Of a stretch of DNA of 64,000 bases, positions 1 through 64,000 are shown piece after piece. Source of the DNA: Chitinophagales bacterium. GTDB lineage: Bacteria; Bacteroidota; Bacteroidia; Chitinophagales; LD1. The stretch is from NCBI GenBank assembly GCA_035299425.1, contig DATGWP010000024.1, forward strand, positions 1,120-65,119, given 5' to 3'. Every line of letters begins with the position of its first letter. The first letter of the stretch is position 1. The notes beneath the pieces are model-generated. The model was not told the DNA's origin. It did not search any database and was given only the letters and a program-made list of their open reading frames with translations. The translations under genes and the position numbers were made by a program.

Positions 1-3000
1 CTGGTTCAATAGTATATTTTCTCCTGCCGGTGGGGTAACTGTCCATGTATAATCATTATTAATCACATTGCTTGCACCATCGGTAGTAGATACCAATGTA
101 TAAGTAGTGCCGGCGTTAAGCGATACAGGGCTGCCTACTGTGCCGAGCATAGGTTCATCGCCGCTACCGCCATCGTTATCTATGCGCAGCAGGGTGCCTC
201 CACTACAAGCTCCCGGTGTAAAGTTGCCGGTAAAAATATAACCAGCACCATTGTACGTGGTGTTGTTATTCATTTCGAATATATAATTGCCGGTAGCTGA
301 TACCTGGAATTGTATAACTGAGTAAGTTCTGGCAGGGCCGCTAAAAGAGCAAACAGCATTATTTACTGCACCTACAGGTGTGCTGGCAGTAGAGTTGCTC
401 GACAGCCAGCCTCCGTAAATTCTGTTTGGAATAGCTGGTACAACAAAATTATCTACACATACATTGGATGCGGTAAGATAACCAGTGCCCCCCTGACAAA
501 CACTTACCGGTGTAGTGGTAAGCGGTGTAGGTACATAATTGATGCTAAGCGTGCCGCTGGCCGGCGATATACAATCCGGCGATACGGTAAGCCTAACTGT
601 AACCGTGTGGTTACCGGTAGCCACCCCGCTAAACGTAGGGCTTGACTGGTAGGTACCACCATCCAGTGCATACTCATAATTTACACCCAAAGGGCTGCTT
701 ACACTTATGGTACCTGAAGCTACCGCACAAGTTGGCTGAGCCGTAACCGAAGCAAGTGGTGCAGCAGGTGCCGATGGAGCAGGTGCAATAACTGCATTGC
801 CCGAAGCTGCTGATGTACAGCCAGATGAGCTAAGTGTTACAGTAAACGTGTAAGTGTTACTAGCCGGCAAACCGCTAAAGGTTGCTGAAGTCGTATTGCC
901 TGTAATAGTAGTGCCACCCGGAGCAGCCGTTACTGTCCATGCTGCCGCTGGCAGATTGGTTAAACCTACACTGCCTGTAGTAGTTACACAACCTGGTTGT
1001 GTAATAGTGCTAACCACAGGGGCCGGTGGTGTAACCGGCTGAGTAGGTATAGAAGCAGGATTAGATGGCGCCGACGTGCAACCCGATGATGCTAATGTCA
1101 CTGTAAAGGTATATGTAATGCCTGCTGTAAGGTTGCTAACCGTAGTAGTGGTAGTAGAACCCGTAACGGTAGCTCCGCCCGGCGATACGGTAACGGTCCA
1201 GCTACTGGCCGGCAGGTTGCTTAATGCAACACTGGCTGTGGCCAGGGCACAGGTTGGGCCTGTGATGGTGCCCGCTACCGGTGCAGGCGGTGTAATTGGT
1301 TGTGCCGGCATAACTGCATTACCCGAAGCTACCGATGTGCAACCTGATGAAGTAAGTGTTACAGTAAATGTATAAGTGGTAGCCGCCGGTAAGCCCGTGA
1401 AGACAGCAGAGGTGGCAGAACCGGTGATACTAAAGCCGCCCGGTTGTGCTGTTACTGTCCATGCTGCGTTGGGCAAGCCGCTAAGGTTTACACTGCCTGT
1501 AGATACACTACAGGTAGGTGGTGTGATAGTGCCAACTACCGGTGCAGAAGGTGTAACCGGCTGGGCTGGTATTACTGCATTGCCCGATGCTCCTGATGTG
1601 CAACCCGAAGATTGCAACGTAACCGTAAATGTATAAGTAGTGCTGGCAGTTAAGCCTGCGAAGGTTGCTGTGGTTGTATTACCTGTAATGGTAGCTCCAC
1701 CCGGTGAGGCAGTTACAGTCCAGTTGCTGGCTGGCAGGTTGCTTAGTGCCACACTACCGGTTGCCACGGTGCAGGTAGGCGGTGTAATAGTGCCTACGTT
1801 GGGTGCCGCTGGCGTAATTGGCTGTGCCGGTATTACAGCATTAGCCGATGCTGCCGAAGTACAGCCTGATGATTGTAGGGCGGTAGTAAAGGTATAAGTG
1901 GTGTTTTGCGTAAGGCCGCTAAAAGTAGCGGTAGTTGTACTGCCTGTAATAGTGGCACCGCCCGGCGAAGCAGTTACTGTCCAATTGCTGGCTGGCAGGT
2001 TGCTTAATGCAACACTACCGGTAGCCACACTACAGGTAGGTGGTGTGATAGCGCCTACAGTTGGTGCCGGTGGGGTAACAGGTTGCGCCGGTATTACGGC
2101 ATTGGATGTTGCTCCTGAATTACAACCAGATGATTGCAGCGTTACTATAAAGTTAAAGGTAGTGCCCGCTGCTAATCCACTAAAGGTAGCTGTTGCAGTA
2201 TTTCCGGTTATAGTAGCCCCACCCGGGTTGGCGGTTACGGTCCAGTTGCTGGTAGGTAAACCGCTAAGTGCTACGCTACCGGTTGCCAGGGCGCAGGTAG
2301 GATTGGTAATGGTGCCTACAGTAGGCGCTGCCGGTATAGCTGGCTGTGCGGGTATTACCGCACCCGATGAAGGTGCAGAAGTACAACCTGATGATTGCAG
2401 TGTAACAGTAAATGTTTGTGTTGAATTGGCTGGTAATCCGCTAAAGGTAGCTGTAGCCGTGCTGCCGGTGATCAGCTGTCCGCTTGGTGCTGCAGTTACG
2501 GTCCAGCTGCTGGTAGGTAAGTTGCTTAAGGCAACGCTACCTGTGGCTACTGTACAGGTAGGCGGTGTAATAGTACCTACTGTAGGCACTGCCGGTGTAA
2601 CCGGTTGTGCCGGTATTACAGCATTGGCCGATGCTGCCGAAACACAGCCCGATGACTGTAGCGTTGTAATAAATGTATACGTTGTGTTTTGCGTAAGACC
2701 GCTAAAAGTGGCGGTAGTTGTATTGCCGGTAATAGTAGCACCACCCGGTGTAGCTGTTACTGTCCAGTTGCTGGCAGGTAAATTGCTTAACGCTACACTG
2801 CCGGTGGCTACGCTACAGGTAGGCGGTGTAATAGTGCCAATAGTTGGTGCCGGCGAGGTGGTAGGCTGCGAATTAACTACCGCATTGGCCGATACTGCCG
2901 ATACGCAGTTAACAGAGTTAGTTACTGTAAATGTATAGGTGCCAGATGGCAGGCCGCTTACCGATGTGGTAGTGCCTGTGCCGGTGGTATTTACGCCTCC

Positions 3001-6000
3001 CGGATTTCGGGTAAGTGTCCAGGTTCCTGATGCAGGAAGATTGCCAAGGTTAATAACGCCCGTAGCTGTACCACAGGTAGGCTGGGTAATTGAAACTATA
3101 GAAGGTGCTCCCGGAGTGGCTGGCTGCGCAGGTATAGCTGCCGATGAAGAAGCTACTGATGTGCAACCCGATGATTGCAAAGTTACTGTAAATGTGTAGC
3201 TGGTATTTTGTGCCAGGCCACTAAAAGTAGCTGTGGTAGTATTTCCGGTAATAGTAGCGCCACCCGGGCTGGCAGTTACCGTCCAGTTACTGGCCGGCAA
3301 ATTGCTTAGTGCTACGCTACCGGTGGCCACCGTACATGTTGGTGGTGTAATAGTACCTACAGTTGGTGGGCTGGTTGTTACCGGTTGCGCTGGTATCACC
3401 GCACCGGCCGAAGCTGCTGAAGTACAACCCGTAGAGCCTAAGGTAACTGTAAAGGTTTGTGTGGTATTAGCCGGTAGGCCGCTGAATGTTGCGGTAGTAG
3501 TGCTACCTGTCAGTGTAAGGTTACTAGGCGATGCTGTTATCGTCCAGCTGCTGGCGGGCAGGTTACTTAGTGCAACACTACCTGTGGCTACCGTACAGGT
3601 AGGTGGTGTAACAGCACCTACTGTTGGTGCGGCTGTTTGGTTTACAACTATTTGTTGCGTAACAGAACACCCTTCCAGACTGTAAGTAATTGTATGTGTG
3701 CCTGCACCCGCAGTAGCAGGGTTAAAGTTAGAACCCGATACTCCTGGTCCACTCCATGTACCTCCTGCAACGTTAGCAGTAAGGGCACGTGCGGCCGAGT
3801 TATTACACATAGCAGCATTGCTGCTGGTAATAGTTAAATCACCGGTCTTTACAAACTGCAACTGTGTAAAAGCAGCACCTCCACCCTCTACAGAAACCAC
3901 ATCAAGGGTAGTATTTGGCCCAAGGAATATACCGGTAGTACCGGCCGAAGATGTTATTGTATTAATACAGCAACCAGCGTTATAAAAAGCAGCACCACCG
4001 TTTTTGCTGATGGTGAGATTATCATCGTGACGATAGCTGATGGTGTATATGCCACATGGGAAACCCTGTCTTTTATACCGGTAGCTAAAGTTATCTACAC
4101 CGGTAGTACAGCCAGTGTAGGCCGCACCGCCGGTAGCGTTAATCGTGGTAGCAGATATAGCTGCTGTTTGGGCACTCCATCTTGTATCAGTATTAAAATC
4201 TACGGATGTGTGCGTGTAATAGCCAACGTAGTTTGTTCCTGGTGTAGCAGAATTGTATGCAAATACATTCCATTCGTTGTTGCCGGCAGTTCCATCGGTA
4301 GGCGAAGTAGGTACTGTATACACTATTATTGTAATAGTATTTGAGTAAGCCACAGTTCCACACTTGTCTGTAGCCTTGCGGCGGTAATTATAAGTGCCGG
4401 CTACCGTTATGTTTCCCGGATCATAAGTTGCTGCTGTAGCACCAGGTATACTTACATTGTTTAACTCCCACTGGTAATCTGTGGTACCGTTTGTATTAGC
4501 AGCCGATGTGCCGCCACTTGCTGCGGCCGAGTTGCTTAACACTGGTGGGTCGTAAGGCCCGCACACAGATGTAGACCCGGCATAACCTATGGTACCACCG
4601 CTTAGTGCAGTGGTTACATCCACTACATTCAATGCGCCTTGCGAACCGCCGCCACCTTCAAAGAAGCGGTACTCGACATTATCAGAGGTGCTTAACACAC
4701 CCGTCCAAATCCCATTATGTACATCACAGCAACCGTTGTGTACAAACTGCTGCACGCCATTTACATATACATATACATCGTCATCATGTGTAGGAATATC
4801 AAGTCTGTATACTTTACATGGAAAACCCTGACGCTTGTACACTACAGTGTGATAGTCGGCACTTACTATACCCCCGGTATAAGTGTAGCCGCTAATTAGA
4901 CTGGAAGGGGAACCGTTACCTCCATTTACCCATACATTGGCTGTATTAAAACTCAGAGTATTATCCACGTAGTAACCCTGATAAATATTATTAGAAAGAG
5001 TCAGGTTATTGCCGCAATAAGCATAGACGTTCCATGTGTTAGAACCAAAGGTGGCCGGATTGCCTGCCGTAGATGTTACAGTAACAGTTGTGGTAGCATC
5101 GTAGCTGGCCGGAACATTCTCCGCTCCACAGGATGACCACGACCGGCGCAGGTAAGTCCATGTACCTGCTGCAGACGGGGTATTTGATGGCAATGTCTGG
5201 CTGTTTGTTTGTCCTAAATCTTCCCATGCACTACCAGTACAAGAATTAATACGGTACCAGCGTATATTTAGCGTAGTACCCGAGGCAGCAGTAGCGTTAG
5301 TAGTGCTGTTTATAGTAACAGACTGACCCAGATTTATGGAAGCTGAGGAAGGTGATATAGCACCAGCAGTAGCAGTATTGCCATTTACCGTAATTGTAAA
5401 TGTATTTGAATAAGCTACGTTGCTACATTTATCAACCACTCTTCTTCGATAGGTATAAGTGCCGGCTGTTAGCGCACCGGGATCATAGGTGGCGCCGGTG
5501 GCACCGCTAATAGCTACGGAATTAAGCTCCCACTGATAAGTAGTACTTCCGTTAGTAATGGCGGCACTGGTTCCACCACTTGCATCGGCACTATTGCCAA
5601 AGGCCGGAGGATCGTAACCTGTACACGCAGTGGTACTGCCACCATAAGTAATAGTACCACCATTAAGAGCTGTGGTTACGTCATTTACTGCAATAGAGCC
5701 AAACGACCCACCGCCACCTTCTGACACTCTAAACTCAACTATATCCGATGCGCCTAACACATAAGTGCCGGCATTTTGATTAGCCGTTGGAACCGGTGCA
5801 AAACAACATGCGCTGACATCATATCGGAGCGTACCATTTACAAAAACCTGCCCGCGGTCATCATGGTTAACTAATATCTGGTAGGATTTACAAGGGAAAT
5901 TGGTACGCGAAGCATTCCAAGAGTGGTTATCAGCAGCTACTGCGCAACCGATATAGCCACTTGCTGAACTTGGAGTGCCTCCATCGGGCCACCTGCTATA

Positions 6001-7053
6001 GGTTTGAAACGACAGACTTGGCTCGGTGTAGTAACCGCTATAGTTACTGCTCCAGGCACCTGAGCCACCGGCCGCGTCACCGGCCGCCCATACATACACA
6101 TTCCATGTGTTATTCCCTGGGGTAAGTGCCGGCTGTGTACGGTTAAAAGTTATTTGCCCGTTTGAGCCGCCACCGCCTTCCGAAACACGAAACTCAACTA
6201 CATCCGATGCATTTAAGAAACCCGTCCACACCGCAGTGTGTGGGTCGCAACAGCCAATGTGTTGCCATACGTTAGTGCCATTGATGAATAGCTGAGCTGC
6301 ATCATCGTGCCCGTTAATATCTATACTGTAATAGCCACATATACCGGTTCTTATGGCTCTCCAAGAGTGATTATCGTTACCAATATAACATCCTTTGTAA
6401 TCGTTAGCATCGTAAGGTGTGTTTACCCAACGGTTACCAGTGGAAAAAGATAAGGAAGGCTCGGTGTAGTAGCCGCTGTAATTACTACTCCAGGCACCGC
6501 TGCCGCCAGCCGCGTCCCCTGCCGCATAGCAGTAAACGTTCCATGTGCCATTACCCGCAGTTCCCTGGGCAGGTGAGGCAGGTGGAGAACACCGATAAGT
6601 AAGTATAGCCGAGCCCGATCCATAACCCTGGCAGCTATATCGATTATTCTGCACCCTGTATTCCCCGTCATAGTTCGCGGTCCAGTCAATAATAGATTGT
6701 AAACCGCAGGCATCATCATTATAGGGTCCTACGTATCCACCGCCAGAGTTAAATCCACTTAACTGGGTATCGTACGAACTACCACAGGTTTCATAATGAT
6801 AATTAGCTGTATTTTTAACCTGGAAACGTAAAAAAGCACCAGAGCCAATATTTACTGTTTGGTTATTTACTGTAGGATAATAGGTGTTACCATTTTCTTG
6901 CGCGTTGGCCCAACCGCAGACCTGAGCAGTAACGATCGCTAAGCCATAGAATAAAAGAAAACAGGTAAAAACTATTCGACGGATTAATGAATAATAATAG
7001 TTACTGTTTTGGATATTTTCTGTTTTAATAAAGAGCGAGGTAGAAGTAAACAT
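1..7053 (-). CDS. Giant secreted adhesin-like protein, 3'-truncated by the window edge (>2351 aa): signal-like N-terminus, about 4 PA14-like modules, then about 11 tandem Ig-like repeats
   Basis: Absent from the ORF track because it has no stop inside the window. Hand translation of the minus strand from the ATG at 7053..7051 gives MFTSTSLFIKTENIQNSNYYYSLIRRIVFTCFLLFYGLAIVTAQ... The frame is in phase at 4860 (..HDDDVYVYVNGVQQFVHNGCCDVHNGIWTGVLSTSDNVEYRFFEGGGGS..) and at 1638 (TYTFTVTLQSSGCTSGASGNAVIPAQ..). An in-frame stop would have produced a listed ORF starting at 7053, and none is listed. The HDD..VNG...EGGGGS modules recur near 3880, 4650, 5710 and 6170. Confidence 0.85.
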   Translation of the reverse strand, partial: MFTSTSLFIKTENIQNSNYYYSLIRRIVFTCFLLFYGLAIVTAQVCGWANAQENGNTYYPTVNNQTVNIGSGAFLRFQVKNTANYHYETCGSSYDTQLSGFNSGGGYVGPYNDDACGLQSIIDWTANYDGEYRVQNNRYSCQGYGSGSAILTYRCSPPASPAQGTAGNGTWNVYCYAAGDAAGGSGAWSSNYSGYYTEPSLSFSTGNRWVNTPYDANDYKGCYIGNDNHSWRAIRTGICGYYSIDINGHDDAAQLFINGTNVWQHIGCCDPHTAVWTGFLNASDVVEFRVSEGGGGSNGQITFNRTQPALTPGNNTWNVYVWAAGDAAGGSGAWSSNYSGYYTEPSLSFQTYSRWPDGGTPSSASGYIGCAVAADNHSWNASRTNFPCKSYQILVNHDDRGQVFVNGTLRYDVSACCFAPVPTANQNAGTYVLGASDIVEFRVSEGGGGSFGSIAVNDVTTALNGGTITYGGSTTACTGYDPPAFGNSADASGGTSAAITNGSTTYQWELNSVAISGATGATYDPGALTAGTYTYRRRVVDKCSNVAYSNTFTITVNGNTATAGAISPSSASINLGQSVTINSTTNATAASGTTLNIRWYRINSCTGSAWEDLGQTNSQTLPSNTPSAAGTWTYLRRSWSSCGAENVPASYDATTTVTVTSTAGNPATFGSNTWNVYAYCGNNLTLSNNIYQGYYVDNTLSFNTANVWVNGGNGSPSSLISGYTYTGGIVSADYHTVVYKRQGFPCKVYRLDIPTHDDDVYVYVNGVQQFVHNGCCDVHNGIWTGVLSTSDNVEYRFFEGGGGSQGALNVVDVTTALSGGTIGYAGSTSVCGPYDPPVLSNSAAASGGTSAANTNGTTDYQWELNNVSIPGATAATYDPGNITVAGTYNYRRKATDKCGTVAYSNTITIIVYTVPTSPTDGTAGNNEWNVFAYNSATPGTNYVGYYTHTSVDFNTDTRWSAQTAAISATTINATGGAAYTGCTTGVDNFSYRYKRQGFPCGIYTISYRHDDNLTISKNGGAAFYNAGCCINTITSSAGTTGIFLGPNTTLDVVSVEGGGAAFTQLQFVKTGDLTITSSNAAMCNNSAARALTANVAGGTWSGPGVSGSNFNPATAGAGTHTITYSLEGCSVTQQIVVNQTAAPTVGAVTPPTCTVATGSVALSNLPASSWTITASPSNLTLTGSTTTATFSGLPANTTQTFTVTLGSTGCTSAASAGAVIPAQPVTTSPPTVGTITPPTCTVATGSVALSNLPASNWTVTASPGGATITGNTTTATFSGLAQNTSYTFTVTLQSSGCTSVASSSAAIPAQPATPGAPSIVSITQPTCGTATGVINLGNLPASGTWTLTRNPGGVNTTGTGTTTSVSGLPSGTYTFTVTNSVNCVSAVSANAVVNSQPTTSPAPTIGTITPPTCSVATGSVALSNLPASNWTVTATPGGATITGNTTTATFSGLTQNTTYTFITTLQSSGCVSAASANAVIPAQPVTPAVPTVGTITPPTCTVATGSVALSNLPTSSWTVTAAPSGQLITGSTATATFSGLPANSTQTFTVTLQSSGCTSAPSSGAVIPAQPAIPAAPTVGTITNPTCALATGSVALSGLPTSNWTVTANPGGATITGNTATATFSGLAAGTTFNFIVTLQSSGCNSGATSNAVIPAQPVTPPAPTVGAITPPTCSVATGSVALSNLPASNWTVTASPGGATITGSTTTATFSGLTQNTTYTFTTALQSSGCTSAASANAVIPAQPITPAAPNVGTITPPTCTVATGSVALSNLPASNWTVTASPGGATITGNTTTATFAGLTASTTYTFTVTLQSSGCTSGASGNAVIPAQPVTPSAPVVGTITPPTCSVSTGSVNLSGLPNAAWTVTAQPGGFSITGSATSAVFTGLPAATTYTFTVTLTSSGCTSVASGNAVMPAQPITPPAPVAGTITGPTCALATASVALSNLPASSWTVTVSPGGATVTGSTTTTTVSNLTAGITYTFTVTLASSGCTSAPSNPASIPTQPVTPPAPVVSTITQPGCVTTTGSVGLTNLPAAAWTVTAAPGGTTITGNTTSATFSGLPASNTYTFTVTLSSSGCTSAASGNAVIAPAPSAPAAPLASVTAQPTCAVASGTISVSSPLGVNYEYALDGGTYQSSPTFSGVATGNHTVTVRLTVSPDCISPASGTLSINYVPTPLTTTPVSVCQGGTGYLTASNVCVDNFVVPAIPNRIYGGWLSSNSTASTPVGAVNNAVCSFSGPARTYSVIQFQVSATGNYIFEMNNNTTYNGAGYIFTGNFTPGACSGGTLLRIDNDGGSGDEPMLGTVGSPVSLNAGTTYTLVSTTDGASNVINNDYTWTVTPPAGENILLNQ
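790..3650 (-). repeat. About 11 diverged tandem coding repeats, period 258-264 bp (86-88 aa Ig-like unit: QPTC.VATGSV.LSNLPASNWTVTASPGGATITGNTTTATFSGL..NTTYTFTVT..SSGC.S.AS)
   Basis: Unit boundaries (TYTFTV) recur near 853, 1110, 1375, 1636, 1897, 2155, 2415, 2680, 2938, 3199 and 3460. The plus-strand ORFs 854-3685 in the track are antisense shadows with the same periodicity. Confidence 0.8.
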
Positions 7054-7132
7054 AATCCCATTTGCGTTTAAAAACATTTGTCAAAAAAACCTATTGCAAT
7101 AAGCAGCCTAAAGCTCATTTTGTCAATTCCTG

Positions 7133-7159
7133 CAAAGTTAAATTTGACGGACAAAATTA
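7133..7159 (-). promoter_or_regulatory. Two candidate Bacteroidota -7 boxes (TAACTTTG at 7140..7133; TAATTTTG at 7159..7152) upstream of the giant adhesin gene
   Basis: Both match the TAnnTTTG consensus on the minus strand, 80-100 nt upstream of the ATG at 7053. No experimental support. Confidence 0.25.
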
Positions 7160-7715
7160 GCATGCACATTCACAATTAATAATAACTCTAAGAAACTACG
7201 TGTTTAACGGAAAAAATTGACTCGTCGCTGGCAAATACAATGCCTTAATTGTAAATTACCTGTAGAAGTAGACTTGAAATATCCTTTTTAGGTTAAAACC
7301 ACTATAAATACTACGAAAATGCATTGTTGCAAGTCTGTAATTGGTAAAAACAACAACTCCAAAATCCACAAAAAAGGACATGGGGCATACAAGTATTATT
7401 TTATTGTTAATTTATCCGGTAAGCAGCTAAAAATAAGATGATTAACGTTTCTATAAAAACGAACCCTCATACAGCCGGCAACCTGTTACGCATGCAAAAC
7501 AAATATCAGCACGATTTACATGTTGATTTTCTACTGAACAATTCACCATCAAACAAAATAATACATACCATCTGTGCGGCCGGTCCACATTACTGCCCAT
7601 AGTAAGTATTTACAAGATGAGTTCGTCCTCGATTAAACATGACTTTAATATTAGGCAGCTTATAGCTTATCCGGCATCCATTCAAGGTCCAATAGACTTT
7701 ACAGATTTTGTTCTC

Positions 7716-7756
7716 AAAAAAAATACCGGCAATTTAACTGTGCCGGTATTTTTTTA
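7716..7756 (-). terminator. Rho-independent terminator after the cysH-peroxiredoxin unit
   Basis: Stem ATACCGGCA (7722-7730) / TGCCGGTAT (7741-7749). A-run on the left and T-run on the right. On the minus strand the hairpin is followed by UUUUUUUU. Confidence 0.7.
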
Positions 7757-7766
7757 AACTATTTAC

Positions 7767-8405
7767 CTATTTATTAGGCTGCGGTGTTAAGCGCAGGTAC
7801 GGCTTTACCCGCGTATGGCCTTTAGGGAATTTAGCCGGTATATCTTCATCCTTTACTGCCGGTGCAATTACCACATCTTCTCCATCTTTCCAATTAGCAG
7901 GTGTAGCTACCGAGTAGTTAGCCGTTAGCTGCAGGCTATCAATTACGCGCAGCAATTCATGAAAATTTCTACCGGTTGATGCCGGGTAAGTGATTATGAG
8001 TTTCACTTTCTTGTCAGGCCCTATAATAAACACCGACCTAACAGTAAATGTCTCGTTAGAGTTAGGGTGTATCATATCATACAGGTCGGCAACCTTGCGC
8101 TCAGGGTCGGCTATGATAGGAAAGTTAAGCACGGTGTTTTGTGTTTCGTTTATATCCTTTACCCACTCCTTATGCTTATCCAATTCATCTACACTTACGG
8201 CAATTATCTTAGCGTTGCGCTTATCAAACTCAGCCTTTAGTTTTGATGCCGTTCCAAGTTCGGTAGTACATACCGGTGTAAAATCGGCAGGGTGAGAGAA
8301 AAGAACACCCCAGCCATTGCCAAGCCATTCGTAAAAGTTAATAGTTCCATCTGTAGTTTCTGCAGTAAAATCGGGGGCGATGTCTCCAAGTCGTAAAGTA
8401 GCCAT
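7767..8405 (-). CDS. 1-Cys peroxiredoxin (Prx6-type)
   Basis: 212 aa. N-terminus LGDIAPDFTAETTDG..., peroxidatic motif FTPVCTTE. Length and C-terminal extension are typical of the 1-Cys Prx subfamily. Starts 37 nt after the cysH stop. Confidence 0.9.
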   Translation of the reverse strand: MATLRLGDIAPDFTAETTDGTINFYEWLGNGWGVLFSHPADFTPVCTTELGTASKLKAEFDKRNAKIIAVSVDELDKHKEWVKDINETQNTVLNFPIIADPERKVADLYDMIHPNSNETFTVRSVFIIGPDKKVKLIITYPASTGRNFHELLRVIDSLQLTANYSVATPANWKDGEDVVIAPAVKDEDIPAKFPKGHTRVKPYLRLTPQPNK

Positions 8406-8442
8406 GTGCTGTTTTTGTTTTTTAGTGGTTTATAATAATGAT

Positions 8443-9183
8443 TTAAATAGTCCAGTTGCCGGGTTGCGAGGCCTCGTTTGTATGTATGCCGCATTCCTTC
8501 TCGGTGTTGCCCTCCCACCACCAACGGCCAGAACGTTCGTTATCGCCGGTTCTTACCGCCCGTGTGCAGGGTGCGCATCCTATGCTCAAAAAGCCTTTGT
8601 CTGATAGTTCATTGTATGGAATACTCTCGCTTCGTATCATATCCTTTACTTCCTCTGCAGTCCAGTAAAAAAGAGGATAAACTTTTATCAATCCCCGCTT
8701 CTCATCCCACTCTACCTGACTCTTCTCTGCCCGGTTAGACGACTGCGTAGCACGCACACCCGATAGCCATATTTTCTGTCCTTGCAAAGCGCGGTTCAGT
8801 GGCTCCAACTTGCGCAGGTAGCAGCACTCCTTACGGTCATCTACCGAATTGTAAAAACTATTGGGCCCTTTTTGCTGTAGCATGTTTTGAAGGCGCTCGG
8901 TTTGCGGGTAATAGGTTTCTATGTTTACGCCATACTTCTCATTGGTAGCTTTCCATACATTATAAGTCTCCTGGAACTGGCGGCCGGTATCGATGGTAAA
9001 TACCTTAACCGGAATTTTGTTTTTAAAAATGAAATGAGATATAACCTGCCCCTCTAAGCCAAAGGCTGTAGAGTAACACACAGCCGCAGGAAACTGCTCA
9101 GCAAGCCAGCGCAGCCCATCGGCTACGGTCATGCTTTGCATGGCCTGGTTAATTTCTTCTACCCGTTTTTTTAACTCACTCAT
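8443..9183 (-). CDS. cysH: Assimilatory (P)APS reductase, thioredoxin-dependent (CysH), Fe-S-type cysteine pattern
   Basis: 246 aa. PAPS-reductase fold motifs and C-terminal KECGIH. The cysteine pairs KECCYLRK and GCAPCT are typical of the [4Fe-4S] APS-reductase subgroup. Confidence 0.9.
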   Translation of the reverse strand: MSELKKRVEEINQAMQSMTVADGLRWLAEQFPAAVCYSTAFGLEGQVISHFIFKNKIPVKVFTIDTGRQFQETYNVWKATNEKYGVNIETYYPQTERLQNMLQQKGPNSFYNSVDDRKECCYLRKLEPLNRALQGQKIWLSGVRATQSSNRAEKSQVEWDEKRGLIKVYPLFYWTAEEVKDMIRSESIPYNELSDKGFLSIGCAPCTRAVRTGDNERSGRWWWEGNTEKECGIHTNEASQPGNWTI

Positions 9184-9201
9184 TTTACAATATCATTAAA
9201 A

Positions 9202-9236
9202 CAAAAAAGGCCTCCCCGAAACCGGAAAGACCTTTT
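9202..9236 (-). terminator. Attenuator terminator in the cysH 5' leader
   Basis: Minus strand reads AAGGUCUUUCC-GGUUUC-GGGGAGGCCUU followed by UUUUUGUUUU. The stem is 11 bp including 3 G.U pairs. It ends 18 nt before the cysH ATG and lies inside a 5' leader, not at a gene end. Confidence 0.6.
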
Positions 9237-9256
9237 TGCTATTAGTTTATATATGG

Positions 9257-9343
9257 TTATGCAAAAGCCTCTCCTGTCGCTATTTTCATAGCGCAACACA
9301 TAGTGCAGCAACAAGAGAATTTTATTTGGCTTTGGTTAAACAT
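9257..9343 (-). CDS. Candidate cysteine-rich leader peptide (28 aa) of cysH: MFNQSQIKFSCCCTMCCAMKIATGEAFA
   Basis: Hand-translated and below the ORF-track size cutoff. ATG at 9343..9341, TAA at 9259..9257. There are 5 Cys codons within 7 codons (9313-9293). It sits between a promoter-like motif and the leader terminator. Confidence 0.6.
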   Translation of the reverse strand: MFNQSQIKFSCCCTMCCAMKIATGEAFA

Positions 9344-9358
9344 TAATTTGCTTTGTAT

Positions 9359-9370
9359 TGCAAGTATAAA
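9359..9370 (-). promoter_or_regulatory. Shared 12-nt motif TTTATACTTGCA (copy 1), 15 nt upstream of the cysH leader ORF; contains a near -7 box TATACTTG
   Basis: Identical 12-mer to 9998-10009 (+). Each copy immediately precedes one of the two Cys-rich mini-ORFs. Confidence 0.35.
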
Positions 9371-9380
9371 CTAATAAATA

Positions 9381-9992
9381 GTGAATAACCAAAACATTCC
9401 TTCTAAAAATTTTCTGTTCCCTGTTTTTCTGAGGCTTGAACAGATGCGTGTATTATTAGTAGGGGCCGGCCCCGTGGGGCTTGAAAAAGCCACCGCCATA
9501 CTTAGCAATTGCCCTAACATACAACTACACATAATAGCGGAAGTAGTAAGCCCTGAAGTAAGGGCGCTGCCGGGCAATTTCAGCGGTGTAACCATTACCG
9601 AGCGAAGGTTTAACGATGATGATTTAATTGGCATACAGGTGCTTTTTCTGGCTATAAACAATAAGGAATTGAGCGGTGTTATATATACAAAGGCCCATCA
9701 GCTAAACATACTGGTAAATGTGGCCGACACACCCGATTTTTGCGATTTCTACATGTCGTCAATAGTGCAAAAGGGGCAGCTTAAACTGGCTATCTCTACC
9801 AATGGCCAATCGCCCACTATGGCCAAACGCCTGAAAGAAGTATTGAACGATGCCCTGCCTGACGAACTGGACGACCTGATAGCCAACTTAAACCAGGTGC
9901 GTAACGGCCTGAAAGGAGATTTTGCGGATAAGGTAAAGCAGCTAAACGAGCTGACCAGCTCCCTCAAAATAAAAGAGGGTGGCAATAAATAA
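9381..9992 (+). CDS. sirC: Precorrin-2 dehydrogenase / sirohydrochlorin ferrochelatase (siroheme synthase N-terminal-domain type, SirC/Met8-like)
   Basis: 203 aa with a GTG start. LFPVFLRLEQMRVLLVGAGPVGLEKA is the typical Rossmann N-terminus of CysG-N/SirC. Context is with cobA and cysJI. Confidence 0.8.
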   Translation: MNNQNIPSKNFLFPVFLRLEQMRVLLVGAGPVGLEKATAILSNCPNIQLHIIAEVVSPEVRALPGNFSGVTITERRFNDDDLIGIQVLFLAINNKELSGVIYTKAHQLNILVNVADTPDFCDFYMSSIVQKGQLKLAISTNGQSPTMAKRLKEVLNDALPDELDDLIANLNQVRNGLKGDFADKVKQLNELTSSLKIKEGGNK

Positions 9993-9997
9993 AGTTT

Positions 9998-10009
9998 TTT
10001 ATACTTGCA
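9998..10009 (+). promoter_or_regulatory. Shared 12-nt motif TTTATACTTGCA (copy 2), 7 nt upstream of the second Cys-rich mini-ORF
   Basis: 12/12 identity with the minus-strand copy at 9370..9359. Confidence 0.35.
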
Positions 10010-10016
10010 GTGTTCA

Positions 10017-10088
10017 ATGAAAAATACCACTCATATCCTTTTTTCTATGCACAACATTTGTTGTTGCGTGGCTTGCTGTTGTTGTTAA
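10017..10088 (+). CDS. Candidate cysteine-rich leader peptide (23 aa) preceding cobA-cysJ-cysI: MKNTTHILFSMHNICCCVACCCC
   Basis: Hand-translated. ATG at 10017, TAA at 10086-10088. 7 of the last 9 codons are Cys. It lies in the 198-bp gap between sirC and cobA. The Cys codons form the 5' arm of a hairpin (10072-10081 with 10091-10101). Confidence 0.5.
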   Translation: MKNTTHILFSMHNICCCVACCCC

Positions 10089-10190
10089 TTCAACAGGCAA
10101 GTCTGAGTATTCCATAAAAAAATATTGTTCGGATTTGTTTGCACTAAGCAGAAAGTGGGGTGATGTTATAGTATTATTAAACCGGTAAAA

Positions 10191-10973
10191 ATGAGCAAGA
10201 CAAAAGGTAAAGTTTTCCTGGTAGGCGCCGGCCCCGGCGACCCGGGACTATTCACCCTAAAAGGTGCGGCTGTATTAGCTACTGCCAATGTAGTGCTGCA
10301 CGACCGGCTGGTTAGCCCCGAAATACTAAAACATGCACCGACTACCGCTGAGATACTACTGACCGGCAAACAAGGCTTTGCAAAATCTACTGCCCAAACC
10401 TATATTGATGAGTTATTGGTAAAGTATGCACTGCAAGGCAAAACAGTGGTAAGGCTTAAAGGTGGTGATGTATCCTTCTTCTCCAATATACTCAACGAAC
10501 TGGAAGCACTGGCCGCAAACGAAATAGAGTTTGAAATTATACCTGGCGTTACTTCTGCATCGGGCTGTGCAGCCTACACAGGCATACCGCTTACGGCAAG
10601 AGGATATAGCGATGAGGTTCATTTCCTTTCGCTATACAATGTAGAAGAGGATACTACCAAGCTGGATAGAATAGCTACCATGCAAGGCACTATTGTATTG
10701 TATATGTCAAGCAACAACCTGGCAGAAACCACGCAGCAACTAAAGCATATTGGAATGCCCGATAGAAAGCTGGTGGTGATAGAGCAAGGCACTACGCCCT
10801 TTCAGCAACAGTATTTTACATCGGTGCATAAGGCCGCTGTAGATTTGGCAGGTAAGAAGATAAATTCTCCGGCACTGGTAATTATTGGCGAGGTGGTAAG
10901 CCTGTCCGAAAAATTTAATTGGTATAAAGGCAGCCACAACGGGCACTATTTTAAAGAACTAACTAAGGGATAA
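10191..10973 (+). CDS. cobA: Uroporphyrinogen-III C-methyltransferase (SUMT)
   Basis: 260 aa. KVFLVGAGPGDPGLFTLKGAAVLATANVVLHDRLV and GGDVSFF motifs of the tetrapyrrole methylase family. Confidence 0.9.
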   Translation: MSKTKGKVFLVGAGPGDPGLFTLKGAAVLATANVVLHDRLVSPEILKHAPTTAEILLTGKQGFAKSTAQTYIDELLVKYALQGKTVVRLKGGDVSFFSNILNELEALAANEIEFEIIPGVTSASGCAAYTGIPLTARGYSDEVHFLSLYNVEEDTTKLDRIATMQGTIVLYMSSNNLAETTQQLKHIGMPDRKLVVIEQGTTPFQQQYFTSVHKAAVDLAGKKINSPALVIIGEVVSLSEKFNWYKGSHNGHYFKELTKG

Positions 10974-10974
10974 T

Positions 10975-12669
10975 ATGCTAAGCGAAGAGCAACTACAAAA
11001 GCTTACAGATTTTATTGGTCAATACAGCCGCGAAGAACAGCTATGGATAAGCGGCTATATATCCGGCTTAAATAATGGAGCAGGTAGCGCACCTGCAGGT
11101 GCTGCATTGATAACAGCTAAGGTTACTATTGCTTATGGCACCGAAACCGGAAACTCTAAAAAGATAGCATCGCAACTGGCAGCACGCGCCAAACAGCGTA
11201 AGATAAATGCCAAGGTTGTTAGCCTGGACCAATACAAAACCACAGAGCTTGAAAAGGAAGAATACTTCTTTACCATAGTAAGTACACACGGCGATGGCGA
11301 ACCACCTGCTGCAGCCAAAAAGTTTTACGACTATCTGCACAGCAGCGAAAAAAGCCTACCCAAACTAAAATACAGTGTGCTTGCCCTGGGCGATACAGCT
11401 TATCCTCTCTTCTGCAAAACCGGTGAAGATGTGGATGCACAATTTGAAAAACTGGGGGCGCGCAAAATTGCCGACCGACGGAATTGTGATGTGGATTATG
11501 AAGCAGAGGCCAATGCCTGGATAGATGATATACTCACTAATCTATTAGCTGTACCGGGTGGTAACGCTGCCGAAAAAGCTGTAGAAAAGAAAAAGCCATC
11601 GGGCCGTGTTATTTACAAGGGTAAAATAACCACCAACATAAACCTGAACGATACAGGCTCGAATAAGGAAACTTACCATATAGAAATTTTGCCGGATGGC
11701 ACGGCCCACTATGCACCGGGCGATTCGATAGGTATAATACCGGTAAATTTAGAAAGCGAAGTACAGCAGGTTTTAAAAACCCTGGGCACCATAGGCAGCG
11801 AGTTTGTAACGTATAAAGACAAACGATTCTCCTTTTACCACTTACTAAAAACCACGCTGAATATAAAGCAAATGCCGCAGCGTGTGCTAAACAAATACGC
11901 CGCGCTGGAAGAAATTACCACTGAGATAAAAGGGCCTCTTGATTTTGCCGATTTGCTTAATGCCTTTCCTGCTAAAAAGCTGCAAGGCAATTGGCAGGCA
12001 CTAACCGATTTGCTGGAGCCTATTTCGCCGCGCTTGTATTCGGTAGCAAGCAGCAATGCAGCGCACAATGAAGAAGTGCATATTACAGTTGCCCGCTCTA
12101 CGTTCAAGAAAGACGGTGTAAAGCAATATGGCCTGGCCTCTAACTATTTATCGCAGTTGCCGATAGGCACCGATATTCAGTTTTATGTGCAGAAGAACAA
12201 CGCTTTCCACCTGCCTGCGGATGACAAGGATATTATAATGGTAGGTCCGGGTACAGGTATTGCCCCTTTCCGTGCTTTTGTGGCCGAGCGCGATGCGCGG
12301 GGCGCCGAAGGGCGCAATTGGTTGTTTTTTGGTGACCAGCATTTTAAAACGGATTTCCTGTATCAAACCGAATGGCAAAATTACCTGGAAACAGGCGTGC
12401 TAAATCGTATGGATGTAGCATTTTCGCGCGATACCGAAAACAAGGTGTATGTTCAGCATAAGTTGCAGCAACATGCAGCGGCTGTTTTTGAATGGTTGCA
12501 GGGCGGCGCTTATTTTTATGTATGCGGCGCCAAAGAACCAATGAGTGTGGATGTGGAAGAAACACTGCTGCAGATAATTGACCAGCAAAGTGGAAATGGG
12601 CGAGAATATGCCGAAGAGTATATCAACACACTGAAAGAGGAAGGGAGATATTTAAAAGATGTATATTAA
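10975..12669 (+). CDS. cysJ: Sulfite reductase (NADPH) flavoprotein alpha subunit
   Basis: 564 aa. Flavodoxin-like domain (ITIAYGTETGNSKKIA) followed by an FAD/NADPH ferredoxin-reductase domain (RLYSVASS, GPGTGIAPFRAF, C-terminal YLKDVY). ATG lies 1 nt after the cobA stop. Confidence 0.9.
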   Translation: MLSEEQLQKLTDFIGQYSREEQLWISGYISGLNNGAGSAPAGAALITAKVTIAYGTETGNSKKIASQLAARAKQRKINAKVVSLDQYKTTELEKEEYFFTIVSTHGDGEPPAAAKKFYDYLHSSEKSLPKLKYSVLALGDTAYPLFCKTGEDVDAQFEKLGARKIADRRNCDVDYEAEANAWIDDILTNLLAVPGGNAAEKAVEKKKPSGRVIYKGKITTNINLNDTGSNKETYHIEILPDGTAHYAPGDSIGIIPVNLESEVQQVLKTLGTIGSEFVTYKDKRFSFYHLLKTTLNIKQMPQRVLNKYAALEEITTEIKGPLDFADLLNAFPAKKLQGNWQALTDLLEPISPRLYSVASSNAAHNEEVHITVARSTFKKDGVKQYGLASNYLSQLPIGTDIQFYVQKNNAFHLPADDKDIIMVGPGTGIAPFRAFVAERDARGAEGRNWLFFGDQHFKTDFLYQTEWQNYLETGVLNRMDVAFSRDTENKVYVQHKLQQHAAAVFEWLQGGAYFYVCGAKEPMSVDVEETLLQIIDQQSGNGREYAEEYINTLKEEGRYLKDVY

Positions 12670-12693
12670 TCTGCAGTAAGAAACTTTATAGCA

Positions 12694-14367
12694 ATGGCAA
12701 AAAAGGAAAAACTATCGCCGGTAGAAAAATTTAAGGAAGAAAGCGATGCCCTTCGCGGCACGCTGGCACAGAGCCTTAAAAATGAACTAACCGGTGCAGT
12801 GGCAGAGGCTGATAAAAGCCTGATAAAATTCCACGGTATATACGAGCAGGATAACCGCGACCGGCGCGAAGAACGTGCTGCCAAAAAACTGGAGCGCGAT
12901 TACTCGTTCATGATTCGCCTGCGCTTGCCCGGTGGACTAATGACAAGCGAACAATGGATAGCTACTGATGACATAGCTGAGAAATACTCTACCGGTGTTA
13001 TTAAAATAACCACCCGACAAACCTTGCAACTACATGGTATTGTAAAAACGGATATGAAGCCGACCCTGCAGTGGTTCGACAAGTTTAACCTGGATAGTAT
13101 TGCTGCCTGTGGCGATGTAAACCGCAACGTGGTTTGCAGCGCACACCCAATGCAATCGGAAATACATCAGCAGGTGTTTGAGTATGCCGATAAGATAAGT
13201 ACCCTGCTATTGCCTAAAACCCGCGCCTACTACGAGGTATGGTTGGATGACGAAAAAATAATTGATAAGAAAGAAGAGGAAGATCCATTGTATGGTAAGA
13301 CCTATTTACCGCGTAAGTTTAAAATAGCCATTGCCATACCGCCCAACAACGATGTGGATTTATATGCCAACGATATTGGACTGATAGCCGTGATAGAAAA
13401 TAACGTATTGAAAGGCTTCAACATAGCCGTAGGTGGTGGCATGAGCGCCACGCATGGCAACGTATCTACTTATCCGCGCGTGGCTAGTGTAATCGGCTTT
13501 GCCGATACAGAAGAGAAAGTGCTGAAAGCGGTTTATGAAATTGTAACGATACAGCGCGATTATGGTAACCGTAGTGATAGAAAACTGGCCCGGTTAAAAT
13601 ATACGATTGACAACGAAGGCCTTGATTGGTTTGTACAGGAACTGGAAAAACGATGCGGTTTTGCATTAGAGCCTACCAAACAATTTGATTTTAACCAGCG
13701 CATAGATTACTATGGCTGGCAAAAAAACCATGAAGGCAAATGGTATTACACCCTGTTTGTAGAGAATGGCCGTGTGTGCAATGAAAATGGCGTGGACATG
13801 CGCAAAGCACTTTATGAAATAGCGCAGACAGCCAAAGTAACGTTCCGCTTTACCTGCAACCAAAACCTGATAGTAGGCGATATATCGCAAAAAGATAAAG
13901 CTGCTATCAACAAATTGCTGGCTAAGTATAATCTGATTGAACATACCGAAGCCCGCACCGGTATTCGTAAAAACTCGATGGCCTGCGTAGCCATGCCTAC
14001 CTGCCCATTAGCATTGGCAGAGGCTCAGCGATATTTACCCGAGCTAATATCTAAGATTGAACCACTGCTGGCTGAAAACCAACTGACAAACGATGATATT
14101 ATCATTCGTATGACCGGCTGCCCCAATGGCTGTGCCAGGCCTTACCTGGCAGAGATTGCACTGGTAGGTGTTTCGCCGGGAAGGTATAACCTGCACATTG
14201 GTGGCGATGTATCGGGCGCAAGGCTAAACATCATCTTCCGCGAAAACCAGAACGAAGAAGAAATTTTATATGCCCTTGGCGCTTTGTTTAAAACATACGC
14301 GGAGAAAAGAAATAAGAACGAGGCCTTTGGCGATTTTGTGATACGAGAAAAGTATGTTACCGCTTAA
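12694..14367 (+). CDS. cysI: Sulfite reductase hemoprotein beta subunit (siroheme/[4Fe-4S])
   Basis: 557 aa. FHGIYEQDNRDRREERAAKKLE..RLRLPGG..TTRQTLQLHG at the N-terminus. Cluster cysteines in MACVAMPTCPLA and TGCPNGCARP. Confidence 0.92.
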   Translation: MAKKEKLSPVEKFKEESDALRGTLAQSLKNELTGAVAEADKSLIKFHGIYEQDNRDRREERAAKKLERDYSFMIRLRLPGGLMTSEQWIATDDIAEKYSTGVIKITTRQTLQLHGIVKTDMKPTLQWFDKFNLDSIAACGDVNRNVVCSAHPMQSEIHQQVFEYADKISTLLLPKTRAYYEVWLDDEKIIDKKEEEDPLYGKTYLPRKFKIAIAIPPNNDVDLYANDIGLIAVIENNVLKGFNIAVGGGMSATHGNVSTYPRVASVIGFADTEEKVLKAVYEIVTIQRDYGNRSDRKLARLKYTIDNEGLDWFVQELEKRCGFALEPTKQFDFNQRIDYYGWQKNHEGKWYYTLFVENGRVCNENGVDMRKALYEIAQTAKVTFRFTCNQNLIVGDISQKDKAAINKLLAKYNLIEHTEARTGIRKNSMACVAMPTCPLALAEAQRYLPELISKIEPLLAENQLTNDDIIIRMTGCPNGCARPYLAEIALVGVSPGRYNLHIGGDVSGARLNIIFRENQNEEEILYALGALFKTYAEKRNKNEAFGDFVIREKYVTA

Positions 14368-14369
14368 AA

Positions 14370-15575
14370 ATGAATGCACATTACCGGCAAACCATTTCTG
14401 ACAAACTCGATACCCTTAAACAACAGGGTAACTATCGCTATTTTCAGGATGTAAATAAGTCGGCAAAGCATTTCCCCCGTTTTTATTTTGACGATGAAAC
14501 CGGTAAAAAGAAAAGCGCCGTAAATTGGTGCAGTAACGATTACCTGTGCATGAGTATTCACGAAGATGTTATAAGCAAGTTATCGTTTACAGCCCACCAC
14601 AGCGGCGTGGGCAGCAGCGGCACCCGCAATATATCGGGCACTACCGGCTACCATAAGCAACTGGAAGAAAGCGTAGCTAACCTGCATGGCAAAGAAGCCG
14701 CTATTATTTTCAATAGTGCTTTTCTGGCAAACCTTTCAACCCTTGCCACCCTGGGCAGGGCTTTTAGTGATGCGGTATTTATTTCAGACGAGCGCAACCA
14801 TGCATCTATAATTGAAGGCATACGTAGCAGTGGATGTAAAAAAATTGTATTCAAGCATAATGACGTGCAGCACCTGGAAGAGGTGCTTTCTGCTTTGCCA
14901 GCTGAGCAATCAAAAATCATTGTATTTGAAAGTGTTTACTCTATAAGCGGCAACGTGGCACCGGTACAGGAAATAACAGCGTTAGCAAAAAAATACAATG
15001 CCCTAACTTACATAGATGAAGTACATGCCGTGGGCCTTTACGGTGCTACCGGCGCGGGTATTGCAGGACAGCAAGGACTGCAAAATGAAGTGGATATCAT
15101 CAACGGCACATTTGCCAAAGCATTTGGCACATTAGGTGGTTATATTACTACCGATGCCATGATGGCCGATTACCTGCGCAGCTTTGCCAGCGGGTTTATT
15201 TTCACTACTTCTCTCCCACCTGCTATTTGCAGCGCTACTATCAAAAGCATTGAGCTGGTAAAACAGAATAATGAATGGCGGGAACAATTTCACGGGGCGG
15301 TAAAAAAGTTGCGGGCATTATTGGCCGATAAGCAAATCCCATTTCATACCAACGCCTCGCATGTAACGGCGGTTCATATTGGAGATAACATAAGCTGCAA
15401 AGCGATAGCCGATAGGTTATTGAACGAGTTTGGCATTTACCTGCAGCCTATCAATCCGCCCACTGTAAAAGAAGGAGAGGCCTGTTTGCGGATTACGGTT
15501 ACAGCCAAACATACAGAAAGCGATATGCAACAAATGGTAAATGCACTTTCAATTGTGATGCATGAAACAGTTTAA
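14370..15575 (+). CDS. hemA: 5-aminolevulinate synthase (Shemin/C4 pathway; alpha-oxoamine synthase family)
   Basis: 401 aa. NYRYFQDVNKSAKHFP...VNWCSNDYLCM matches the ALAS signature WCSNDYLGM, as opposed to BioF or Kbl. PLP-lysine context GTFAKAFGTLGGYI. Flanked by hemC and hemB. Confidence 0.75.
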   Translation: MNAHYRQTISDKLDTLKQQGNYRYFQDVNKSAKHFPRFYFDDETGKKKSAVNWCSNDYLCMSIHEDVISKLSFTAHHSGVGSSGTRNISGTTGYHKQLEESVANLHGKEAAIIFNSAFLANLSTLATLGRAFSDAVFISDERNHASIIEGIRSSGCKKIVFKHNDVQHLEEVLSALPAEQSKIIVFESVYSISGNVAPVQEITALAKKYNALTYIDEVHAVGLYGATGAGIAGQQGLQNEVDIINGTFAKAFGTLGGYITTDAMMADYLRSFASGFIFTTSLPPAICSATIKSIELVKQNNEWREQFHGAVKKLRALLADKQIPFHTNASHVTAVHIGDNISCKAIADRLLNEFGIYLQPINPPTVKEGEACLRITVTAKHTESDMQQMVNALSIVMHETV

Positions 15576-17070
15576 AATTGTTTGCCGCAGTTCGTCCCTA
15601 TCTGTTATACAGGCAGAAATTGCACGCCAGTACATTTTAAAAGCAGCACCGGGTACAGAAATAGAAATCGTATTAAAAGAAACCAGCGGCGACCTTGACC
15701 AGAGCCGTCCATTATATGAGTTAGAAGGCCGCGACTTCTTCTCTAAGGAAATTGATGAATACCTATTAACCGGTAAAGCTGATTTTGCAGTTCATTCAAT
15801 GAAAGACCTGAGCGGTAACCGCCTGGACGATGAGCGTTTTGTAAATGCTGTGCCTGAACGAAACGACCCGCGTGATGTTATAATTTTCAATCCGGATGTA
15901 TTAGATAAGATTGCATCGGGCAAACCGCTGGTGATAGGAACTTCTTCTTTACGCAGACAATTGCAGGCTATCAACTTTCTTAAAAAGGCATTGCCGGTGG
16001 TCAATGGTTTATCTGCCTCTACAGAAACCAAAACCATACGCGGCAATGTAGATTCGCGTTTGCAGCAATTGCAGGATGGGAAATTTGACGGTATTATACT
16101 TGCTGCAGCCGGCTTAAACCGATTGCTTACTGGTGGCAATAGCAACGTGGCTTCACTTTTAAGCGGCAAACGGAAAATGTTTCTACCCCTTATTGAATGT
16201 GCGCCGGCTCCGGGGCAGGGTGCTTTATTAATAGAGTGCCTGAAAACGAATAGCTCAGCTGCTGAAATTCTTGCCGGTGTAAATAATACAGCCCTATCTG
16301 CGCAATTGGAAACAGAGAGAAATTCAGTAACCCATTTAGGCGGCGGGTGCCACCAGCAGTATGGGTCTGTCTATATCGATACGCCTCATGGTGGGTTTGT
16401 AAATGTAGCAGGCATAGACGAAAAAGGGAATGATGTTAGCGATATGATATTTGATGTATCGTTGGATATCTCTGGTAAAAAAATGTTCTCTGCCGGCGAC
16501 CATATGAAGGATTTTTTCAGTTACGAATTTCAGAGTGCAGACCTATCCGGATTATCCGATGTTGTTTTCGTAGCACATCACCGCGCTGTTACACCTGCAA
16601 TAGCCGAACAGTTAAAGGATAAACAAGTATGGTGCTCGGGTAGCCGCAGTTGGTATGAGTTGGCCAAGCTGGGTATTTGGTGCCAGGGATGTGCCGATGG
16701 GTTAGGCTTTCATTTCTTATCGAATACGTTCGCTCAGCCATTAACTTCTATAAATAAAGAAACGATAACAATTTTAACCAATACCCAGGCTGCCGAAGAA
16801 TGGGCTAAAGAAAATGTGGTTGCTGTCGGCACTTATAAACTGATTCCGAATTTATCGAAAGAACTATGCGATGGCATAAGTGGCGCCGACATTATCTACT
16901 GGACCAATTTTGAGCAATATCTTGCGGCTAAGCATTTGCTAAAGGCCGGCGTTACACATGCTTGTCCATCGGGCAAAACTGTTGAATTGTTTTTAAAGAA
17001 TAACATTGAGCCGGTGGTGTTTCCCGGTATTAAGGCATTTAATATATGGAGAAAGAAAAACACTATATGA
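15562..17070 (+). CDS. hemC: Porphobilinogen deaminase (HemC) with about 190-aa C-terminal extension, possibly a uroporphyrinogen-III synthase (HemD)-like domain
   Basis: 502 aa. HemC motifs (GTSSLRRQLQ, RGNVDSRLQQLQDGKFDGIILAAAGLNRL, GGGCHQQYG) occupy the first ~300 aa. Assigning the remainder to HemD rests only on pathway logic and weak resemblance. Overlaps the ALAS gene by 14 nt. Confidence 0.8.
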   Translation: MKQFKIVCRSSSLSVIQAEIARQYILKAAPGTEIEIVLKETSGDLDQSRPLYELEGRDFFSKEIDEYLLTGKADFAVHSMKDLSGNRLDDERFVNAVPERNDPRDVIIFNPDVLDKIASGKPLVIGTSSLRRQLQAINFLKKALPVVNGLSASTETKTIRGNVDSRLQQLQDGKFDGIILAAAGLNRLLTGGNSNVASLLSGKRKMFLPLIECAPAPGQGALLIECLKTNSSAAEILAGVNNTALSAQLETERNSVTHLGGGCHQQYGSVYIDTPHGGFVNVAGIDEKGNDVSDMIFDVSLDISGKKMFSAGDHMKDFFSYEFQSADLSGLSDVVFVAHHRAVTPAIAEQLKDKQVWCSGSRSWYELAKLGIWCQGCADGLGFHFLSNTFAQPLTSINKETITILTNTQAAEEWAKENVVAVGTYKLIPNLSKELCDGISGADIIYWTNFEQYLAAKHLLKAGVTHACPSGKTVELFLKNNIEPVVFPGIKAFNIWRKKNTI

Positions 17071-18029
17071 ACCAGCGCAGGCTAAGGGCCAATGAACATA
17101 TACGTGAGTTAGCAGCACAGGTATATGTATCACATAAAGATTTTATACAGCCCGTATTTGTTGACGAAGCGTTAACCGAGCGACAATCGGCAAAACACCT
17201 TACCGGTGTGTACACCGAAACCATCGAATCGGTGCTGCAGCAAACTGAAAAGGATATTGCCGGGGGAGTAACTAAATTCCTGCTATTCCCTGTGCCCGCT
17301 CGAAAATCGGAAAATGGATTTTCATTTGATTTTGCTGCGGAGGTTACAAACCGCTTAAAACAAACTTTTGGCAATTCTATCTGGCTGGCAAACGATGTTT
17401 GCCTGTGCAGCTATACCACGCACGGACATTGCGGTATTTTGAGTAAAGAAGGTGACAGGCTTTTAAACGATGATACAGTAATAGTGCTGGCAGATTATGT
17501 TTTGCAATTAGCCCAGGCCGGCAGCAATTGCATAGCCCCCAGCGATATGAGCGACGGCCGCATTAGCGCTATAAGAGAAGCTTTAGATACTAATGGATAC
17601 GACGTCACCGCTATTATGAGTTACGCCGCTAAGTTTAGCTCATCGTTCTACGGACCATTCCGCGATGTATGTAAATCTGCACCGGGCAAAAGCCAGTTGA
17701 ACAACCGGGCTACTTACCAGTTAGATTATAGAAACCATAAAGATGCTTTAGCGACAGCATTACGCGATGCAGAAGAAGGCGCCGATATACTTATGGTAAA
17801 ACCGGCATTGCCTTATCTCGATATTGTTCAAACAATAAATAAGGCGATACCAAAACCGATAGCAGTTTACCACGTAAGTGGGGAATATGCAGCACTGGAG
17901 TTTCTGGCCCAACAACAGTTAGGAGAACGCGCTGCCTTGCACAAAGAAGTATGGACAGCTTTTAAACGAGCCGGCGCATCTGTAATAATATCTTATGCAT
18001 CGAGAGAGGCAAAAGAGTGGCTTCAATAA
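17067..18029 (+). CDS. hemB: Porphobilinogen synthase (delta-aminolevulinate dehydratase), Zn-type
   Basis: MNQRRLRANEHIRELAAQ...FIQPVFVDE. Cys-rich metal site DVCLCSYTTHGHCG. Active-site context SYAAKFSSSFYGPFRD. I place the start at the ATG at 17067, which overlaps the hemC stop as ATGA. The track start at 17046 is an alternative. Confidence 0.9.
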   Translation: MNQRRLRANEHIRELAAQVYVSHKDFIQPVFVDEALTERQSAKHLTGVYTETIESVLQQTEKDIAGGVTKFLLFPVPARKSENGFSFDFAAEVTNRLKQTFGNSIWLANDVCLCSYTTHGHCGILSKEGDRLLNDDTVIVLADYVLQLAQAGSNCIAPSDMSDGRISAIREALDTNGYDVTAIMSYAAKFSSSFYGPFRDVCKSAPGKSQLNNRATYQLDYRNHKDALATALRDAEEGADILMVKPALPYLDIVQTINKAIPKPIAVYHVSGEYAALEFLAQQQLGERAALHKEVWTAFKRAGASVIISYASREAKEWLQ

Positions 18030-18031
18030 GC

Positions 18032-18427
18032 CTAAGACTCTCCTAGTTTACCTACCAGGCCCATAACCTTATTGAACTGCTTCTCTACAACCGAGTAGAA
18101 GATGTATTTTCCATCACGCTCGGTTTTTACCAGGCCTGCAGTACGTAAAATGGCCAAATGCTGCGACATAATAGATTGCTCTACTTTTAGCTTAGAGCAA
18201 AGTTCGCTTACCACACTTTGATTATTTGAAATAACGTAGCGAAGTATTCTTTGCCTGTCTGCATTCTGCACCGCACGAATAAGGAATGCTGCCCGATTGA
18301 TGTTCTTGGCATTGTCCTTAATTACCTGCGCTTTAGCTGCATTTGCAACCTTATCGGCTTTAGTAACTTTTGTTTTTTTGGGGGTCATGTTGTTGTTTTT
18401 AGCTGTATTTGATGTTTTAGCGGCCAC
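18032..18427 (-). CDS. ArsR/SmtB-family transcriptional regulator with a lysine-rich N-terminal tail
   Basis: Winged-HTH core RQRILRYVISNNQSVVSELCSKLKVEQSIMSQHLAILRTAGLVKTERDGKYIFYS. The track start is a GTG at 18427; the ATG at 18388 (MTPKKTK..) is an alternative. Confidence 0.8.
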   Translation of the reverse strand: MAAKTSNTAKNNNMTPKKTKVTKADKVANAAKAQVIKDNAKNINRAAFLIRAVQNADRQRILRYVISNNQSVVSELCSKLKVEQSIMSQHLAILRTAGLVKTERDGKYIFYSVVEKQFNKVMGLVGKLGES

Positions 18428-18430
18428 AAG

Positions 18431-18526
18431 TTATTACATTTTTTGTAATACAAAGGTAGAAAAACATAATGAATGCTATACCATGATTCAGTTATGCCTG
18501 TTGGAGACCTATCTGATACATCAGAT
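18431..18526. promoter_or_regulatory. Candidate operators upstream of the ArsR-family gene: IR ATTACA-N5-TGTAAT (18433-18449) and perfect palindrome ATCTGATACATCAGAT (18511-18526)
   Basis: Both inverted repeats read directly from the sequence. The 7-2-7 palindrome has too short a loop for an RNA hairpin, so a protein-binding site is more likely. Confidence 0.3.
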
Positions 18527-18624
18527 AATTTAAGAATGCGATAAATCTGAAAGTCATCCATTTCCGTTTCATGCACACCCCCTAAGTTGTCATGTCTAGG
18601 CGCAAAAATGTGCCCTTTAGTAGA

Positions 18625-18909
18625 TCAGATGCTTAGCACATCGGCAAATTCGGGTGTCTTATCAAACACCGATTTCGCAAAAGGGCATAATGGCAAAATC
18701 TTTACCTTATGCTCCCGGGCATATTCCACCGCCGATGTTACCAGCTTTTTCCCCGCACCAGTACCACGCAGTGCGTCACTCACTTCGGTATGATCAATTA
18801 TAATAAGATTCTCTCCTGCTTTGCTAAAAGTCATCTCGGCCAGGCGCTTGCCGTTTTCCTCCACATAAAAAGCGCCTTTGTTGCCTTCTTGTTCAAGTTG
18901 TATTTGCAT
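18625..18909 (-). CDS. Small GNAT-like N-acetyltransferase (YjdJ-type single-domain)
   Basis: 94 aa. F.VEENGKRLAEMTFSKAGENLIIIDHTEV..ALRGTGAGKKLV...A...K.LPLCPF matches the short GNAT (PF14542-like) pattern. Confidence 0.75.
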   Translation of the reverse strand: MQIQLEQEGNKGAFYVEENGKRLAEMTFSKAGENLIIIDHTEVSDALRGTGAGKKLVTSAVEYAREHKVKILPLCPFAKSVFDKTPEFADVLSI

Positions 18910-19005
18910 ACAACAAAAATAAGCATTCGGACGCGACTATTAATACTGAAGAAAAGTTAATTACAGGCTCTTTTCCATTTGTCTTATTTCTTCTAACTTG
19001 CCAGC

Positions 19006-19509
19006 ATGAAAATCTCAATAGTAGTAGCTGTTGCCGACAACAATGCCATTGGTGTAAATGGGAAATTGCCCTGGAAATTGCCTAAGGATATGCAGTACTT
19101 TAAAGAAGTTACCTGGGGCCACCATGTATTAATGGGCCGCAAAACCTGGGACGGTATCCCTCCAAAATTCAGTCCGTTGCCAGGCCGCGTTAACATCATT
19201 GTTACACGCCAGAAGGGGTTTGTATGCGAAGGCTGCAAAGTTGTGGAAAGCGTAGAAGAGGGCATTGAGTTTGCGCGGCAAAGTGGTGAGCAGGAACTGA
19301 TGATTATTGGGGGCGGTGAAATTTACAAACAAGCCCTGCCTAAAACTGATAAGATATATCTAACCAAGGTGCATCACACATTTACCGATGCCGACACCTT
19401 TTTCCAGGAACTTAAGGAAGATGATTGGCAAACTACCAACAGCGAATGGAATATGGCCGATGAAAAAAACGAATTTGATTTCGAATTTCTGGTGCTGGAA
19501 AAAAAATAG
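19006..19509 (+). CDS. folA: Dihydrofolate reductase
   Basis: 167 aa. ISIVVAVADNNAIGVNGKLPWKLPKDMQYFKEVT..VLMGRKTWDGIP, IIGGGEIY. Confidence 0.92.
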   Translation: MKISIVVAVADNNAIGVNGKLPWKLPKDMQYFKEVTWGHHVLMGRKTWDGIPPKFSPLPGRVNIIVTRQKGFVCEGCKVVESVEEGIEFARQSGEQELMIIGGGEIYKQALPKTDKIYLTKVHHTFTDADTFFQELKEDDWQTTNSEWNMADEKNEFDFEFLVLEKK

Positions 19510-19577
19510 CTATTGTATAATGCGCTAAACACATGTTTAATGCAAAGCGAAAAGCAGAACAGCACGCCCTGAGTGTT

Positions 19578-22469
19578 TTACCGCGCTAGTATAACAGAAA
19601 CAGCGCGGCTTGTAAGCGCAGATTGCACCTTTACCGTATAAACCCCATTGGGTAAGGCACTCAAATCAACAGTGCAGGCATTGGCTCTTTGCATATCTGC
19701 AAGTGGCACAGATTTCACCATCTGTCCGATTGTATTGAATACATTGATATCATCTGTAACAACTTCTAAGCTATTCAGGTTCACAAGCACAATTCCGCTG
19801 GTAGGATTTGGGTAAACTGTTACAGAACTATTATCAATATTATACAAACCTGACACAGTTACCTGCACCGGGGCAGATGTATCTGAACAGCCAGCAGCAT
19901 CCGTAACTATCACACTATAACTACCATCTACCTGTGCAGCTAATGTGGAGGAAGTACCATTATTTATAACAGCCCCGTTAAGTAACCACTGATAGCCGCT
20001 ATATGTCTGTACACTAAGCAAATTTCCTTGCTGCAACACTACCGGTACCGGCAAAAAATTAACCGCAACTACAACCGTATCTCGGCGGGACTGATGACAA
20101 CCACCACCTTTAACCCGTAGTTCTGCTACATAGATACCCGGAATAGTATAAACCGCTGTAGTTAAAACACTACCATTAACAACAGGATCAATAGCGCCCT
20201 GCAGGTTCCATATCAACGAATCCTGCCCAGTAGAACCGGTGGCATCAAAAGTAATGCTTTGACCGGCACATACAGTTGTGGCTGTTTCAGTAAATGTAGC
20301 CAGTGCGGGTTGATTGGTAATATATGGATGCATAATAAGAGAAGCATTTATGGCAGATGTACCCGGTGAACCATACATATACCAGATGTTATTACTCTGG
20401 CGTTCCCATATAGCCGAAGGTACAGTTTGCCCGTTCATATTACTTGCAATAGCGAGAGTATCACGAGGTGTGCATGTCCAGCATAAGTTGCTTATATCCA
20501 CGCTGACAAAAAACTTACCTGATGCAGGTAATGCTACCGCAGGGTCAAATTCAACCTGGGTGTAGTTACCGGTTTGTGCTTTGGGTATAATTGCCGCCAT
20601 GGTAACATCCTCGTAACCCAGCAGCGCACCCGGCACGCCTGATGTTCCATCATATATCTTTATGGCTACTGTTTTTTCAGTATTGCTGCTGTATGCTTTA
20701 GTGAAAGCTATGTTTGTTTTAGTAAGGTACGAAGCCGGTGTTGCCGACATATCATAATACATAGCCTTTTCTTTATCGCCGTATACGTTGGTACCATTCG
20801 TATAGCCATTATTAGCACCTTCGTTGTAATTAGCGCCACTCCAGCCAGCCGGCAATGGATAATTAACCGAACGGCAAGGCAAAGGGTTACCTACCGTAAT
20901 GTAGCTATTTGTTGTTTTGGTGTTATTTCCGTTGCCGTTGCTAACGGTTAGCGAAACATCGTAAGTGCCCGGGGCAGAATAAAAAATGGGAGGAGGTGTT
21001 TGGCCGGTATAAGTAGAAGGCGTGCCACCCGGAAAACTCCATACCCAGGTCCAGGGTATATTAGCTGATGTATCGGTAAACGTTACATTACCGCCTGCAG
21101 TAAGGCTGGTTTGGTTAGCTTTAAAACCGGCAATGGGTTGTAACGTTAATGCAGTATTTACGCACTTCATTGCAGACAAAGCGTTAATCCTTCCAGTGCC
21201 CAGCGAACCCACATACCACGGGTTCATAGCGTCAATATTATCGGCACTGTTAAGCATACAATTTACTAGTGCATCGTTGGGCATGGCTGGCACCATCGAT
21301 TTCATTAACCCAAGCAAGCCAGCTACTAATGGCGAAGAAAATGAGGTCCCCCACTCATTATCATAAGTGCTGTTAACCTGTGTGGTATAAACGGCTGAGC
21401 CCGGCGCGCAAACTGATACCCAAGATCCGTAATTGGAAAATGAAGACCTCTCATCACTGCTTGTAGTTGAGCCCACCGCAATCACGCTATCGTAAGCTGC
21501 AGGATAAAATCGCACATCTGTATCATCATTACCCGCACCAGCTACCAGTATACACCCCTGGCTTACAGCATAATTAATTATGTTTTGTTCGGTAACAGAA
21601 TACTGATCACTTCCCCACGACATATTAATAATATCAGCGCCAGCCGAAGCTGCATAATATACCCCTTCAAAAGCACCATATATATTTCCGGGGTCTCCCA
21701 AAGTAGCACCACTCTTTACACACATCAGTTTACAGCTATAACCTATACCCGCTATACCAATTGAATTATTAGTTGCAGCCGATGCCATACCCGCAACCCC
21801 TGTACCATGGTCAAATGATGGATCTGAGGGAGAGGGGTCCCCATCATCATCGCCAGCATCGTACCCATTAACATCATCTATATAACCGTTATTATCATCG
21901 TCTATACCGTTGCCTGCAATCTCGCCCGCGTTTACCCATAAATTAGGAGCAAGGTCAGGGTGAGATGTTTCAACAGCATCGTCAACTATTGCAATTACAA
22001 TATTGCTACCAGTAGAAAAATAGTTCCATGCCGAATCTGCTTTGATGGTATTTAAATGCCATTGTGCGGCGTAGTAGCTGTCGTTAGGTGCTGCGGCAGT
22101 GCGGTGCAAAGGTACTCTTTCGGCATATTCAACTTCTTTGCATTGTTGCAACATTTTAATAGTGACGTCCACCTGCTCATCATTATTAAGCTGCAATAAA
22201 TAAGTACGTTGTAGTGCTGCAGTTGTTTTTGAAGCTATAAATGGCATCGAAAGCTTCTTTATACCAGCCTGCGCGGATACTTTATCTAAAAAAGGAAGTG
22301 TGGATAGGGGGACATCGGCATAGTTACCTACTTTTATTTTTCCCGGTATTTCATCGTTTTTAATCTTAAACCATATTTTACCTTCCTGGAATTTTTGGGG
22401 CGATACGGTTTGTGCCATACTAATGGCGCTACAGGCAAAGGCTGCCAACAGCAATAGAGCTTTTCTCAT
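19578..22469 (-). CDS. Secreted S8 (subtilisin-family) serine peptidase with PKD-like domains and a T9SS type-A C-terminal sorting domain
   Basis: 963 aa. Signal peptide. Catalytic D (AIVDDAV), H (HGTGVAGMA) and S (GTSFSSPLVAG). C-terminus VTVYPNPTSGIVLVNL...VYTVKVQS. Confidence 0.88.
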   Translation of the reverse strand: MRKALLLLAAFACSAISMAQTVSPQKFQEGKIWFKIKNDEIPGKIKVGNYADVPLSTLPFLDKVSAQAGIKKLSMPFIASKTTAALQRTYLLQLNNDEQVDVTIKMLQQCKEVEYAERVPLHRTAAAPNDSYYAAQWHLNTIKADSAWNYFSTGSNIVIAIVDDAVETSHPDLAPNLWVNAGEIAGNGIDDDNNGYIDDVNGYDAGDDDGDPSPSDPSFDHGTGVAGMASAATNNSIGIAGIGYSCKLMCVKSGATLGDPGNIYGAFEGVYYAASAGADIINMSWGSDQYSVTEQNIINYAVSQGCILVAGAGNDDTDVRFYPAAYDSVIAVGSTTSSDERSSFSNYGSWVSVCAPGSAVYTTQVNSTYDNEWGTSFSSPLVAGLLGLMKSMVPAMPNDALVNCMLNSADNIDAMNPWYVGSLGTGRINALSAMKCVNTALTLQPIAGFKANQTSLTAGGNVTFTDTSANIPWTWVWSFPGGTPSTYTGQTPPPIFYSAPGTYDVSLTVSNGNGNNTKTTNSYITVGNPLPCRSVNYPLPAGWSGANYNEGANNGYTNGTNVYGDKEKAMYYDMSATPASYLTKTNIAFTKAYSSNTEKTVAIKIYDGTSGVPGALLGYEDVTMAAIIPKAQTGNYTQVEFDPAVALPASGKFFVSVDISNLCWTCTPRDTLAIASNMNGQTVPSAIWERQSNNIWYMYGSPGTSAINASLIMHPYITNQPALATFTETATTVCAGQSITFDATGSTGQDSLIWNLQGAIDPVVNGSVLTTAVYTIPGIYVAELRVKGGGCHQSRRDTVVVAVNFLPVPVVLQQGNLLSVQTYSGYQWLLNGAVINNGTSSTLAAQVDGSYSVIVTDAAGCSDTSAPVQVTVSGLYNIDNSSVTVYPNPTSGIVLVNLNSLEVVTDDINVFNTIGQMVKSVPLADMQRANACTVDLSALPNGVYTVKVQSALTSRAVSVILAR

Positions 22470-22536
22470 TAATTTGTGGATATTAAATGCGCGGTAATAT
22501 TAATATATTACATGAATATTGCAATTGCAGTAGGCA

Positions 22537-24756
22537 CTATTCGTCCTCCGAATCGAACCTGTTCACTTCCAGCAGGCCATCCAGCGCACCTAAGCGGGCA
22601 GTAAGATCTTCCAACTCCTCTGTATCGTGTACATAAACCATTATCCGGCCCTCGAACACACCATCTTTACTATCAAACGAAATTGAGCGCATATTCAGGT
22701 TCATTTGCCCGGTAATGATATTGGTGATTTTGTTTACCAGCCCCACATCATCTATACCTGTAAGCTTAATACCTGTAAGGAAAGCAATTTCATGCTGCTT
22801 GGTCCATTTGGTTTTTATAATACGGTAAGCGTATTTACTCATTAACTGCACCGCATTGGGGCAATTGGTGCGGTGTATCTTTATACCCTCGTTAATGGTT
22901 AAAAAGCCAAACACATCGTCGCCGGGTATAGGGTTACAACAAGGGGCAAATTTATAATCTATTTTATCGGCGCTTTCGCCCATTATCAGCAGCTCTGCAT
23001 TCTTTTGAAGGGTTTGCTTAACAGCCTCATCAATATTAGAAGCCTGGCTAACATTAGCCGGTTTAGGCAGTTTAATCTTCCCTCCTACTACATCAAACTT
23101 ATTAAACTCTGCTACATCTATTTTCCGGTTGGCAACACTGAAATACAAATCGAGCGGAGATATCATTTTGTAGTAATTCATCAGCAACAAAATGTTAGCC
23201 TCGCTTACTTCAATTTTCAAACTCTTCAACTTGCGCTCCAGAGTTTCTTTCCCCTCTGCACCAATTTTCTTTTTGTCTTCTTTAAGTGATTGCTTAATAA
23301 CCGACCGTGCCTTGGCTGTAACTACAAAATTCAGCCAGTCTTCATTAGGCATTTGCTTGTTACTGGTTAATATTTCTACCTGGTCACCATTTTTAAGAAT
23401 GTGACTCAGCGGCACCAGTTTGGTGTTCACCTTGGCACCAATACACTTTTTACCTACACCACTGTGTATTTCAAATGCGAAATCGAGGGCCGTGGCCCCT
23501 TTCCGTAAACGCTTAAGGTCGCCTTTGGGTGTAAACACAAATATCTCTTCGCTAAACAACTCATGCTTAAAATCATTCACTACTTCCAGTGCAGTAGTAT
23601 CTGTATTGCTAAGCACGCCGCGTATTTTCTCCAGCCATTCATCCATAGCCGTATCTGCGTTGCCCTCCTTGTATTTCCAGTGCGCAGCAAAACCCTTCTC
23701 GGCTATCTCATGCATCCGCTCAGTGCGTATCTGTATTTCTACCCATTTACCGGTGCTACTCATTACCGTAGTATGCAGCGCCTCGTAACCATTGGTTTTG
23801 GGGTTGCTAAGCCAGTCGCGGAGTCTGTCGGGGTTTGGATGGTATATATCTGTAATAGCCGAATAAACACCCCAGCAATCACTTTTCTCTTTATCTACCG
23901 ATGAAGACTTAAGGATTATTCTAATAGCAAACAAATCGTAAATCTCTTCAAATGGGACCCCCTTATTCTTTATTTTATTGTAGATAGAATAAATGGATTT
24001 AGGCCTGCCATATATATCGAAGTTAAAGCCGCGCCTTTCCAGTTCTTCTTTAAGCGGGCGAATAAAATCGTGAATAAACTTTGCGCGCTCCTTCTTTTTT
24101 TCTGCAAGCTTTTGGGCTATGTCACGGTATAGGTCTGGCTCAGTATATTTAAGCGCTAAATCCTCCAACTCTGTTTTCATGGCATATAAACCCATGCGAT
24201 GGGCCAAAGGCGCGTATAAAAACATGGTTTCGCTGGCTATTTTCAGTTGCTTCTCACGCTTAAGCGAGTCAAGCGTTCGCATGTTGTGTAACCGGTCGGC
24301 AAGCTTTATAAGAATAACCCGTATATCATCATTGAGGGTTAATAGTAGCTTTCTGAAATTCTCGGCTTGTATAGATGAGTTAAGGTCAAAAATGCCGGAT
24401 ATCTTGGTAAGCCCGTCAACAATTTTAGAAACCTCCTTATTAAATGTTTTCTCAACCTCCTCCAGCGTAACCTCGGTATCTTCTACCGTATCGTGCAGCA
24501 ACGCACAGATGACCGAGGTGGCGTCCAGTCCCATCTCCTCGCTTACAATTTTAGCCACGGCAATGGGATGCATTACGTAGGGCTCCCCACTTTTACGGCG
24601 CATATCCTTGTGGCTTTCCATAGCAAGTTCAAAAGCCACCCGTATCATTTTCCTTTCCTGCGGGCTTATGCTCTTACGCAGTGAACGGAGAAGGCTACGG
24701 TATTCCTTCAAAATCATCTTCTTTCCACCTTCAATGTCTATCGTTGCGTTTTCCAT
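22537..24756 (-). CDS. relA: Bifunctional (p)ppGpp synthetase/hydrolase (RelA/SpoT homolog)
   Basis: 739 aa. HD hydrolase domain (HPIAVA..LLHDTVEDT), synthetase domain (YSIYNKI..DLFAIRIIL..GYEALHTTV), then TGS and ACT regions. Confidence 0.92.
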   Translation of the reverse strand: MENATIDIEGGKKMILKEYRSLLRSLRKSISPQERKMIRVAFELAMESHKDMRRKSGEPYVMHPIAVAKIVSEEMGLDATSVICALLHDTVEDTEVTLEEVEKTFNKEVSKIVDGLTKISGIFDLNSSIQAENFRKLLLTLNDDIRVILIKLADRLHNMRTLDSLKREKQLKIASETMFLYAPLAHRMGLYAMKTELEDLALKYTEPDLYRDIAQKLAEKKKERAKFIHDFIRPLKEELERRGFNFDIYGRPKSIYSIYNKIKNKGVPFEEIYDLFAIRIILKSSSVDKEKSDCWGVYSAITDIYHPNPDRLRDWLSNPKTNGYEALHTTVMSSTGKWVEIQIRTERMHEIAEKGFAAHWKYKEGNADTAMDEWLEKIRGVLSNTDTTALEVVNDFKHELFSEEIFVFTPKGDLKRLRKGATALDFAFEIHSGVGKKCIGAKVNTKLVPLSHILKNGDQVEILTSNKQMPNEDWLNFVVTAKARSVIKQSLKEDKKKIGAEGKETLERKLKSLKIEVSEANILLLMNYYKMISPLDLYFSVANRKIDVAEFNKFDVVGGKIKLPKPANVSQASNIDEAVKQTLQKNAELLIMGESADKIDYKFAPCCNPIPGDDVFGFLTINEGIKIHRTNCPNAVQLMSKYAYRIIKTKWTKQHEIAFLTGIKLTGIDDVGLVNKITNIITGQMNLNMRSISFDSKDGVFEGRIMVYVHDTEELEDLTARLGALDGLLEVNRFDSEDE

Positions 24757-24943
24757 TTGCTTAAATATACGCTCAATTCAGCGCAAAAAAAAGTTTACTA
24801 AAATCAATTGATTGTTAAAGTGCAAGTTGGAGCAAACACCAGTGTATTTTAAAGGTGACTTATTAACTGTTTTTGGTGATTGTCTATTCTGGCTGCATAC
24901 CATCCGGCAGTTGCTAAATAACTGGTTAAACGCAAGAGAGAGT

Positions 24944-25954
24944 TTATTGTTTGGTCGCTGTAACTTCCTCGTATACCAGACGTGAGATGTCAGAAATTAT
25001 GCCCGACAATTGAGTATTATCATTTCCCCGGGTCATAATACAGAGTAAGTATGGTGAACCCGCCAGATAAATAATACCACATTCATGCAATTGCTTTTGG
25101 CCCGAGCCCGTAACTGCGCTTTCGCTAAATTTATGCGCAATTTGAGTGCCCCGGGGAATACCGGCTGCAATACCTTTATCATAATTATTAGTACTTAATA
25201 TACCCAGCGCCTTTTCAGACATAGCGCGACTAAGATAAGTGGCATTATAAAGCAATCTGAAAAAGCCCGAATAATCCCTTACTGAAACAAGAATGCTATC
25301 GATGTTGCCTGCTGTATTAACACCAATATCAGACATTACAGTCATTATAAAGCCGGCATCTAACTGCTGCTCCAGCAGGGCCTTAGCTTCATAATCTGAA
25401 TTAAGTATCATTCTGTTTACAAGATCCTCTATAGAATATTTGGCCCCCGGCTTTATAAGCGAGGAAGACAAAGGCTCATCTACGGGTTTGATTATACGGC
25501 TATTGTACTTTACCTGTTGTTTAAAAAAACCTGGTTGTGCATCTTCTTTCTTTAGTGCAGCAATCATTATGGGAACCCGTAGTAAGTTGGCAGGCGAAAA
25601 CTTTTCACTTTCGTGAATACCCATCCAGGGACCAAAATTCAAATCGCGGAAATAGACGGATATAAAAGTGGCTTTGTTCTGTTCTTTTGCAGTGTTAATG
25701 TAAGAAATAACTTTCTGCTGCATTTGTGCAACAGAGTTAAGAGGTGATGGATGATAGTTATCGCATTCCAGCAAAGGATTAATATAGGTGTACCCACCTA
25801 AGCGATACTCATTAATTTCTGAACTCCTAACAACTGCTTTTCCGGGAACGTCAGAGTTAGGTTGGGTAAAAGTTAACCGCCCAATAAAATATCCTGCTAA
25901 TGCAGTGAGAGAGCCTAATACAAAAAAGACTAAATACTTAACACGTTTATTCAT
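24944..25954 (-). CDS. Class-A beta-lactamase-like (serine-hydrolase fold) protein, membrane-anchored; catalytic motifs appear substituted
   Basis: Motif-level resemblance only: FSPANLLRV where the F.xASxxK motif is expected, SDYEAKALL, AHKFSES where KTG is expected. Start moved to the ATG at 25954 (MNKRVKYLVFFVLG..) because the track's extension to 25996 overlaps a strong terminator hairpin. Confidence 0.45.
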   Translation of the reverse strand: MNKRVKYLVFFVLGSLTALAGYFIGRLTFTQPNSDVPGKAVVRSSEINEYRLGGYTYINPLLECDNYHPSPLNSVAQMQQKVISYINTAKEQNKATFISVYFRDLNFGPWMGIHESEKFSPANLLRVPIMIAALKKEDAQPGFFKQQVKYNSRIIKPVDEPLSSSLIKPGAKYSIEDLVNRMILNSDYEAKALLEQQLDAGFIMTVMSDIGVNTAGNIDSILVSVRDYSGFFRLLYNATYLSRAMSEKALGILSTNNYDKGIAAGIPRGTQIAHKFSESAVTGSGQKQLHECGIIYLAGSPYLLCIMTRGNDNTQLSGIISDISRLVYEEVTATKQ

Positions 25955-25964
25955 TTGAATACAT

Positions 25965-26006
25965 AAAAAAGACCAAAGCCGTAAATTTTCCTTCAAAATT
26001 TACGGC
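25965..26006 (-). terminator. Rho-independent terminator of the response-regulator/histidine-kinase operon
   Basis: Perfect 12-bp stem GCCGTAAATTTT (25978-25989) / AAAATTTACGGC (25995-26006) with loop CCTTC. On the minus strand it is followed by UUUGGUCUUUUUU. Confidence 0.75.
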
Positions 26007-26097
26007 GAAGGCCCTTCTTAACCTGTTCTTAAATCCAATTTAAAAAAACATTTACGATGCAATACTATCATAGCTTGCAAAAGCAACAGATTAGAAG

Positions 26098-27459
26098 TTA
26101 ATTAGAAAACCTGATAGTAAATTTGGTGCCAATACCAATGGTAGACTCTACCTTAATAGAAAATTTATGGGCCTTGAGAATACGGTGAGCCAGTGCCAGC
26201 CCGATACCAAAACCTTTTACCTTATCCACGCCCGGCGAACGGTAGAAAGGTTCAAAAATGAAAGGGAGGGTTTCTGCCGGTATGCCCGGCCCCTTATCGG
26301 CAATTGATAAAGATATTGACTCTCCTTCTATCATTAGGTTTAGCTGTGCCGTGCCATCCTGCGAATATTTGCAGGCATTCTCTACAATATTTTTTATGGC
26401 TGTAGTCAGCAACTGCCGGTTCCCATAAAAAATTAACTGTTCATCACTTTGTGGTGGATTGGTAAGGTGTATATGCACCTGATAGGCGGGGTACTGCTGC
26501 CTGACAAGTGTTCGGATGTCAAATAACAATTCATCTATGCGCAAAGGGCTGTGAGCCACCACATGGTTAGTTTGCAATCTCGAAAAATTCAACAAATCCT
26601 GTATCATCAATATCAGGTCGTCTAAGTCCTCCAGTACAGAATGCATAGTTTCCCTGTACGATTCGCTATTCCGGTTTTGAATAAGGCTAACCTCCAGTTG
26701 AGATTTAATTTTGGTAAGCGGATTAAACAGCTCGTGCGATGCATTAGATACAAAACCACGCTGCATATTGAAAGAATCTTCCAGCTTATCAAACAAGCCG
26801 TTGAATGTAGATACCAAATCGGCTATTTCATCTTTCTCGGTTAAAGGAACTAATCGCTCAGAATGTTCTACCGGCGACAGGTTTCGCACATTGGTTATAA
26901 TAGTAGTAATGGGATGTAGTGCCTGACCAACAAAAAACCAACCCATAATAAGTGTAACAAACATAGCTGCTACCAGCGTAATAAAAAGCCCGGTACGTAC
27001 TTTGCGTAGCAGCATATCTCCTTTTACATCAATTGCACCGGCAGTTACCACTACATCGGTACCATTACTATGCAGATATATACCAACCACTTTATGAGGC
27101 CCTTCGGCATATCTCACATACTTCTTGCTTCGTATTTCGGCAAACAGCCCAGGCGAAGTTTTAAAATATACGCTATCGTTATTGGTATAAATTTCGTGGT
27201 TAGATGCATTGTAAATAGAAATATTCTCGTGGCTAAGCAAGTCATATTCCGAGCGGTCTATACTTTTTAAAATAGCTGAATCAACTTCATTTACTTTAAG
27301 TAGCAAGTCAGCAGTAATACGGGCCTTTTCTTCAAGTCTGCTATAAAATTCCTGCTGGCTATAACTTTGTATAGATATATAACTTACAAAAGATAACACA
27401 AACACAAGGGCCATAACCAGCATAGTAAAATAAACAGTTAGCCTTGGCTGAATAGTCAT
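26098..27459 (-). CDS. Two-component sensor histidine kinase
   Basis: 453 aa. Two TM segments, HAMP-like linker, H-box SNASHELFNPLT, and HATPase_c G-boxes (DKGPGI, GFGIGLAL). Confidence 0.9.
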   Translation of the reverse strand: MTIQPRLTVYFTMLVMALVFVLSFVSYISIQSYSQQEFYSRLEEKARITADLLLKVNEVDSAILKSIDRSEYDLLSHENISIYNASNHEIYTNNDSVYFKTSPGLFAEIRSKKYVRYAEGPHKVVGIYLHSNGTDVVVTAGAIDVKGDMLLRKVRTGLFITLVAAMFVTLIMGWFFVGQALHPITTIITNVRNLSPVEHSERLVPLTEKDEIADLVSTFNGLFDKLEDSFNMQRGFVSNASHELFNPLTKIKSQLEVSLIQNRNSESYRETMHSVLEDLDDLILMIQDLLNFSRLQTNHVVAHSPLRIDELLFDIRTLVRQQYPAYQVHIHLTNPPQSDEQLIFYGNRQLLTTAIKNIVENACKYSQDGTAQLNLMIEGESISLSIADKGPGIPAETLPFIFEPFYRSPGVDKVKGFGIGLALAHRILKAHKFSIKVESTIGIGTKFTIRFSN

Positions 27460-27462
27460 GAC

Positions 27463-28140
27463 TCAATTTTCTTTTAAGATATAGCCAATGCCGTGTAGGT
27501 TGTGTATTAGCTTTTTACCAAATGGCTTATCCACTTTATTGCGTAGGTAATTGATATAAACTTCAACAATATTGGTTCCTGTTTCAAAATCAATATTCCA
27601 TATATCGCGCGCCAGGTCTGTTCTTGAGATGACTGTATTGGGCTTACGCATAAAATATTCCAACAATTTAAACTCCTGCGCGGTTAAGGTTACCGTAGTA
27701 CCGGCACGTGTCACTTGCTTTAGCTTAAGGTTCACTTCAATATCAGCAAAATGTAATATATCTATAAATTCAGTATGCGGCGCCGAGCGTTTAAGCAGCC
27801 TGCGAATCCGCGCCAGCAATTCGCGAAAATCGAAAGGCTTTGTAAGATAATCGTCGGCACCTGCATCCAGACCTGTTACCACATTATCTTTCGAATCTAT
27901 AGCAGTAAGTAATAAAATCGGAATACTTGGATGTATCGCCCGGATGCGTTTACACAACTCTATACCCGTAATTCCAGGCATAATTATATCCGATACTATA
28001 AGTTGATACTTACCCCCGCTGAATTGTGCAAGACCATCCAGACCATCGTAAGCTACATCTACAGTATATCCACTATCCTCCAATCCCTTTTTCAGAGCAT
28101 TAGCAGTTTTTGTTTCGTCTTCTACAATTAAAATATTCAT
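27463..28140 (-). CDS. OmpR-family response regulator
   Basis: 225 aa. Receiver domain (ILIVEDE...DIIMPG..G) plus a winged-helix trans_reg_C domain (LT..EFKLLEYFMR..., HGIGYIL). Confidence 0.92.
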   Translation of the reverse strand: MNILIVEDETKTANALKKGLEDSGYTVDVAYDGLDGLAQFSGGKYQLIVSDIIMPGITGIELCKRIRAIHPSIPILLLTAIDSKDNVVTGLDAGADDYLTKPFDFRELLARIRRLLKRSAPHTEFIDILHFADIEVNLKLKQVTRAGTTVTLTAQEFKLLEYFMRKPNTVISRTDLARDIWNIDFETGTNIVEVYINYLRNKVDKPFGKKLIHNLHGIGYILKEN

Positions 28141-28489
28141 GTATCAAAAGTATGAGTGGCAACTACGAAGTAAGTTAGAAATTAGTTAGAAGAAATTCCT
28201 TCACACATTATACGTAGCATGTTTCCAAATGAATAGAAAACCAATGGATTTTTTACGTTGTTTTTAAAAACAAGACCCGTTGGTTTAATTCCACAAAATT
28301 ACTGCGTACTTTTCGCCATCACCTCACAGTTACTCAAATTTGGACAAAATTCCGATGGCAAAGCCTTTGCAATTTAACATTTGAGGACTCAAAGGACCAC
28401 TGGGTTCAAAGCATTTATATGCTAAAATCACTGAATTCAGTTATTGCGATTGAATTTATTTAAATAAACCTTTGAGAACCCAATTAGTT

Positions 28490-28783
28490 ATGAAGAAGAT
28501 AGCGGCGAAGGTTAAAAAAAACAAGACTAAAAAGAAAGCAAACGGATTTGCCGGAAAAAAGTTGAAGGTCCTTAAAAGGACCAAAGTGAGTGTTTTAAGC
28601 GAGCGGGAAACCGAAATATTGCAGAACATGGCCAATGGCTTATCCAGTAAAAATATAGCTGATAAGCTATGCATCAGTTTTGATACTGTGGAATCGCATC
28701 GTAAAAGTATTCACCGAAAAATAGGTGTGAATACGGCAACAGAGGCTATAGCATTTGGATTTAGAAACGGACTATTGAATTAA
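28490..28783 (+). CDS. LuxR/GerE-family HTH protein (solo DNA-binding domain with basic N-terminal tail)
   Basis: LSERETEILQNMANGLSSKNIADKLCISFDTVESHRKSIHRKIG. The first ATG is at 28490; the track start at 28472 is a TTG. Confidence 0.8.
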   Translation: MKKIAAKVKKNKTKKKANGFAGKKLKVLKRTKVSVLSERETEILQNMANGLSSKNIADKLCISFDTVESHRKSIHRKIGVNTATEAIAFGFRNGLLN

Positions 28784-28835
28784 CAACCAATTATCTGCCT
28801 TAGCGCGGCCCATAATTGTTCTTAACCCCCTAAAA

Positions 28836-29306
28836 ATGGAACATTTTGTAGCCCCTTATGTGCTCATGGTAGACGATGATGAGGATGACCGCAGCTTGTT
28901 TGCCGAAACTTTTACACACGCTGCCCCGATGGCAAAATTATACCAATTGAGCAGTGGTGCTGCACTTATTCAACATCTGAAAAAAAATCCTTTACCCGAA
29001 ATGATTTTTTTAGATCTGAATATGCCCTGTATTAGTGGGTTTGAATGCTTAATGCATATTAGAAGTGATTCAGAATTAAGCAACATTCCGGTTATTATTT
29101 ATACCACCTCAATGGCTTATATAGATATTGAAGAAGCATTTCACAAAGGTGCCACCTTTTTCCTGCCCAAGCCCGCCAACCTATCCTGCCTGGCCCAGGC
29201 CATACAACATCTTTACGCCTTAAACTTAAAAACCCACCAAACGAATAAAAGTGACTTTGTATTGACATTTCAGTCGCGTCAGAAGGTCCATAAAAGCTAT
29301 TTATAG
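28836..29306 (+). CDS. Stand-alone response-regulator receiver domain protein
   Basis: 156 aa. VLMVDDDEDD...IFLDLNMPCISGFE...PVIIYTTS...K receiver motifs. No output domain. Confidence 0.8.
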   Translation: MEHFVAPYVLMVDDDEDDRSLFAETFTHAAPMAKLYQLSSGAALIQHLKKNPLPEMIFLDLNMPCISGFECLMHIRSDSELSNIPVIIYTTSMAYIDIEEAFHKGATFFLPKPANLSCLAQAIQHLYALNLKTHQTNKSDFVLTFQSRQKVHKSYL

Positions 29307-29322
29307 TGCAGTAATGCACCAG

Positions 29323-29356
29323 CAAAAAAATGCCGCACCCAATTAGGGTGCGGCAT
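29323..29356 (-). terminator. Rho-independent terminator after the 1127-aa T9SS cargo gene (possibly bidirectional)
   Basis: Perfect 11-bp stem ATGCCGCACCC (29330-29340) / GGGTGCGGCAT (29346-29356). On the minus strand it is followed by UUUUUUU. Confidence 0.75.
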
Positions 29357-29377
29357 GGCTGTAAAAAAATCTTCGGC

Positions 29378-32300
29378 TTACTCTATCACCAGATTGTAGC
29401 TGGCAGAGCCCTTCGGCGTATTTACATTTACAATATAAATGCCTTTTGTAAACTGGTTTAGATTAAAGGTATGGCTATAACCCGATGCTATGCTTATACC
29501 ATTCCATTGCTGGAAAGTGCGGCCGGTAACATCCATAATAGCTACTTCCATTTTCCCCTCTACACCAATTGATTTAAGCGTAACAAAATCGCTTGAAGGA
29601 TTAGGATACAATACAATTGAGCCCTGGCTTAACTGATTAATACCAACGCAAACAAAAACTACGATACCTGCTTCAGCCGTGTCGGCACAACCATTAACAT
29701 CGGTAAACGCATACGATATAACGTTGTTGCCTATTGTAGTAGGAGCAAATTCATTATTTGTAACACCTACGCCAAAGAAACTGCCACCGGCAGGGCTTCC
29801 GCCACTAAGTGTAACTGCACCTTCGCCAAAACAGGCTGAGTCTACGGGCAAAGTAAGTGTAACTGTAGGTATGGTATTAATGGTTACATCTACTTCATCG
29901 GTAGCGGTACAGGTATTGGCATCGGTAATGGTTACCGAGTAAGTACCGCTGGCTGATACAACAAGCGTTTGTGCGCTGCTGTTATCGCTCCAGTCGTAGG
30001 TAGCGCCTGCATTGCCGGCATCAAGGGTGGTAGTGCCACCACATTGGGTAACATCGCTGCCAAGGTCTACCGAAGGTACTGTGTTGATCGTTACATCTAC
30101 TTCATCGGTAGCGGTACAAGTATTGGCATCGGTAATAGTTACCGAGTAAGTACCGCTGGCTGATACAACAAGCGTTTGTGCGCTGCTGTTATCGCTCCAA
30201 TCGTAGGTAGCGCCTGCATTGCCGGCATCAAGTGCGGTAGTGCCACCACATTGGGTAACATCGCTGCCAAGGTCTACAGTAGGTATCGTGTTGATGGTTA
30301 CATCTACTTCACCTGTAGCAGTGCAGGTATTGGCATCGGTAATGGTAACCGAGTAAGTACCGCTGGCTGATACAACAAGCGTTTGTGCGCTGCTGTTATC
30401 GCTCCAGTCGTAGGTAGCGCCTGCATTGCCGGCATCAAGTGTGGTAGTGCCACCGCATTGGGTAACATCGCTGCCAAGGTCTACTGTAGGTACGGTGTTG
30501 ATGGTTACATCTACTTCATCTGTAGCAGTACAGGTATTGGCATCTGTAATAGTTACCGAGTAAGTACCACTGGCTGATACAACCAGCGTTTGCGCACTGC
30601 TGTTATCGCTCCAATCGTAGGTAGAGCCTGCGTTGCCAGCATTCAGCGTAGTAGTGCCACCGCATTGGGTAACATCGTTGCCAAGGTCGACGGTAGGTAC
30701 TGTGTTGATGGTTACATCTACTTCATCGCTAGCAGTACAGGTATTGGCGTCGGTGATAGTTACTGAGTAAGTACCGCTGGCGGATACAACAAGCGTTTGA
30801 GCGCTGCTGTTATCGCTCCAATCGTAGGTAGCGCCCGCATTGCCGGCATCAAGTGTAGTAGTGCCACCACATTGGGTAACATCGCTGCCAAGGTCTACCG
30901 TAGGTACGGCGTTGATAGTTACATCTACTTCATCGCTGGCAGTACAAATATTTACATCGGTAATGGTGACCGAATAAGTACCGCTGGCGGATACAACAAG
31001 CGTTTGCGCACTGCTGTTATCGCTCCAATCGTAGGTAGCGCCTGCATTGCCGGCATCTAAGGTAGTGGTACCACCGCATTGAATAACATCGCTGCCAAGG
31101 TCTACCGTAGGTACCGGGTTAATAGTTACATCTACTTCATCGGTAGCGGTACAGGTATTGGCATCGGTTACAGTTACCGAGTAGGTACCGCTGGCAGTAG
31201 CTACAAGTATCTGGGCGCTGCTATTATCGCTCCATGCATAGGTAGCACCTGCATTACCGGCAAACAAGCCAGCAGTGCCGCCGCATTGTACAACATCGTT
31301 GCCAAGGTCTACGGTAGGTACTGTGTTGATGGTTACATCTACTTCATCGCTAGCGCTACAGTTGTTTGCATCTGTTACCGTAACTGTATAGGTATTGGTT
31401 GATGAAGCTACAAGTGTTTGGCTGCTAGTAGCATTGCTCCAGCTATAAGCAGCACCTGCATTGCCAGCATCGAGGGTAACAGTACCTCCACATTGCGTTA
31501 CATCATTACCCAATGCCACAACAGGGTTGCTTACGTTAGTAAGCGTTTTGCCTACAGCAGCAGAATCGGCACAACCTGTAAGGTTGGTTTTAACCATGTT
31601 GTAGGTTCCAGGCGTGCTGGTAGTATAGGTATTAGAATTAGCCAAAGGAATAAGGTTACCATCTACATACCACTGGCTGGTTCCGCCCGAAGTGCCGGTA
31701 AGCGTAACACTGCCACCCGGGCATATTCCGTTGAACCCGCTAATGGTAACCACCGGAACTGCATTAACTCTAACGGCTTTGCTCCAGAAAGTATCCGGGG
31801 CACAACCACCATAATCCAGCAATACATTTACGGTATAGTTGCCCGGGCCATTGTAGGTGTGCGTTCCGCTACCCGACTGAACAGTATCGCGCGAGCCATC
31901 GCCCCATGCATAAATTACTTTATAATCATTTACGCCGGCAGCTCCTATATTTATAGCTGTACCGTTGCAAACAGAATCATCTTCGATAGCAAAAGCCGGT
32001 GGCATAACCAGGCCTCTTAAATCATCTGGGTTAGAGCCAAACTGAGGCCCCCATTGACCAGATGTTTTTATTAAATTAAAAGAACTGCTTATGTTAGAGA
32101 TAAGGAAAGTATCAGCACGCCAGTGCATGGCACCAAATGTTTCGCCATTTGTAGTACCGGTAATAGGAATATTAGTAGCTGTATAAGGGGCAGTGGCCAA
32201 TACTTTTTCGAACACTACAGTGGTATTACCCGACCAGTGGTAAATCAAATCATCTACAGGATTATAGCATATTACCTCACCATCGGCCCCTGCACCCAGC

Positions 32301-32761
32301 GCTGCGGCCAGGGTTTTGTTGCCATTGGTTTTATCAATTTCGTAGAGTGTTTCAGGTACTGTGGCACCGTTGCCGGTTACACCAAACAGCTGACCATCTT
32401 TACGGAAGGTGATTGACGAAAAATTATCGCCCAGGTTACCTACCTGTGTGCATACACCTGTAGGCAGGTCGATGGTGCAAAGCACCCTGCCGGTTACACC
32501 GCTTACTTTACAAATAATATACGTTTTAAACTCACACGGGTCGAAAGCCATACCATTCATACCCGTGATAGTAAAGCCCGGAAGCGTGGGCCCTATACGG
32601 TCCTCTATCTGAAAAGTAACAGGGTCTAAAGACCACAAAGAATCCTGGAAAGGGCTTGCTCCCCAAATCTTTGTTTCAGGGGGATAAGTTTGGCCAAAAG
32701 CGGAAACGGACATCCACAGGGCCAAACATAACGATGTTAAAAGGGTAAAGATTTTTTTCAT
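29378..32761 (-). CDS. T9SS type-A cargo: secreted protein with an N-terminal propeller-like region, a PKD-like domain, 8 near-identical 69-aa repeats and a Por_Secre_tail CTD
   Basis: 1127 aa. Signal peptide MKKIFTLLTSLCLALWMSVSAFGQ. Repeat unit VDLGSDVTQCGGTTTLDAGNAGATYDWSDNSSAQTLVVSASGTYSVTITDANTCTATDEVDVTIN. C-terminus IVLYPNPSSDFVTLKS...IYIVNVNT. Confidence 0.85.
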   Translation of the reverse strand: MKKIFTLLTSLCLALWMSVSAFGQTYPPETKIWGASPFQDSLWSLDPVTFQIEDRIGPTLPGFTITGMNGMAFDPCEFKTYIICKVSGVTGRVLCTIDLPTGVCTQVGNLGDNFSSITFRKDGQLFGVTGNGATVPETLYEIDKTNGNKTLAAALGAGADGEVICYNPVDDLIYHWSGNTTVVFEKVLATAPYTATNIPITGTTNGETFGAMHWRADTFLISNISSSFNLIKTSGQWGPQFGSNPDDLRGLVMPPAFAIEDDSVCNGTAINIGAAGVNDYKVIYAWGDGSRDTVQSGSGTHTYNGPGNYTVNVLLDYGGCAPDTFWSKAVRVNAVPVVTISGFNGICPGGSVTLTGTSGGTSQWYVDGNLIPLANSNTYTTSTPGTYNMVKTNLTGCADSAAVGKTLTNVSNPVVALGNDVTQCGGTVTLDAGNAGAAYSWSNATSSQTLVASSTNTYTVTVTDANNCSASDEVDVTINTVPTVDLGNDVVQCGGTAGLFAGNAGATYAWSDNSSAQILVATASGTYSVTVTDANTCTATDEVDVTINPVPTVDLGSDVIQCGGTTTLDAGNAGATYDWSDNSSAQTLVVSASGTYSVTITDVNICTASDEVDVTINAVPTVDLGSDVTQCGGTTTLDAGNAGATYDWSDNSSAQTLVVSASGTYSVTITDANTCTASDEVDVTINTVPTVDLGNDVTQCGGTTTLNAGNAGSTYDWSDNSSAQTLVVSASGTYSVTITDANTCTATDEVDVTINTVPTVDLGSDVTQCGGTTTLDAGNAGATYDWSDNSSAQTLVVSASGTYSVTITDANTCTATGEVDVTINTIPTVDLGSDVTQCGGTTALDAGNAGATYDWSDNSSAQTLVVSASGTYSVTITDANTCTATDEVDVTINTVPSVDLGSDVTQCGGTTTLDAGNAGATYDWSDNSSAQTLVVSASGTYSVTITDANTCTATDEVDVTINTIPTVTLTLPVDSACFGEGAVTLSGGSPAGGSFFGVGVTNNEFAPTTIGNNVISYAFTDVNGCADTAEAGIVVFVCVGINQLSQGSIVLYPNPSSDFVTLKSIGVEGKMEVAIMDVTGRTFQQWNGISIASGYSHTFNLNQFTKGIYIVNVNTPKGSASYNLVIE
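29879..31534 (-). repeat. 8 tandem in-frame copies of a 207-bp (69-aa) unit; copies 3-8 are nearly identical
   Basis: Plus-strand shadow ORFs recur at 29969, 30176 and 30383 (exactly 207-bp spacing). Protein units differ at only 0-4 residues among copies 3-8. Confidence 0.9.
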
Positions 32762-32891
32762 AACTGTGCTTTTAAGTAAAGAGAATATTGCCGAGCCTAA
32801 AAATAAGCTTTTATAACTACGGGTGATACCTGCCAGTCGGATATAAATAATGTCTTATCAACAGTGTCAGTACAGGTACTATCTCCTGCTT

Positions 32892-35800
32892 CTATCTTAT
32901 CAGCGTAAGGTTGCCCTTCTTCTCCAATAGTTTGCCGTTGCGGTCGCGGGCGGTGATGTAGTAAACAAAGGTACCTACCTGCTGCATAGCACCTTTGTAG
33001 GTACCATCCCAGCCACTGGTGCTAAGTTCGCTAAGGTCGCGCGAGTTGTAAACTACCTCGCCCCACCGGTTGTAAATACGTATTTCGTATTGCTCTATAT
33101 TTTTACCAAATACTATAAAGCGGTCGTTATTGCCATCATTGCCCGGTGTAAATGCCTGTGGAACTTTCAGGTAGCTTTCGCAGGCACCTATATCAATTTT
33201 TACAGTATCGCTTACAGTGCAGCCGCTATCGGTAGCTATTAATATATATTCTACACCGGTAGCATTATTAAACTGCGGGTTTAGGATAGTAACATCGCTA
33301 AGGCCAGTGGCTGGTGTCCATTGCACGTTAGATGTAGAAGCAGTGGCCTGCAGCATTACCGTTTCGCCATCGCAAAGGCTGGTATCTGCACCTGCATTTA
33401 CACTGATGCTAATCACATTAATAAACATTGAATCTATACTACTGCAGCCAATAGCATCGGTGCCACGCAAATAGTAACGGGCAGGCTGATTATTGTTCCA
33501 TACCGGGTTTGGTACATCGGTAGCGCTAAGCCCATCGGCAGGTGTCCATTCTATAGTTGGGGCGGTAGTTACACCCTGCATTACATAATTGCTGCCGGCA
33601 CATATCAATGTGTCGGGGCCGGCATCTACTACCGGTACCGGGTTTACGGTGAGCGCTACGGTATCGCGGTTTTTACATCCGCTGGTATCGGCTACCTGCA
33701 GGTAGAACAGGGCGTCCTGCGTGGCAGGGAAACGGATTACAGGAGTAGTGTCGCCGGTGTTCCAGTAATACGATAAGCCAGCCTTGGTAGAATAGTAAAT
33801 GCGGATATTGACAACACGCGGGCCAATGAAGGCACCAAACGGATAATTGTTGGCTGTGCCCTGCACAAAATCTATAATGCCATCGCTTTTATAAACAGTG
33901 CCTGCCACATTGTTGCCGGGGCTGTAGGCCTGGTTTACCACCGGTGCCGTATTGGTAGTGGTTACATAAAAAGCAAAGGTATCGCCATTGGCAATGGCCT
34001 GATTAACCTGCACAGGTATAACTGTAAACTGCCCAACCGGGGATGGCTGGAAGTTATTATACGCCCCCAACTGGTTCCAGCTAAACTGGCTCTGCTCGAA
34101 GGTGCGGTAGCTACCGCTCTTACCATAAATCTCCGCCTTGATAGGCTGAGCTGTAGAGTATTTAACCGCAAACGAATCGATGATTACATCGCCGTGGGCA
34201 ATGATATTGAACATGGCACCGGGCCTGCCCAAAGAAGCTGTAGCGGTATCAGATGTTGTAAAAAGTTTATCGAGGTCGCCAGAGGTAGCCCTTAACTCTA
34301 CAGTGTCGCCCGCACAGGCTTGCTTATCGTCGCCGGCGTTTACATTGAAGAGGGTAACCACGTTTACATTATAAGTGCCGCTATCGCCGCCACAATCGTT
34401 TAGTGAGAAGTTTCGCAGCGTGAAGGTGCCCAGTGAATCGAAGATTACGGTAGTCTGACTGTTGGCTTCATCCAATATAGAAACCCCATCGGGTGCATCC
34501 CAGTTGTAATAGGTTTCGGCCAGGTAGCCTACGTTATAAGTAACCGTATCGCCCAGGCACACCTGTATAGGGCCCGAGATAGTGGGCACTGGTTTGGTAA
34601 TTAAGGTAAGGCGACCGGCTGCCGAATAAGGGCCAAAACAGCCGAAATTCTTTTCGCGCACATAAAAGATGTAGGTACCCGGATTAGGCGGTGCCGTTGA
34701 AAAATCTACCAGCAAGGGATTATATTCCCATATAAACGGGTTACCGTTGTTAAGAATATTAGAAGCCCACTCATAATCTGATGGTGGATGATTAAAAGGG
34801 TCGATAGTAAGCCCCACGAGTAAATCATTGCACTCTACGGTATCATCCAGTAAAATATCGGGTGCTGTGGTATCGGGAGCACCAATGGTTACACGTATTA
34901 CGCTACCGGTTTGCCCCCAGGGCTGATTGCTGCAACTGCTTACTATGCGCATATAATAAGCACCCGGCGCTACGGGTAACGAGTCGCGCACCGATGGCAT
35001 ACATAACTGGAAATTTCCTCCTACGCTATCGTGGTAAACACCGAGGCCACCGCTGTTTTCCAGACCAAAGGTCATCATGCTGCGCAGCTCTATAGTCCAT
35101 TTATTGCAGGTATCGTAGCTGGCATCACTATTCCACTCATTAGGTTTTATGTTAAGTGTTTGACATAATGGATGCGGGCCCGACTGGATACAGAAGCTAA
35201 GGTCGGTGTGGTTGTTGGTTAGCTCATCGCACTGCGTTAAGCAGAAAGGCCCGATAACAGTACCAATAACTGCCGGCAGCGTAGATACTACGCGGATATA
35301 GTAACCGCAGCCCGGTGGCACGTTGGCCGGTATAAGGCCGCTGATAGTGCCGGGAGGACCGGGATAGGCCTGATCGGATGATAGCGTACCCAACTGATAG
35401 GGCGATGCAAAACTGCCATTGCTATCTGATAGTTGCGCGCGGTATACGTTAACCGGTGTGCCGGGGCCAAATACGCCAATGGAGTTAAACTTCACATCTA
35501 TTACGCTCAGCAGGCAGGTAGTATCGGCATCATTCATTACCGGTGCGCCCACCGTGGTAATAGTCTCCGGGCAATCTACAATTGTGAAACAGGCGCTGGC
35601 TGTGCCCACAATCTGGGGGTCGGGGCTAAGACGGTTAATGCGCACTTTAAAACAAGTACCCGCTACATTATCGGGCACCTGAAAACCAATAAAGCCATTT
35701 GTATCTGGTGCGAAAACAGTAAACACACCACCATTGAACGGTGTGCCGAAGTTACCATTGGCATCGCTCATTTCTATACGGTAAGTGCCATCGCACAAAG

Positions 35801-36569
35801 GCTGGCTTAGCGAATAGCCTATGGTTAAAAAATTATCCTGGCAAACCGTAGTAGGTATCAGCAGGTTTATAGAAACCGAAGCGGGGTTGTTAGGGTTGCT
35901 GTTAAACGTGCCCACGGCTATAATGTCATCTATACCAAACGATATATTGCTGGTGCCACCGTTGCCGCCATTAACCCACCTAAAGCCCATTTGCAGGTTC
36001 TGCACATTATCGAATGCAGGGTCCTGTATCACTTCATACTTCCATTTCGATTGGCCCGAGTATTCGGCCTGGCCGGTTTTAATCCAAGGGCCGCCATCTA
36101 TGCGGTAATAAACTTCGCCATAGGCATTAGAAGGCACGCCCTCGCATATCCAGAAGAAAGTAAAGATAACGTTGCTCATGCCCAGCGTGCAAAATGAATT
36201 GCCCAAAAAAGTAAACCTATCGCTGGCAGTGTTGGTGTTCCAGTTGCAGTTGGATACACCGTTAGAGCCTGCAGCCACAGAATCGTGTATGTGCAGATAT
36301 TTAGAAAACGGCGCACCGTTTATATTGCCACTGACTACACTATCCTGCCGAGGTGTGGCCGGATATAGCGGCGCACCATCATAGGCATTATTTACTATCC
36401 AACTGTTGTTGCCGGTATTGGTACCCACACCACCTGCATTGAAGTTGAATGAATTGGATGGGCCATCAAAGCCCTCGGTAAGCAGCAAAATTTGCTGCTG
36501 GGCGTGGGTGGCAGAGAAAAGAAAAGCGCTAAGTAGTAGTAGGTGTATTTTTTTCACTAGGCTATGCAT
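32892..36569 (-). CDS. T9SS type-B cargo: large surface protein with a gliding-motility-associated C-terminal domain (CHU_C/TIGR04131-like)
   Basis: 1225 aa. Signal peptide. C-terminus PQAFTPGNDGNNDRFIVFGKNIEQYEIRIYNRWGEVVY...WDGTYKG...VGTFVYYI...KKGNLTLIR is the type-B CTD signature. Confidence 0.85.
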   Translation of the reverse strand: MHSLVKKIHLLLLSAFLFSATHAQQQILLLTEGFDGPSNSFNFNAGGVGTNTGNNSWIVNNAYDGAPLYPATPRQDSVVSGNINGAPFSKYLHIHDSVAAGSNGVSNCNWNTNTASDRFTFLGNSFCTLGMSNVIFTFFWICEGVPSNAYGEVYYRIDGGPWIKTGQAEYSGQSKWKYEVIQDPAFDNVQNLQMGFRWVNGGNGGTSNISFGIDDIIAVGTFNSNPNNPASVSINLLIPTTVCQDNFLTIGYSLSQPLCDGTYRIEMSDANGNFGTPFNGGVFTVFAPDTNGFIGFQVPDNVAGTCFKVRINRLSPDPQIVGTASACFTIVDCPETITTVGAPVMNDADTTCLLSVIDVKFNSIGVFGPGTPVNVYRAQLSDSNGSFASPYQLGTLSSDQAYPGPPGTISGLIPANVPPGCGYYIRVVSTLPAVIGTVIGPFCLTQCDELTNNHTDLSFCIQSGPHPLCQTLNIKPNEWNSDASYDTCNKWTIELRSMMTFGLENSGGLGVYHDSVGGNFQLCMPSVRDSLPVAPGAYYMRIVSSCSNQPWGQTGSVIRVTIGAPDTTAPDILLDDTVECNDLLVGLTIDPFNHPPSDYEWASNILNNGNPFIWEYNPLLVDFSTAPPNPGTYIFYVREKNFGCFGPYSAAGRLTLITKPVPTISGPIQVCLGDTVTYNVGYLAETYYNWDAPDGVSILDEANSQTTVIFDSLGTFTLRNFSLNDCGGDSGTYNVNVVTLFNVNAGDDKQACAGDTVELRATSGDLDKLFTTSDTATASLGRPGAMFNIIAHGDVIIDSFAVKYSTAQPIKAEIYGKSGSYRTFEQSQFSWNQLGAYNNFQPSPVGQFTVIPVQVNQAIANGDTFAFYVTTTNTAPVVNQAYSPGNNVAGTVYKSDGIIDFVQGTANNYPFGAFIGPRVVNIRIYYSTKAGLSYYWNTGDTTPVIRFPATQDALFYLQVADTSGCKNRDTVALTVNPVPVVDAGPDTLICAGSNYVMQGVTTAPTIEWTPADGLSATDVPNPVWNNNQPARYYLRGTDAIGCSSIDSMFINVISISVNAGADTSLCDGETVMLQATASTSNVQWTPATGLSDVTILNPQFNNATGVEYILIATDSGCTVSDTVKIDIGACESYLKVPQAFTPGNDGNNDRFIVFGKNIEQYEIRIYNRWGEVVYNSRDLSELSTSGWDGTYKGAMQQVGTFVYYITARDRNGKLLEKKGNLTLIR

Positions 36570-36592
36570 GCTTTAAACAAAATGGGTAGTAT

Positions 36593-38701
36593 TTATTCGT
36601 TCTCGTTTATCAGTTTGCCGTCTAACTCGCCTATAACTTTAAACTCGGTTCTTCTGTTTAGCTGGTGGCAGGCACAATCGCCACTTTGGTCTTGCGGACA
36701 GTCGGCGTACTTGGTGCAATCGTCGAGCGTTTTTGTTTCGCCATAGCCCTTGGCAGTAATACGCGCCTTAGGTATGCCTTTCTCGTTTATCAGGTAGTTA
36801 ACGCAACTTTCGGCGCGCTTTTGGCTCAGGCTGCGATTGTACTCATCGCTACCGCGCACATCGGTGTGCGAGCTTAGCTCGATGATGATTGTAGGGTTCT
36901 CAACCAGGATATTGTAAAGTGTATCCAGCGTTTTTTTAGAATCTGCGCGCAGGTCCGACTTATCGAAATCGTAATAGATATTGTTGAGGCGGTAGGCTTT
37001 ATCCTTCTCAAACTTCTTCATATAAATATCTATTACCTGTGTATCGCTTTTGCTGATACCGGTTGTAGCAAACACCTGAGAAGCCGCAAAGTAACCGGTT
37101 TGTGATGCAGATACTTTGTAAAACTTTTCGGGCTTAAGGTTGAAGAAGTATGGGGTTTCTCCGCGCGAAGAATCGTTGGCAATAATCAAATCTCCTTCGG
37201 TAGTATTTTCGCTGCGTAACGATAGGTTAACGGCTGCACCGCTGATAGGCTGGCCGGTAGCTTCATCTATTACACGGCCTTTAACCGCCAGGAAAAAGCG
37301 GCGGTCGTATTTGTAGCTAAAAATATCGTAACAGCAAGTAGTACCCCGCACTGAAAAAATACCGGGACGGTTAGATACCAGGTAACCTTCTTCGCTGTTT
37401 TTGGCATAACGGAAGTAGTTATCATCGCAAGCGCTGTTGAACGGCGCACCTAAGTTTTCGGCTGTGTTGTTGAACTTTCCGCTGGCATCTGCCTGCGATT
37501 TAAAAATATCGGTGCCACCCATATTGATAAACCCATTGCTGCTATAGTACAGCGTATTGGTTTTAGAATCGAAAAACGGAGTCAGCTCATCGCGGTCGCT
37601 GTTTACTTTAATGCCGGGGTTACGTGGCGCACCAAACTCTCCTGTCTTTTTATTCACCTGGCTTATCCATATATCAAAGCCACCTTTGCCACCTTCGCGG
37701 TTAGAAACAAAATACAGCGTTTCAATGCCGTTTGTTTTGGCATAATACGGCTGTGTATTGCTGGATTTAGGTGCATTAATTTCAGGGCCCAGCGCTTTGC
37801 CTTTGCTCCACTCCAGATCTTTCATCTCGCTCATGTATATCTGGCATACCGGTGTAAGCAAGCCATCGCAAATAGTATAGAACATCTTGTTGCCATCTTC
37901 GCTAAACGATGGGTTAGAGATGTGCTTGCCTTCTTCGTCGAATGTTTTAACCTGTGTTTTAGCGCTGTAGGTTTCGCCGCTAACGTTAGCTGTAAACAGT
38001 TTTACCTGTGCATCAGCTTTGTTGCTATCAGCCCTATCGGGGCGCATGGATAATACGGTATCGCTGTTGATGCTGGCAAAGTAGAGCACATCGTTACGCA
38101 GAGCTGGCGCCATATCGGCGTAGTTGCTGTTTACCTCTTTACCTATGTGGTGGATTTTTACAAATGGGTCTGGCTTGGCTTCTTTAATAGCGAAGTTGCA
38201 GCCATCGCTTTCTATGCGTGCCCACTTCTTCATTTTTACGGCATCGGCCTCTTTATATATTTTAATAAAGCGCTTGAACATAGGTATAGCCTCGCTGTAC
38301 TTGCCCTGCATTTTGGTAGTAAGCGCAGCAAAGTATAAGGCGCGGGTGTTGCTTACTGAGTCAGCATCGTAACAACGCTGAAAGTAAGTGGCTGCATTTT
38401 CGTAATCGCGGGCCAAGAAATAGGTTTGCGCCAGGTTAAAAAGAATGGACTTCTCTTCAGGTGAGTTCTCCAGTATTTTCAAATACAAATCGGTAGCAGC
38501 AAATATGCTCCCCTCGTTAAAAGCAGCATCGGCCTGCTTCATGTATTTTTTCTTGTTGTATTTGCCTGCACCATCAGCAGCACCGGCTACATTGGCCATG
38601 CATAGCATACAGGCCATAGCCACCAATGTATAAGCGGCCTTACTGCTAAATGTGCTCGAAATTAATTGGTATATATTTTTCATTCTTGGGTTCTGGGGCA
38701 A
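36593..38701 (-). CDS. PorE-like OmpA-family protein (TPR + TolB-like beta-propeller + carboxypeptidase-regulatory-like + OmpA_C peptidoglycan-binding domain)
   Basis: 702 aa. TPR-like N-terminus. Repeated propeller blades (LYFASINSD, MFYTICDG, LYFVSNREGGKGGFDIW, LYYSSNGF..GGTDIF). CRD segment (VKGRVIDEATGQPISGAAV). OmpA_C segment (NNIYYDFDKSDL...LSSHTDVRGSDEYNRSLSQKRAES). Confidence 0.8.
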   Translation of the reverse strand: MPQNPRMKNIYQLISSTFSSKAAYTLVAMACMLCMANVAGAADGAGKYNKKKYMKQADAAFNEGSIFAATDLYLKILENSPEEKSILFNLAQTYFLARDYENAATYFQRCYDADSVSNTRALYFAALTTKMQGKYSEAIPMFKRFIKIYKEADAVKMKKWARIESDGCNFAIKEAKPDPFVKIHHIGKEVNSNYADMAPALRNDVLYFASINSDTVLSMRPDRADSNKADAQVKLFTANVSGETYSAKTQVKTFDEEGKHISNPSFSEDGNKMFYTICDGLLTPVCQIYMSEMKDLEWSKGKALGPEINAPKSSNTQPYYAKTNGIETLYFVSNREGGKGGFDIWISQVNKKTGEFGAPRNPGIKVNSDRDELTPFFDSKTNTLYYSSNGFINMGGTDIFKSQADASGKFNNTAENLGAPFNSACDDNYFRYAKNSEEGYLVSNRPGIFSVRGTTCCYDIFSYKYDRRFFLAVKGRVIDEATGQPISGAAVNLSLRSENTTEGDLIIANDSSRGETPYFFNLKPEKFYKVSASQTGYFAASQVFATTGISKSDTQVIDIYMKKFEKDKAYRLNNIYYDFDKSDLRADSKKTLDTLYNILVENPTIIIELSSHTDVRGSDEYNRSLSQKRAESCVNYLINEKGIPKARITAKGYGETKTLDDCTKYADCPQDQSGDCACHQLNRRTEFKVIGELDGKLINENE

Positions 38702-38722
38702 TTGGGTTATCTAATTCAAAAC

Positions 38723-39802
38723 CTACATCATAGGGCAAGGCACCAATATTGGGGTGCTTAGGTTGCTTCGCTTAAAGCAGCCCTGGTAAATAATGGCTAA
38801 CTCAAAACCACCGCGGCTACCGGTAGCCCCTTTCAGGCTGCTGGTATTAATATCGTAAGCAAACAAAAATTTGGTATTGAACACCTGCACACCGGCGTTT
38901 ATTACAGCGGCATCGGTGCCTGTAATGCGGTACCAGCCACCTATGCTTGGCACCACCAATGTCTTCGCTGTTTGAATATGGTATTCGAAACCGGTACCCA
39001 CGTTGGCCTCCATAGCCTTGTTTTGATACTGGAATATAAAGTTAGGGGTGATGTAAAAATTCTTTACCGGACGGATGCGCAGGCCCTCGTGTACTGTAAA
39101 GCGCATAGGCAGCTTTACGCTCTTATCGCCCAGGAAAGTTTCTTTGGGCTGCACTAAGTGATACACTGTGAAGCCAGTCATCATACCAATTACATCGTTA
39201 AAAGCGCTTTGGTGCAACAGGCCCGCCTGCATATCGAAATAACCTTTAGGCTTTACAAAGTTTTCGCCGTTGTTCTGGTTCAGGTTAAAATCCTGCATAC
39301 CATTATCGAATTGCGCAGGGAAAGCCAATTGCTGCCATTGCAGGCTTTTAACGGTATAGCCCAGCTGAATACCCAGGCCCAGAAAGTGGCGGTGGCTTTT
39401 GCCCAGCCCCTTATGAAAGGCGGCCGAAAGCATGGCACTGCTCATGGTTAATTTGCTATCGCCGCTTTTGTCGCCTACAAACATAGCGCCTACTCCAAAA
39501 ATATCGTTGGGCAGCTTGTTCTGCAGCAGCTTCATATCGAAGGATGCCGAGTAGGTGTTAAAGGGTGTAGATATGCTTCGCCACTGGTTGCGGTATATGC
39601 CGGCTGCCCTATAGCTACAATCTGTAACACCGGTTAGCGCCGGGTTAAGGTTTAGGGGGCTGGCATAAAACATACTAAAGTGGATATCCTGGGCGCTTAA
39701 CCGCATGGTAGCACTAACAACGGTAAAGGCAATAAATAGACGTATAAGTATCTTCAATCGGTAGGTTTTAATAATTGCATTAAAAATAGGAAAAATCATC
39801 AC
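38723..39802 (-). CDS. PorP/SprF-family type IX secretion system membrane protein
   Basis: 359 aa. Signal peptide followed by QDIHFSMFYASPLNLNPALTG, the family's N-terminal signature. Beta-barrel-like alternating sequence. Confidence 0.85.
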   Translation of the reverse strand: MMIFPIFNAIIKTYRLKILIRLFIAFTVVSATMRLSAQDIHFSMFYASPLNLNPALTGVTDCSYRAAGIYRNQWRSISTPFNTYSASFDMKLLQNKLPNDIFGVGAMFVGDKSGDSKLTMSSAMLSAAFHKGLGKSHRHFLGLGIQLGYTVKSLQWQQLAFPAQFDNGMQDFNLNQNNGENFVKPKGYFDMQAGLLHQSAFNDVIGMMTGFTVYHLVQPKETFLGDKSVKLPMRFTVHEGLRIRPVKNFYITPNFIFQYQNKAMEANVGTGFEYHIQTAKTLVVPSIGGWYRITGTDAAVINAGVQVFNTKFLFAYDINTSSLKGATGSRGGFELAIIYQGCFKRSNLSTPILVPCPMM

Positions 39803-39859
39803 GCCAAGGAAAGTGAAAAGGATTTATTTATTTTCGGGTTACAAATTTACGTTCAGCAT

Positions 39860-40048
39860 ATGAAGACTATCCTTTTGTTTTTTGCCATGGCAGCCATCCT
39901 GTTTTCGGTTAACTCGTGCAAAAACTGCACTGTATGCCACAACTACCCTGCTGCCGATGTAGAGTTATGCAAAAAGGATTTTGCCAGCGATGATTCGTAT
40001 AACTCTGCCTTCCGCTCGTATGAGGGCATGGGGTATGAGTGTGATTAA
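39860..40048 (+). CDS. Small Cys-rich predicted lipoprotein (62 aa), paralog of 45430..45624
   Basis: Signal peptide with lipobox (FSVNSC), then CKNCTVC...ELC...YEC. The cysteine spacing is the same as in the 64-aa ORF at 45430..45624. Confidence 0.6.
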   Translation: MKTILLFFAMAAILFSVNSCKNCTVCHNYPAADVELCKKDFASDDSYNSAFRSYEGMGYECD

Positions 40049-40255
40049 AGGCCGGCCCTTAAATCCCGACCACCTCGTCTCGCTTCGCGAGCCACTCCTC
40101 CTTAAATGCCGCCGTGTTGCGGCGAAGGAGGAGAGTTTAACAGCCCCAACGCAGTAACAGCCAATACAAAATGTGTTTGCCACATGGGCACAAAGAAGGG
40201 CGGAATACAGCCTATGCAGCTGCAGAAAAAAACACACTTTTTTGCGAAGCGCAAA

Positions 40256-40357
40256 ATGTGTCAACCCAAAACACAATTAACCAGCTGATTATCAGGAAAG
40301 TAAAATTTTAGGTGTCAACCCAAAACTTGAGAATGTGTCAACCTGGGTGTTTTGGGA
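40256..40357. repeat. Three direct copies of GTGTCAACC(C/T) plus an inverted repeat CCCAAAAC / GTTTTGGG in an intergenic region
   Basis: Copies at 40258-40274, 40312-40328 and 40335-40343. CCCAAAAC (40319-40326) pairs with GTTTTGGG (40349-40356). Further hairpins lie upstream (CTCCTCCTT...AAGGAGGAG, about 40096-40134). Confidence 0.5.
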
Positions 40358-40443
40358 TTACATTTTTTATATTAAAATAAATAATAATTTATTGAATGTA
40401 AAAGTATAGTACTCTATTGCTATCCTCTTTTAGTATACCCACT

Positions 40444-43400
40444 CTATAACTTAATGAGCTTTTGGGTGAAGATGTTGCCATTAGCCGAAACACGGATGGT
40501 ATATACTCCAGCCGCAACAGTTATGCTTATTTCTGACCTGGCCGTAGTTACTTGTAAATGGTATACTAACCGGCCTGTTGCATCAAATATTTCTGCAATC
40601 ATACCCGGAATAAAATTTCCAACTTCCAAAGTCCAGTTACCGTTTTGCAAGGGATTGGGATATACAAGCACTTTCTGATCTGAAAGAACAGCGAGTCCAT
40701 TGTACAGAAACTGAACTGATGGAGATGTACCTGTGCAGCCATCGGCGTTGGTTACCTCTACAGAATAATTGCCGGATTGAATTGGCGCATAGGTTGCAGA
40801 TGTAGCACCAGGTATAGCCTGTGTTCCGACATACCATTGATAAGAAGCGCCCGGGCCTGCCTGCAACACCGCTCCGTTTACTGCTACGACCGGTGCCGGA
40901 ATTGACGATTGGATAATCACCAGTTCGTTAGAGGCAAAAGAGCAACTGGCCTCATCGGTTACAGTAACCAAATAAGAGCCGGGAGTAGAAACTGAAATGC
41001 ACTGCAAACTTTCGGTATTGCTCCACAAATAACTGCTGTACCCTCCCGGAGCGCATATTACAGCAGTATCGCTGCCACACAATACATTTCTATCTGTTAC
41101 AATTGTTGGACCGCCCATTCTAAATGGATTGAGTAAAATTACGGTATCGTAAACGCAGCCCATGGAATCAACAGCGCGGAAAGAATACACTCCCCCGGCC
41201 AGCGAACCAATTTGCGAATTGTTGCTGAAGATTACACTATCACGCATCCACACTATATCTACCGGTTGGGCAGCCGTAATGCCGGTAACTTCTATACTAC
41301 CATTGTTTAGCCCACAAGTAGGCTGTACTATAGCAAATGAGGCAGATACCGGTAGGCTTTGCTGCACATTAACCGATTGGGTTGCAGAACAAATACTATC
41401 GCTTACTGTAACGGAGTATATACCCGGCGATAGATTGGTGATATTATCCCCGGTGGTGCCGTTGCTCCATATATACGTATAACTGCCGGCGCCTGCAACC
41501 ATTGCCGTAACAGAACCATTATTGTAACCACAGGTAGTATTATGGGCTACTAAAACAAGCGGTAACACTGCTGATTCTACCACCTGTGTGGATGCAGTGG
41601 CCGAACACCCGGCGCCCTGACTGACAGTAACGGAATAATTGCCCCCCGGAAGATTAGCTATGGTAGCACCTGATGAATTGTTGCTCCATACATACGTATA
41701 GTTACCAGGCACCACCGGCGTAGCCGTTACGGTACCATTATTTTGCCCGCAATACGCATTAGTAGAAATTAATTCTACGTTAAATGAGTTAGTATCGCCC
41801 ACAACTATAGTAGCCACAGCAGGGCATGCTGCCGCATCGGACTCTATCAAGCTTACACTATCTATAGCAAAACCTGGGTCGGTGCCCTGACCATCGTTAT
41901 TATTAACCCAACGGAATGCAAATCTGAAATTCGATTTATCCTGAAAGGCTGAAGGTATATTTACAGTAGCATAGGAGCAGGCCTGCACATTGCTGTACTT
42001 TGTTGGCATATCTAACCATGTAAGGCCGCTATCGGCACTAAAACGAACCAGGCCATAATCGGATACACCATCTCCGCCCACCTGATACTTAAACTTCAAT
42101 GCAAGATGATCTCTACCCACCGTAGAAATAGGGGGAGAAATAGCGCAAACATCTGTAGTAGCTTCGCCTAATATGGGATTAGGAATTGGGGAGCCCTGAT
42201 TATAGGTACATTCGGCCTCACCCAGACATGCAAAAGAAGCAGGGTTACAAGTTATATGCAGGTAGTTGCCGGCATTACAGTTGCAATCTGTGTTATTATT
42301 AATTGTCCACAGATTAGGTGTTGCGCTATTGTTACCCGGCCCATTGGCAAAAGTCCATCCATTGGTAATGCTATTAAAATTTTCAGTATAAAAAATAAAA
42401 TCGGCTAAAGCAGCAGGGGTTACCGTAACTGTATAGCTACCTGGCGCAAGGCCTGCAATAGTAGAAGTTGTTTGCCCATTACTCCATAAATACGCATTGG
42501 CACCACCGTTTGCCATAGCCGTGGCTGTGCCATTGTTATTGCCACAAAATGCCGGCGTAGAATTAAAAACAAAAGATATATCAGCCGGTGCACCTTCTAT
42601 TACTGCACTATCAATAGAACTACAATTGCCCGGGCCCGTAACAGTAACATAATAAGTACCTACAGGCACATTACTAATTGCCGACGACCAGCTATTGTTA
42701 CTCCAGTGATACGTAAAAGGGCCAGTGCTATTGTCTACGGTAACAAAAGCATCGCCACCATGGCAGTTGTTGGTGGTGGTTACGGTAACAACCGGAGGCG
42801 TATAATCACCAACCTGGGCTACAGCAGTAGCTGAACAGCTTAGCCCATCTGTAACTGTTACCGTGTAACTACCCGCAGATAAGAAGTAAATTGAAGAATA
42901 CTGTCCGCCATTTGACCATGAATATTGAAAAGGCCCATTGCAACTTGCGACCTGCACCGTAGCAGCCCCATTACTTACATTACAATTGGTATTAGTAGTC
43001 AGAACATTTAAAGACATAGCGCACTCGTTTGGAGCTGCCGGAGAAATCTCCACATCATCTATATAATAATAGATATACGGATTTACGAAAGCCGGACCAC
43101 AATGATGGGGGCATACGGTAGTACTGGTATCGTTTTTAAAATTACCTATTATAAAATATTGTTCGCCGCCAGTAGCCGTATACAACCACTTCAACTCGAC
43201 CCAATTGGTGGTATCCATTATACACGGACCGCAATAGCTTAACTGCGGTGTTACATTAATTATGGGCTGGCCCGCGCAACCATCGCGCATATAAAGTGTA
43301 TTAGAAAAATAAACACCGATATCATCGCTGCCAGCCATTATATCTTCTGGCAGGCTTACATAAAACCGGACTATATATGACTGACCGGCTACCAAAGGAG

Positions 43401-43767
43401 AGGATGTGTGGCCCTGTATATATTCCCTGTAATTATCGTTTGCCAGGTTACAGGATGATTGCCCTTCTGCCAGGATAATGCCTGCATGATTTGTACCGGT
43501 ACGCGAAGGTTGATAGCCAAGCAGAGCATTAGGGCTGTTAGCGCCCCCATTAAGCGGAGAACAGGTAGCATAAATGTCGGTAGTAGTGCAGCTGTTTGAT
43601 CCGCTATTGCCAGTAGACCAGTCCACCACGAGCGGAAACTCGCTTATGCCACCCGGACATGCGGTTACAACTTCGAAGGATGGGTTAAGAACGAGATTTT
43701 GAGATCTGGCGCTAAATGCTGCTAAACAGCAACACCACAGCAGGATAATGTGCCGGGTTTTTTTCAT
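40444..43767 (-). CDS. T9SS type-A cargo with multiple SprB-type repeats and an embedded beta-sandwich module
   Basis: 1107 aa. Signal peptide. Recurring C.(x)NNG..TA...GG...Y.Y.WSNG.T...I..L..G.Y.VTVT....C repeats. C-terminus VLVYPNPLQNGNWTLEV...VYTIRVSANG..FTQKLIKL. Confidence 0.85.
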   Translation of the reverse strand: MKKTRHIILLWCCCLAAFSARSQNLVLNPSFEVVTACPGGISEFPLVVDWSTGNSGSNSCTTTDIYATCSPLNGGANSPNALLGYQPSRTGTNHAGIILAEGQSSCNLANDNYREYIQGHTSSPLVAGQSYIVRFYVSLPEDIMAGSDDIGVYFSNTLYMRDGCAGQPIINVTPQLSYCGPCIMDTTNWVELKWLYTATGGEQYFIIGNFKNDTSTTVCPHHCGPAFVNPYIYYYIDDVEISPAAPNECAMSLNVLTTNTNCNVSNGAATVQVASCNGPFQYSWSNGGQYSSIYFLSAGSYTVTVTDGLSCSATAVAQVGDYTPPVVTVTTTNNCHGGDAFVTVDNSTGPFTYHWSNNSWSSAISNVPVGTYYVTVTGPGNCSSIDSAVIEGAPADISFVFNSTPAFCGNNNGTATAMANGGANAYLWSNGQTTSTIAGLAPGSYTVTVTPAALADFIFYTENFNSITNGWTFANGPGNNSATPNLWTINNNTDCNCNAGNYLHITCNPASFACLGEAECTYNQGSPIPNPILGEATTDVCAISPPISTVGRDHLALKFKYQVGGDGVSDYGLVRFSADSGLTWLDMPTKYSNVQACSYATVNIPSAFQDKSNFRFAFRWVNNNDGQGTDPGFAIDSVSLIESDAAACPAVATIVVGDTNSFNVELISTNAYCGQNNGTVTATPVVPGNYTYVWSNNSSGATIANLPGGNYSVTVSQGAGCSATASTQVVESAVLPLVLVAHNTTCGYNNGSVTAMVAGAGSYTYIWSNGTTGDNITNLSPGIYSVTVSDSICSATQSVNVQQSLPVSASFAIVQPTCGLNNGSIEVTGITAAQPVDIVWMRDSVIFSNNSQIGSLAGGVYSFRAVDSMGCVYDTVILLNPFRMGGPTIVTDRNVLCGSDTAVICAPGGYSSYLWSNTESLQCISVSTPGSYLVTVTDEASCSFASNELVIIQSSIPAPVVAVNGAVLQAGPGASYQWYVGTQAIPGATSATYAPIQSGNYSVEVTNADGCTGTSPSVQFLYNGLAVLSDQKVLVYPNPLQNGNWTLEVGNFIPGMIAEIFDATGRLVYHLQVTTARSEISITVAAGVYTIRVSANGNIFTQKLIKL

Positions 43768-43821
43768 AGTGTTCAGGTTATAGGTAACACTAATATATAA
43801 AAAGGTTCTGGATTTGACCTA

Positions 43822-43858
43822 AAACAAAAAAAGAGCAACCCCTTTCGAGATTGCTCTT
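43822..43858 (-). terminator. Rho-independent terminator after ahcY
   Basis: Stem AGAGCAA (43832-43838) / TTGCTCT (43851-43857). On the minus strand it is followed by UUUUUUUGUUUU. Confidence 0.7.
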
Positions 43859-43906
43859 TATATTTTTTAAGGCCGCCGGCGTGAGCCAACGACCTGAAAG
43901 TTAATA

Positions 43907-45226
43907 CTAGTAACGGTAAGCCTCTGGCTTGTAAGGGCCGGTCTTTTTAACGCCGATGTAGTTGGCTTGCTTGTCGTTCAGTTCTTCTAATTCCACACCA
44001 ATTTTCTCAAGGTGTAGTTTAGCTACCATTTCGTCCAGGTGCTTAGGCAAAGTGTAAACGCGGTTTTCGTAGCGTTCTGCATGCTGCCATAATTCTAACT
44101 GGGCAAGTGTTTGGTTGGTGAACGAGTTGCTCATTACAAACGAAGGGTGGCCTGTTGCGCAACCTAAGTTAACCAAGCGGCCTTCGGCCAATACGATGAT
44201 ATCTTTACCATCTACAGTGTACTTATCTACCTGTGGCTTGATAACATCTTTGGTAGTGCCATAGTTAGCGTTTAACCATGCCATATCAATTTCGTTATCG
44301 AAGTGGCCAATGTTGCACACTACAGCGTTGTGTTTCATAGCACGGAAGTGCTTATCCTGTATAATATCGCAGTTACCGGTAGCAGTTACAATGATGTCAG
44401 CCTCGGCAATGGCAGTGTCCATTTTCTTAACTTCGTAGCCTTCCATAGCTGCCTGAAGTGCGCAGATAGGGTCGATTTCGGTTACAATAACACGCACACC
44501 TGCGTTGCTTAATGAATCGGCAGAACCTTTACCTACATCGCCAAAACCAGCTACAACAGCTACTTTACCGGCCATCATAAGGTCAGTTGCACGACGGATA
44601 GCATCTACTAAGCTTTCGCGGCAGCCGTACTTGTTATCAAACTTAGATTTGGTAACAGAGTCGTTGATGTTGATAGCAGGCAATAAAAGCGAGCCATTCT
44701 TTTCTCTCTCATATAAACGGTGAACACCGGTAGTAGTCTCTTCAGAGATACCACGGATGCCTTGTACCAACTCAGGGTATTTATCAAATACCATGTTGGT
44801 AAGGTCGCCACCATCATCTAATATCATGTTCAAAGCCTTGCCGCCTTCGAAAGCGAAAAGAGTTTGCTCGATACACCAGTTAAATTCTTCCTCGTTCATA
44901 CCTTTCCAGGCAAACACAGGGAAACCTGCAGCAGCAATAGCAGCAGCAGCCTGATCTTGTGTAGAGAAGATATTGCATGAACTCCAGGTAACTTCTGCAC
45001 CCAGTTCGGCAAGTGTTTCAATCAAAACAGCTGTTTGAATGGTCATGTGCAGACAGCCGGCAATACGAGCACCTTTCAGGGGCTTCTCTTTACCATGCTT
45101 GGCGCGCAGGGCCATTAATCCCGGCATTTCGGCCTCAGCCAATTTAATTTCTTTACGGCCCCACTCTGCAAGGCTCATATCTTTTACTTTGTAGTTCACC
45201 TTTGTTTCGGTTGATGTATTTGACAT
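43907..45226 (-). CDS. ahcY: Adenosylhomocysteinase
   Basis: 439 aa. [30 protein letters not shown] at the N-terminus. NAD-binding [11 protein letters not shown]-terminal [10 protein letters not shown]. Confidence 0.95.
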
Positions 45227-45245
45227 AGTTTAATTTTAGAAGGCG

Positions 45246-45253
45246 CAAATTTA
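45246..45253 (-). promoter_or_regulatory. Candidate -7 box TAAATTTG for ahcY
   Basis: Exact TAnnTTTG match on the minus strand, 19 nt upstream of the ahcY ATG. Confidence 0.4.
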
Positions 45254-45374
45254 CTAAAAAACAGGACAATTTATGTGGTTTATTAAGCGGATTAGTTAAT
45301 AAGTGTGTGGGTTAACAATCGGCTGCATATACCCTTGTAAAACAATGATTTGGGAAATTTGTTCGATAAAGCTG

Positions 45375-45404
45375 ATAAAAAAAGCCGTTTCTTTCGAAAC
45401 GGCT
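45375..45404 (-). terminator. Rho-independent terminator after the small lipoprotein gene
   Basis: Stem AGCCGTTTC (45383-45391) / GAAACGGCT (45396-45404). On the minus strand it is followed by UUUUUUU. Confidence 0.75.
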
Positions 45405-45429
45405 CTTACAATTAAATTTGAATTAACGA

Positions 45430-45624
45430 CTAGTCCCAAGTACCACCACTTGCAGTGCAAGCAGCCTTAAGGGCGTCAAGCTGCGTAGAAGAGTAATCAT
45501 CTGAGCAGTACTCAGACTTAGTACCGCTAACAGTACAGGTGTTACAGCCTTTTTTACATGACGAAACTGAAGTAGAAAGGGCTGCAAGAGCCAAAACAGA
45601 GAACAATAACTTTTTCATAGTCAA
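45430..45624 (-). CDS. Small Cys-rich predicted lipoprotein (64 aa), paralog of 39860..40048
   Basis: Signal peptide with lipobox (SVSSC), then CKKGCNTC...EYC...AAC. Has its own terminator. Confidence 0.6.
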   Translation of the reverse strand: MTMKKLLFSVLALAALSTSVSSCKKGCNTCTVSGTKSEYCSDDYSSTQLDALKAACTASGGTWD

Positions 45625-45839
45625 ATTGGGGTTTAAATGAAATAATAAAATAAATATATGGCTTTATATTTAACTGCAAAATTTTCGCGCATATTTTTTT
45701 ATTTACCCAATCAACTAATTATCAACACGTAAACTTACTTCTCGCCCGGTAATGAGAGTACAGATATATACTTAAAAAGAAGTAAGATATGAGCTAATTT
45801 GGGCAATAAAAAGGAGAATTACGCAAAATAATATATGGT

Positions 45840-47660
45840 TTATTGCCTCTTCTTTTCAGCAATCCAGCTATTTATTAACTCCTCTAAAGTGGTAAGCGAC
45901 ACGGCACCATTGGTAAGCACTACATCGTGAAACTGGCGGATGTCAAACTTATCGCCCAGTTCTTTTTTAGCATGTGCACGCAGGTCTAGTATTTTCATCA
46001 TGCCCACTTTGTAGCCTGTGGCCTGGCCGGGCCATAAAAAGTAGCGCTCAATCTCTTTTTCTATATCGCCTTTGGCATTGGCTGTGTTTTGCAAAAAGTA
46101 TTCGATAGCCTGCTCGCGGGTCCAATGCTTGGTATGTATACCGGCATCTACCACCAGGCGCGCTGCGCGGAAAATTTCCATGCTCAGGCGCCCGAAATCA
46201 GAATAAGGGTCTTCATACTTACCTGCTTCCTTACCCAGCTTTTCGGCATACAGGGCCCAGCCTTCTATATATGAGGTAAAGAACTCGTGCTTGCGAAACT
46301 CCGGCAGCCCCTTTAACTCCTGCGCAATAGCAATTTGCATGTGGTGGCCCGGTATAGCCTCGTGGTAGGTAAGGGCCTCCATCTGGTATTTGGGCTCATC
46401 GTCCATATTGTAGCAGTTTACATAATAGCGGGCAGGGCGCGAGCCATCTTCTGCAGCATCTTCGTAGAAAGCACCACCGGCGCTTTTGGCACGGAAGGCC
46501 TCTACCTCTTTAACCACCAACTCTGCTTTGGGCAAGGTGGCAAAAAGCTGTGGCAACAGCACCCGCATGGTATCTATATACTTATTGGCATCGGCCAGTA
46601 CTTCTTTTCTACCGGTAGCATCGTTGGTGTATTTAAAGCGCTTATCGGTGCGCACGTATTCGAAAAACTGCTGCAGAGAATCGCTGCCAAAGTTTACCTG
46701 CTTCATTATCACGCGCATTTCATCCTGTATGCGGGCTACCTCTTTAAGCCCGGTTTGGTAAACATCTTCGGCGCTCATGTCAGTAGTGGTATGAAAACGC
46801 AATTGGGCATTGTAATAGTCACCGCCATTGGGCATGCTCCATGCACCCTTCTCGCCATTGGCTTTTGCTTTGGGTTCAATGGTTAACCAATAATCGAGCA
46901 GGCGCTGGTAGCTGCTTTTTACAGTAGTGCGGATAGTTTCGGCGGCTTGCGCTTTTAGCATGCCTTTTACCGAGCCATCTGTTTTAAGGGCATCTACCTT
47001 AGAAGAGAAATCGCTGAGTAACACATTGTTTTCATCGCTCTTATCACAGTTGGCTATAAAGGTTTTCAAATCTTCGGTTACATATTTAAAGGTAAAGTAG
47101 GGTGGAACAACACCTATTTCTTCGCTCTTTTTTAGGTTAACCAGTGTTTGGTCGAATACCTTATCTATCTTTTTCAACCGGCTTAGGTAAGCCTCGGCAT
47201 CGGTAACCGAATCTACGCGGTGAACGTTTACCAGGAAAGCGGGCAGGTCGTTATGTATACCGCCCATTTGTGTAATTTCGAAACCATGGTGGCGCCATTT
47301 ATTGCCCTCTTCCCAACGCTTAATGTCTTCTTCAAACATGCGCACGCTGAGCTTTGTCTGGGCATCTAAAGCATCCAGGTTGAAGTTCTTTTTAATAGAA
47401 TCTATCACGGCTTTTGAAATGGCCAGTTCTTTATCGGCGTTCTCATCGCTGCGGTCGCTCCAGCTATCGTAATCGGTTTTAAGCCCCAGTGAAGAAGCCT
47501 GCTCGGGGTTGCGGGCAATGGCTTCGTCGTATTTAAGGTCGAAGAAATCGTTTACCTTTTTCGATTCGGCTGCTATTTCTTCGGCACTGTATGTTTTAGT
47601 CTGGTTTTTCATATTGCAGGATGCTAATAGAATAAGAAGATATATGGGAAAGTGTTTCAT
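45840..47660 (-). CDS. DUF885-family secreted protein (putative metallopeptidase-like)
   Basis: 606 aa. Lipoprotein-like signal (LLASC). Family motif THEAIPGHHMQ and EGWALYAE. Confidence 0.8.
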   Translation of the reverse strand: MKHFPIYLLILLASCNMKNQTKTYSAEEIAAESKKVNDFFDLKYDEAIARNPEQASSLGLKTDYDSWSDRSDENADKELAISKAVIDSIKKNFNLDALDAQTKLSVRMFEEDIKRWEEGNKWRHHGFEITQMGGIHNDLPAFLVNVHRVDSVTDAEAYLSRLKKIDKVFDQTLVNLKKSEEIGVVPPYFTFKYVTEDLKTFIANCDKSDENNVLLSDFSSKVDALKTDGSVKGMLKAQAAETIRTTVKSSYQRLLDYWLTIEPKAKANGEKGAWSMPNGGDYYNAQLRFHTTTDMSAEDVYQTGLKEVARIQDEMRVIMKQVNFGSDSLQQFFEYVRTDKRFKYTNDATGRKEVLADANKYIDTMRVLLPQLFATLPKAELVVKEVEAFRAKSAGGAFYEDAAEDGSRPARYYVNCYNMDDEPKYQMEALTYHEAIPGHHMQIAIAQELKGLPEFRKHEFFTSYIEGWALYAEKLGKEAGKYEDPYSDFGRLSMEIFRAARLVVDAGIHTKHWTREQAIEYFLQNTANAKGDIEKEIERYFLWPGQATGYKVGMMKILDLRAHAKKELGDKFDIRQFHDVVLTNGAVSLTTLEELINSWIAEKKRQ

Positions 47661-47693
47661 GTGTGTTAATGTGTTGTTGCTTTAATATCAAGG

Positions 47694-48206
47694 TTATACC
47701 GATGCTACGCCTTTAATTTTGCAAAGCCAGCTAAGGTGGCCGGCGTGCATACCCTCGTGGCGAATGCAGTGCTGAACCATCATGCGGTTGGTTTTAACGC
47801 CGCCGAAACCAAAACCAAAGGCATTCTCCTCTCCCATCTTTTCATCGGTAAGGCTAAGCAGGTGTGCGTGTGCATTTTCGTGACCCTGCTTTAGTAAATC
47901 GAGCAGGTATTTCATATCCGGCTTATCTTCGTGCAGGTTACCGGCAGAGCCTAATTTATAGTTATCCAGCCAGGGCAAATCGAAGCCCTTGCCACCGGTA
48001 GCTTTTACAATTAAAAAATCTTCGGCCCACACCAGGTGCGCTGCCAGCCATGCTGCCGAGTTAAGTTTTTGCCCGTTGGTTTCCCATTGCATATAGGGGT
48101 CGGCGTTTTTCAATAGACTGAAATACCACCTGGTAAGGTCGCGCACTTTTTGAAAAGTATCGGCCAGTAAAATTGCTTCGTTATTCATGGGCGTGTGTTT
48201 TGGCAA
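47694..48206 (-). CDS. DinB-family protein
   Basis: 170 aa. Four-helix-bundle His pattern (AAHLVWAEDF..., HCIRHEGMHAGHL). Confidence 0.6.
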   Translation of the reverse strand: MPKHTPMNNEAILLADTFQKVRDLTRWYFSLLKNADPYMQWETNGQKLNSAAWLAAHLVWAEDFLIVKATGGKGFDLPWLDNYKLGSAGNLHEDKPDMKYLLDLLKQGHENAHAHLLSLTDEKMGEENAFGFGFGGVKTNRMMVQHCIRHEGMHAGHLSWLCKIKGVASV

Positions 48207-48446
48207 AACGAAGATGGAAATTTATAGCAGAACAAAAATGCGGGGCGGTTAATGGGGTGTTAATGAAAATACATGCAGCCAGGAATGCGCGAATAATGAT
48301 TAAAGGCCCAACTACTACCAGCGGTTAAAACCACCGGCAATTTGATAAGCGGAATATTTGTTAAACACGGGCTAAAGCCCGCAAGACAAACTACATTGCA
48401 CATTAGCTATTTTATACTCTACTTAGCACCCTAAAACCATAACACT

Positions 48447-48845
48447 ATGTACGGAGAATTTTTAGATACTATAAATAACTGGCAGCCGGAAATTGAACTG
48501 ACAGTTAAAGCCAGGTTTATACAGCGCGGTACCAATACCCCTGTAACCGGAGAGGAATACACGGCACGCTTATACGATAAAGATTTGTTCAGCGATGATG
48601 ATTACCTGGGCCATGCGCAGCTGGATGCCAATGGTGAAGCGCATATACATTTTTTCCCTACCGACTTAACCAATCATGATTTGGGATTTGAAAGATTGCC
48701 TGATTTATACATCCTTCTTTTTAAAGACAACCTGGTTCACTTTCAAACCAAGGCATGGGATAATGTGGATTTTGAAAAACTTGCCAGGCTGGATAAAAGC
48801 GAAGGTCAGGTACTGGACTTTGGCACTTTCTTGATTGACAAATAG
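48447..48845 (+). CDS. Hypothetical protein (132 aa)
   Basis: Clean ORF with typical codon usage. I recognise no motif. Confidence 0.5.
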   Translation: MYGEFLDTINNWQPEIELTVKARFIQRGTNTPVTGEEYTARLYDKDLFSDDDYLGHAQLDANGEAHIHFFPTDLTNHDLGFERLPDLYILLFKDNLVHFQTKAWDNVDFEKLARLDKSEGQVLDFGTFLIDK

Positions 48846-48860
48846 CAACCGTGTACGTGT

Positions 48861-49337
48861 ATGAATATGCCACAGCTTATTGCCAGGCAGCTGCATGAGG
48901 TTTACTTTGGCGGCAACTGGACAACTACCAACCTGCGCGATAGTGTACAGGATGTAACCTGGCAGCAAGCCATGGCACAGGTAAATGGCTTAAATACTAT
49001 TGCCACACTGGTTTACCATAGTACATACTTTGTAACCGCGTTGCTGGATGTGTTAAGCGATAAGCCGCTAACCGCCAGCGATAGGGAAAGTTTTATCCAT
49101 CCGCCGATTGCGTGTGAAGAAGACTGGCAAAGCATATTAACTACCGCGTGGCTGCAAGCAGACAAAGTGGTAGAATTGCTAAAGCAATTGCCCGAAGAAA
49201 AGCTGGCTGAAAATTTTAGCGGCGATAAATACGGCACTTACTACCGCAACATTGCCGGTATTACCGAGCACCTGCATTATCACCTGGGGCAAATTGTGCT
49301 AATAAAAAAACTGCTTAGAGAGCAGGGTAAACTTTGA
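48861..49337 (+). CDS. DinB-family / DUF1572-like protein
   Basis: 158 aa. LVYHSTYF... and TEHLHYHLGQIVLIKKLL histidine pattern. Confidence 0.6.
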   Translation: MNMPQLIARQLHEVYFGGNWTTTNLRDSVQDVTWQQAMAQVNGLNTIATLVYHSTYFVTALLDVLSDKPLTASDRESFIHPPIACEEDWQSILTTAWLQADKVVELLKQLPEEKLAENFSGDKYGTYYRNIAGITEHLHYHLGQIVLIKKLLREQGKL

Positions 49338-49343
49338 CGGAAA

Positions 49344-49559
49344 TTATGCCTCGTCTTTTGTGGTTTTTACCAGGCCTATGCCGGATATAAAAAACACGAG
49401 GCCCAATATACCATATACAAGTAGTGAGCGTATATCGCGCATGTTGCCACCGGTGCTGGTAAAAACTACAGCGGCGTAAATAAGCCCTGCAATACCAAGC
49501 AAGGTTAGTATAGCACCAAATATTCGTTTAATGTTCATAAATGTTAATTTAACATTCAC
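49344..49559 (-). CDS. Small membrane protein (2 predicted TM helices)
   Basis: 71 aa. Two hydrophobic stretches (IFGAILTLLGIAGLIYAAVVF; LLVYGILGLVFFISGIGLV). Confidence 0.5.
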   Translation of the reverse strand: MNVKLTFMNIKRIFGAILTLLGIAGLIYAAVVFTSTGGNMRDIRSLLVYGILGLVFFISGIGLVKTTKDEA

Positions 49560-49617
49560 TTGGCAATATACGTGCCGAAGGCCTGATTGCCGGAAATGGG
49601 GAAATGCTTATAGACAG

Positions 49618-51168
49618 CTATGCAGTAGCAGCTTCGGGCATATTGGCCAGGCGGTTGGCTCTTAGCTCTTCGGCATAGGTACTTTTGTTAAGGCAGGCCC
49701 GGCACCAGATAAGCAGGTTAAAATCCAGCAGGTAGTTAAAGTCTTCCTGCCTGCGCTCCTGGTTTACCTTTTCAAGCCATGGCAGCATGTCGGCCAGTAG
49801 CTCTTGTTTTTCGGCTTTGGGCAAACCATGCTGTAGTTTGCCCAGGTAAGAAATTACCTGTTTCAGATAATCGGAAACAATATTGTTCTTCTTCATAAAA
49901 TACTGGGTGTTGTTCAGCGCACTTTCCATAAGCGAAAGATTGTTTTGCTCATAATGCACCAGGGCCACCAGCAACCGGGCATAAGCCGGCACGGCCATAA
50001 AGGATACGTTTTCGTGTGCAATGGTTTTTTCTAACCAGTGCAGGCATTTATCGCGGTCGCCGACCACGTAAAACAATATGCTGAGGTAAAAGCAGCTCAT
50101 CATATTATTGTTGCCAATTAGTGGACTGTTGCAAACAAGCAAATTGCTTTCGGCATCCAGCACTTCGGCATACTCCATTTTGCGCAGCTGGCTTATTACG
50201 GTAAGGTACATCAGCTGGTTTTTGCTGTATAGCTTTTGGCGGTAAATTTCCAGTGCGGGGTCTTTAAAACGGGTATTTTGCAATACCTGCAGCTGATGTT
50301 CGGCTTCGTCCATCAGTTCCATATTAAGGGCTATAAGAATGATGTTGCTGATGTTGGCGAGATACTGGGAAGTAACTTTTGTATCCAGCTCTATCTCCTT
50401 AAACATCTCGTTGGTTAACTTAAGATACTTCAGCGCATCGTTATCATCGCTGATGATGCAGGAGTACAGGTAAAGGGCTGTGTAAATCTTGCCCTTGCTA
50501 TGGTACCCCCAGTTAAGGCCTTCGGTGAAATAAGGATGGTTTTTAACGGCATCTGCTTTGGCCTTTATTTCGGGGGTTAATGTGCCTACACCAATTACTT
50601 CATCAAAAATTACCTTCATTTCGTAGGTCATCTCCTCCAGCACCAATCCCTTTTGTATCTGCTCGTTCACCTCTTTTACTTCCACCTTAATAGCCTTGAT
50701 AGCTTCTACCGGGTACTTTGCTATGTGCCTTATCATCAGGCTCATTTTGGTGGCCTTAAACTGGTACTCCATAGAAATATTGTAGCACTGCTGCGCCTTG
50801 CGGATGCTATCGTTAATCAAATCCATAGCCTGATCATCCAGCCCCTTATCCATCAGGTTCTGTACGTCCAGCAGGTTTTCGGTCAGCTTATAGTTGGTAT
50901 TGTTGGCCGTGTGGTAGCTACGCAGGCACCGCATAAGCTGGGCATACAGGTAATTTTTCTGCGCGCTCAGGTTGAATTTCTTATCCCCTTTGGCAAAGTA
51001 CTTCTTAATAGGTTCCTCATTGTACTCATCTGCTTTATCCAGCAGGTCGAACAATTTGAGATAGTCGTTGCCGGTTGATTTTTCGCCATAGCGGGCAGCA
51101 AATTTTTTGAAATATCCCTTTTCGTTCTTATCCAGCGACTTTACAAGTAAAAAAAGATTGTCAATCAT
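49618..51168 (-). CDS. Hypothetical cytoplasmic all-helical (TPR-like) protein, divergent from the giant-protein operon
   Basis: 516 aa. No signal peptide. Helix-repeat-like composition. No motif recognised. Confidence 0.55.
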   Translation of the reverse strand: MIDNLFLLVKSLDKNEKGYFKKFAARYGEKSTGNDYLKLFDLLDKADEYNEEPIKKYFAKGDKKFNLSAQKNYLYAQLMRCLRSYHTANNTNYKLTENLLDVQNLMDKGLDDQAMDLINDSIRKAQQCYNISMEYQFKATKMSLMIRHIAKYPVEAIKAIKVEVKEVNEQIQKGLVLEEMTYEMKVIFDEVIGVGTLTPEIKAKADAVKNHPYFTEGLNWGYHSKGKIYTALYLYSCIISDDNDALKYLKLTNEMFKEIELDTKVTSQYLANISNIILIALNMELMDEAEHQLQVLQNTRFKDPALEIYRQKLYSKNQLMYLTVISQLRKMEYAEVLDAESNLLVCNSPLIGNNNMMSCFYLSILFYVVGDRDKCLHWLEKTIAHENVSFMAVPAYARLLVALVHYEQNNLSLMESALNNTQYFMKKNNIVSDYLKQVISYLGKLQHGLPKAEKQELLADMLPWLEKVNQERRQEDFNYLLDFNLLIWCRACLNKSTYAEELRANRLANMPEAATA

Positions 51169-51330
51169 GGTTCGAGATTTATCACTTAAATGCTATAACC
51201 TATTGAATTTCAACACAAAACAAATATCGTCAATAACATTTTGTGCTCTTCAACTCCCTATTTAAAGGTAAATATTATTTTAAAATAATTAACACGTTAT
51301 CACATATTTGATAGCGAAAAATTATCAACC

Positions 51331-54300
51331 ATGAGAAAATTATTCCCCATACTATTTCTTTTGGCAGTGTGCTGCCTGCCGGTTTCACTGTTTGGCCAGA
51401 ATGAAGTAACGGTTACAGCGCAGGTTACGCCACCCTACTCACCTTATCTGTCTACGTATGTTGACCAACCCAACAAGGTGATAGTAACCCTGATAAATAC
51501 TACCAACCAAACGCAAAACCTGCGCCTGTGGATACGCATATCAGGCGACAACGGCATAAGTGTTACTACACAACAAAGCTGGAAACCAACTGAGGCTATT
51601 ACCCTTAGCCCCACCGGTTCGCAGGGATTTATAAAAACACTGGATTTTACCAGCGAACAAACCCGCAGCTATTTTGATGAAGGCCATACCGACCTGGTAG
51701 GAATAACCAAAGCGCAGCTGATACAAAACCAGGCACTACCCGAAGGTAACTATACCATATGTGTACGCGCCTACGATTACAATACATCGCAGCCCCGCTC
51801 GATGGATGCCTGCAGCAGTTTTCCTATTTACTATATAGACCCACCGGTAGCTATGCAGCCCAACTGCGCTACTACCTTAACGGCCAGCACGCCGCAGTTT
51901 GTTCTATTCTCGTGGACTCCACCTGCCACAGCGCCCGGTAATATACAGTATGAGTTTACCCTGAAAGAAGTGCCTAACAACATGAACCCGAACGACATTA
52001 TTAAGAACAATGTTTTTCCGGTAGTGTTTAATACCACGCAAACCGGTAACAATACGCTTGTATACAATGTAGCCCAACCGGCGCTTAACACCGGCAAAAA
52101 ATATGTATGGCGGGTAAAGGCTGTAGACCCTAACAACAGCGTGCAGTTTAAAAACGGCGGCTACAGCGAGCCATGCTACTTCAATTACGAAGCGGCACAA
52201 ACCGCCCCACGCACCGACACGGTGCCCCGACCTGAAACACCGGTGGCGGGTACTATTATTTTAAAAATACCAGCCAACAACTCTACTACCGATGCGGTGC
52301 TTTCGTCTAACACATCATCTGTAGCCGACCATTATAAATTTGAATGGAAACCGGCACCGGTGACCACTAATACGGGTGCTCCATTAACCTACACGTTGCG
52401 CATAGCGCATGTATCTGCCGGGCAATCGCCTGCGCAGGCACTTGGTATAGACTCTCAGGTAGTAACCAAAGCCGTACTTGGTACTGCGTATAACTACACC
52501 AAGCTATCTGACTTTGTGCCCGGCGAAACCTATGCCTGGGAAGTAAAATATGTGCAAAATGGTGTGGTGAAACACTATAGCGATAAGTGGACTTTTAAAG
52601 TAAAGAAGAATTATGGCAAGTATAAGGTGAGCGGCAAAATAGAATATTGCTACACCCTGCCTGCAGTAAGTAGCTGGAGTAGTTCCTCATCAAGTATTAT
52701 AAGTGGAAGCATAGGCATACCCAATACGGCAGGTGGCCAGGTGGGTACTAGTGTAAACGGTGGGGCCTTAGCTATAAACAACAAGGGCACCCTGCCCTAC
52801 AAGAATAGTATAGTAGCTTTTTATAAAGCTATATTGGTAAAAGAAGGGAATAACCCGGTAGTGGCCATGGATGGCACCGATTTAATAAAAGCCAGCCAGG
52901 CAAGCGGCGGAAGCCCGTATTTTCAGGATGCCGGCGAACTGGTAGGCATAGCTTTTACCGATGAAAACGGCCGCTTTGATTTTAGCACCGATGAAGTGCT
53001 GGGCAAAGTATATGAGGCCACCGCACAGGGTAAAACATATAATTACCATAAAGCTTTAAAAGTTACACTGGGCCCCCAGAGCAACCTGTATATAAACAAC
53101 CCCGATGAATATGTAATACTGGAGGGTGGCACATCGGTAGAAAAGAATTTTTATGCGCGGGTAAAATCTTTTAAGCTAAAGGTTAAGTTTAAAGAGCTGC
53201 CTAAGAAAGATTATTACAACAAAACACAACCGGTAGACCCTTTATCGAAAAACATAACGCTGTATGTGCTGCGCGAAAAACGTTACCCCACTTATAACTT
53301 TCCGGTAAATGAAGGAACCAGTGATTTTGCAAATAACGAGGAACTGAACCTGTGTTTCTGGCCGGGGTGGTGTACCAAGTATGCCGTAGTAGCCAAAAAG
53401 AAAACCAAAACAAACATAACTACCACCTTTGAAGACCTGGTAGTAAATGACCCTAATAACCCGGCTAATGATAAACTGTATTTGTATGCTACAATAGATG
53501 GCAGAAGCGAAATGGTAATGTTGCCGCAGGAGTTTCGCAGCACCGATGGAACATCTAATACCTGCACACTCAACTTTAATGATTTTACTTTTCAGGCCAG
53601 CAGCGATTACGAAAAACAATACAACAGCGGTTGCCTTACCCGCAGCACTACTATAATTCCTAAAATGCTAATCAGCTCGCAGCTATCGGGCCGGTTAGTA
53701 TCGCACTGGGCCATGCAGAAAAACCCAAACGATAAACAGAACGATAAAGCGGATAAGCCAATTGCCAATACCAAGGTAAAACTGATGGCCTATGTAACCA
53801 AAAAGCAGGCTGATGGTACCGAAAAAATGGTATCCTCATTTAAGCCCGAACTGATGGATGTAACCACTACCGATGAGAACGGCAACTTTAAATTTGATGT
53901 AAATATTTTCTCTGATTCATCTAACAAAAGTACACTGCTGGGTTCGTTCGGTTTTTGGGGTGGCGAGTACTACCGCGTGCTGCGTGTAGTGGTAGATAAC
54001 CCCTACTACTTTAGCCCCGATAACAGTTTTGTAATAGATGGCGGCTACGAATACGAAGTAGGCACACTTAGCTGCAATGTGCGCGAGGCCCGCTTATCGG
54101 GCGTGCTGCGCGATGATGCCGCTACGCCAAAACCTATTGCCAACCAGCGTGTATACCTATGCCGCTGGGATGGATGGATAGATGACTATGTACCTGGCGA
54201 CGAAGGACAAGCCAGCACAGTTACCGTACCCAAAATTTATGACAAAGACAATTACGAGTATCGCGTAATAGCTGAAACTACCACCGACGCCAATGGCAAG

Positions 54301-57300
54301 TTTAGCTTTAACCGCCTGGTAGGTGCAGGCAACTCGCTTACTACCGGTTATACCGACTGGCCTTACTTTGTGCATGTGCAGCCCGATGAGCTATCTACCA
54401 ATAATTACATAACAGAGTATCCGAAGGATTACACGTTCAACGTAGGTATGGATGCTACCGGGTTTAAGCAGTTTAACTCCGAACAGTTTCCGGTGGCGCT
54501 AACCATGGCCGGCGATGTAACTGCTACAGCACTTAAGCCTACTATACGCGGGGTAGTGCATCCAAAATCAAACATGGGCTTTACTACGCTGGAAGGTGCC
54601 AAGGTTTACCTGCTACGATATACCGATGCAGAAGTGGACTGGACAAATACTATAATACCCGGACTAATGGATTGCTGCTTTGATGGCAACCAAAGCGATG
54701 CCTATGCTTACCTGGGGTTGGGTTATATACAAAGCAGCGCCAAATATAAATTGCACGCCACCCAAATTACGGGGCCCGATGGCAGGTTTGTGTTTAATGA
54801 CCTACCTACAAAAAGTATCTGGGGCTCTAACTTCCACTACGTGGTATGGGTAGAGAAAAATGGTTTCTTAACTGAGGTGGTAAAAGTAGCGGGAGGTGCA
54901 CCTTTACTAAAAGGCCAGCAGTTTCCGGTTTATATAGATCTGCGTTTACCGGTAGAAGTAAAGGTGAAAGTAAAAAGCTACGACAGCGACTTTGGCGTGC
55001 CATCTAAAATTATAGTGGGCAATGCCTATAGCTGGAGCCAGACACACGGTATAAATTGCCAGCTTAAAAACTACATGTACATATGCGATGAAGAAGCAAC
55101 GATACTATGCCCTACAGGTAAAGTAAAGTTGTATGTATACCCCGAAAACCAGGATGCCTACCTGCCCGATTCATTTGAAGTAACTATAAAGCAAAGCAGC
55201 AACAACCTGGCACCGCTGGAGGTGCGCGAACGCATGCACGACATAGGTTTTATGATGTATGATAAAAACACGAATGCATTATTATCAAAACAGGGTGCCA
55301 TACTAACTGAGGCTAACGTGAACGCTTTTAAAGGTGTATGCGTAACACAGGACCCGCAAAAACCAATTTTAAAAACAAACCATGCCCCCAACTGCCAGTT
55401 TAAAAGCAACGCTACCGATTTTAAATTTATTGCCTTTGGTTTTGATGCCACCGGTGTGCCTTATGTGCCTAAGCTGGTGAATGTGCACAGCAACCCGCAA
55501 TACTACGAGGGCTGGTGCGATGTGAGTGTGCAGCTTGAGCGCGGGGGCACCTTTACCGGCACTGTTAAACTTGGTACTACACCAGTGGCCGGGGCCCGGG
55601 TGTATGTAGACCCTCAGTTTACCGGTGGTGTACCTATTGAAACCACTACCGATGCCAGTGGCAGCTACATGCTAAGCGGTGTGCCATTGAAAAAAGATGT
55701 GGTGATATATGCTGTAAAGCAAAATTACATAGGCGATAAAATTATCCTTTCATACACCAGCAGTTCGGGACAAAAGTATAAGCTATCGCCTGTAATGAAC
55801 ACCTACACCAAAAACTTTACTATTAAAGAGTGTAACCTGGATATTGCCACCATACTTGGTTTTAAAGTAGAGGCCACCGATATGGTGCTGCCACTAAATG
55901 GCAACATTAAACTTTCGGGGCGCTTTGTTAACCTGCCCGGCAACGAAGTGGTAAGTGGCACCGATAATTCTAACCTGACTTTTTCGAATATAGAGTTAAA
56001 GGCAGGCAGTACTAATGGGGCCAGTGGCAAACCAAAGGCGGTACCGGTTAGCTTACCTATATATACTAACAACATTGGCTTTCCGGTAAAGGTATACAGC
56101 ACCCTTAGCGGTAATGTAATTGCATCGGGCTGGAGCGGTGTAGAAATAGCTGAGAAAACAGACATTATACCATCGGGCAACATGACCCAGGCACCTACTA
56201 CCGTAACCATGGGGGTAATTAAAGGCAGCCTGCTGGTAAATGCTACCTCTTTTGCCGATGGAATAAAATTCAACAAATCATACATTGGTGCAAGGCCTAA
56301 GGGTGCAACCACATCGGTGTTTGATGCACTTAACTCCAATGGAGCTAAACCAGTGGGCACTATGGGCGGCTTTACGGTAGAAGATGTAAGCGGCAGTAAC
56401 CTCAGGTTTAATTTATTTAACCGCTACCCTAATGCTGAAGCCGACAAAGCAACATCTACCCTGACCAGCGGCGATGTGCTTACACTGGATACCAAGCTGC
56501 ATACCAACCTTAACAATGTAACGCCGAAAGATGTAGCCTTAGCGGTGGGCAAAGTTGTGTTTAAACCCAAAAGCTATACTGTGGATATTAACAGCACAAA
56601 GGCTATCAGCATACCGCTTGGTAACTGGAGTGTAAGCAGCAGCGACTGGATACTATCTAAAGCAGGTGGGCTTGTAATGAAAACCGGTAAGCTGAATACA
56701 GCGGTATCGGTACCGTTTAAAAACATGAGCCTGACTTATACCGACCTGATGTACGGCGAGTTTGAATTTAACGGCATGACACTGGGTGGCATAGTGCCAC
56801 TTACTATCAAGTCAGATGCTACCCGTACCTTTGGTTTTGATAAAGGTACCATGGGAGGTACCTGGACATTTATAATATTACCGGGACAAAACAGCAGTTA
56901 CTGTTCATCGTTTGGCAACCTGCCCGGCATGACCGGTAGTAACCAGTTCTATATACAAAGCATACGGTCGTTTAGCAAAACAGAACAGGCCAAGGTAGAA
57001 CTAAAGAACGGAGCACCACCAATAGGAATATACGGCGTATCTACCTTTGCACCGGGAAGTATGGATGTGGGCGCTGATAACATTGCTATGATTGGCTCTA
57101 TTGATTTTGGCATACCGGCACTGGCTTACAACAGTAATATGAAACTGATGTGGAAGAAAACATCATCGGGCACACAGCTGCAAATGCCGGAGGCCCCAAC
57201 CTTTAGTTTAAAATCGAAAGGCATACAGTTTAACCATGCCTCAAGCGATGCATATACATTCAGCAATAACCTGTTTGTATTAAAGGGGGTGATGAAGGAT

Positions 57301-58425
57301 GAAAAAACATCGCCAAACAATTACGCCTTTAATGTAGAGCTGCGCAAAACACCGGGCTCTATCAAAATACAAACCTTTGATGCCAACAACAAATTCCTGT
57401 ACACCAGCGGTGGCAACCGTGGGTTAGAGAAAGTAAACGGCTCTATGAGTGTATCGGGTACCAACTGGAGCAACTTTGAATTTACCGGTGATATGTTTGG
57501 CATGGATGGAGGAATTAAAGAGAGTAACAAGAAAGTATCGATGACCATTAAGGGGGATATAGTAGCCAGCCCGGGGAATAAGATGGGTGTGACCGGTGTA
57601 GAAACCCCAATGGGCAATATGAATTTTGTTTACGATTTTCAGCAACAGGCCTTTGTTGGTTCATCGCACATAGGCTCGGACATAGGCGACCAACATGCCG
57701 AGATTGATATGGAACTAATGATAGGCAGCGGCAAGTACTACGTAGCCGGTTCGGGCGAAATGACCTTTCCGCCTGATTTCTGGATAAAGAAAGCGAGTGC
57801 AGCCTTCTTTGCCGGCAAGGTAAGCACCTTCCCTACCACCGTATCTTCTATGTTCGCTAACTTTACGTACGATCATTCTACACCGGCTTTCTTAACCGGC
57901 GCATATACCGGTGTGGCAGGTGCCTTTGGGGTTAAGATGCCGATACCAAAAGTGCCGCAGTTCTCCCTCAACTTCAAACCATTTATTAGTATGGGTATAG
58001 AGCATGAGATAAGCATCAATGCCATTACCTCGCTCAACTTTTCCGAAACACCTACACTGGCTTTAAATGCCAGCGCCTGCGCTTACTTAAAAGCGTATGC
58101 CGGCGCATCGGTAGGGGTGGGTTGTTTCCACCTGGAGGCTGCAGCCAAAGCAGGAGTACAGATAAGCGGTGAGTTTAATAAGAACGCAGCCAGCATAGCC
58201 GGTTCGGCCGAGTTGAAACTAAGCGGTAGCGGCGAGTTGGGTGTAGGCTGCTGCGATAGTGATTGCGACCATCCATTCTACTGCCCTTGTATTACCGGTG
58301 GTATAGGTGTATGCTTTAGCGGCGAAATACACGGCAACTACAGCACCGGTGGTGGACTTGACATAGGCAGTGATGGAGTAGGATGCAGCAGCGGCAGCTG
58401 TGGCAACCAAATGAAATGCAACTAA
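51331..58425 (+). CDS. Giant secreted protein (2364 aa) with several carboxypeptidase-regulatory-like beta-sandwich modules and a Cys-rich C-terminal tail; no recognisable T9SS CTD
   Basis: Signal peptide MRKLFPILFLLAVCCLPVSLFGQ. CRD-like signatures (TDENGRFDFS, TDENGNFKFDV, TDANGKFSFNRL, GPDGRFVFNDLP, ARVYVDP..TTTDASGSYMLSGVP). The last 61 aa contain 12 Cys (GVGCCDSDCDHPFYCPCITGG..CSSGSCGNQMKCN). Confidence 0.8.
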   Translation: MRKLFPILFLLAVCCLPVSLFGQNEVTVTAQVTPPYSPYLSTYVDQPNKVIVTLINTTNQTQNLRLWIRISGDNGISVTTQQSWKPTEAITLSPTGSQGFIKTLDFTSEQTRSYFDEGHTDLVGITKAQLIQNQALPEGNYTICVRAYDYNTSQPRSMDACSSFPIYYIDPPVAMQPNCATTLTASTPQFVLFSWTPPATAPGNIQYEFTLKEVPNNMNPNDIIKNNVFPVVFNTTQTGNNTLVYNVAQPALNTGKKYVWRVKAVDPNNSVQFKNGGYSEPCYFNYEAAQTAPRTDTVPRPETPVAGTIILKIPANNSTTDAVLSSNTSSVADHYKFEWKPAPVTTNTGAPLTYTLRIAHVSAGQSPAQALGIDSQVVTKAVLGTAYNYTKLSDFVPGETYAWEVKYVQNGVVKHYSDKWTFKVKKNYGKYKVSGKIEYCYTLPAVSSWSSSSSSIISGSIGIPNTAGGQVGTSVNGGALAINNKGTLPYKNSIVAFYKAILVKEGNNPVVAMDGTDLIKASQASGGSPYFQDAGELVGIAFTDENGRFDFSTDEVLGKVYEATAQGKTYNYHKALKVTLGPQSNLYINNPDEYVILEGGTSVEKNFYARVKSFKLKVKFKELPKKDYYNKTQPVDPLSKNITLYVLREKRYPTYNFPVNEGTSDFANNEELNLCFWPGWCTKYAVVAKKKTKTNITTTFEDLVVNDPNNPANDKLYLYATIDGRSEMVMLPQEFRSTDGTSNTCTLNFNDFTFQASSDYEKQYNSGCLTRSTTIIPKMLISSQLSGRLVSHWAMQKNPNDKQNDKADKPIANTKVKLMAYVTKKQADGTEKMVSSFKPELMDVTTTDENGNFKFDVNIFSDSSNKSTLLGSFGFWGGEYYRVLRVVVDNPYYFSPDNSFVIDGGYEYEVGTLSCNVREARLSGVLRDDAATPKPIANQRVYLCRWDGWIDDYVPGDEGQASTVTVPKIYDKDNYEYRVIAETTTDANGKFSFNRLVGAGNSLTTGYTDWPYFVHVQPDELSTNNYITEYPKDYTFNVGMDATGFKQFNSEQFPVALTMAGDVTATALKPTIRGVVHPKSNMGFTTLEGAKVYLLRYTDAEVDWTNTIIPGLMDCCFDGNQSDAYAYLGLGYIQSSAKYKLHATQITGPDGRFVFNDLPTKSIWGSNFHYVVWVEKNGFLTEVVKVAGGAPLLKGQQFPVYIDLRLPVEVKVKVKSYDSDFGVPSKIIVGNAYSWSQTHGINCQLKNYMYICDEEATILCPTGKVKLYVYPENQDAYLPDSFEVTIKQSSNNLAPLEVRERMHDIGFMMYDKNTNALLSKQGAILTEANVNAFKGVCVTQDPQKPILKTNHAPNCQFKSNATDFKFIAFGFDATGVPYVPKLVNVHSNPQYYEGWCDVSVQLERGGTFTGTVKLGTTPVAGARVYVDPQFTGGVPIETTTDASGSYMLSGVPLKKDVVIYAVKQNYIGDKIILSYTSSSGQKYKLSPVMNTYTKNFTIKECNLDIATILGFKVEATDMVLPLNGNIKLSGRFVNLPGNEVVSGTDNSNLTFSNIELKAGSTNGASGKPKAVPVSLPIYTNNIGFPVKVYSTLSGNVIASGWSGVEIAEKTDIIPSGNMTQAPTTVTMGVIKGSLLVNATSFADGIKFNKSYIGARPKGATTSVFDALNSNGAKPVGTMGGFTVEDVSGSNLRFNLFNRYPNAEADKATSTLTSGDVLTLDTKLHTNLNNVTPKDVALAVGKVVFKPKSYTVDINSTKAISIPLGNWSVSSSDWILSKAGGLVMKTGKLNTAVSVPFKNMSLTYTDLMYGEFEFNGMTLGGIVPLTIKSDATRTFGFDKGTMGGTWTFIILPGQNSSYCSSFGNLPGMTGSNQFYIQSIRSFSKTEQAKVELKNGAPPIGIYGVSTFAPGSMDVGADNIAMIGSIDFGIPALAYNSNMKLMWKKTSSGTQLQMPEAPTFSLKSKGIQFNHASSDAYTFSNNLFVLKGVMKDEKTSPNNYAFNVELRKTPGSIKIQTFDANNKFLYTSGGNRGLEKVNGSMSVSGTNWSNFEFTGDMFGMDGGIKESNKKVSMTIKGDIVASPGNKMGVTGVETPMGNMNFVYDFQQQAFVGSSHIGSDIGDQHAEIDMELMIGSGKYYVAGSGEMTFPPDFWIKKASAAFFAGKVSTFPTTVSSMFANFTYDHSTPAFLTGAYTGVAGAFGVKMPIPKVPQFSLNFKPFISMGIEHEISINAITSLNFSETPTLALNASACAYLKAYAGASVGVGCFHLEAAAKAGVQISGEFNKNAASIAGSAELKLSGSGELGVGCCDSDCDHPFYCPCITGGIGVCFSGEIHGNYSTGGGLDIGSDGVGCSSGSCGNQMKCN

Positions 58426-58453
58426 TTATTAGGGAAAGGAAAAAACAAAGAAG

Positions 58454-60463
58454 ATGAAAAGAGTAGCAATAATATTACTTGCCGTGTTTGCCACTTTGTT
58501 TAGCAACGCACAGAACAAAGCAGCCTTCGGTGGTATCAACGGCATCTACGTATTCAATCCGTTTGACCCGGCATCGCCCAAAAAGCCCAATGCCAAAGGC
58601 GCAGTGAAGTATAAACTGGATCGCCGCGAGACCGGTGGTACATGGCAAAGCGTGGGCACCTACAACTGCCCGGTAAGCGAAAGCGAGCTAACCAATAACT
58701 ACCATAAAAACTACCGGTTTGTATTAGGCAAAGAGTTTACCAACCCCAATAACATACTACGGTTATGGCAGGAGTATAACAAAACCCCACGATGGGATTC
58801 GCTGGCCTTCTTTTTTTACGACCGGGCAGCAGCCCTTGCTATGTGCTACCAGTTTATAGATACCGTAGCACGCACCGGCGTAAGCTACGAGTACCAGATA
58901 AGCGAACTGGATAAGAGTGACAAAGTGCTAACCTCGCTAACCACCAATGCCGTATCGTATCCTAACAACAACGTATTTACTTCGGCGCCTAAATCATCGA
59001 GTGTTGAAGGAAGCCAGACACAGGCCTACATAGTATGGAACCAGGAGAATACATCGCGCCCGGTGTTTTACAGAATCTACCGTAAAAACGGAGTGCAGGG
59101 TGAATTTGAGTTTTTGCAAAATGCCAGCAATATATCGCGCGGTACTAACAGCGATAAATTTACACTTGAATACCGCGACCGCAGCGTGGGCGCTAACCAG
59201 ATGTATTTTTACTATGCTGTGCCCTGCGATGGTTTTGGCAACACCGGTAAAGCATCGGATACCGTGCTGGTAAAAACATATGAGACAAAAGACATTTTAA
59301 CGCCGCAATATTTCATTGCCGAAAAATTACCGGGCAAAAGGGGCGTACTGCTTAAATGGCGGCTGAACACCTCGCAAAGCGTAGCCGGTATAGAGGTTTT
59401 CCGCAGCGAGAACTATGATGGTACTTTTAGCAAAATAGGTGTAGCCTCCGAAAGCGATACCAGCTACAGCGACTTAACGGCAGCACCGGCCAAAATATAT
59501 TACTACTACCTGCAAATGATTGACCGGTTTCAGCATACCAGTGTGCGCACGCCGCGTACCTCGGCATTATTTGAAGATACACGCGCACCGCGCGCACCGC
59601 GCTATTTAACAGCCGGCATGCAGGGCGATAAAGTAAAAATACAATGGACCACGGCCGATAAAGAGATTGCGGGTTACTATGTATACCGCTCGCTGGGCCA
59701 CGATTCTGCATACACACTTATCTCTGATTTTATACCAGCCAAAGATTCGGTTACTACATATGTAGATGAGAGCAACGACCTGAAATCGGAGTATGGATAC
59801 TCGTATGCAGTAACACAAGAGAACACCAGCCACGTAGCCAGTAAACAAAGCTACCCTGCATACCTGCCCAGCCAGATGAAGGCCAGCGAAGCCCCATTGG
59901 CCCTGCACCTGCAGGTGGGTGCCGGCAAACAAGGTGCTATGCTGTTTTGGGATAACATGCAAAACATGAATGGTGTGATAGGTTATATAGTGTATAAAAG
60001 AAAAAAAGGCGATGGAGAAATGAAACCGGTATCGGAAGGTATGCTTTCGGCCAGCCGTAATTTTTATGCCGATACGTTGCTTGAGTTAGGCAATGTATAT
60101 GAGTATGCCGTGCAAACTATGATGGTGAGCGGCAACAACTCGGCCATGAGCGATGTGGTAAGCTATACCTACGGCGACCTTTCAGTAGTAATACCGGTGG
60201 GCCTTACTGCTGCCTACGGCGAAACCGGTGTAGAACTGAACTGGACAGAGGTAGACAAAAAGCGCGTGAAAGAAGTGCAGGTTTACCGCGCCGAACGCGG
60301 CGGATCAAGCGCGATGAAATTAGGAATCGTAGCTAATGATAAATCGCAATACATGGATATGACCACTACAGCAGGTAAGGCATACTACTATTACCTGGTA
60401 GCCATAGGTACCGATGGTACCGAGAGCGATAAAAGCGATGCCGTATTTGTAAACGCGGAATAA
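58454..60463 (+). CDS. Secreted protein with about 6 fibronectin-type-III-like modules
   Basis: 669 aa. Signal peptide. Six recurring FN3 G-strand-like signatures (YEYQISELD, YFYYAVPCDGFGNTG, YYYYLQMIDRF, YSYAVTQEN, YEYAVQTMM, YYYYLVAIGTDGTESDKS) at about 100-aa spacing. Confidence 0.7.
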   Translation: MKRVAIILLAVFATLFSNAQNKAAFGGINGIYVFNPFDPASPKKPNAKGAVKYKLDRRETGGTWQSVGTYNCPVSESELTNNYHKNYRFVLGKEFTNPNNILRLWQEYNKTPRWDSLAFFFYDRAAALAMCYQFIDTVARTGVSYEYQISELDKSDKVLTSLTTNAVSYPNNNVFTSAPKSSSVEGSQTQAYIVWNQENTSRPVFYRIYRKNGVQGEFEFLQNASNISRGTNSDKFTLEYRDRSVGANQMYFYYAVPCDGFGNTGKASDTVLVKTYETKDILTPQYFIAEKLPGKRGVLLKWRLNTSQSVAGIEVFRSENYDGTFSKIGVASESDTSYSDLTAAPAKIYYYYLQMIDRFQHTSVRTPRTSALFEDTRAPRAPRYLTAGMQGDKVKIQWTTADKEIAGYYVYRSLGHDSAYTLISDFIPAKDSVTTYVDESNDLKSEYGYSYAVTQENTSHVASKQSYPAYLPSQMKASEAPLALHLQVGAGKQGAMLFWDNMQNMNGVIGYIVYKRKKGDGEMKPVSEGMLSASRNFYADTLLELGNVYEYAVQTMMVSGNNSAMSDVVSYTYGDLSVVIPVGLTAAYGETGVELNWTEVDKKRVKEVQVYRAERGGSSAMKLGIVANDKSQYMDMTTTAGKAYYYYLVAIGTDGTESDKSDAVFVNAE

Positions 60464-60508
60464 AAACCAGCCGGTAAAATTGCTAAGTGAGCGCATTAAA
60501 ACGAGTGA

Positions 60509-62239
60509 ATGATTAAAGGCAACGCAAAACTTTTATTGGTTATCCTGTTTACCTGCCTGCAGTGCTATGCACTTAGCGCGCAGGACCTGGGCAACATAAA
60601 GCAACAGAACCCTTTTGAGATTTCGGGCACGGCAAGCACCAGTGTGGGTTATTACAAAGCCAACTCCTTCAACAGCACGCGCAAGCCGTATGCCTACTCT
60701 ATTATGCTGGCACCTACTATCTCCGTTTATGGTGTGCAGATACCGCTGAACTTTACATTTACCGAAGGTTCGAGAAGTGTAAGCAACCCCTTTGCGCAGT
60801 TTGGCATTAACCCATATTACAAATGGGTGAAGGGATACTTTGGCTGGACCAATATGAGCTGGAGCCCCACCACGCTAAACGGTAAAACATTTTTGGGCGC
60901 AGGTATAGAATTAAACCCATCGCTGTTTCGCTTTGGGGCGTTTTATGGCATAATGAACCCAGCCATAAAAGAAAACCTCCTGGGACCTAATGCGCAGCAA
61001 CCTCAGTACAAACGCCGCGGCTGGGGCCTGAAACTGGGTGTGGGTAATGCCGATAATCATTTCGATTTTATATGGCTGCACAGCAAAGATGTAGTAGGCT
61101 CAATACCGGTGCCAAAGGATACTCTTAACCAGATAAACTATACCCCGCAGGAGAACGCCATATTTGGTATAAAGAGCCACCAGGCTATGTTTAAGAAGAA
61201 ACTAACCTGGGATGTAGATGGCTCGGTAAGCGCAATTACCCGCAACTTGAACTCGGAGCTGCTGGACATAGGCACCGGTTTCGGTACTAAGTTTTTGAAG
61301 ATAGCTATTCCTCCGCGCCTATCTACCAGCTATGCCTGGACGGTGCACAGCAACTTAACCTATAAAGCAGAAACGTACTCGCTGGGGTTTGATTATAACC
61401 GCATACAGCCCGAGTATGTAAGCCATGGGCTGGATTATATTTTGAACGACCAGCAAAAATTCAGCGGGGTGCAGACCTTTATGGCCAGCAAGAAGAAAAT
61501 AAACGTAAGCTTTACCGAATTTTACCAGCACGATAACCTGAACAAACGCAAAGCGGTGAAAACACACCGTACCGGCCTGGGCATGAACATGGGGCTGAAT
61601 GTAAACAAACATTTTGGTGCGGCTATCTCCTACAGCAACTATTTCACGTTTCAAACTAAAGGGTTGAAAGAACTTAAAGACTCTACCAAACTTTACCAAC
61701 TACAACAAACGGCTGTGTTTGCCCCTTATTACTTAATAGCCAATGCCAAGATGGTACATAACATTATGCTATCGCTGGCATACTCAAGGCTGGATGATTT
61801 TAATAAAGTGACCTCGCAGTTTTCGAAAAACAGCACTATTAATGCAAATGTGGGTTACACACTCTCTGTAAACAAAATAGGTTTTACAACATCACCCTCT
61901 TTCAATGTGCTTTACTCGCAATCGCCGGCATTTACTTTGCTGAGTGTGGGGCCTACTATTGGATTTAGCAAAACAGTGCTGAAGGGCAAGATGGCACTAA
62001 GCACCAGCATTACTTTTATAGCATCGCGCCAAAACGCAGTATGGACTACCAAGACCATTACCAATACATTAGGGCTAAGCTACAGGGTTACCAAAAACCA
62101 CGCCCTTAAGTTCAGCAACAACATACTCTACAATATGTTTGTGGCCAGCAGCACGTATGAGTTTAAAGGCGATATAACCTATACTTATACGTTTGGCTAT
62201 ATAGTTAAAAGCAAAACCGAGCAGCAGAAAAACTTCTAA
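60509..62239 (+). CDS. Predicted outer-membrane beta-barrel protein
   Basis: 576 aa. Signal peptide. Pervasive alternating hydrophobic/polar beta-strand pattern rich in aromatic residues. Terminal residue Phe (..EQQKNF). Confidence 0.6.
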   Translation: MIKGNAKLLLVILFTCLQCYALSAQDLGNIKQQNPFEISGTASTSVGYYKANSFNSTRKPYAYSIMLAPTISVYGVQIPLNFTFTEGSRSVSNPFAQFGINPYYKWVKGYFGWTNMSWSPTTLNGKTFLGAGIELNPSLFRFGAFYGIMNPAIKENLLGPNAQQPQYKRRGWGLKLGVGNADNHFDFIWLHSKDVVGSIPVPKDTLNQINYTPQENAIFGIKSHQAMFKKKLTWDVDGSVSAITRNLNSELLDIGTGFGTKFLKIAIPPRLSTSYAWTVHSNLTYKAETYSLGFDYNRIQPEYVSHGLDYILNDQQKFSGVQTFMASKKKINVSFTEFYQHDNLNKRKAVKTHRTGLGMNMGLNVNKHFGAAISYSNYFTFQTKGLKELKDSTKLYQLQQTAVFAPYYLIANAKMVHNIMLSLAYSRLDDFNKVTSQFSKNSTINANVGYTLSVNKIGFTTSPSFNVLYSQSPAFTLLSVGPTIGFSKTVLKGKMALSTSITFIASRQNAVWTTKTITNTLGLSYRVTKNHALKFSNNILYNMFVASSTYEFKGDITYTYTFGYIVKSKTEQQKNF

Positions 62240-62245
62240 AAGAAA

Positions 62246-64000
62246 TTATCGCAACAGTTTCTTTACACAATACGAATTTTCGTTTTGCAGGCGTACTAAG
62301 TAAACTCCCTGCGGCAAGTGCGTAACATCTACCTGTGCACCACTTTCTACCGAAGGCTGCTTAAATACTTCACGGCCGTTTACATCTACCAGTTGCACAT
62401 CCAGTTGATCAAAATCGCCGGTTACTTTAAATACACCGGTGGTAGGGTTAGGCATTATCTCTACATCCTCCAACAATAGCTTTGGCACACCGGTATAAGC
62501 TGCCGCGTTCAGGTTGATATTATCTATATAAAAAGCGTTGGTATAGTAGCTGGTATATTCTATACGGAACATAAAATTGCTTACCGCCTGCGCACCGGTG
62601 AGGTTAAAACTATATGTTTTCCATTGCAGCGAATCGGCAGGCACCCAGTTAGAGTCAGTTTGCGGTGAACTAACCGTGCGCAGATTAGCACCAAAGCGGC
62701 GGCCCTTGCTTAGCCATGTTTGGCCGCAATCGGTAGAGATAAATACTTCTAACCCATCATCGTTGTTCTGCTTCTTCTGGCTGCAGGCATATTTTAAACT
62801 AAACAAAGCAGTACCGGCATTACTCATATCGGCACTACCCGATGCCAGCACTGTGCGGCCGGTGTAGGCAGCAGTAGTATCGGCCATGCGTATCACAGCC
62901 GCTCTGGGGCTGTTGAATCCTTCTCCGGTATTACTTAAGGTAAACCTCAGGTTGCCATTATCAAAACTGTTTATCAGGCCGGTTTCGTTTACAGCGTTTA
63001 CAGTTTCAAACCCTTCTACAAAAAACGGATAGGCCGTATAGGGGTTAACGCGAATTAAAAACGAATCGCTGGTTAGGGTGGTAGCCCCTTTGGATGCAGT
63101 AAGTGTTACATAATAATCGCCGGGCACATCATAAGTATGCACCGGGTTTTGAATAGTGCTGGTAGTATTGTCGCCAAAATTCCAAAGCCATGTATCGGGT
63201 GTGGCCACGCTTAAGTCAGTAAACTGAACGGAATCGCTATAGCATATAATACTCTTATCGGCAGTAAACGCAGCCTTGCAAATAGTAGCAAGGCCAATGC
63301 CGGTAGCTGTATGGTTAGCCGGTGTTATCAGGTTATTGCGGTTAGCCACCGGAGAGTTAACAGCCGCCCGCATACGCTGGCGTTGCCCTTGTGTAAACAT
63401 AAAATTGCAGTAGCTATAGTCCATGGCATTCTGCACGTTATCTACCGCACTGCTGCACGATGCTGCTGTAAGGTTGCAGTTGCTCCAGCCAATAGTAGAT
63501 GGAGTATCCTGCACATCATCCCCAATAGCGCAGTTAGCCTGCTGGCCTACAGGCTGGTAAAAATAACCAGGCACATTATTGCCGCCCCATATATGGAACA
63601 GGTTAAGATAATGCCCCACCTCGTGCGCCATTACCACCGATGTATACTCTGATGATGTGCCTATGTTGCCCAGGTAACTGTCATCTATCACTACTCCATC
63701 CCACTCGGGTTTGGCGGCTGCCTGGTCGGGCATAAGGCAGTGGCCGGCAAGGTTAGCTATACTGCGTACTACATATACATTCAGGTATTTAGCAGGGTCC
63801 CAATGTATCAGGTTCTTTACGCTGTGGTCGCCAATTTTGGTAAGCGGCGATGCTATACGGTTAATGCCATTAGTGCAATTGCCATTTGGGTCCAGCTGCG
63901 CCATTTTAAATTCTATTTCACAGTTGGCGGCTATGGGTTTAAAGGCGGCGACTATATTGGCCGAGTCGGGGTTCTGGTTGGCAAAGTTCCGGTTGAGCAC
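62246..64000 (-). CDS. M43-family (cytophagalysin/pappalysin-like) zinc metalloprotease with a PKD domain and a T9SS type-A CTD; 5'-truncated by the window edge
   Basis: HEVGHYLNLFH zinc motif. PKD signature (FTDLS...WLWNFGDNTTS..NPVHTY..PGDYYVTLT). C-terminus VEIMPNPTTGVFKVTG...GVYLVRLQNE. Confidence 0.88.
   Translation of the reverse strand: MLNRNFANQNPDSANIVAAFKPIAANCEIEFKMAQLDPNGNCTNGINRIASPLTKIGDHSVKNLIHWDPAKYLNVYVVRSIANLAGHCLMPDQAAAKPEWDGVVIDDSYLGNIGTSSEYTSVVMAHEVGHYLNLFHIWGGNNVPGYFYQPVGQQANCAIGDDVQDTPSTIGWSNCNLTAASCSSAVDNVQNAMDYSYCNFMFTQGQRQRMRAAVNSPVANRNNLITPANHTATGIGLATICKAAFTADKSIICYSDSVQFTDLSVATPDTWLWNFGDNTTSTIQNPVHTYDVPGDYYVTLTASKGATTLTSDSFLIRVNPYTAYPFFVEGFETVNAVNETGLINSFDNGNLRFTLSNTGEGFNSPRAAVIRMADTTAAYTGRTVLASGSADMSNAGTALFSLKYACSQKKQNNDDGLEVFISTDCGQTWLSKGRRFGANLRTVSSPQTDSNWVPADSLQWKTYSFNLTGAQAVSNFMFRIEYTSYYTNAFYIDNINLNAAAYTGVPKLLLEDVEIMPNPTTGVFKVTGDFDQLDVQLVDVNGREVFKQPSVESGAQVDVTHLPQGVYLVRLQNENSYCVKKLLR

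What the first reader, a model, noticed from the sequence alone, without database searches (positions are those of the whole stretch)
49618..62239. Uncharacterised envelope operon: 2364-aa secreted giant + FN3-repeat protein + beta-barrel, with a divergent helical-repeat protein
Three co-directional genes with 28-45 nt gaps all encode proteins with signal peptides:
- a 2364-aa protein rich in carboxypeptidase-regulatory-like beta-sandwiches
- a 669-aa protein built of about six FN3-like modules
- a 576-aa protein with the hallmarks of an outer-membrane beta-barrel, including a terminal Phe

At least four other large secreted proteins in this window have clear CTDs. None of these three has a recognisable T9SS type-A or type-B CTD. 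The giant's route to the surface may therefore depend on its own barrel partner. That would resemble a two-partner or anchor-type arrangement not described for Bacteroidota.

A 516-aa cytoplasmic all-helical protein is transcribed divergently from a 162-bp shared control region and could be a cognate regulator or chaperone. I could assign no function to any of the four proteins from motifs alone.
Basis: partly seen in the sequence, partly recalled or inferred. Interest (0 to 1): 0.7.

Follow-up and report, generated by a model that had tools for sequence, protein, structure and literature searches.

The report
TANFOR giant with dedicated barrel partner
This Chitinophagales operon encodes a giant surface protein of the little-studied "TANFOR" class, a six-module FN3 helper and a large, unnamed outer-membrane barrel that accompanies such giants (some of them true toxins) across Bacteroidota, which points to a testable export or anchoring route for a protein class whose secretion path is unknown.

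Summary
In detail: four ORFs at the stated coordinates, 28/45-nt gaps, a 162-bp divergent region, three signal peptides and no T9SS CTD.

"No function assignable" is too pessimistic. The giant's first ~290 aa are a TANFOR-like domain plus an FN3 domain. TANFOR marks a published (2020) class of Bacteroidetes polymorphic toxins with no known export route.

The 576-aa protein models confidently as a ~26-strand barrel without plug or POTRA. Its family has ≥3,880 clusters at 50% identity and no Pfam/NCBIfam model. It is not PorP/SprF.

Linkage holds both ways:
- Barrel-seeded loci carry a module-bearing giant, with permuted gene order, in three Bacteroidota classes.
- 17 of 18 informative module-seeded clusters carry an adjacent barrel.
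- Barrel neighbours include real toxins (WHH+SUKH, AHH, endonuclease NS_2).

In 20 Chitinophagales loci, N-terminal module and barrel co-vary (~57% identity). Giant body, Cys-rich tail and FN3 protein form a separate fast-evolving block (~33–36%).

Best reading: the barrel is the dedicated outer-membrane partner (translocator and/or anchor) docking the N-terminal module, analogous to two-partner secretion. This is inferred, not shown. The divergent gene is a RusR/BT2802-like putative regulator. The window's giant has no recognisable toxin or immunity gene.

The parts
49618..51168 (-). 516-aa cytoplasmic protein, a putative transcriptional regulator. Its N-terminal ~140 aa are BT2802/RusR-like; the rest is presumably a helical or TPR-like sensor region.
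   Evidence: NCBIfam NF058569 BT_2802_fam: E 2.3e-21, residues 2-140. Weak TPR_MalT hit at 357-500. BT2802 = RusR, a putative DNA-binding regulator (bioRxiv 10.1101/574913). The gene is conserved in divergent orientation in at least 13 Chitinophagales loci. L037 has a TPR+GerE protein in this position, and L038 has a TPR protein plus a response regulator.
51169..51330 (.). 162-bp AT-rich divergent intergenic region, presumed to be the shared control region.
   Evidence: 27% GC. No exact Bacteroidota -7 motif (TAnnTTTG) on either strand. Promoters were not identified.
51331..51396 (+). Sec signal peptide of the giant (residues 1-22, mature N-terminus Gln23).
   Evidence: Read directly from the translation. 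The N-terminal hydrophobic segment followed by Q is conserved in orthologues.
51397..52200 (+). Conserved N-terminal module of the giant (residues ~23-290): a TANFOR-like beta-sandwich (26-162) plus an FN3 domain (183-266). Invariant motifs: PPYSPY, GDNG, ALPEGNY, YIDPP, FSWTPPAT, KYVWRV.
   Evidence: TIGR02542 TANFOR: 47.9 bits, E 1.3e-12, below the 67-bit cutoff. fn3: 24.9 bits. 50-60% identity among orthologues while the rest of the protein is 22-25%. The closest database homologue is named 'TANFOR domain-containing protein'. A local HMM of the module hits the Emticicia WHH-toxin giant at E 2e-37. AlphaFold2 model: the core has pLDDT 75-90 and folds as tandem FN3-like sandwiches.
52201..57500 (+). 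Variable body of the giant (residues ~291-2057). It holds transthyretin/CarboxypepD_reg-like beta-sandwiches and long regions with no family.
   Evidence: Pfam CarboxypepD_reg 1408-1456 and NOMO_3rd 934-999. No family for residues ~1440-2364. 22-45% identity to orthologues. It co-varies with the C-terminus (0.86) and the FN3 protein (0.78) but not with the barrel (0.24).
57501..58425 (+). C-terminal region of the giant: Gly/Ala/Ser-rich, ending in a Cys-rich tail (11 Cys in the last 130 aa). No known toxin domain and no T9SS CTD.
   Evidence: Tails with 7-12 Cys occur in all Chitinophagales-type giants and in most short-barrel loci. No Pfam, NCBIfam, PADLOC or PDB hit.
58454..60463 (+). 669-aa secreted protein of six FN3-like modules, the cognate partner of the giant's variable part.
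   Evidence: Repeat alignment. A homologue directly follows the giant in 16 of 16 short-barrel loci and in the Dyadobacter and L033 loci. It co-varies with the giant's body and C-terminus (0.78-0.79) and not with the barrel (0.11).
60509..62239 (+). 576-aa outer-membrane beta-barrel of ~26 strands with no plug or POTRA domain. It belongs to a large unnamed family.
   Evidence: AlphaFold2: pLDDT 86.5, pTM 0.74. Foldseek against PDB: MtrB 6r2q_B (E 1e-10, TMq 0.51), PapC/FimD ushers, LptD, SlpA. No Pfam, NCBIfam or PDB sequence hit. 3,880 clusters at 50% identity reach E<=1e-3. No match to PorP/SprF, whereas the window's real PorP/SprF scores 172 bits.

Best explanation
The locus is a TANFOR-type giant-protein system of the 'short-barrel/FN3-partner' sub-type. 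It has a conserved apparatus and a swappable payload.

**What is shown**
- All three products carry Sec signal peptides and lack T9SS sorting domains.
- The 576-aa protein is a wide (~26-strand), plug-less outer-membrane barrel.
- The barrel and the giant's ~290-aa TANFOR+FN3 N-terminal module are linked across Bacteroidota and co-vary.
- The giant's body, its Cys-rich C-terminus and the FN3 protein form a second block that diverges fast and independently.

**What is inferred**
- After Sec export and BAM insertion of the barrel, the giant's N-terminal module docks to or in the barrel.
- The barrel then translocates the giant, or anchors it, or both. The variable body and C-terminus end up on the cell surface.
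- This would work like TpsB/CdiB with the TPS domain of CdiA, or like the plug-in-barrel complexes LptDE and MtrAB, but with unrelated parts.
- The FN3 protein binds or co-assembles with the giant's variable region. It occupies the position that immunity genes hold in toxin-type loci.
- The RusR/BT2802-like protein controls transcription from the shared 162-bp region.

The window's giant is more probably an adhesin-like or contact-mediating surface protein, or a toxin of unrecognised type, than a nuclease-type toxin.
For: 1. **Family assignment.** TIGR02542 gives E 1.3e-12 on residues 26-162. The nearest homologue is named TANFOR. The local module HMM hits giants in Emticicia (2e-37), Runella (4e-28) and Dyadobacter (1e-12).

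2. **Linkage, barrel to giant.** 31 genome loci were seeded by the barrel. Every locus with enough flank has a module-bearing giant, except four remnants and one divergent case. The gene order is permuted in Dyadobacter, L033-35, Runella and Emticicia, yet the genes stay adjacent.

3. **Linkage, giant to barrel.** 80 metagenome loci were seeded by the module alone, giving 22 clusters. 17 of the 18 informative clusters have an adjacent barrel. The barrel often overlaps the giant's start by 16-79 nt or lies within 4-54 nt of it.

4. **Barrel neighbours include true polymorphic toxins.** WHH + SUKH-1 in Emticicia; AHH and Endonuclea_NS_2 in L095 and L120.

5. **Co-variation**.
   - N-terminal module vs barrel: Spearman 0.65, both ~57% mean identity.
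   - Body / C-terminus / FN3 protein: 0.78-0.86 among themselves, 33-36% identity.
   - Between the two groups: 0.11-0.24.

6. **Barrel structure.** ~26 strands and no plug or POTRA. Its nearest folds are barrels that hold or pass polypeptides: MtrB, ushers, LptD. Long variants add a ~250-aa C-terminal extension. From the sequence composition I infer it is helical, and from the even strand count that it faces the periplasm.

7. **No T9SS CTD** in the giant or the FN3 protein. The barrel is not PorP/SprF.

8. **The export route is stated as unknown** in the only dedicated paper (PMC7073777). That paper's own table shows unannotated signal-peptide proteins of 548-593 aa next to many TANFOR genes.
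Against: - There is no physical or experimental evidence of any interaction or of translocation.
- The TANFOR HMM score is below NCBI's cutoff (47.9 vs 67 bits).
- The co-varying blocks are also contiguous on the DNA, so linkage and recombination alone could produce part of the correlation.
- One module-seeded cluster (25 loci, L085 type) has no barrel within 6 kb upstream or 5 kb downstream. It has a SprB-repeat T9SS-CTD protein instead.
- Four loci keep an intact barrel without a giant, so the barrel may have a function of its own.
- The barrel has no POTRA or other obvious substrate-handling domain.
- The N-terminal module folds as generic FN3-like sandwiches, which is uninformative about mechanism.
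- The equivalence of the paper's unannotated neighbours with the barrel family rests on length, signal peptide and position only.
Confidence: 0.5

Rival explanations
1. Export uses the T9SS after all, as the 2020 paper speculated. The giant would ride on or be handed to T9SS components or SprB-like surface filaments. The barrel would be only a cell-surface anchor or accessory, functionally like PorP/SprF for type-B cargo, and not a translocator.
For: - The organism has a T9SS. The window itself encodes PorP/SprF, a PorE-like protein and five CTD cargos.
- SprB-repeat/CTD proteins sit next to module-bearing giants in Emticicia (together with the barrel) and in the L085 cluster (without a barrel in view).
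- The paper reports SprB and CTD enrichment around TANFOR genes, and a T9SS in >95% of TANFOR-encoding genomes.
Against: - Neither the giant nor the FN3 protein has a type A or B CTD at E<0.01. Genuine CTDs in the same window score 33-53 bits.
- The barrel does not match the PorP/SprF model, and at 26 strands it is far larger.
- In the window-type loci no SprB/CTD gene is part of the conserved cassette.
- Nearly all non-Bacteroides Bacteroidota have a T9SS, so genome-level co-occurrence is weak evidence.
Confidence: 0.22
2. The operon is a nutrient-capture or surface-binding system, loosely like a PUL. The barrel would be a diffusion or uptake channel. The giant and the FN3 protein would be surface binding proteins, all under a RusR-like regulator.
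For: - The regulator's N-terminus resembles RusR of the B. thetaiotaomicron ribose PUL.
- CarboxypepD_reg and transthyretin-like sandwiches and FN3 modules are common in glycan-binding surface proteins.
- The barrel is plug-less like a porin.
- The barrel persists alone in four loci.
Against: - The same barrel family and N-terminal module flank nuclease toxins with immunity genes. That is a conflict system, not a nutrient system.
- The conserved cassette contains no enzyme, SusC/D pair or inner-membrane transporter.
- The rapidly diverging, swappable payload block fits antagonism or recognition better than nutrient uptake.
Confidence: 0.1
3. The giant and FN3 protein build a surface layer or fibre whose only link to the barrel is anchoring, as with the SlpA-type S-layer anchor. 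Translocation would occur by some other, unidentified route.
For: - Foldseek hits include the Deinococcus SlpA/SDBC barrels.
- The window-type giants have no toxin or immunity gene.
- The repetitive beta-sandwich body and Cys-rich tail suit a structural role.
Against: - No alternative translocator is encoded in the cassette.
- The TM-scores to SlpA are low (0.29-0.31).
- Toxin-bearing relatives share the same N-terminal module and barrel family, which suggests a general delivery role.
Confidence: 0.13

Closest known systems
TANFOR-domain polymorphic toxins of Bacteroidetes (Jana, Salomon & Bosis 2020, PMC7073777; TIGR02542)
   Same: Sec signal peptide followed by an N-terminal TANFOR-like domain and then an FN3 domain. 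Very large protein. Restricted to Bacteroidota. Fn3-domain genes nearby. Relatives with the same N-terminal module carry WHH, AHH or endonuclease toxins plus immunity genes.
   Different: The window's giant has no recognised C-terminal toxin and no immunity gene. It has a Cys-rich tail and a 669-aa FN3 partner instead. Its TANFOR score is below the curated cutoff. The conserved barrel partner is not mentioned in that paper, which proposed T9SS export.
Two-partner secretion / contact-dependent inhibition (TpsA-TpsB, CdiA-CdiB; type Vb)
   Same: Giant Sec-dependent exoprotein. A conserved N-terminal recognition module with a variable distal part, including polymorphic C-terminal toxins with immunity genes in relatives. 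A dedicated adjacent outer-membrane barrel gene. Barrel and N-terminal module conserved together.
   Different: The barrel is not Omp85-like: ~26 strands rather than 16, no POTRA, and no Pfam match. The N-terminal module is TANFOR/FN3 beta-sandwiches, not a TPS beta-helix. There is an extra FN3 partner. No homology was detected, so the resemblance is analogy only.
Plug-in-barrel or sheath complexes: MtrAB(C), LptDE
   Same: Best structural neighbours of the barrel model: MtrB (E 1e-10, TMq 0.51) and LptD. These are 26-strand barrels that enclose a partner polypeptide.
   Different: About 10% sequence identity and modest TM-scores. No cytochromes and no LPS-transport genes. Whether anything sits inside this barrel is untested.
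T9SS type-B cargo with PorP/SprF and PorE (e.g. SprB-SprF)
   Same: Bacteroidota giant surface protein encoded next to its own outer-membrane barrel. A genuine example lies in the same window at 32892-39802.
   Different: The giant has no type-B CTD. The barrel does not match TIGR03519 and is much larger (576 vs 359 aa here).
Chaperone-usher pathway (PapC/FimD with PapD/FimC)
   Same: Usher barrels are among the top structural matches. An Ig/FN3-like accessory protein is encoded alongside.
   Different: No usher plug and no N- or C-terminal usher domains. The FN3 protein has six modules rather than a two-domain chaperone. There are no pilin subunits.

Membership tests
TANFOR domain-containing proteins (TIGR02542) | Match to the TIGR02542 HMM at or above the curated cutoff (67 bits) | tested here: not met
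   47.9 bits, E 1.3e-12, covering profile positions 4-139 of 145. The match is significant but sub-threshold. Orthologues score 26-43 bits.
TANFOR domain-containing proteins (TIGR02542) | The domain sits at the mature N-terminus, after a Sec signal peptide, of a large Bacteroidota protein | tested here: met
   Domain at residues 26-162, directly after the signal peptide. Chitinophagales origin. A 56%-identical homologue is named a TANFOR domain-containing protein by JGI.
TANFOR-class polymorphic toxins (PMC7073777) | Variable C-terminal toxin domain followed by a cognate immunity gene | tested here: not met
   No toxin family in the last 1000 aa, and the next gene is the 669-aa FN3 protein. 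The feature is met in relatives that share the N-terminal module: Emticicia WHH+SUKH, L095 AHH and L120 NS_2.
T9SS cargo | C-terminal type A (TIGR04183) or type B (TIGR04131) sorting domain | tested here: not met
   No hit at E<0.01 for the giant, the FN3 protein or the barrel. Five other window proteins score 33-53 bits.
PorP/SprF family (TIGR03519) | Match to the family HMM | tested here: not met
   No hit for the 576-aa barrel. The window's 359-aa PorP/SprF scores 172 bits.
Two-partner secretion (TpsB/Omp85 transporter and TPS domain) | 16-strand Omp85 barrel with POTRA domains, and a TPS (Haemagg_act) domain in the exoprotein | tested here: not met
   No Pfam or NCBIfam match to Omp85/ShlB/POTRA or Haemagg_act. 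The model has ~26 strands and no N-terminal periplasmic domain.
Two-partner secretion (functional analogy only) | The barrel is required for, and interacts with, the exoprotein's N-terminal domain | not testable with these tools
   Only genomic linkage and co-variation are available.
BT2802/RusR family (NF058569) | Full-length match at the curated cutoff (550 bits) | tested here: not met
   76.4 bits, covering only the N-terminal ~140 residues. The proteins share an N-terminal domain and are not equivalogs.
Outer-membrane beta-barrel protein | Signal peptide, closed antiparallel barrel, C-terminal aromatic beta-signal | tested here: met
   Model with pLDDT 86.5 and 26 strands. Y558 and F562 are nearly invariant at the end of the last strand.

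The most novel reading that the evidence does not exclude
The unnamed ~26-strand barrel family is the outer-membrane translocon or anchor of a previously unrecognised, Bacteroidota-specific secretion pathway for TANFOR-class giants. It would be a functional analogue of two-partner secretion/CDI built from unrelated parts. It would come in at least two flavours: a short barrel + FN3 partner + Cys-rich giant, as here, and a long barrel + polymorphic toxin + immunity gene. That would explain how TANFOR toxins leave the cell without a T9SS sorting signal.
Probability: 0.35. Interest if true: 0.85.

Novelty: new variant of a known kind. Interest (0 to 1): 0.66.

Why it matters
TANFOR proteins were proposed in 2020 as a widespread class of Bacteroidetes polymorphic toxins. 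That paper reported them in 5.8% of RefSeq Bacteroidetes genomes. Nobody knows how they cross the outer membrane, and the only suggestion so far is the T9SS, although they lack its sorting signal.

This work shows that a very large, unnamed barrel family (at least 3,880 clusters at 50% identity) is encoded next to these giants and co-varies with their N-terminal 'trafficking' domain. That gives a concrete, genetically testable candidate for the missing export or anchoring component.

If confirmed, it would be a new outer-membrane secretion route in a phylum that matters in soils, oceans and guts. It would also add a new modular scaffold for contact-dependent antagonism or adhesion.

It further separates two sub-types, FN3-partnered Cys-rich giants and toxin/immunity giants. 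That split should guide annotation of thousands of 'hypothetical' genes.

Tried and rejected
- **Sequence searches of PDB** for the barrel, giant and helical protein found nothing.
- **PADLOC** for all four proteins found nothing.
- **Word-indexed profile search** with the barrel alignment added no new members. The exhaustive HMM search was needed.
- **Homologue search with the giant's N-terminal 440 aa** returned only 3 proteins. The N-terminal structure model therefore had a 4-sequence alignment and reached only pLDDT 61. Its Foldseek matches are generic tandem FN3 arrays.
- **First genome scan with the diverse alignment A1** failed for lack of a conserved stretch. It was repeated with a closer set.
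- **P0081 (Tenacibaculum)** could not be located on a contig.
- **Matching barrel hits to the accessions of unannotated TANFOR neighbours in the paper's table** gave only MAG hypothetical proteins. The Emticicia proteins are not in that table.
- **The Bacteroidota -7 promoter motif** is absent from the 162-bp region.
- **Rejected: a PorP/SprF-type barrel.** The family HMM gives no hit, and a true PorP/SprF is present in the same window for comparison.
- **Rejected: an Omp85/TpsB barrel.** There are no POTRA domains and the strand count is wrong.
- **Rejected: anti-phage defence.** No PADLOC hit.
- **Rejected: chance adjacency.** Synteny holds across classes.

Full report
**1. The observation**

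The four ORFs are at exactly the stated coordinates: 49618-51168(-) 516 aa, 51331-58425(+) 2364 aa, 58454-60463(+) 669 aa and 60509-62239(+) 576 aa. The gaps are 28 and 45 nt, and the divergent region is 162 bp at 27% GC.

The three co-directional products have typical Sec signal peptides ending just before a Gln. The 516-aa protein has none (read directly).

The 669-aa protein contains six ~100-aa repeats with the FN3 signature: a strand-B Trp and a Y-x-Y tyrosine corner at residues 145, 251, 349, 449, 549 and 644. Pfam does not call them.

None of the three proteins matches the T9SS type A or type B sorting-domain models at E<0.01. Five other proteins in the window do. The window also contains a textbook cluster at 32892-39802 made of a type-B cargo, a PorE-like protein and a PorP/SprF protein.

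The window comes from a Chitinophagales MAG. Contigs of isolate SMAG_U10612 match the window's barrel, FN3 protein and downstream gene at 95-99% protein identity, and the giant at 89%.

**2. What the parts are**

*The barrel.* With a 38-sequence alignment, AlphaFold2 gives a confident model (pLDDT 86.5, pTM 0.74). It has ~26 antiparallel strands and no plug, POTRA or other extra domain.
- Foldseek against PDB ranks MtrB first (6r2q_B, E 1e-10, TMq 0.51). PapC/FimD ushers, LptD and Deinococcus SlpA follow. These are wide barrels that enclose or pass polypeptides, but identity is ~10% and TM-scores are modest.
- There is no Pfam, NCBIfam or PDB sequence match. Every named homologue is 'hypothetical protein'.
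- An exhaustive HMM search finds 3,880 clusters at 50% identity with E<=1e-3, and 1,883 with E<=1e-30. This is a very large family with no model in Pfam or NCBIfam and no functional name at any source.
- All ten invariant alignment columns lie in residues 40-194.

*The giant.*
- Residues 26-162 match the TANFOR domain model TIGR02542 at E 1.3e-12. The score is 47.9 bits, below the curated 67-bit cutoff.
- Residues 183-266 are an FN3 domain (24.9 bits).
- The closest database homologue, at 56% identity, is named 'TANFOR domain-containing protein'.
- The body holds a few transthyretin/CarboxypepD_reg-like sandwiches.
- The last ~900 aa match nothing. They end in a Gly/Ala/Ser-rich region with 11 Cys in the final 130 residues.

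*The divergent 516-aa protein.* Over its first ~140 residues it matches the BT2802 family at E 2e-21. BT2802 is RusR, the putative DNA-binding regulator of the B. thetaiotaomicron ribose PUL (10.1101/574913).

**3. What is already known**

TANFOR-containing proteins were described in 2020 as a new class of Bacteroidetes polymorphic toxins. They have an N-terminal TANFOR domain, diverse C-terminal toxins and downstream immunity genes, and ~87% carry Sec signals. The export route is explicitly unknown, and T9SS involvement was offered as speculation. SprB, T9SS CTD, Fn3 (COG3401) and PKD domains were enriched in their neighbourhoods (PMC7073777). Later papers only list TANFOR as a 'trafficking domain'.

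No searchable paper mentions a barrel partner.

The 2020 paper's own supplementary table repeatedly shows an unannotated, signal-peptide-bearing protein of 548-593 aa next to TANFOR genes. In Flavobacteriia the neighbour is ~750-815 aa. Examples:
- C. pinensis: deaminase toxin with SUKH immunity, upstream 581 aa.
- Chitinophaga BN140078: BaCT toxin, upstream 593 aa.
- Dyadobacter beijingensis: upstream 559 aa overlapping by 17 nt, downstream a 662-aa FN3 protein.
- Runella limosa and Runella SP2: upstream 548 aa, overlap of 17 nt.
- Lewinella cohaerens: downstream 692 aa, then 558 aa.

 I could not obtain these sequences, so their identity with the barrel family is inferred from size, signal peptide and position only.

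**4. Linkage tested in both directions**

*Barrel to giant.* A genome scan seeded by the barrel gave 31 loci, essentially all Chitinophagales MAGs.
- tblastn and HMM scans show the order helical(-)/giant/FN3/barrel in about 20 of them.
- Four freshwater MAG loci (L007, L008, L009, L026) keep an intact barrel but have lost the giant. Their FN3 and regulator genes are truncated or absent.
- Distant barrel homologues show the same partners in permuted order:
  - Dyadobacter CY323: barrel, then 2059 aa, then a 690-aa FN3 protein.
  - L033-35: barrel, then 2476 aa, then a 670-aa FN3 protein.
  - L037: TPR+GerE(-), two module-bearing proteins, a 644-aa protein, then the barrel.
  - Runella pSP2_2: TPR and response regulator(-), barrel, 2151 aa, 719 aa.
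  - Emticicia pEMTOL03: SprB-repeat protein with a borderline T9SS CTD match (22.5 vs 23 bits), barrel, a 2719-aa giant ending in a WHH nuclease, then SUKH-1 immunity.
- A local HMM of the window-type N-terminal 300 aa hits the Emticicia, Runella and Dyadobacter giants at 2e-37, 4e-28 and 1e-12.

*Giant to barrel.* A metagenome scan seeded only by the N-terminal module gave 80 loci.
- After clustering at 70% identity there are 22 clusters. 17 have an adjacent barrel-family gene, 4 are uninformative and 1 is an informative negative.
- In the barrel-first loci the two genes overlap by 16-79 nt or lie 4-54 nt apart.
- The negative cluster (25 near-identical loci) has an FN3-partner homologue, a lipocalin-like protein, a SprB/T9SS-CTD protein and then the giant. 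No barrel lies within ~6 kb upstream or ~5 kb downstream.

**5. Two sub-architectures**

*Short barrels (556-601 aa).* They go with giants of 1490-2610 aa. In 16 of 16 loci a homologue of the window's FN3 protein follows directly. The giant's tail holds 2-9 Cys in 15 of the 16, and L046 has none. No Pfam toxin domain is found. The window belongs here.

*Long barrels (792-841 aa).* They add a ~230-260-aa Lys/Glu-rich C-terminal extension after the last strand. I infer it is helical from composition, and periplasmic from the even strand count.
- Their giants share one N-terminal cluster but range from 1290 to 2163 aa.
- The giants are followed directly by an ORF of 140-260 aa and have no FN3 partner, in 6 of 6 loci.
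- They carry different C-terminal toxins: AHH (56 bits), Endonuclea_NS_2 (59 bits) and a weak TNT match.

The barrel family is therefore tied to bona fide polymorphic toxins as well as to the window's toxin-less type.

**6. Modular evolution**

The analysis used 20 Chitinophagales loci, giving 190 pairs.

| Part | Mean pairwise identity |
|---|---|
| N-terminal module | 57.6% |
| Barrel | 57.4% |
| Giant body | 33.1% |
| Giant C-terminal 300 aa | 35.6% |
| FN3 protein | 33.4% |

Spearman correlations of pairwise identities:
- N-terminal module vs barrel: 0.65.
- Body vs C-terminus: 0.86.
- Body vs FN3 protein: 0.78.
- C-terminus vs FN3 protein: 0.79.
- All cross-module pairs: 0.11-0.24.

Loci with equal barrel identity to the window (60-63%) have payload identities of either ~25% or ~44%. 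So a conserved apparatus (N-terminal module + barrel) flanks a contiguous, exchangeable payload (body + Cys-rich tail + FN3 protein).

One caveat applies. The payload is one contiguous stretch of DNA, so linkage alone contributes to its internal correlation.

**7. Most likely mechanism (inferred, confidence ~0.5)**

All three proteins cross the inner membrane by Sec, and BAM inserts the barrel. The giant's conserved N-terminal module docks to or in the barrel. The module includes the invariant PPYSPY...DQPNK peptide at the mature N-terminus, which is poorly ordered in the model.

The barrel then translocates the giant, anchors it, or both, so that the variable body and C-terminus are displayed. 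The FN3 protein sits where immunity genes sit in the toxin-type loci and co-varies with the payload, so it most likely binds or co-assembles with the giant's variable part. The RusR-like protein regulates the divergent promoters.

This works like two-partner secretion/CDI, or like the plug-in-barrel complexes LptDE and MtrAB, but it fails every membership test for those families. Rival readings remain open: T9SS-dependent export with the barrel as an anchor, a nutrient-capture system, and a pure S-layer or fibre anchor.

**8. Verdict**

The giant belongs to a known but poorly understood class. The barrel partnership is, as far as I could find, undescribed, and it supplies a testable candidate for the unknown export route of TANFOR proteins.

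I rate novelty as a new variant of a known kind, and interest as moderately high.

Noticed in passing
window 32892-39802 (- strand): A canonical T9SS type-B cargo cluster: a 1225-aa protein with a type B CTD (TIGR04131, 47 bits), then a PorE/CHU_0125 OmpA-like protein (702 aa), then a PorP/SprF family protein (359 aa, 172 bits). It served as an internal positive control for what a T9SS cargo/barrel pair looks like in this genome.
   Followed up: partly
window 19578-22469(-), 29378-32761(-), 40444-43767(-), 62246-64000(-): Four further proteins with a T9SS type A CTD. One is a subtilisin-like protease (963 aa). The truncated 584+-aa protein just downstream of the barrel has a metzincin-like motif and a choice-of-anchor J domain. 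That downstream gene is conserved only in the same-species contig L003, so it is not part of the cassette.
   Followed up: partly
L007, L008, L009, L026 (freshwater Bacteroidota MAGs): Intact barrel genes (69-73% identical to the window's) whose giant has been deleted and whose FN3 and regulator genes are truncated or absent. The barrel either has an independent function or these are loci in decay.
   Followed up: partly
L080-L115 group, e.g. L085:308-11438: A lineage of 25 near-identical metagenome loci in which the module-bearing giant follows an FN3-partner homologue, a lipocalin-like 159-aa protein and a SprB-repeat protein with a T9SS type A CTD. No barrel is in view, and a run of ~155-166-aa ORFs lies downstream that could be an immunity array.
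   Followed up: partly
L081, L095, L111, L116, L118 and P0081 (barrel ORFs of 792-841 aa): Long barrel variants carry a ~230-260-aa Lys/Glu-rich C-terminal extension after the last strand. From its composition it is probably helical. These variants occur in the toxin/immunity-type loci. No family was assigned.
   Followed up: partly
window 51430-51477 (giant residues 34-49): The motif PPYSPY(L/I)S.Y(V)DQPNK at the mature N-terminus is the most conserved stretch of the giant across loci. It has low confidence (pLDDT 44-55) in the model, which would fit a docking peptide that becomes ordered only on binding a partner.
   Followed up: no
window 48447-48845 (+), 132-aa ORF: This small ORF upstream of the regulator has 58-69% identical homologues on the other side of the cassette, 0.5-3.6 kb downstream of the barrel and on the opposite strand, in seven Chitinophagales loci (L010, L013, L017, L020, L022, L023, L029). 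It is a loosely linked neighbour of unknown function, with no NCBIfam hit.
   Followed up: no
L041 (Persicobacter sp. JZB09 1.58-Mb replicon, 1291235-1320839): An unannotated stretch with a barrel homologue embedded in a run of co-directional large ORFs (1534, 1892, 707, 493, barrel 581, 1560, 689 and 2068+ aa). The last ORF bears the N-terminal module. This may be a multi-giant version of the system.
   Followed up: no
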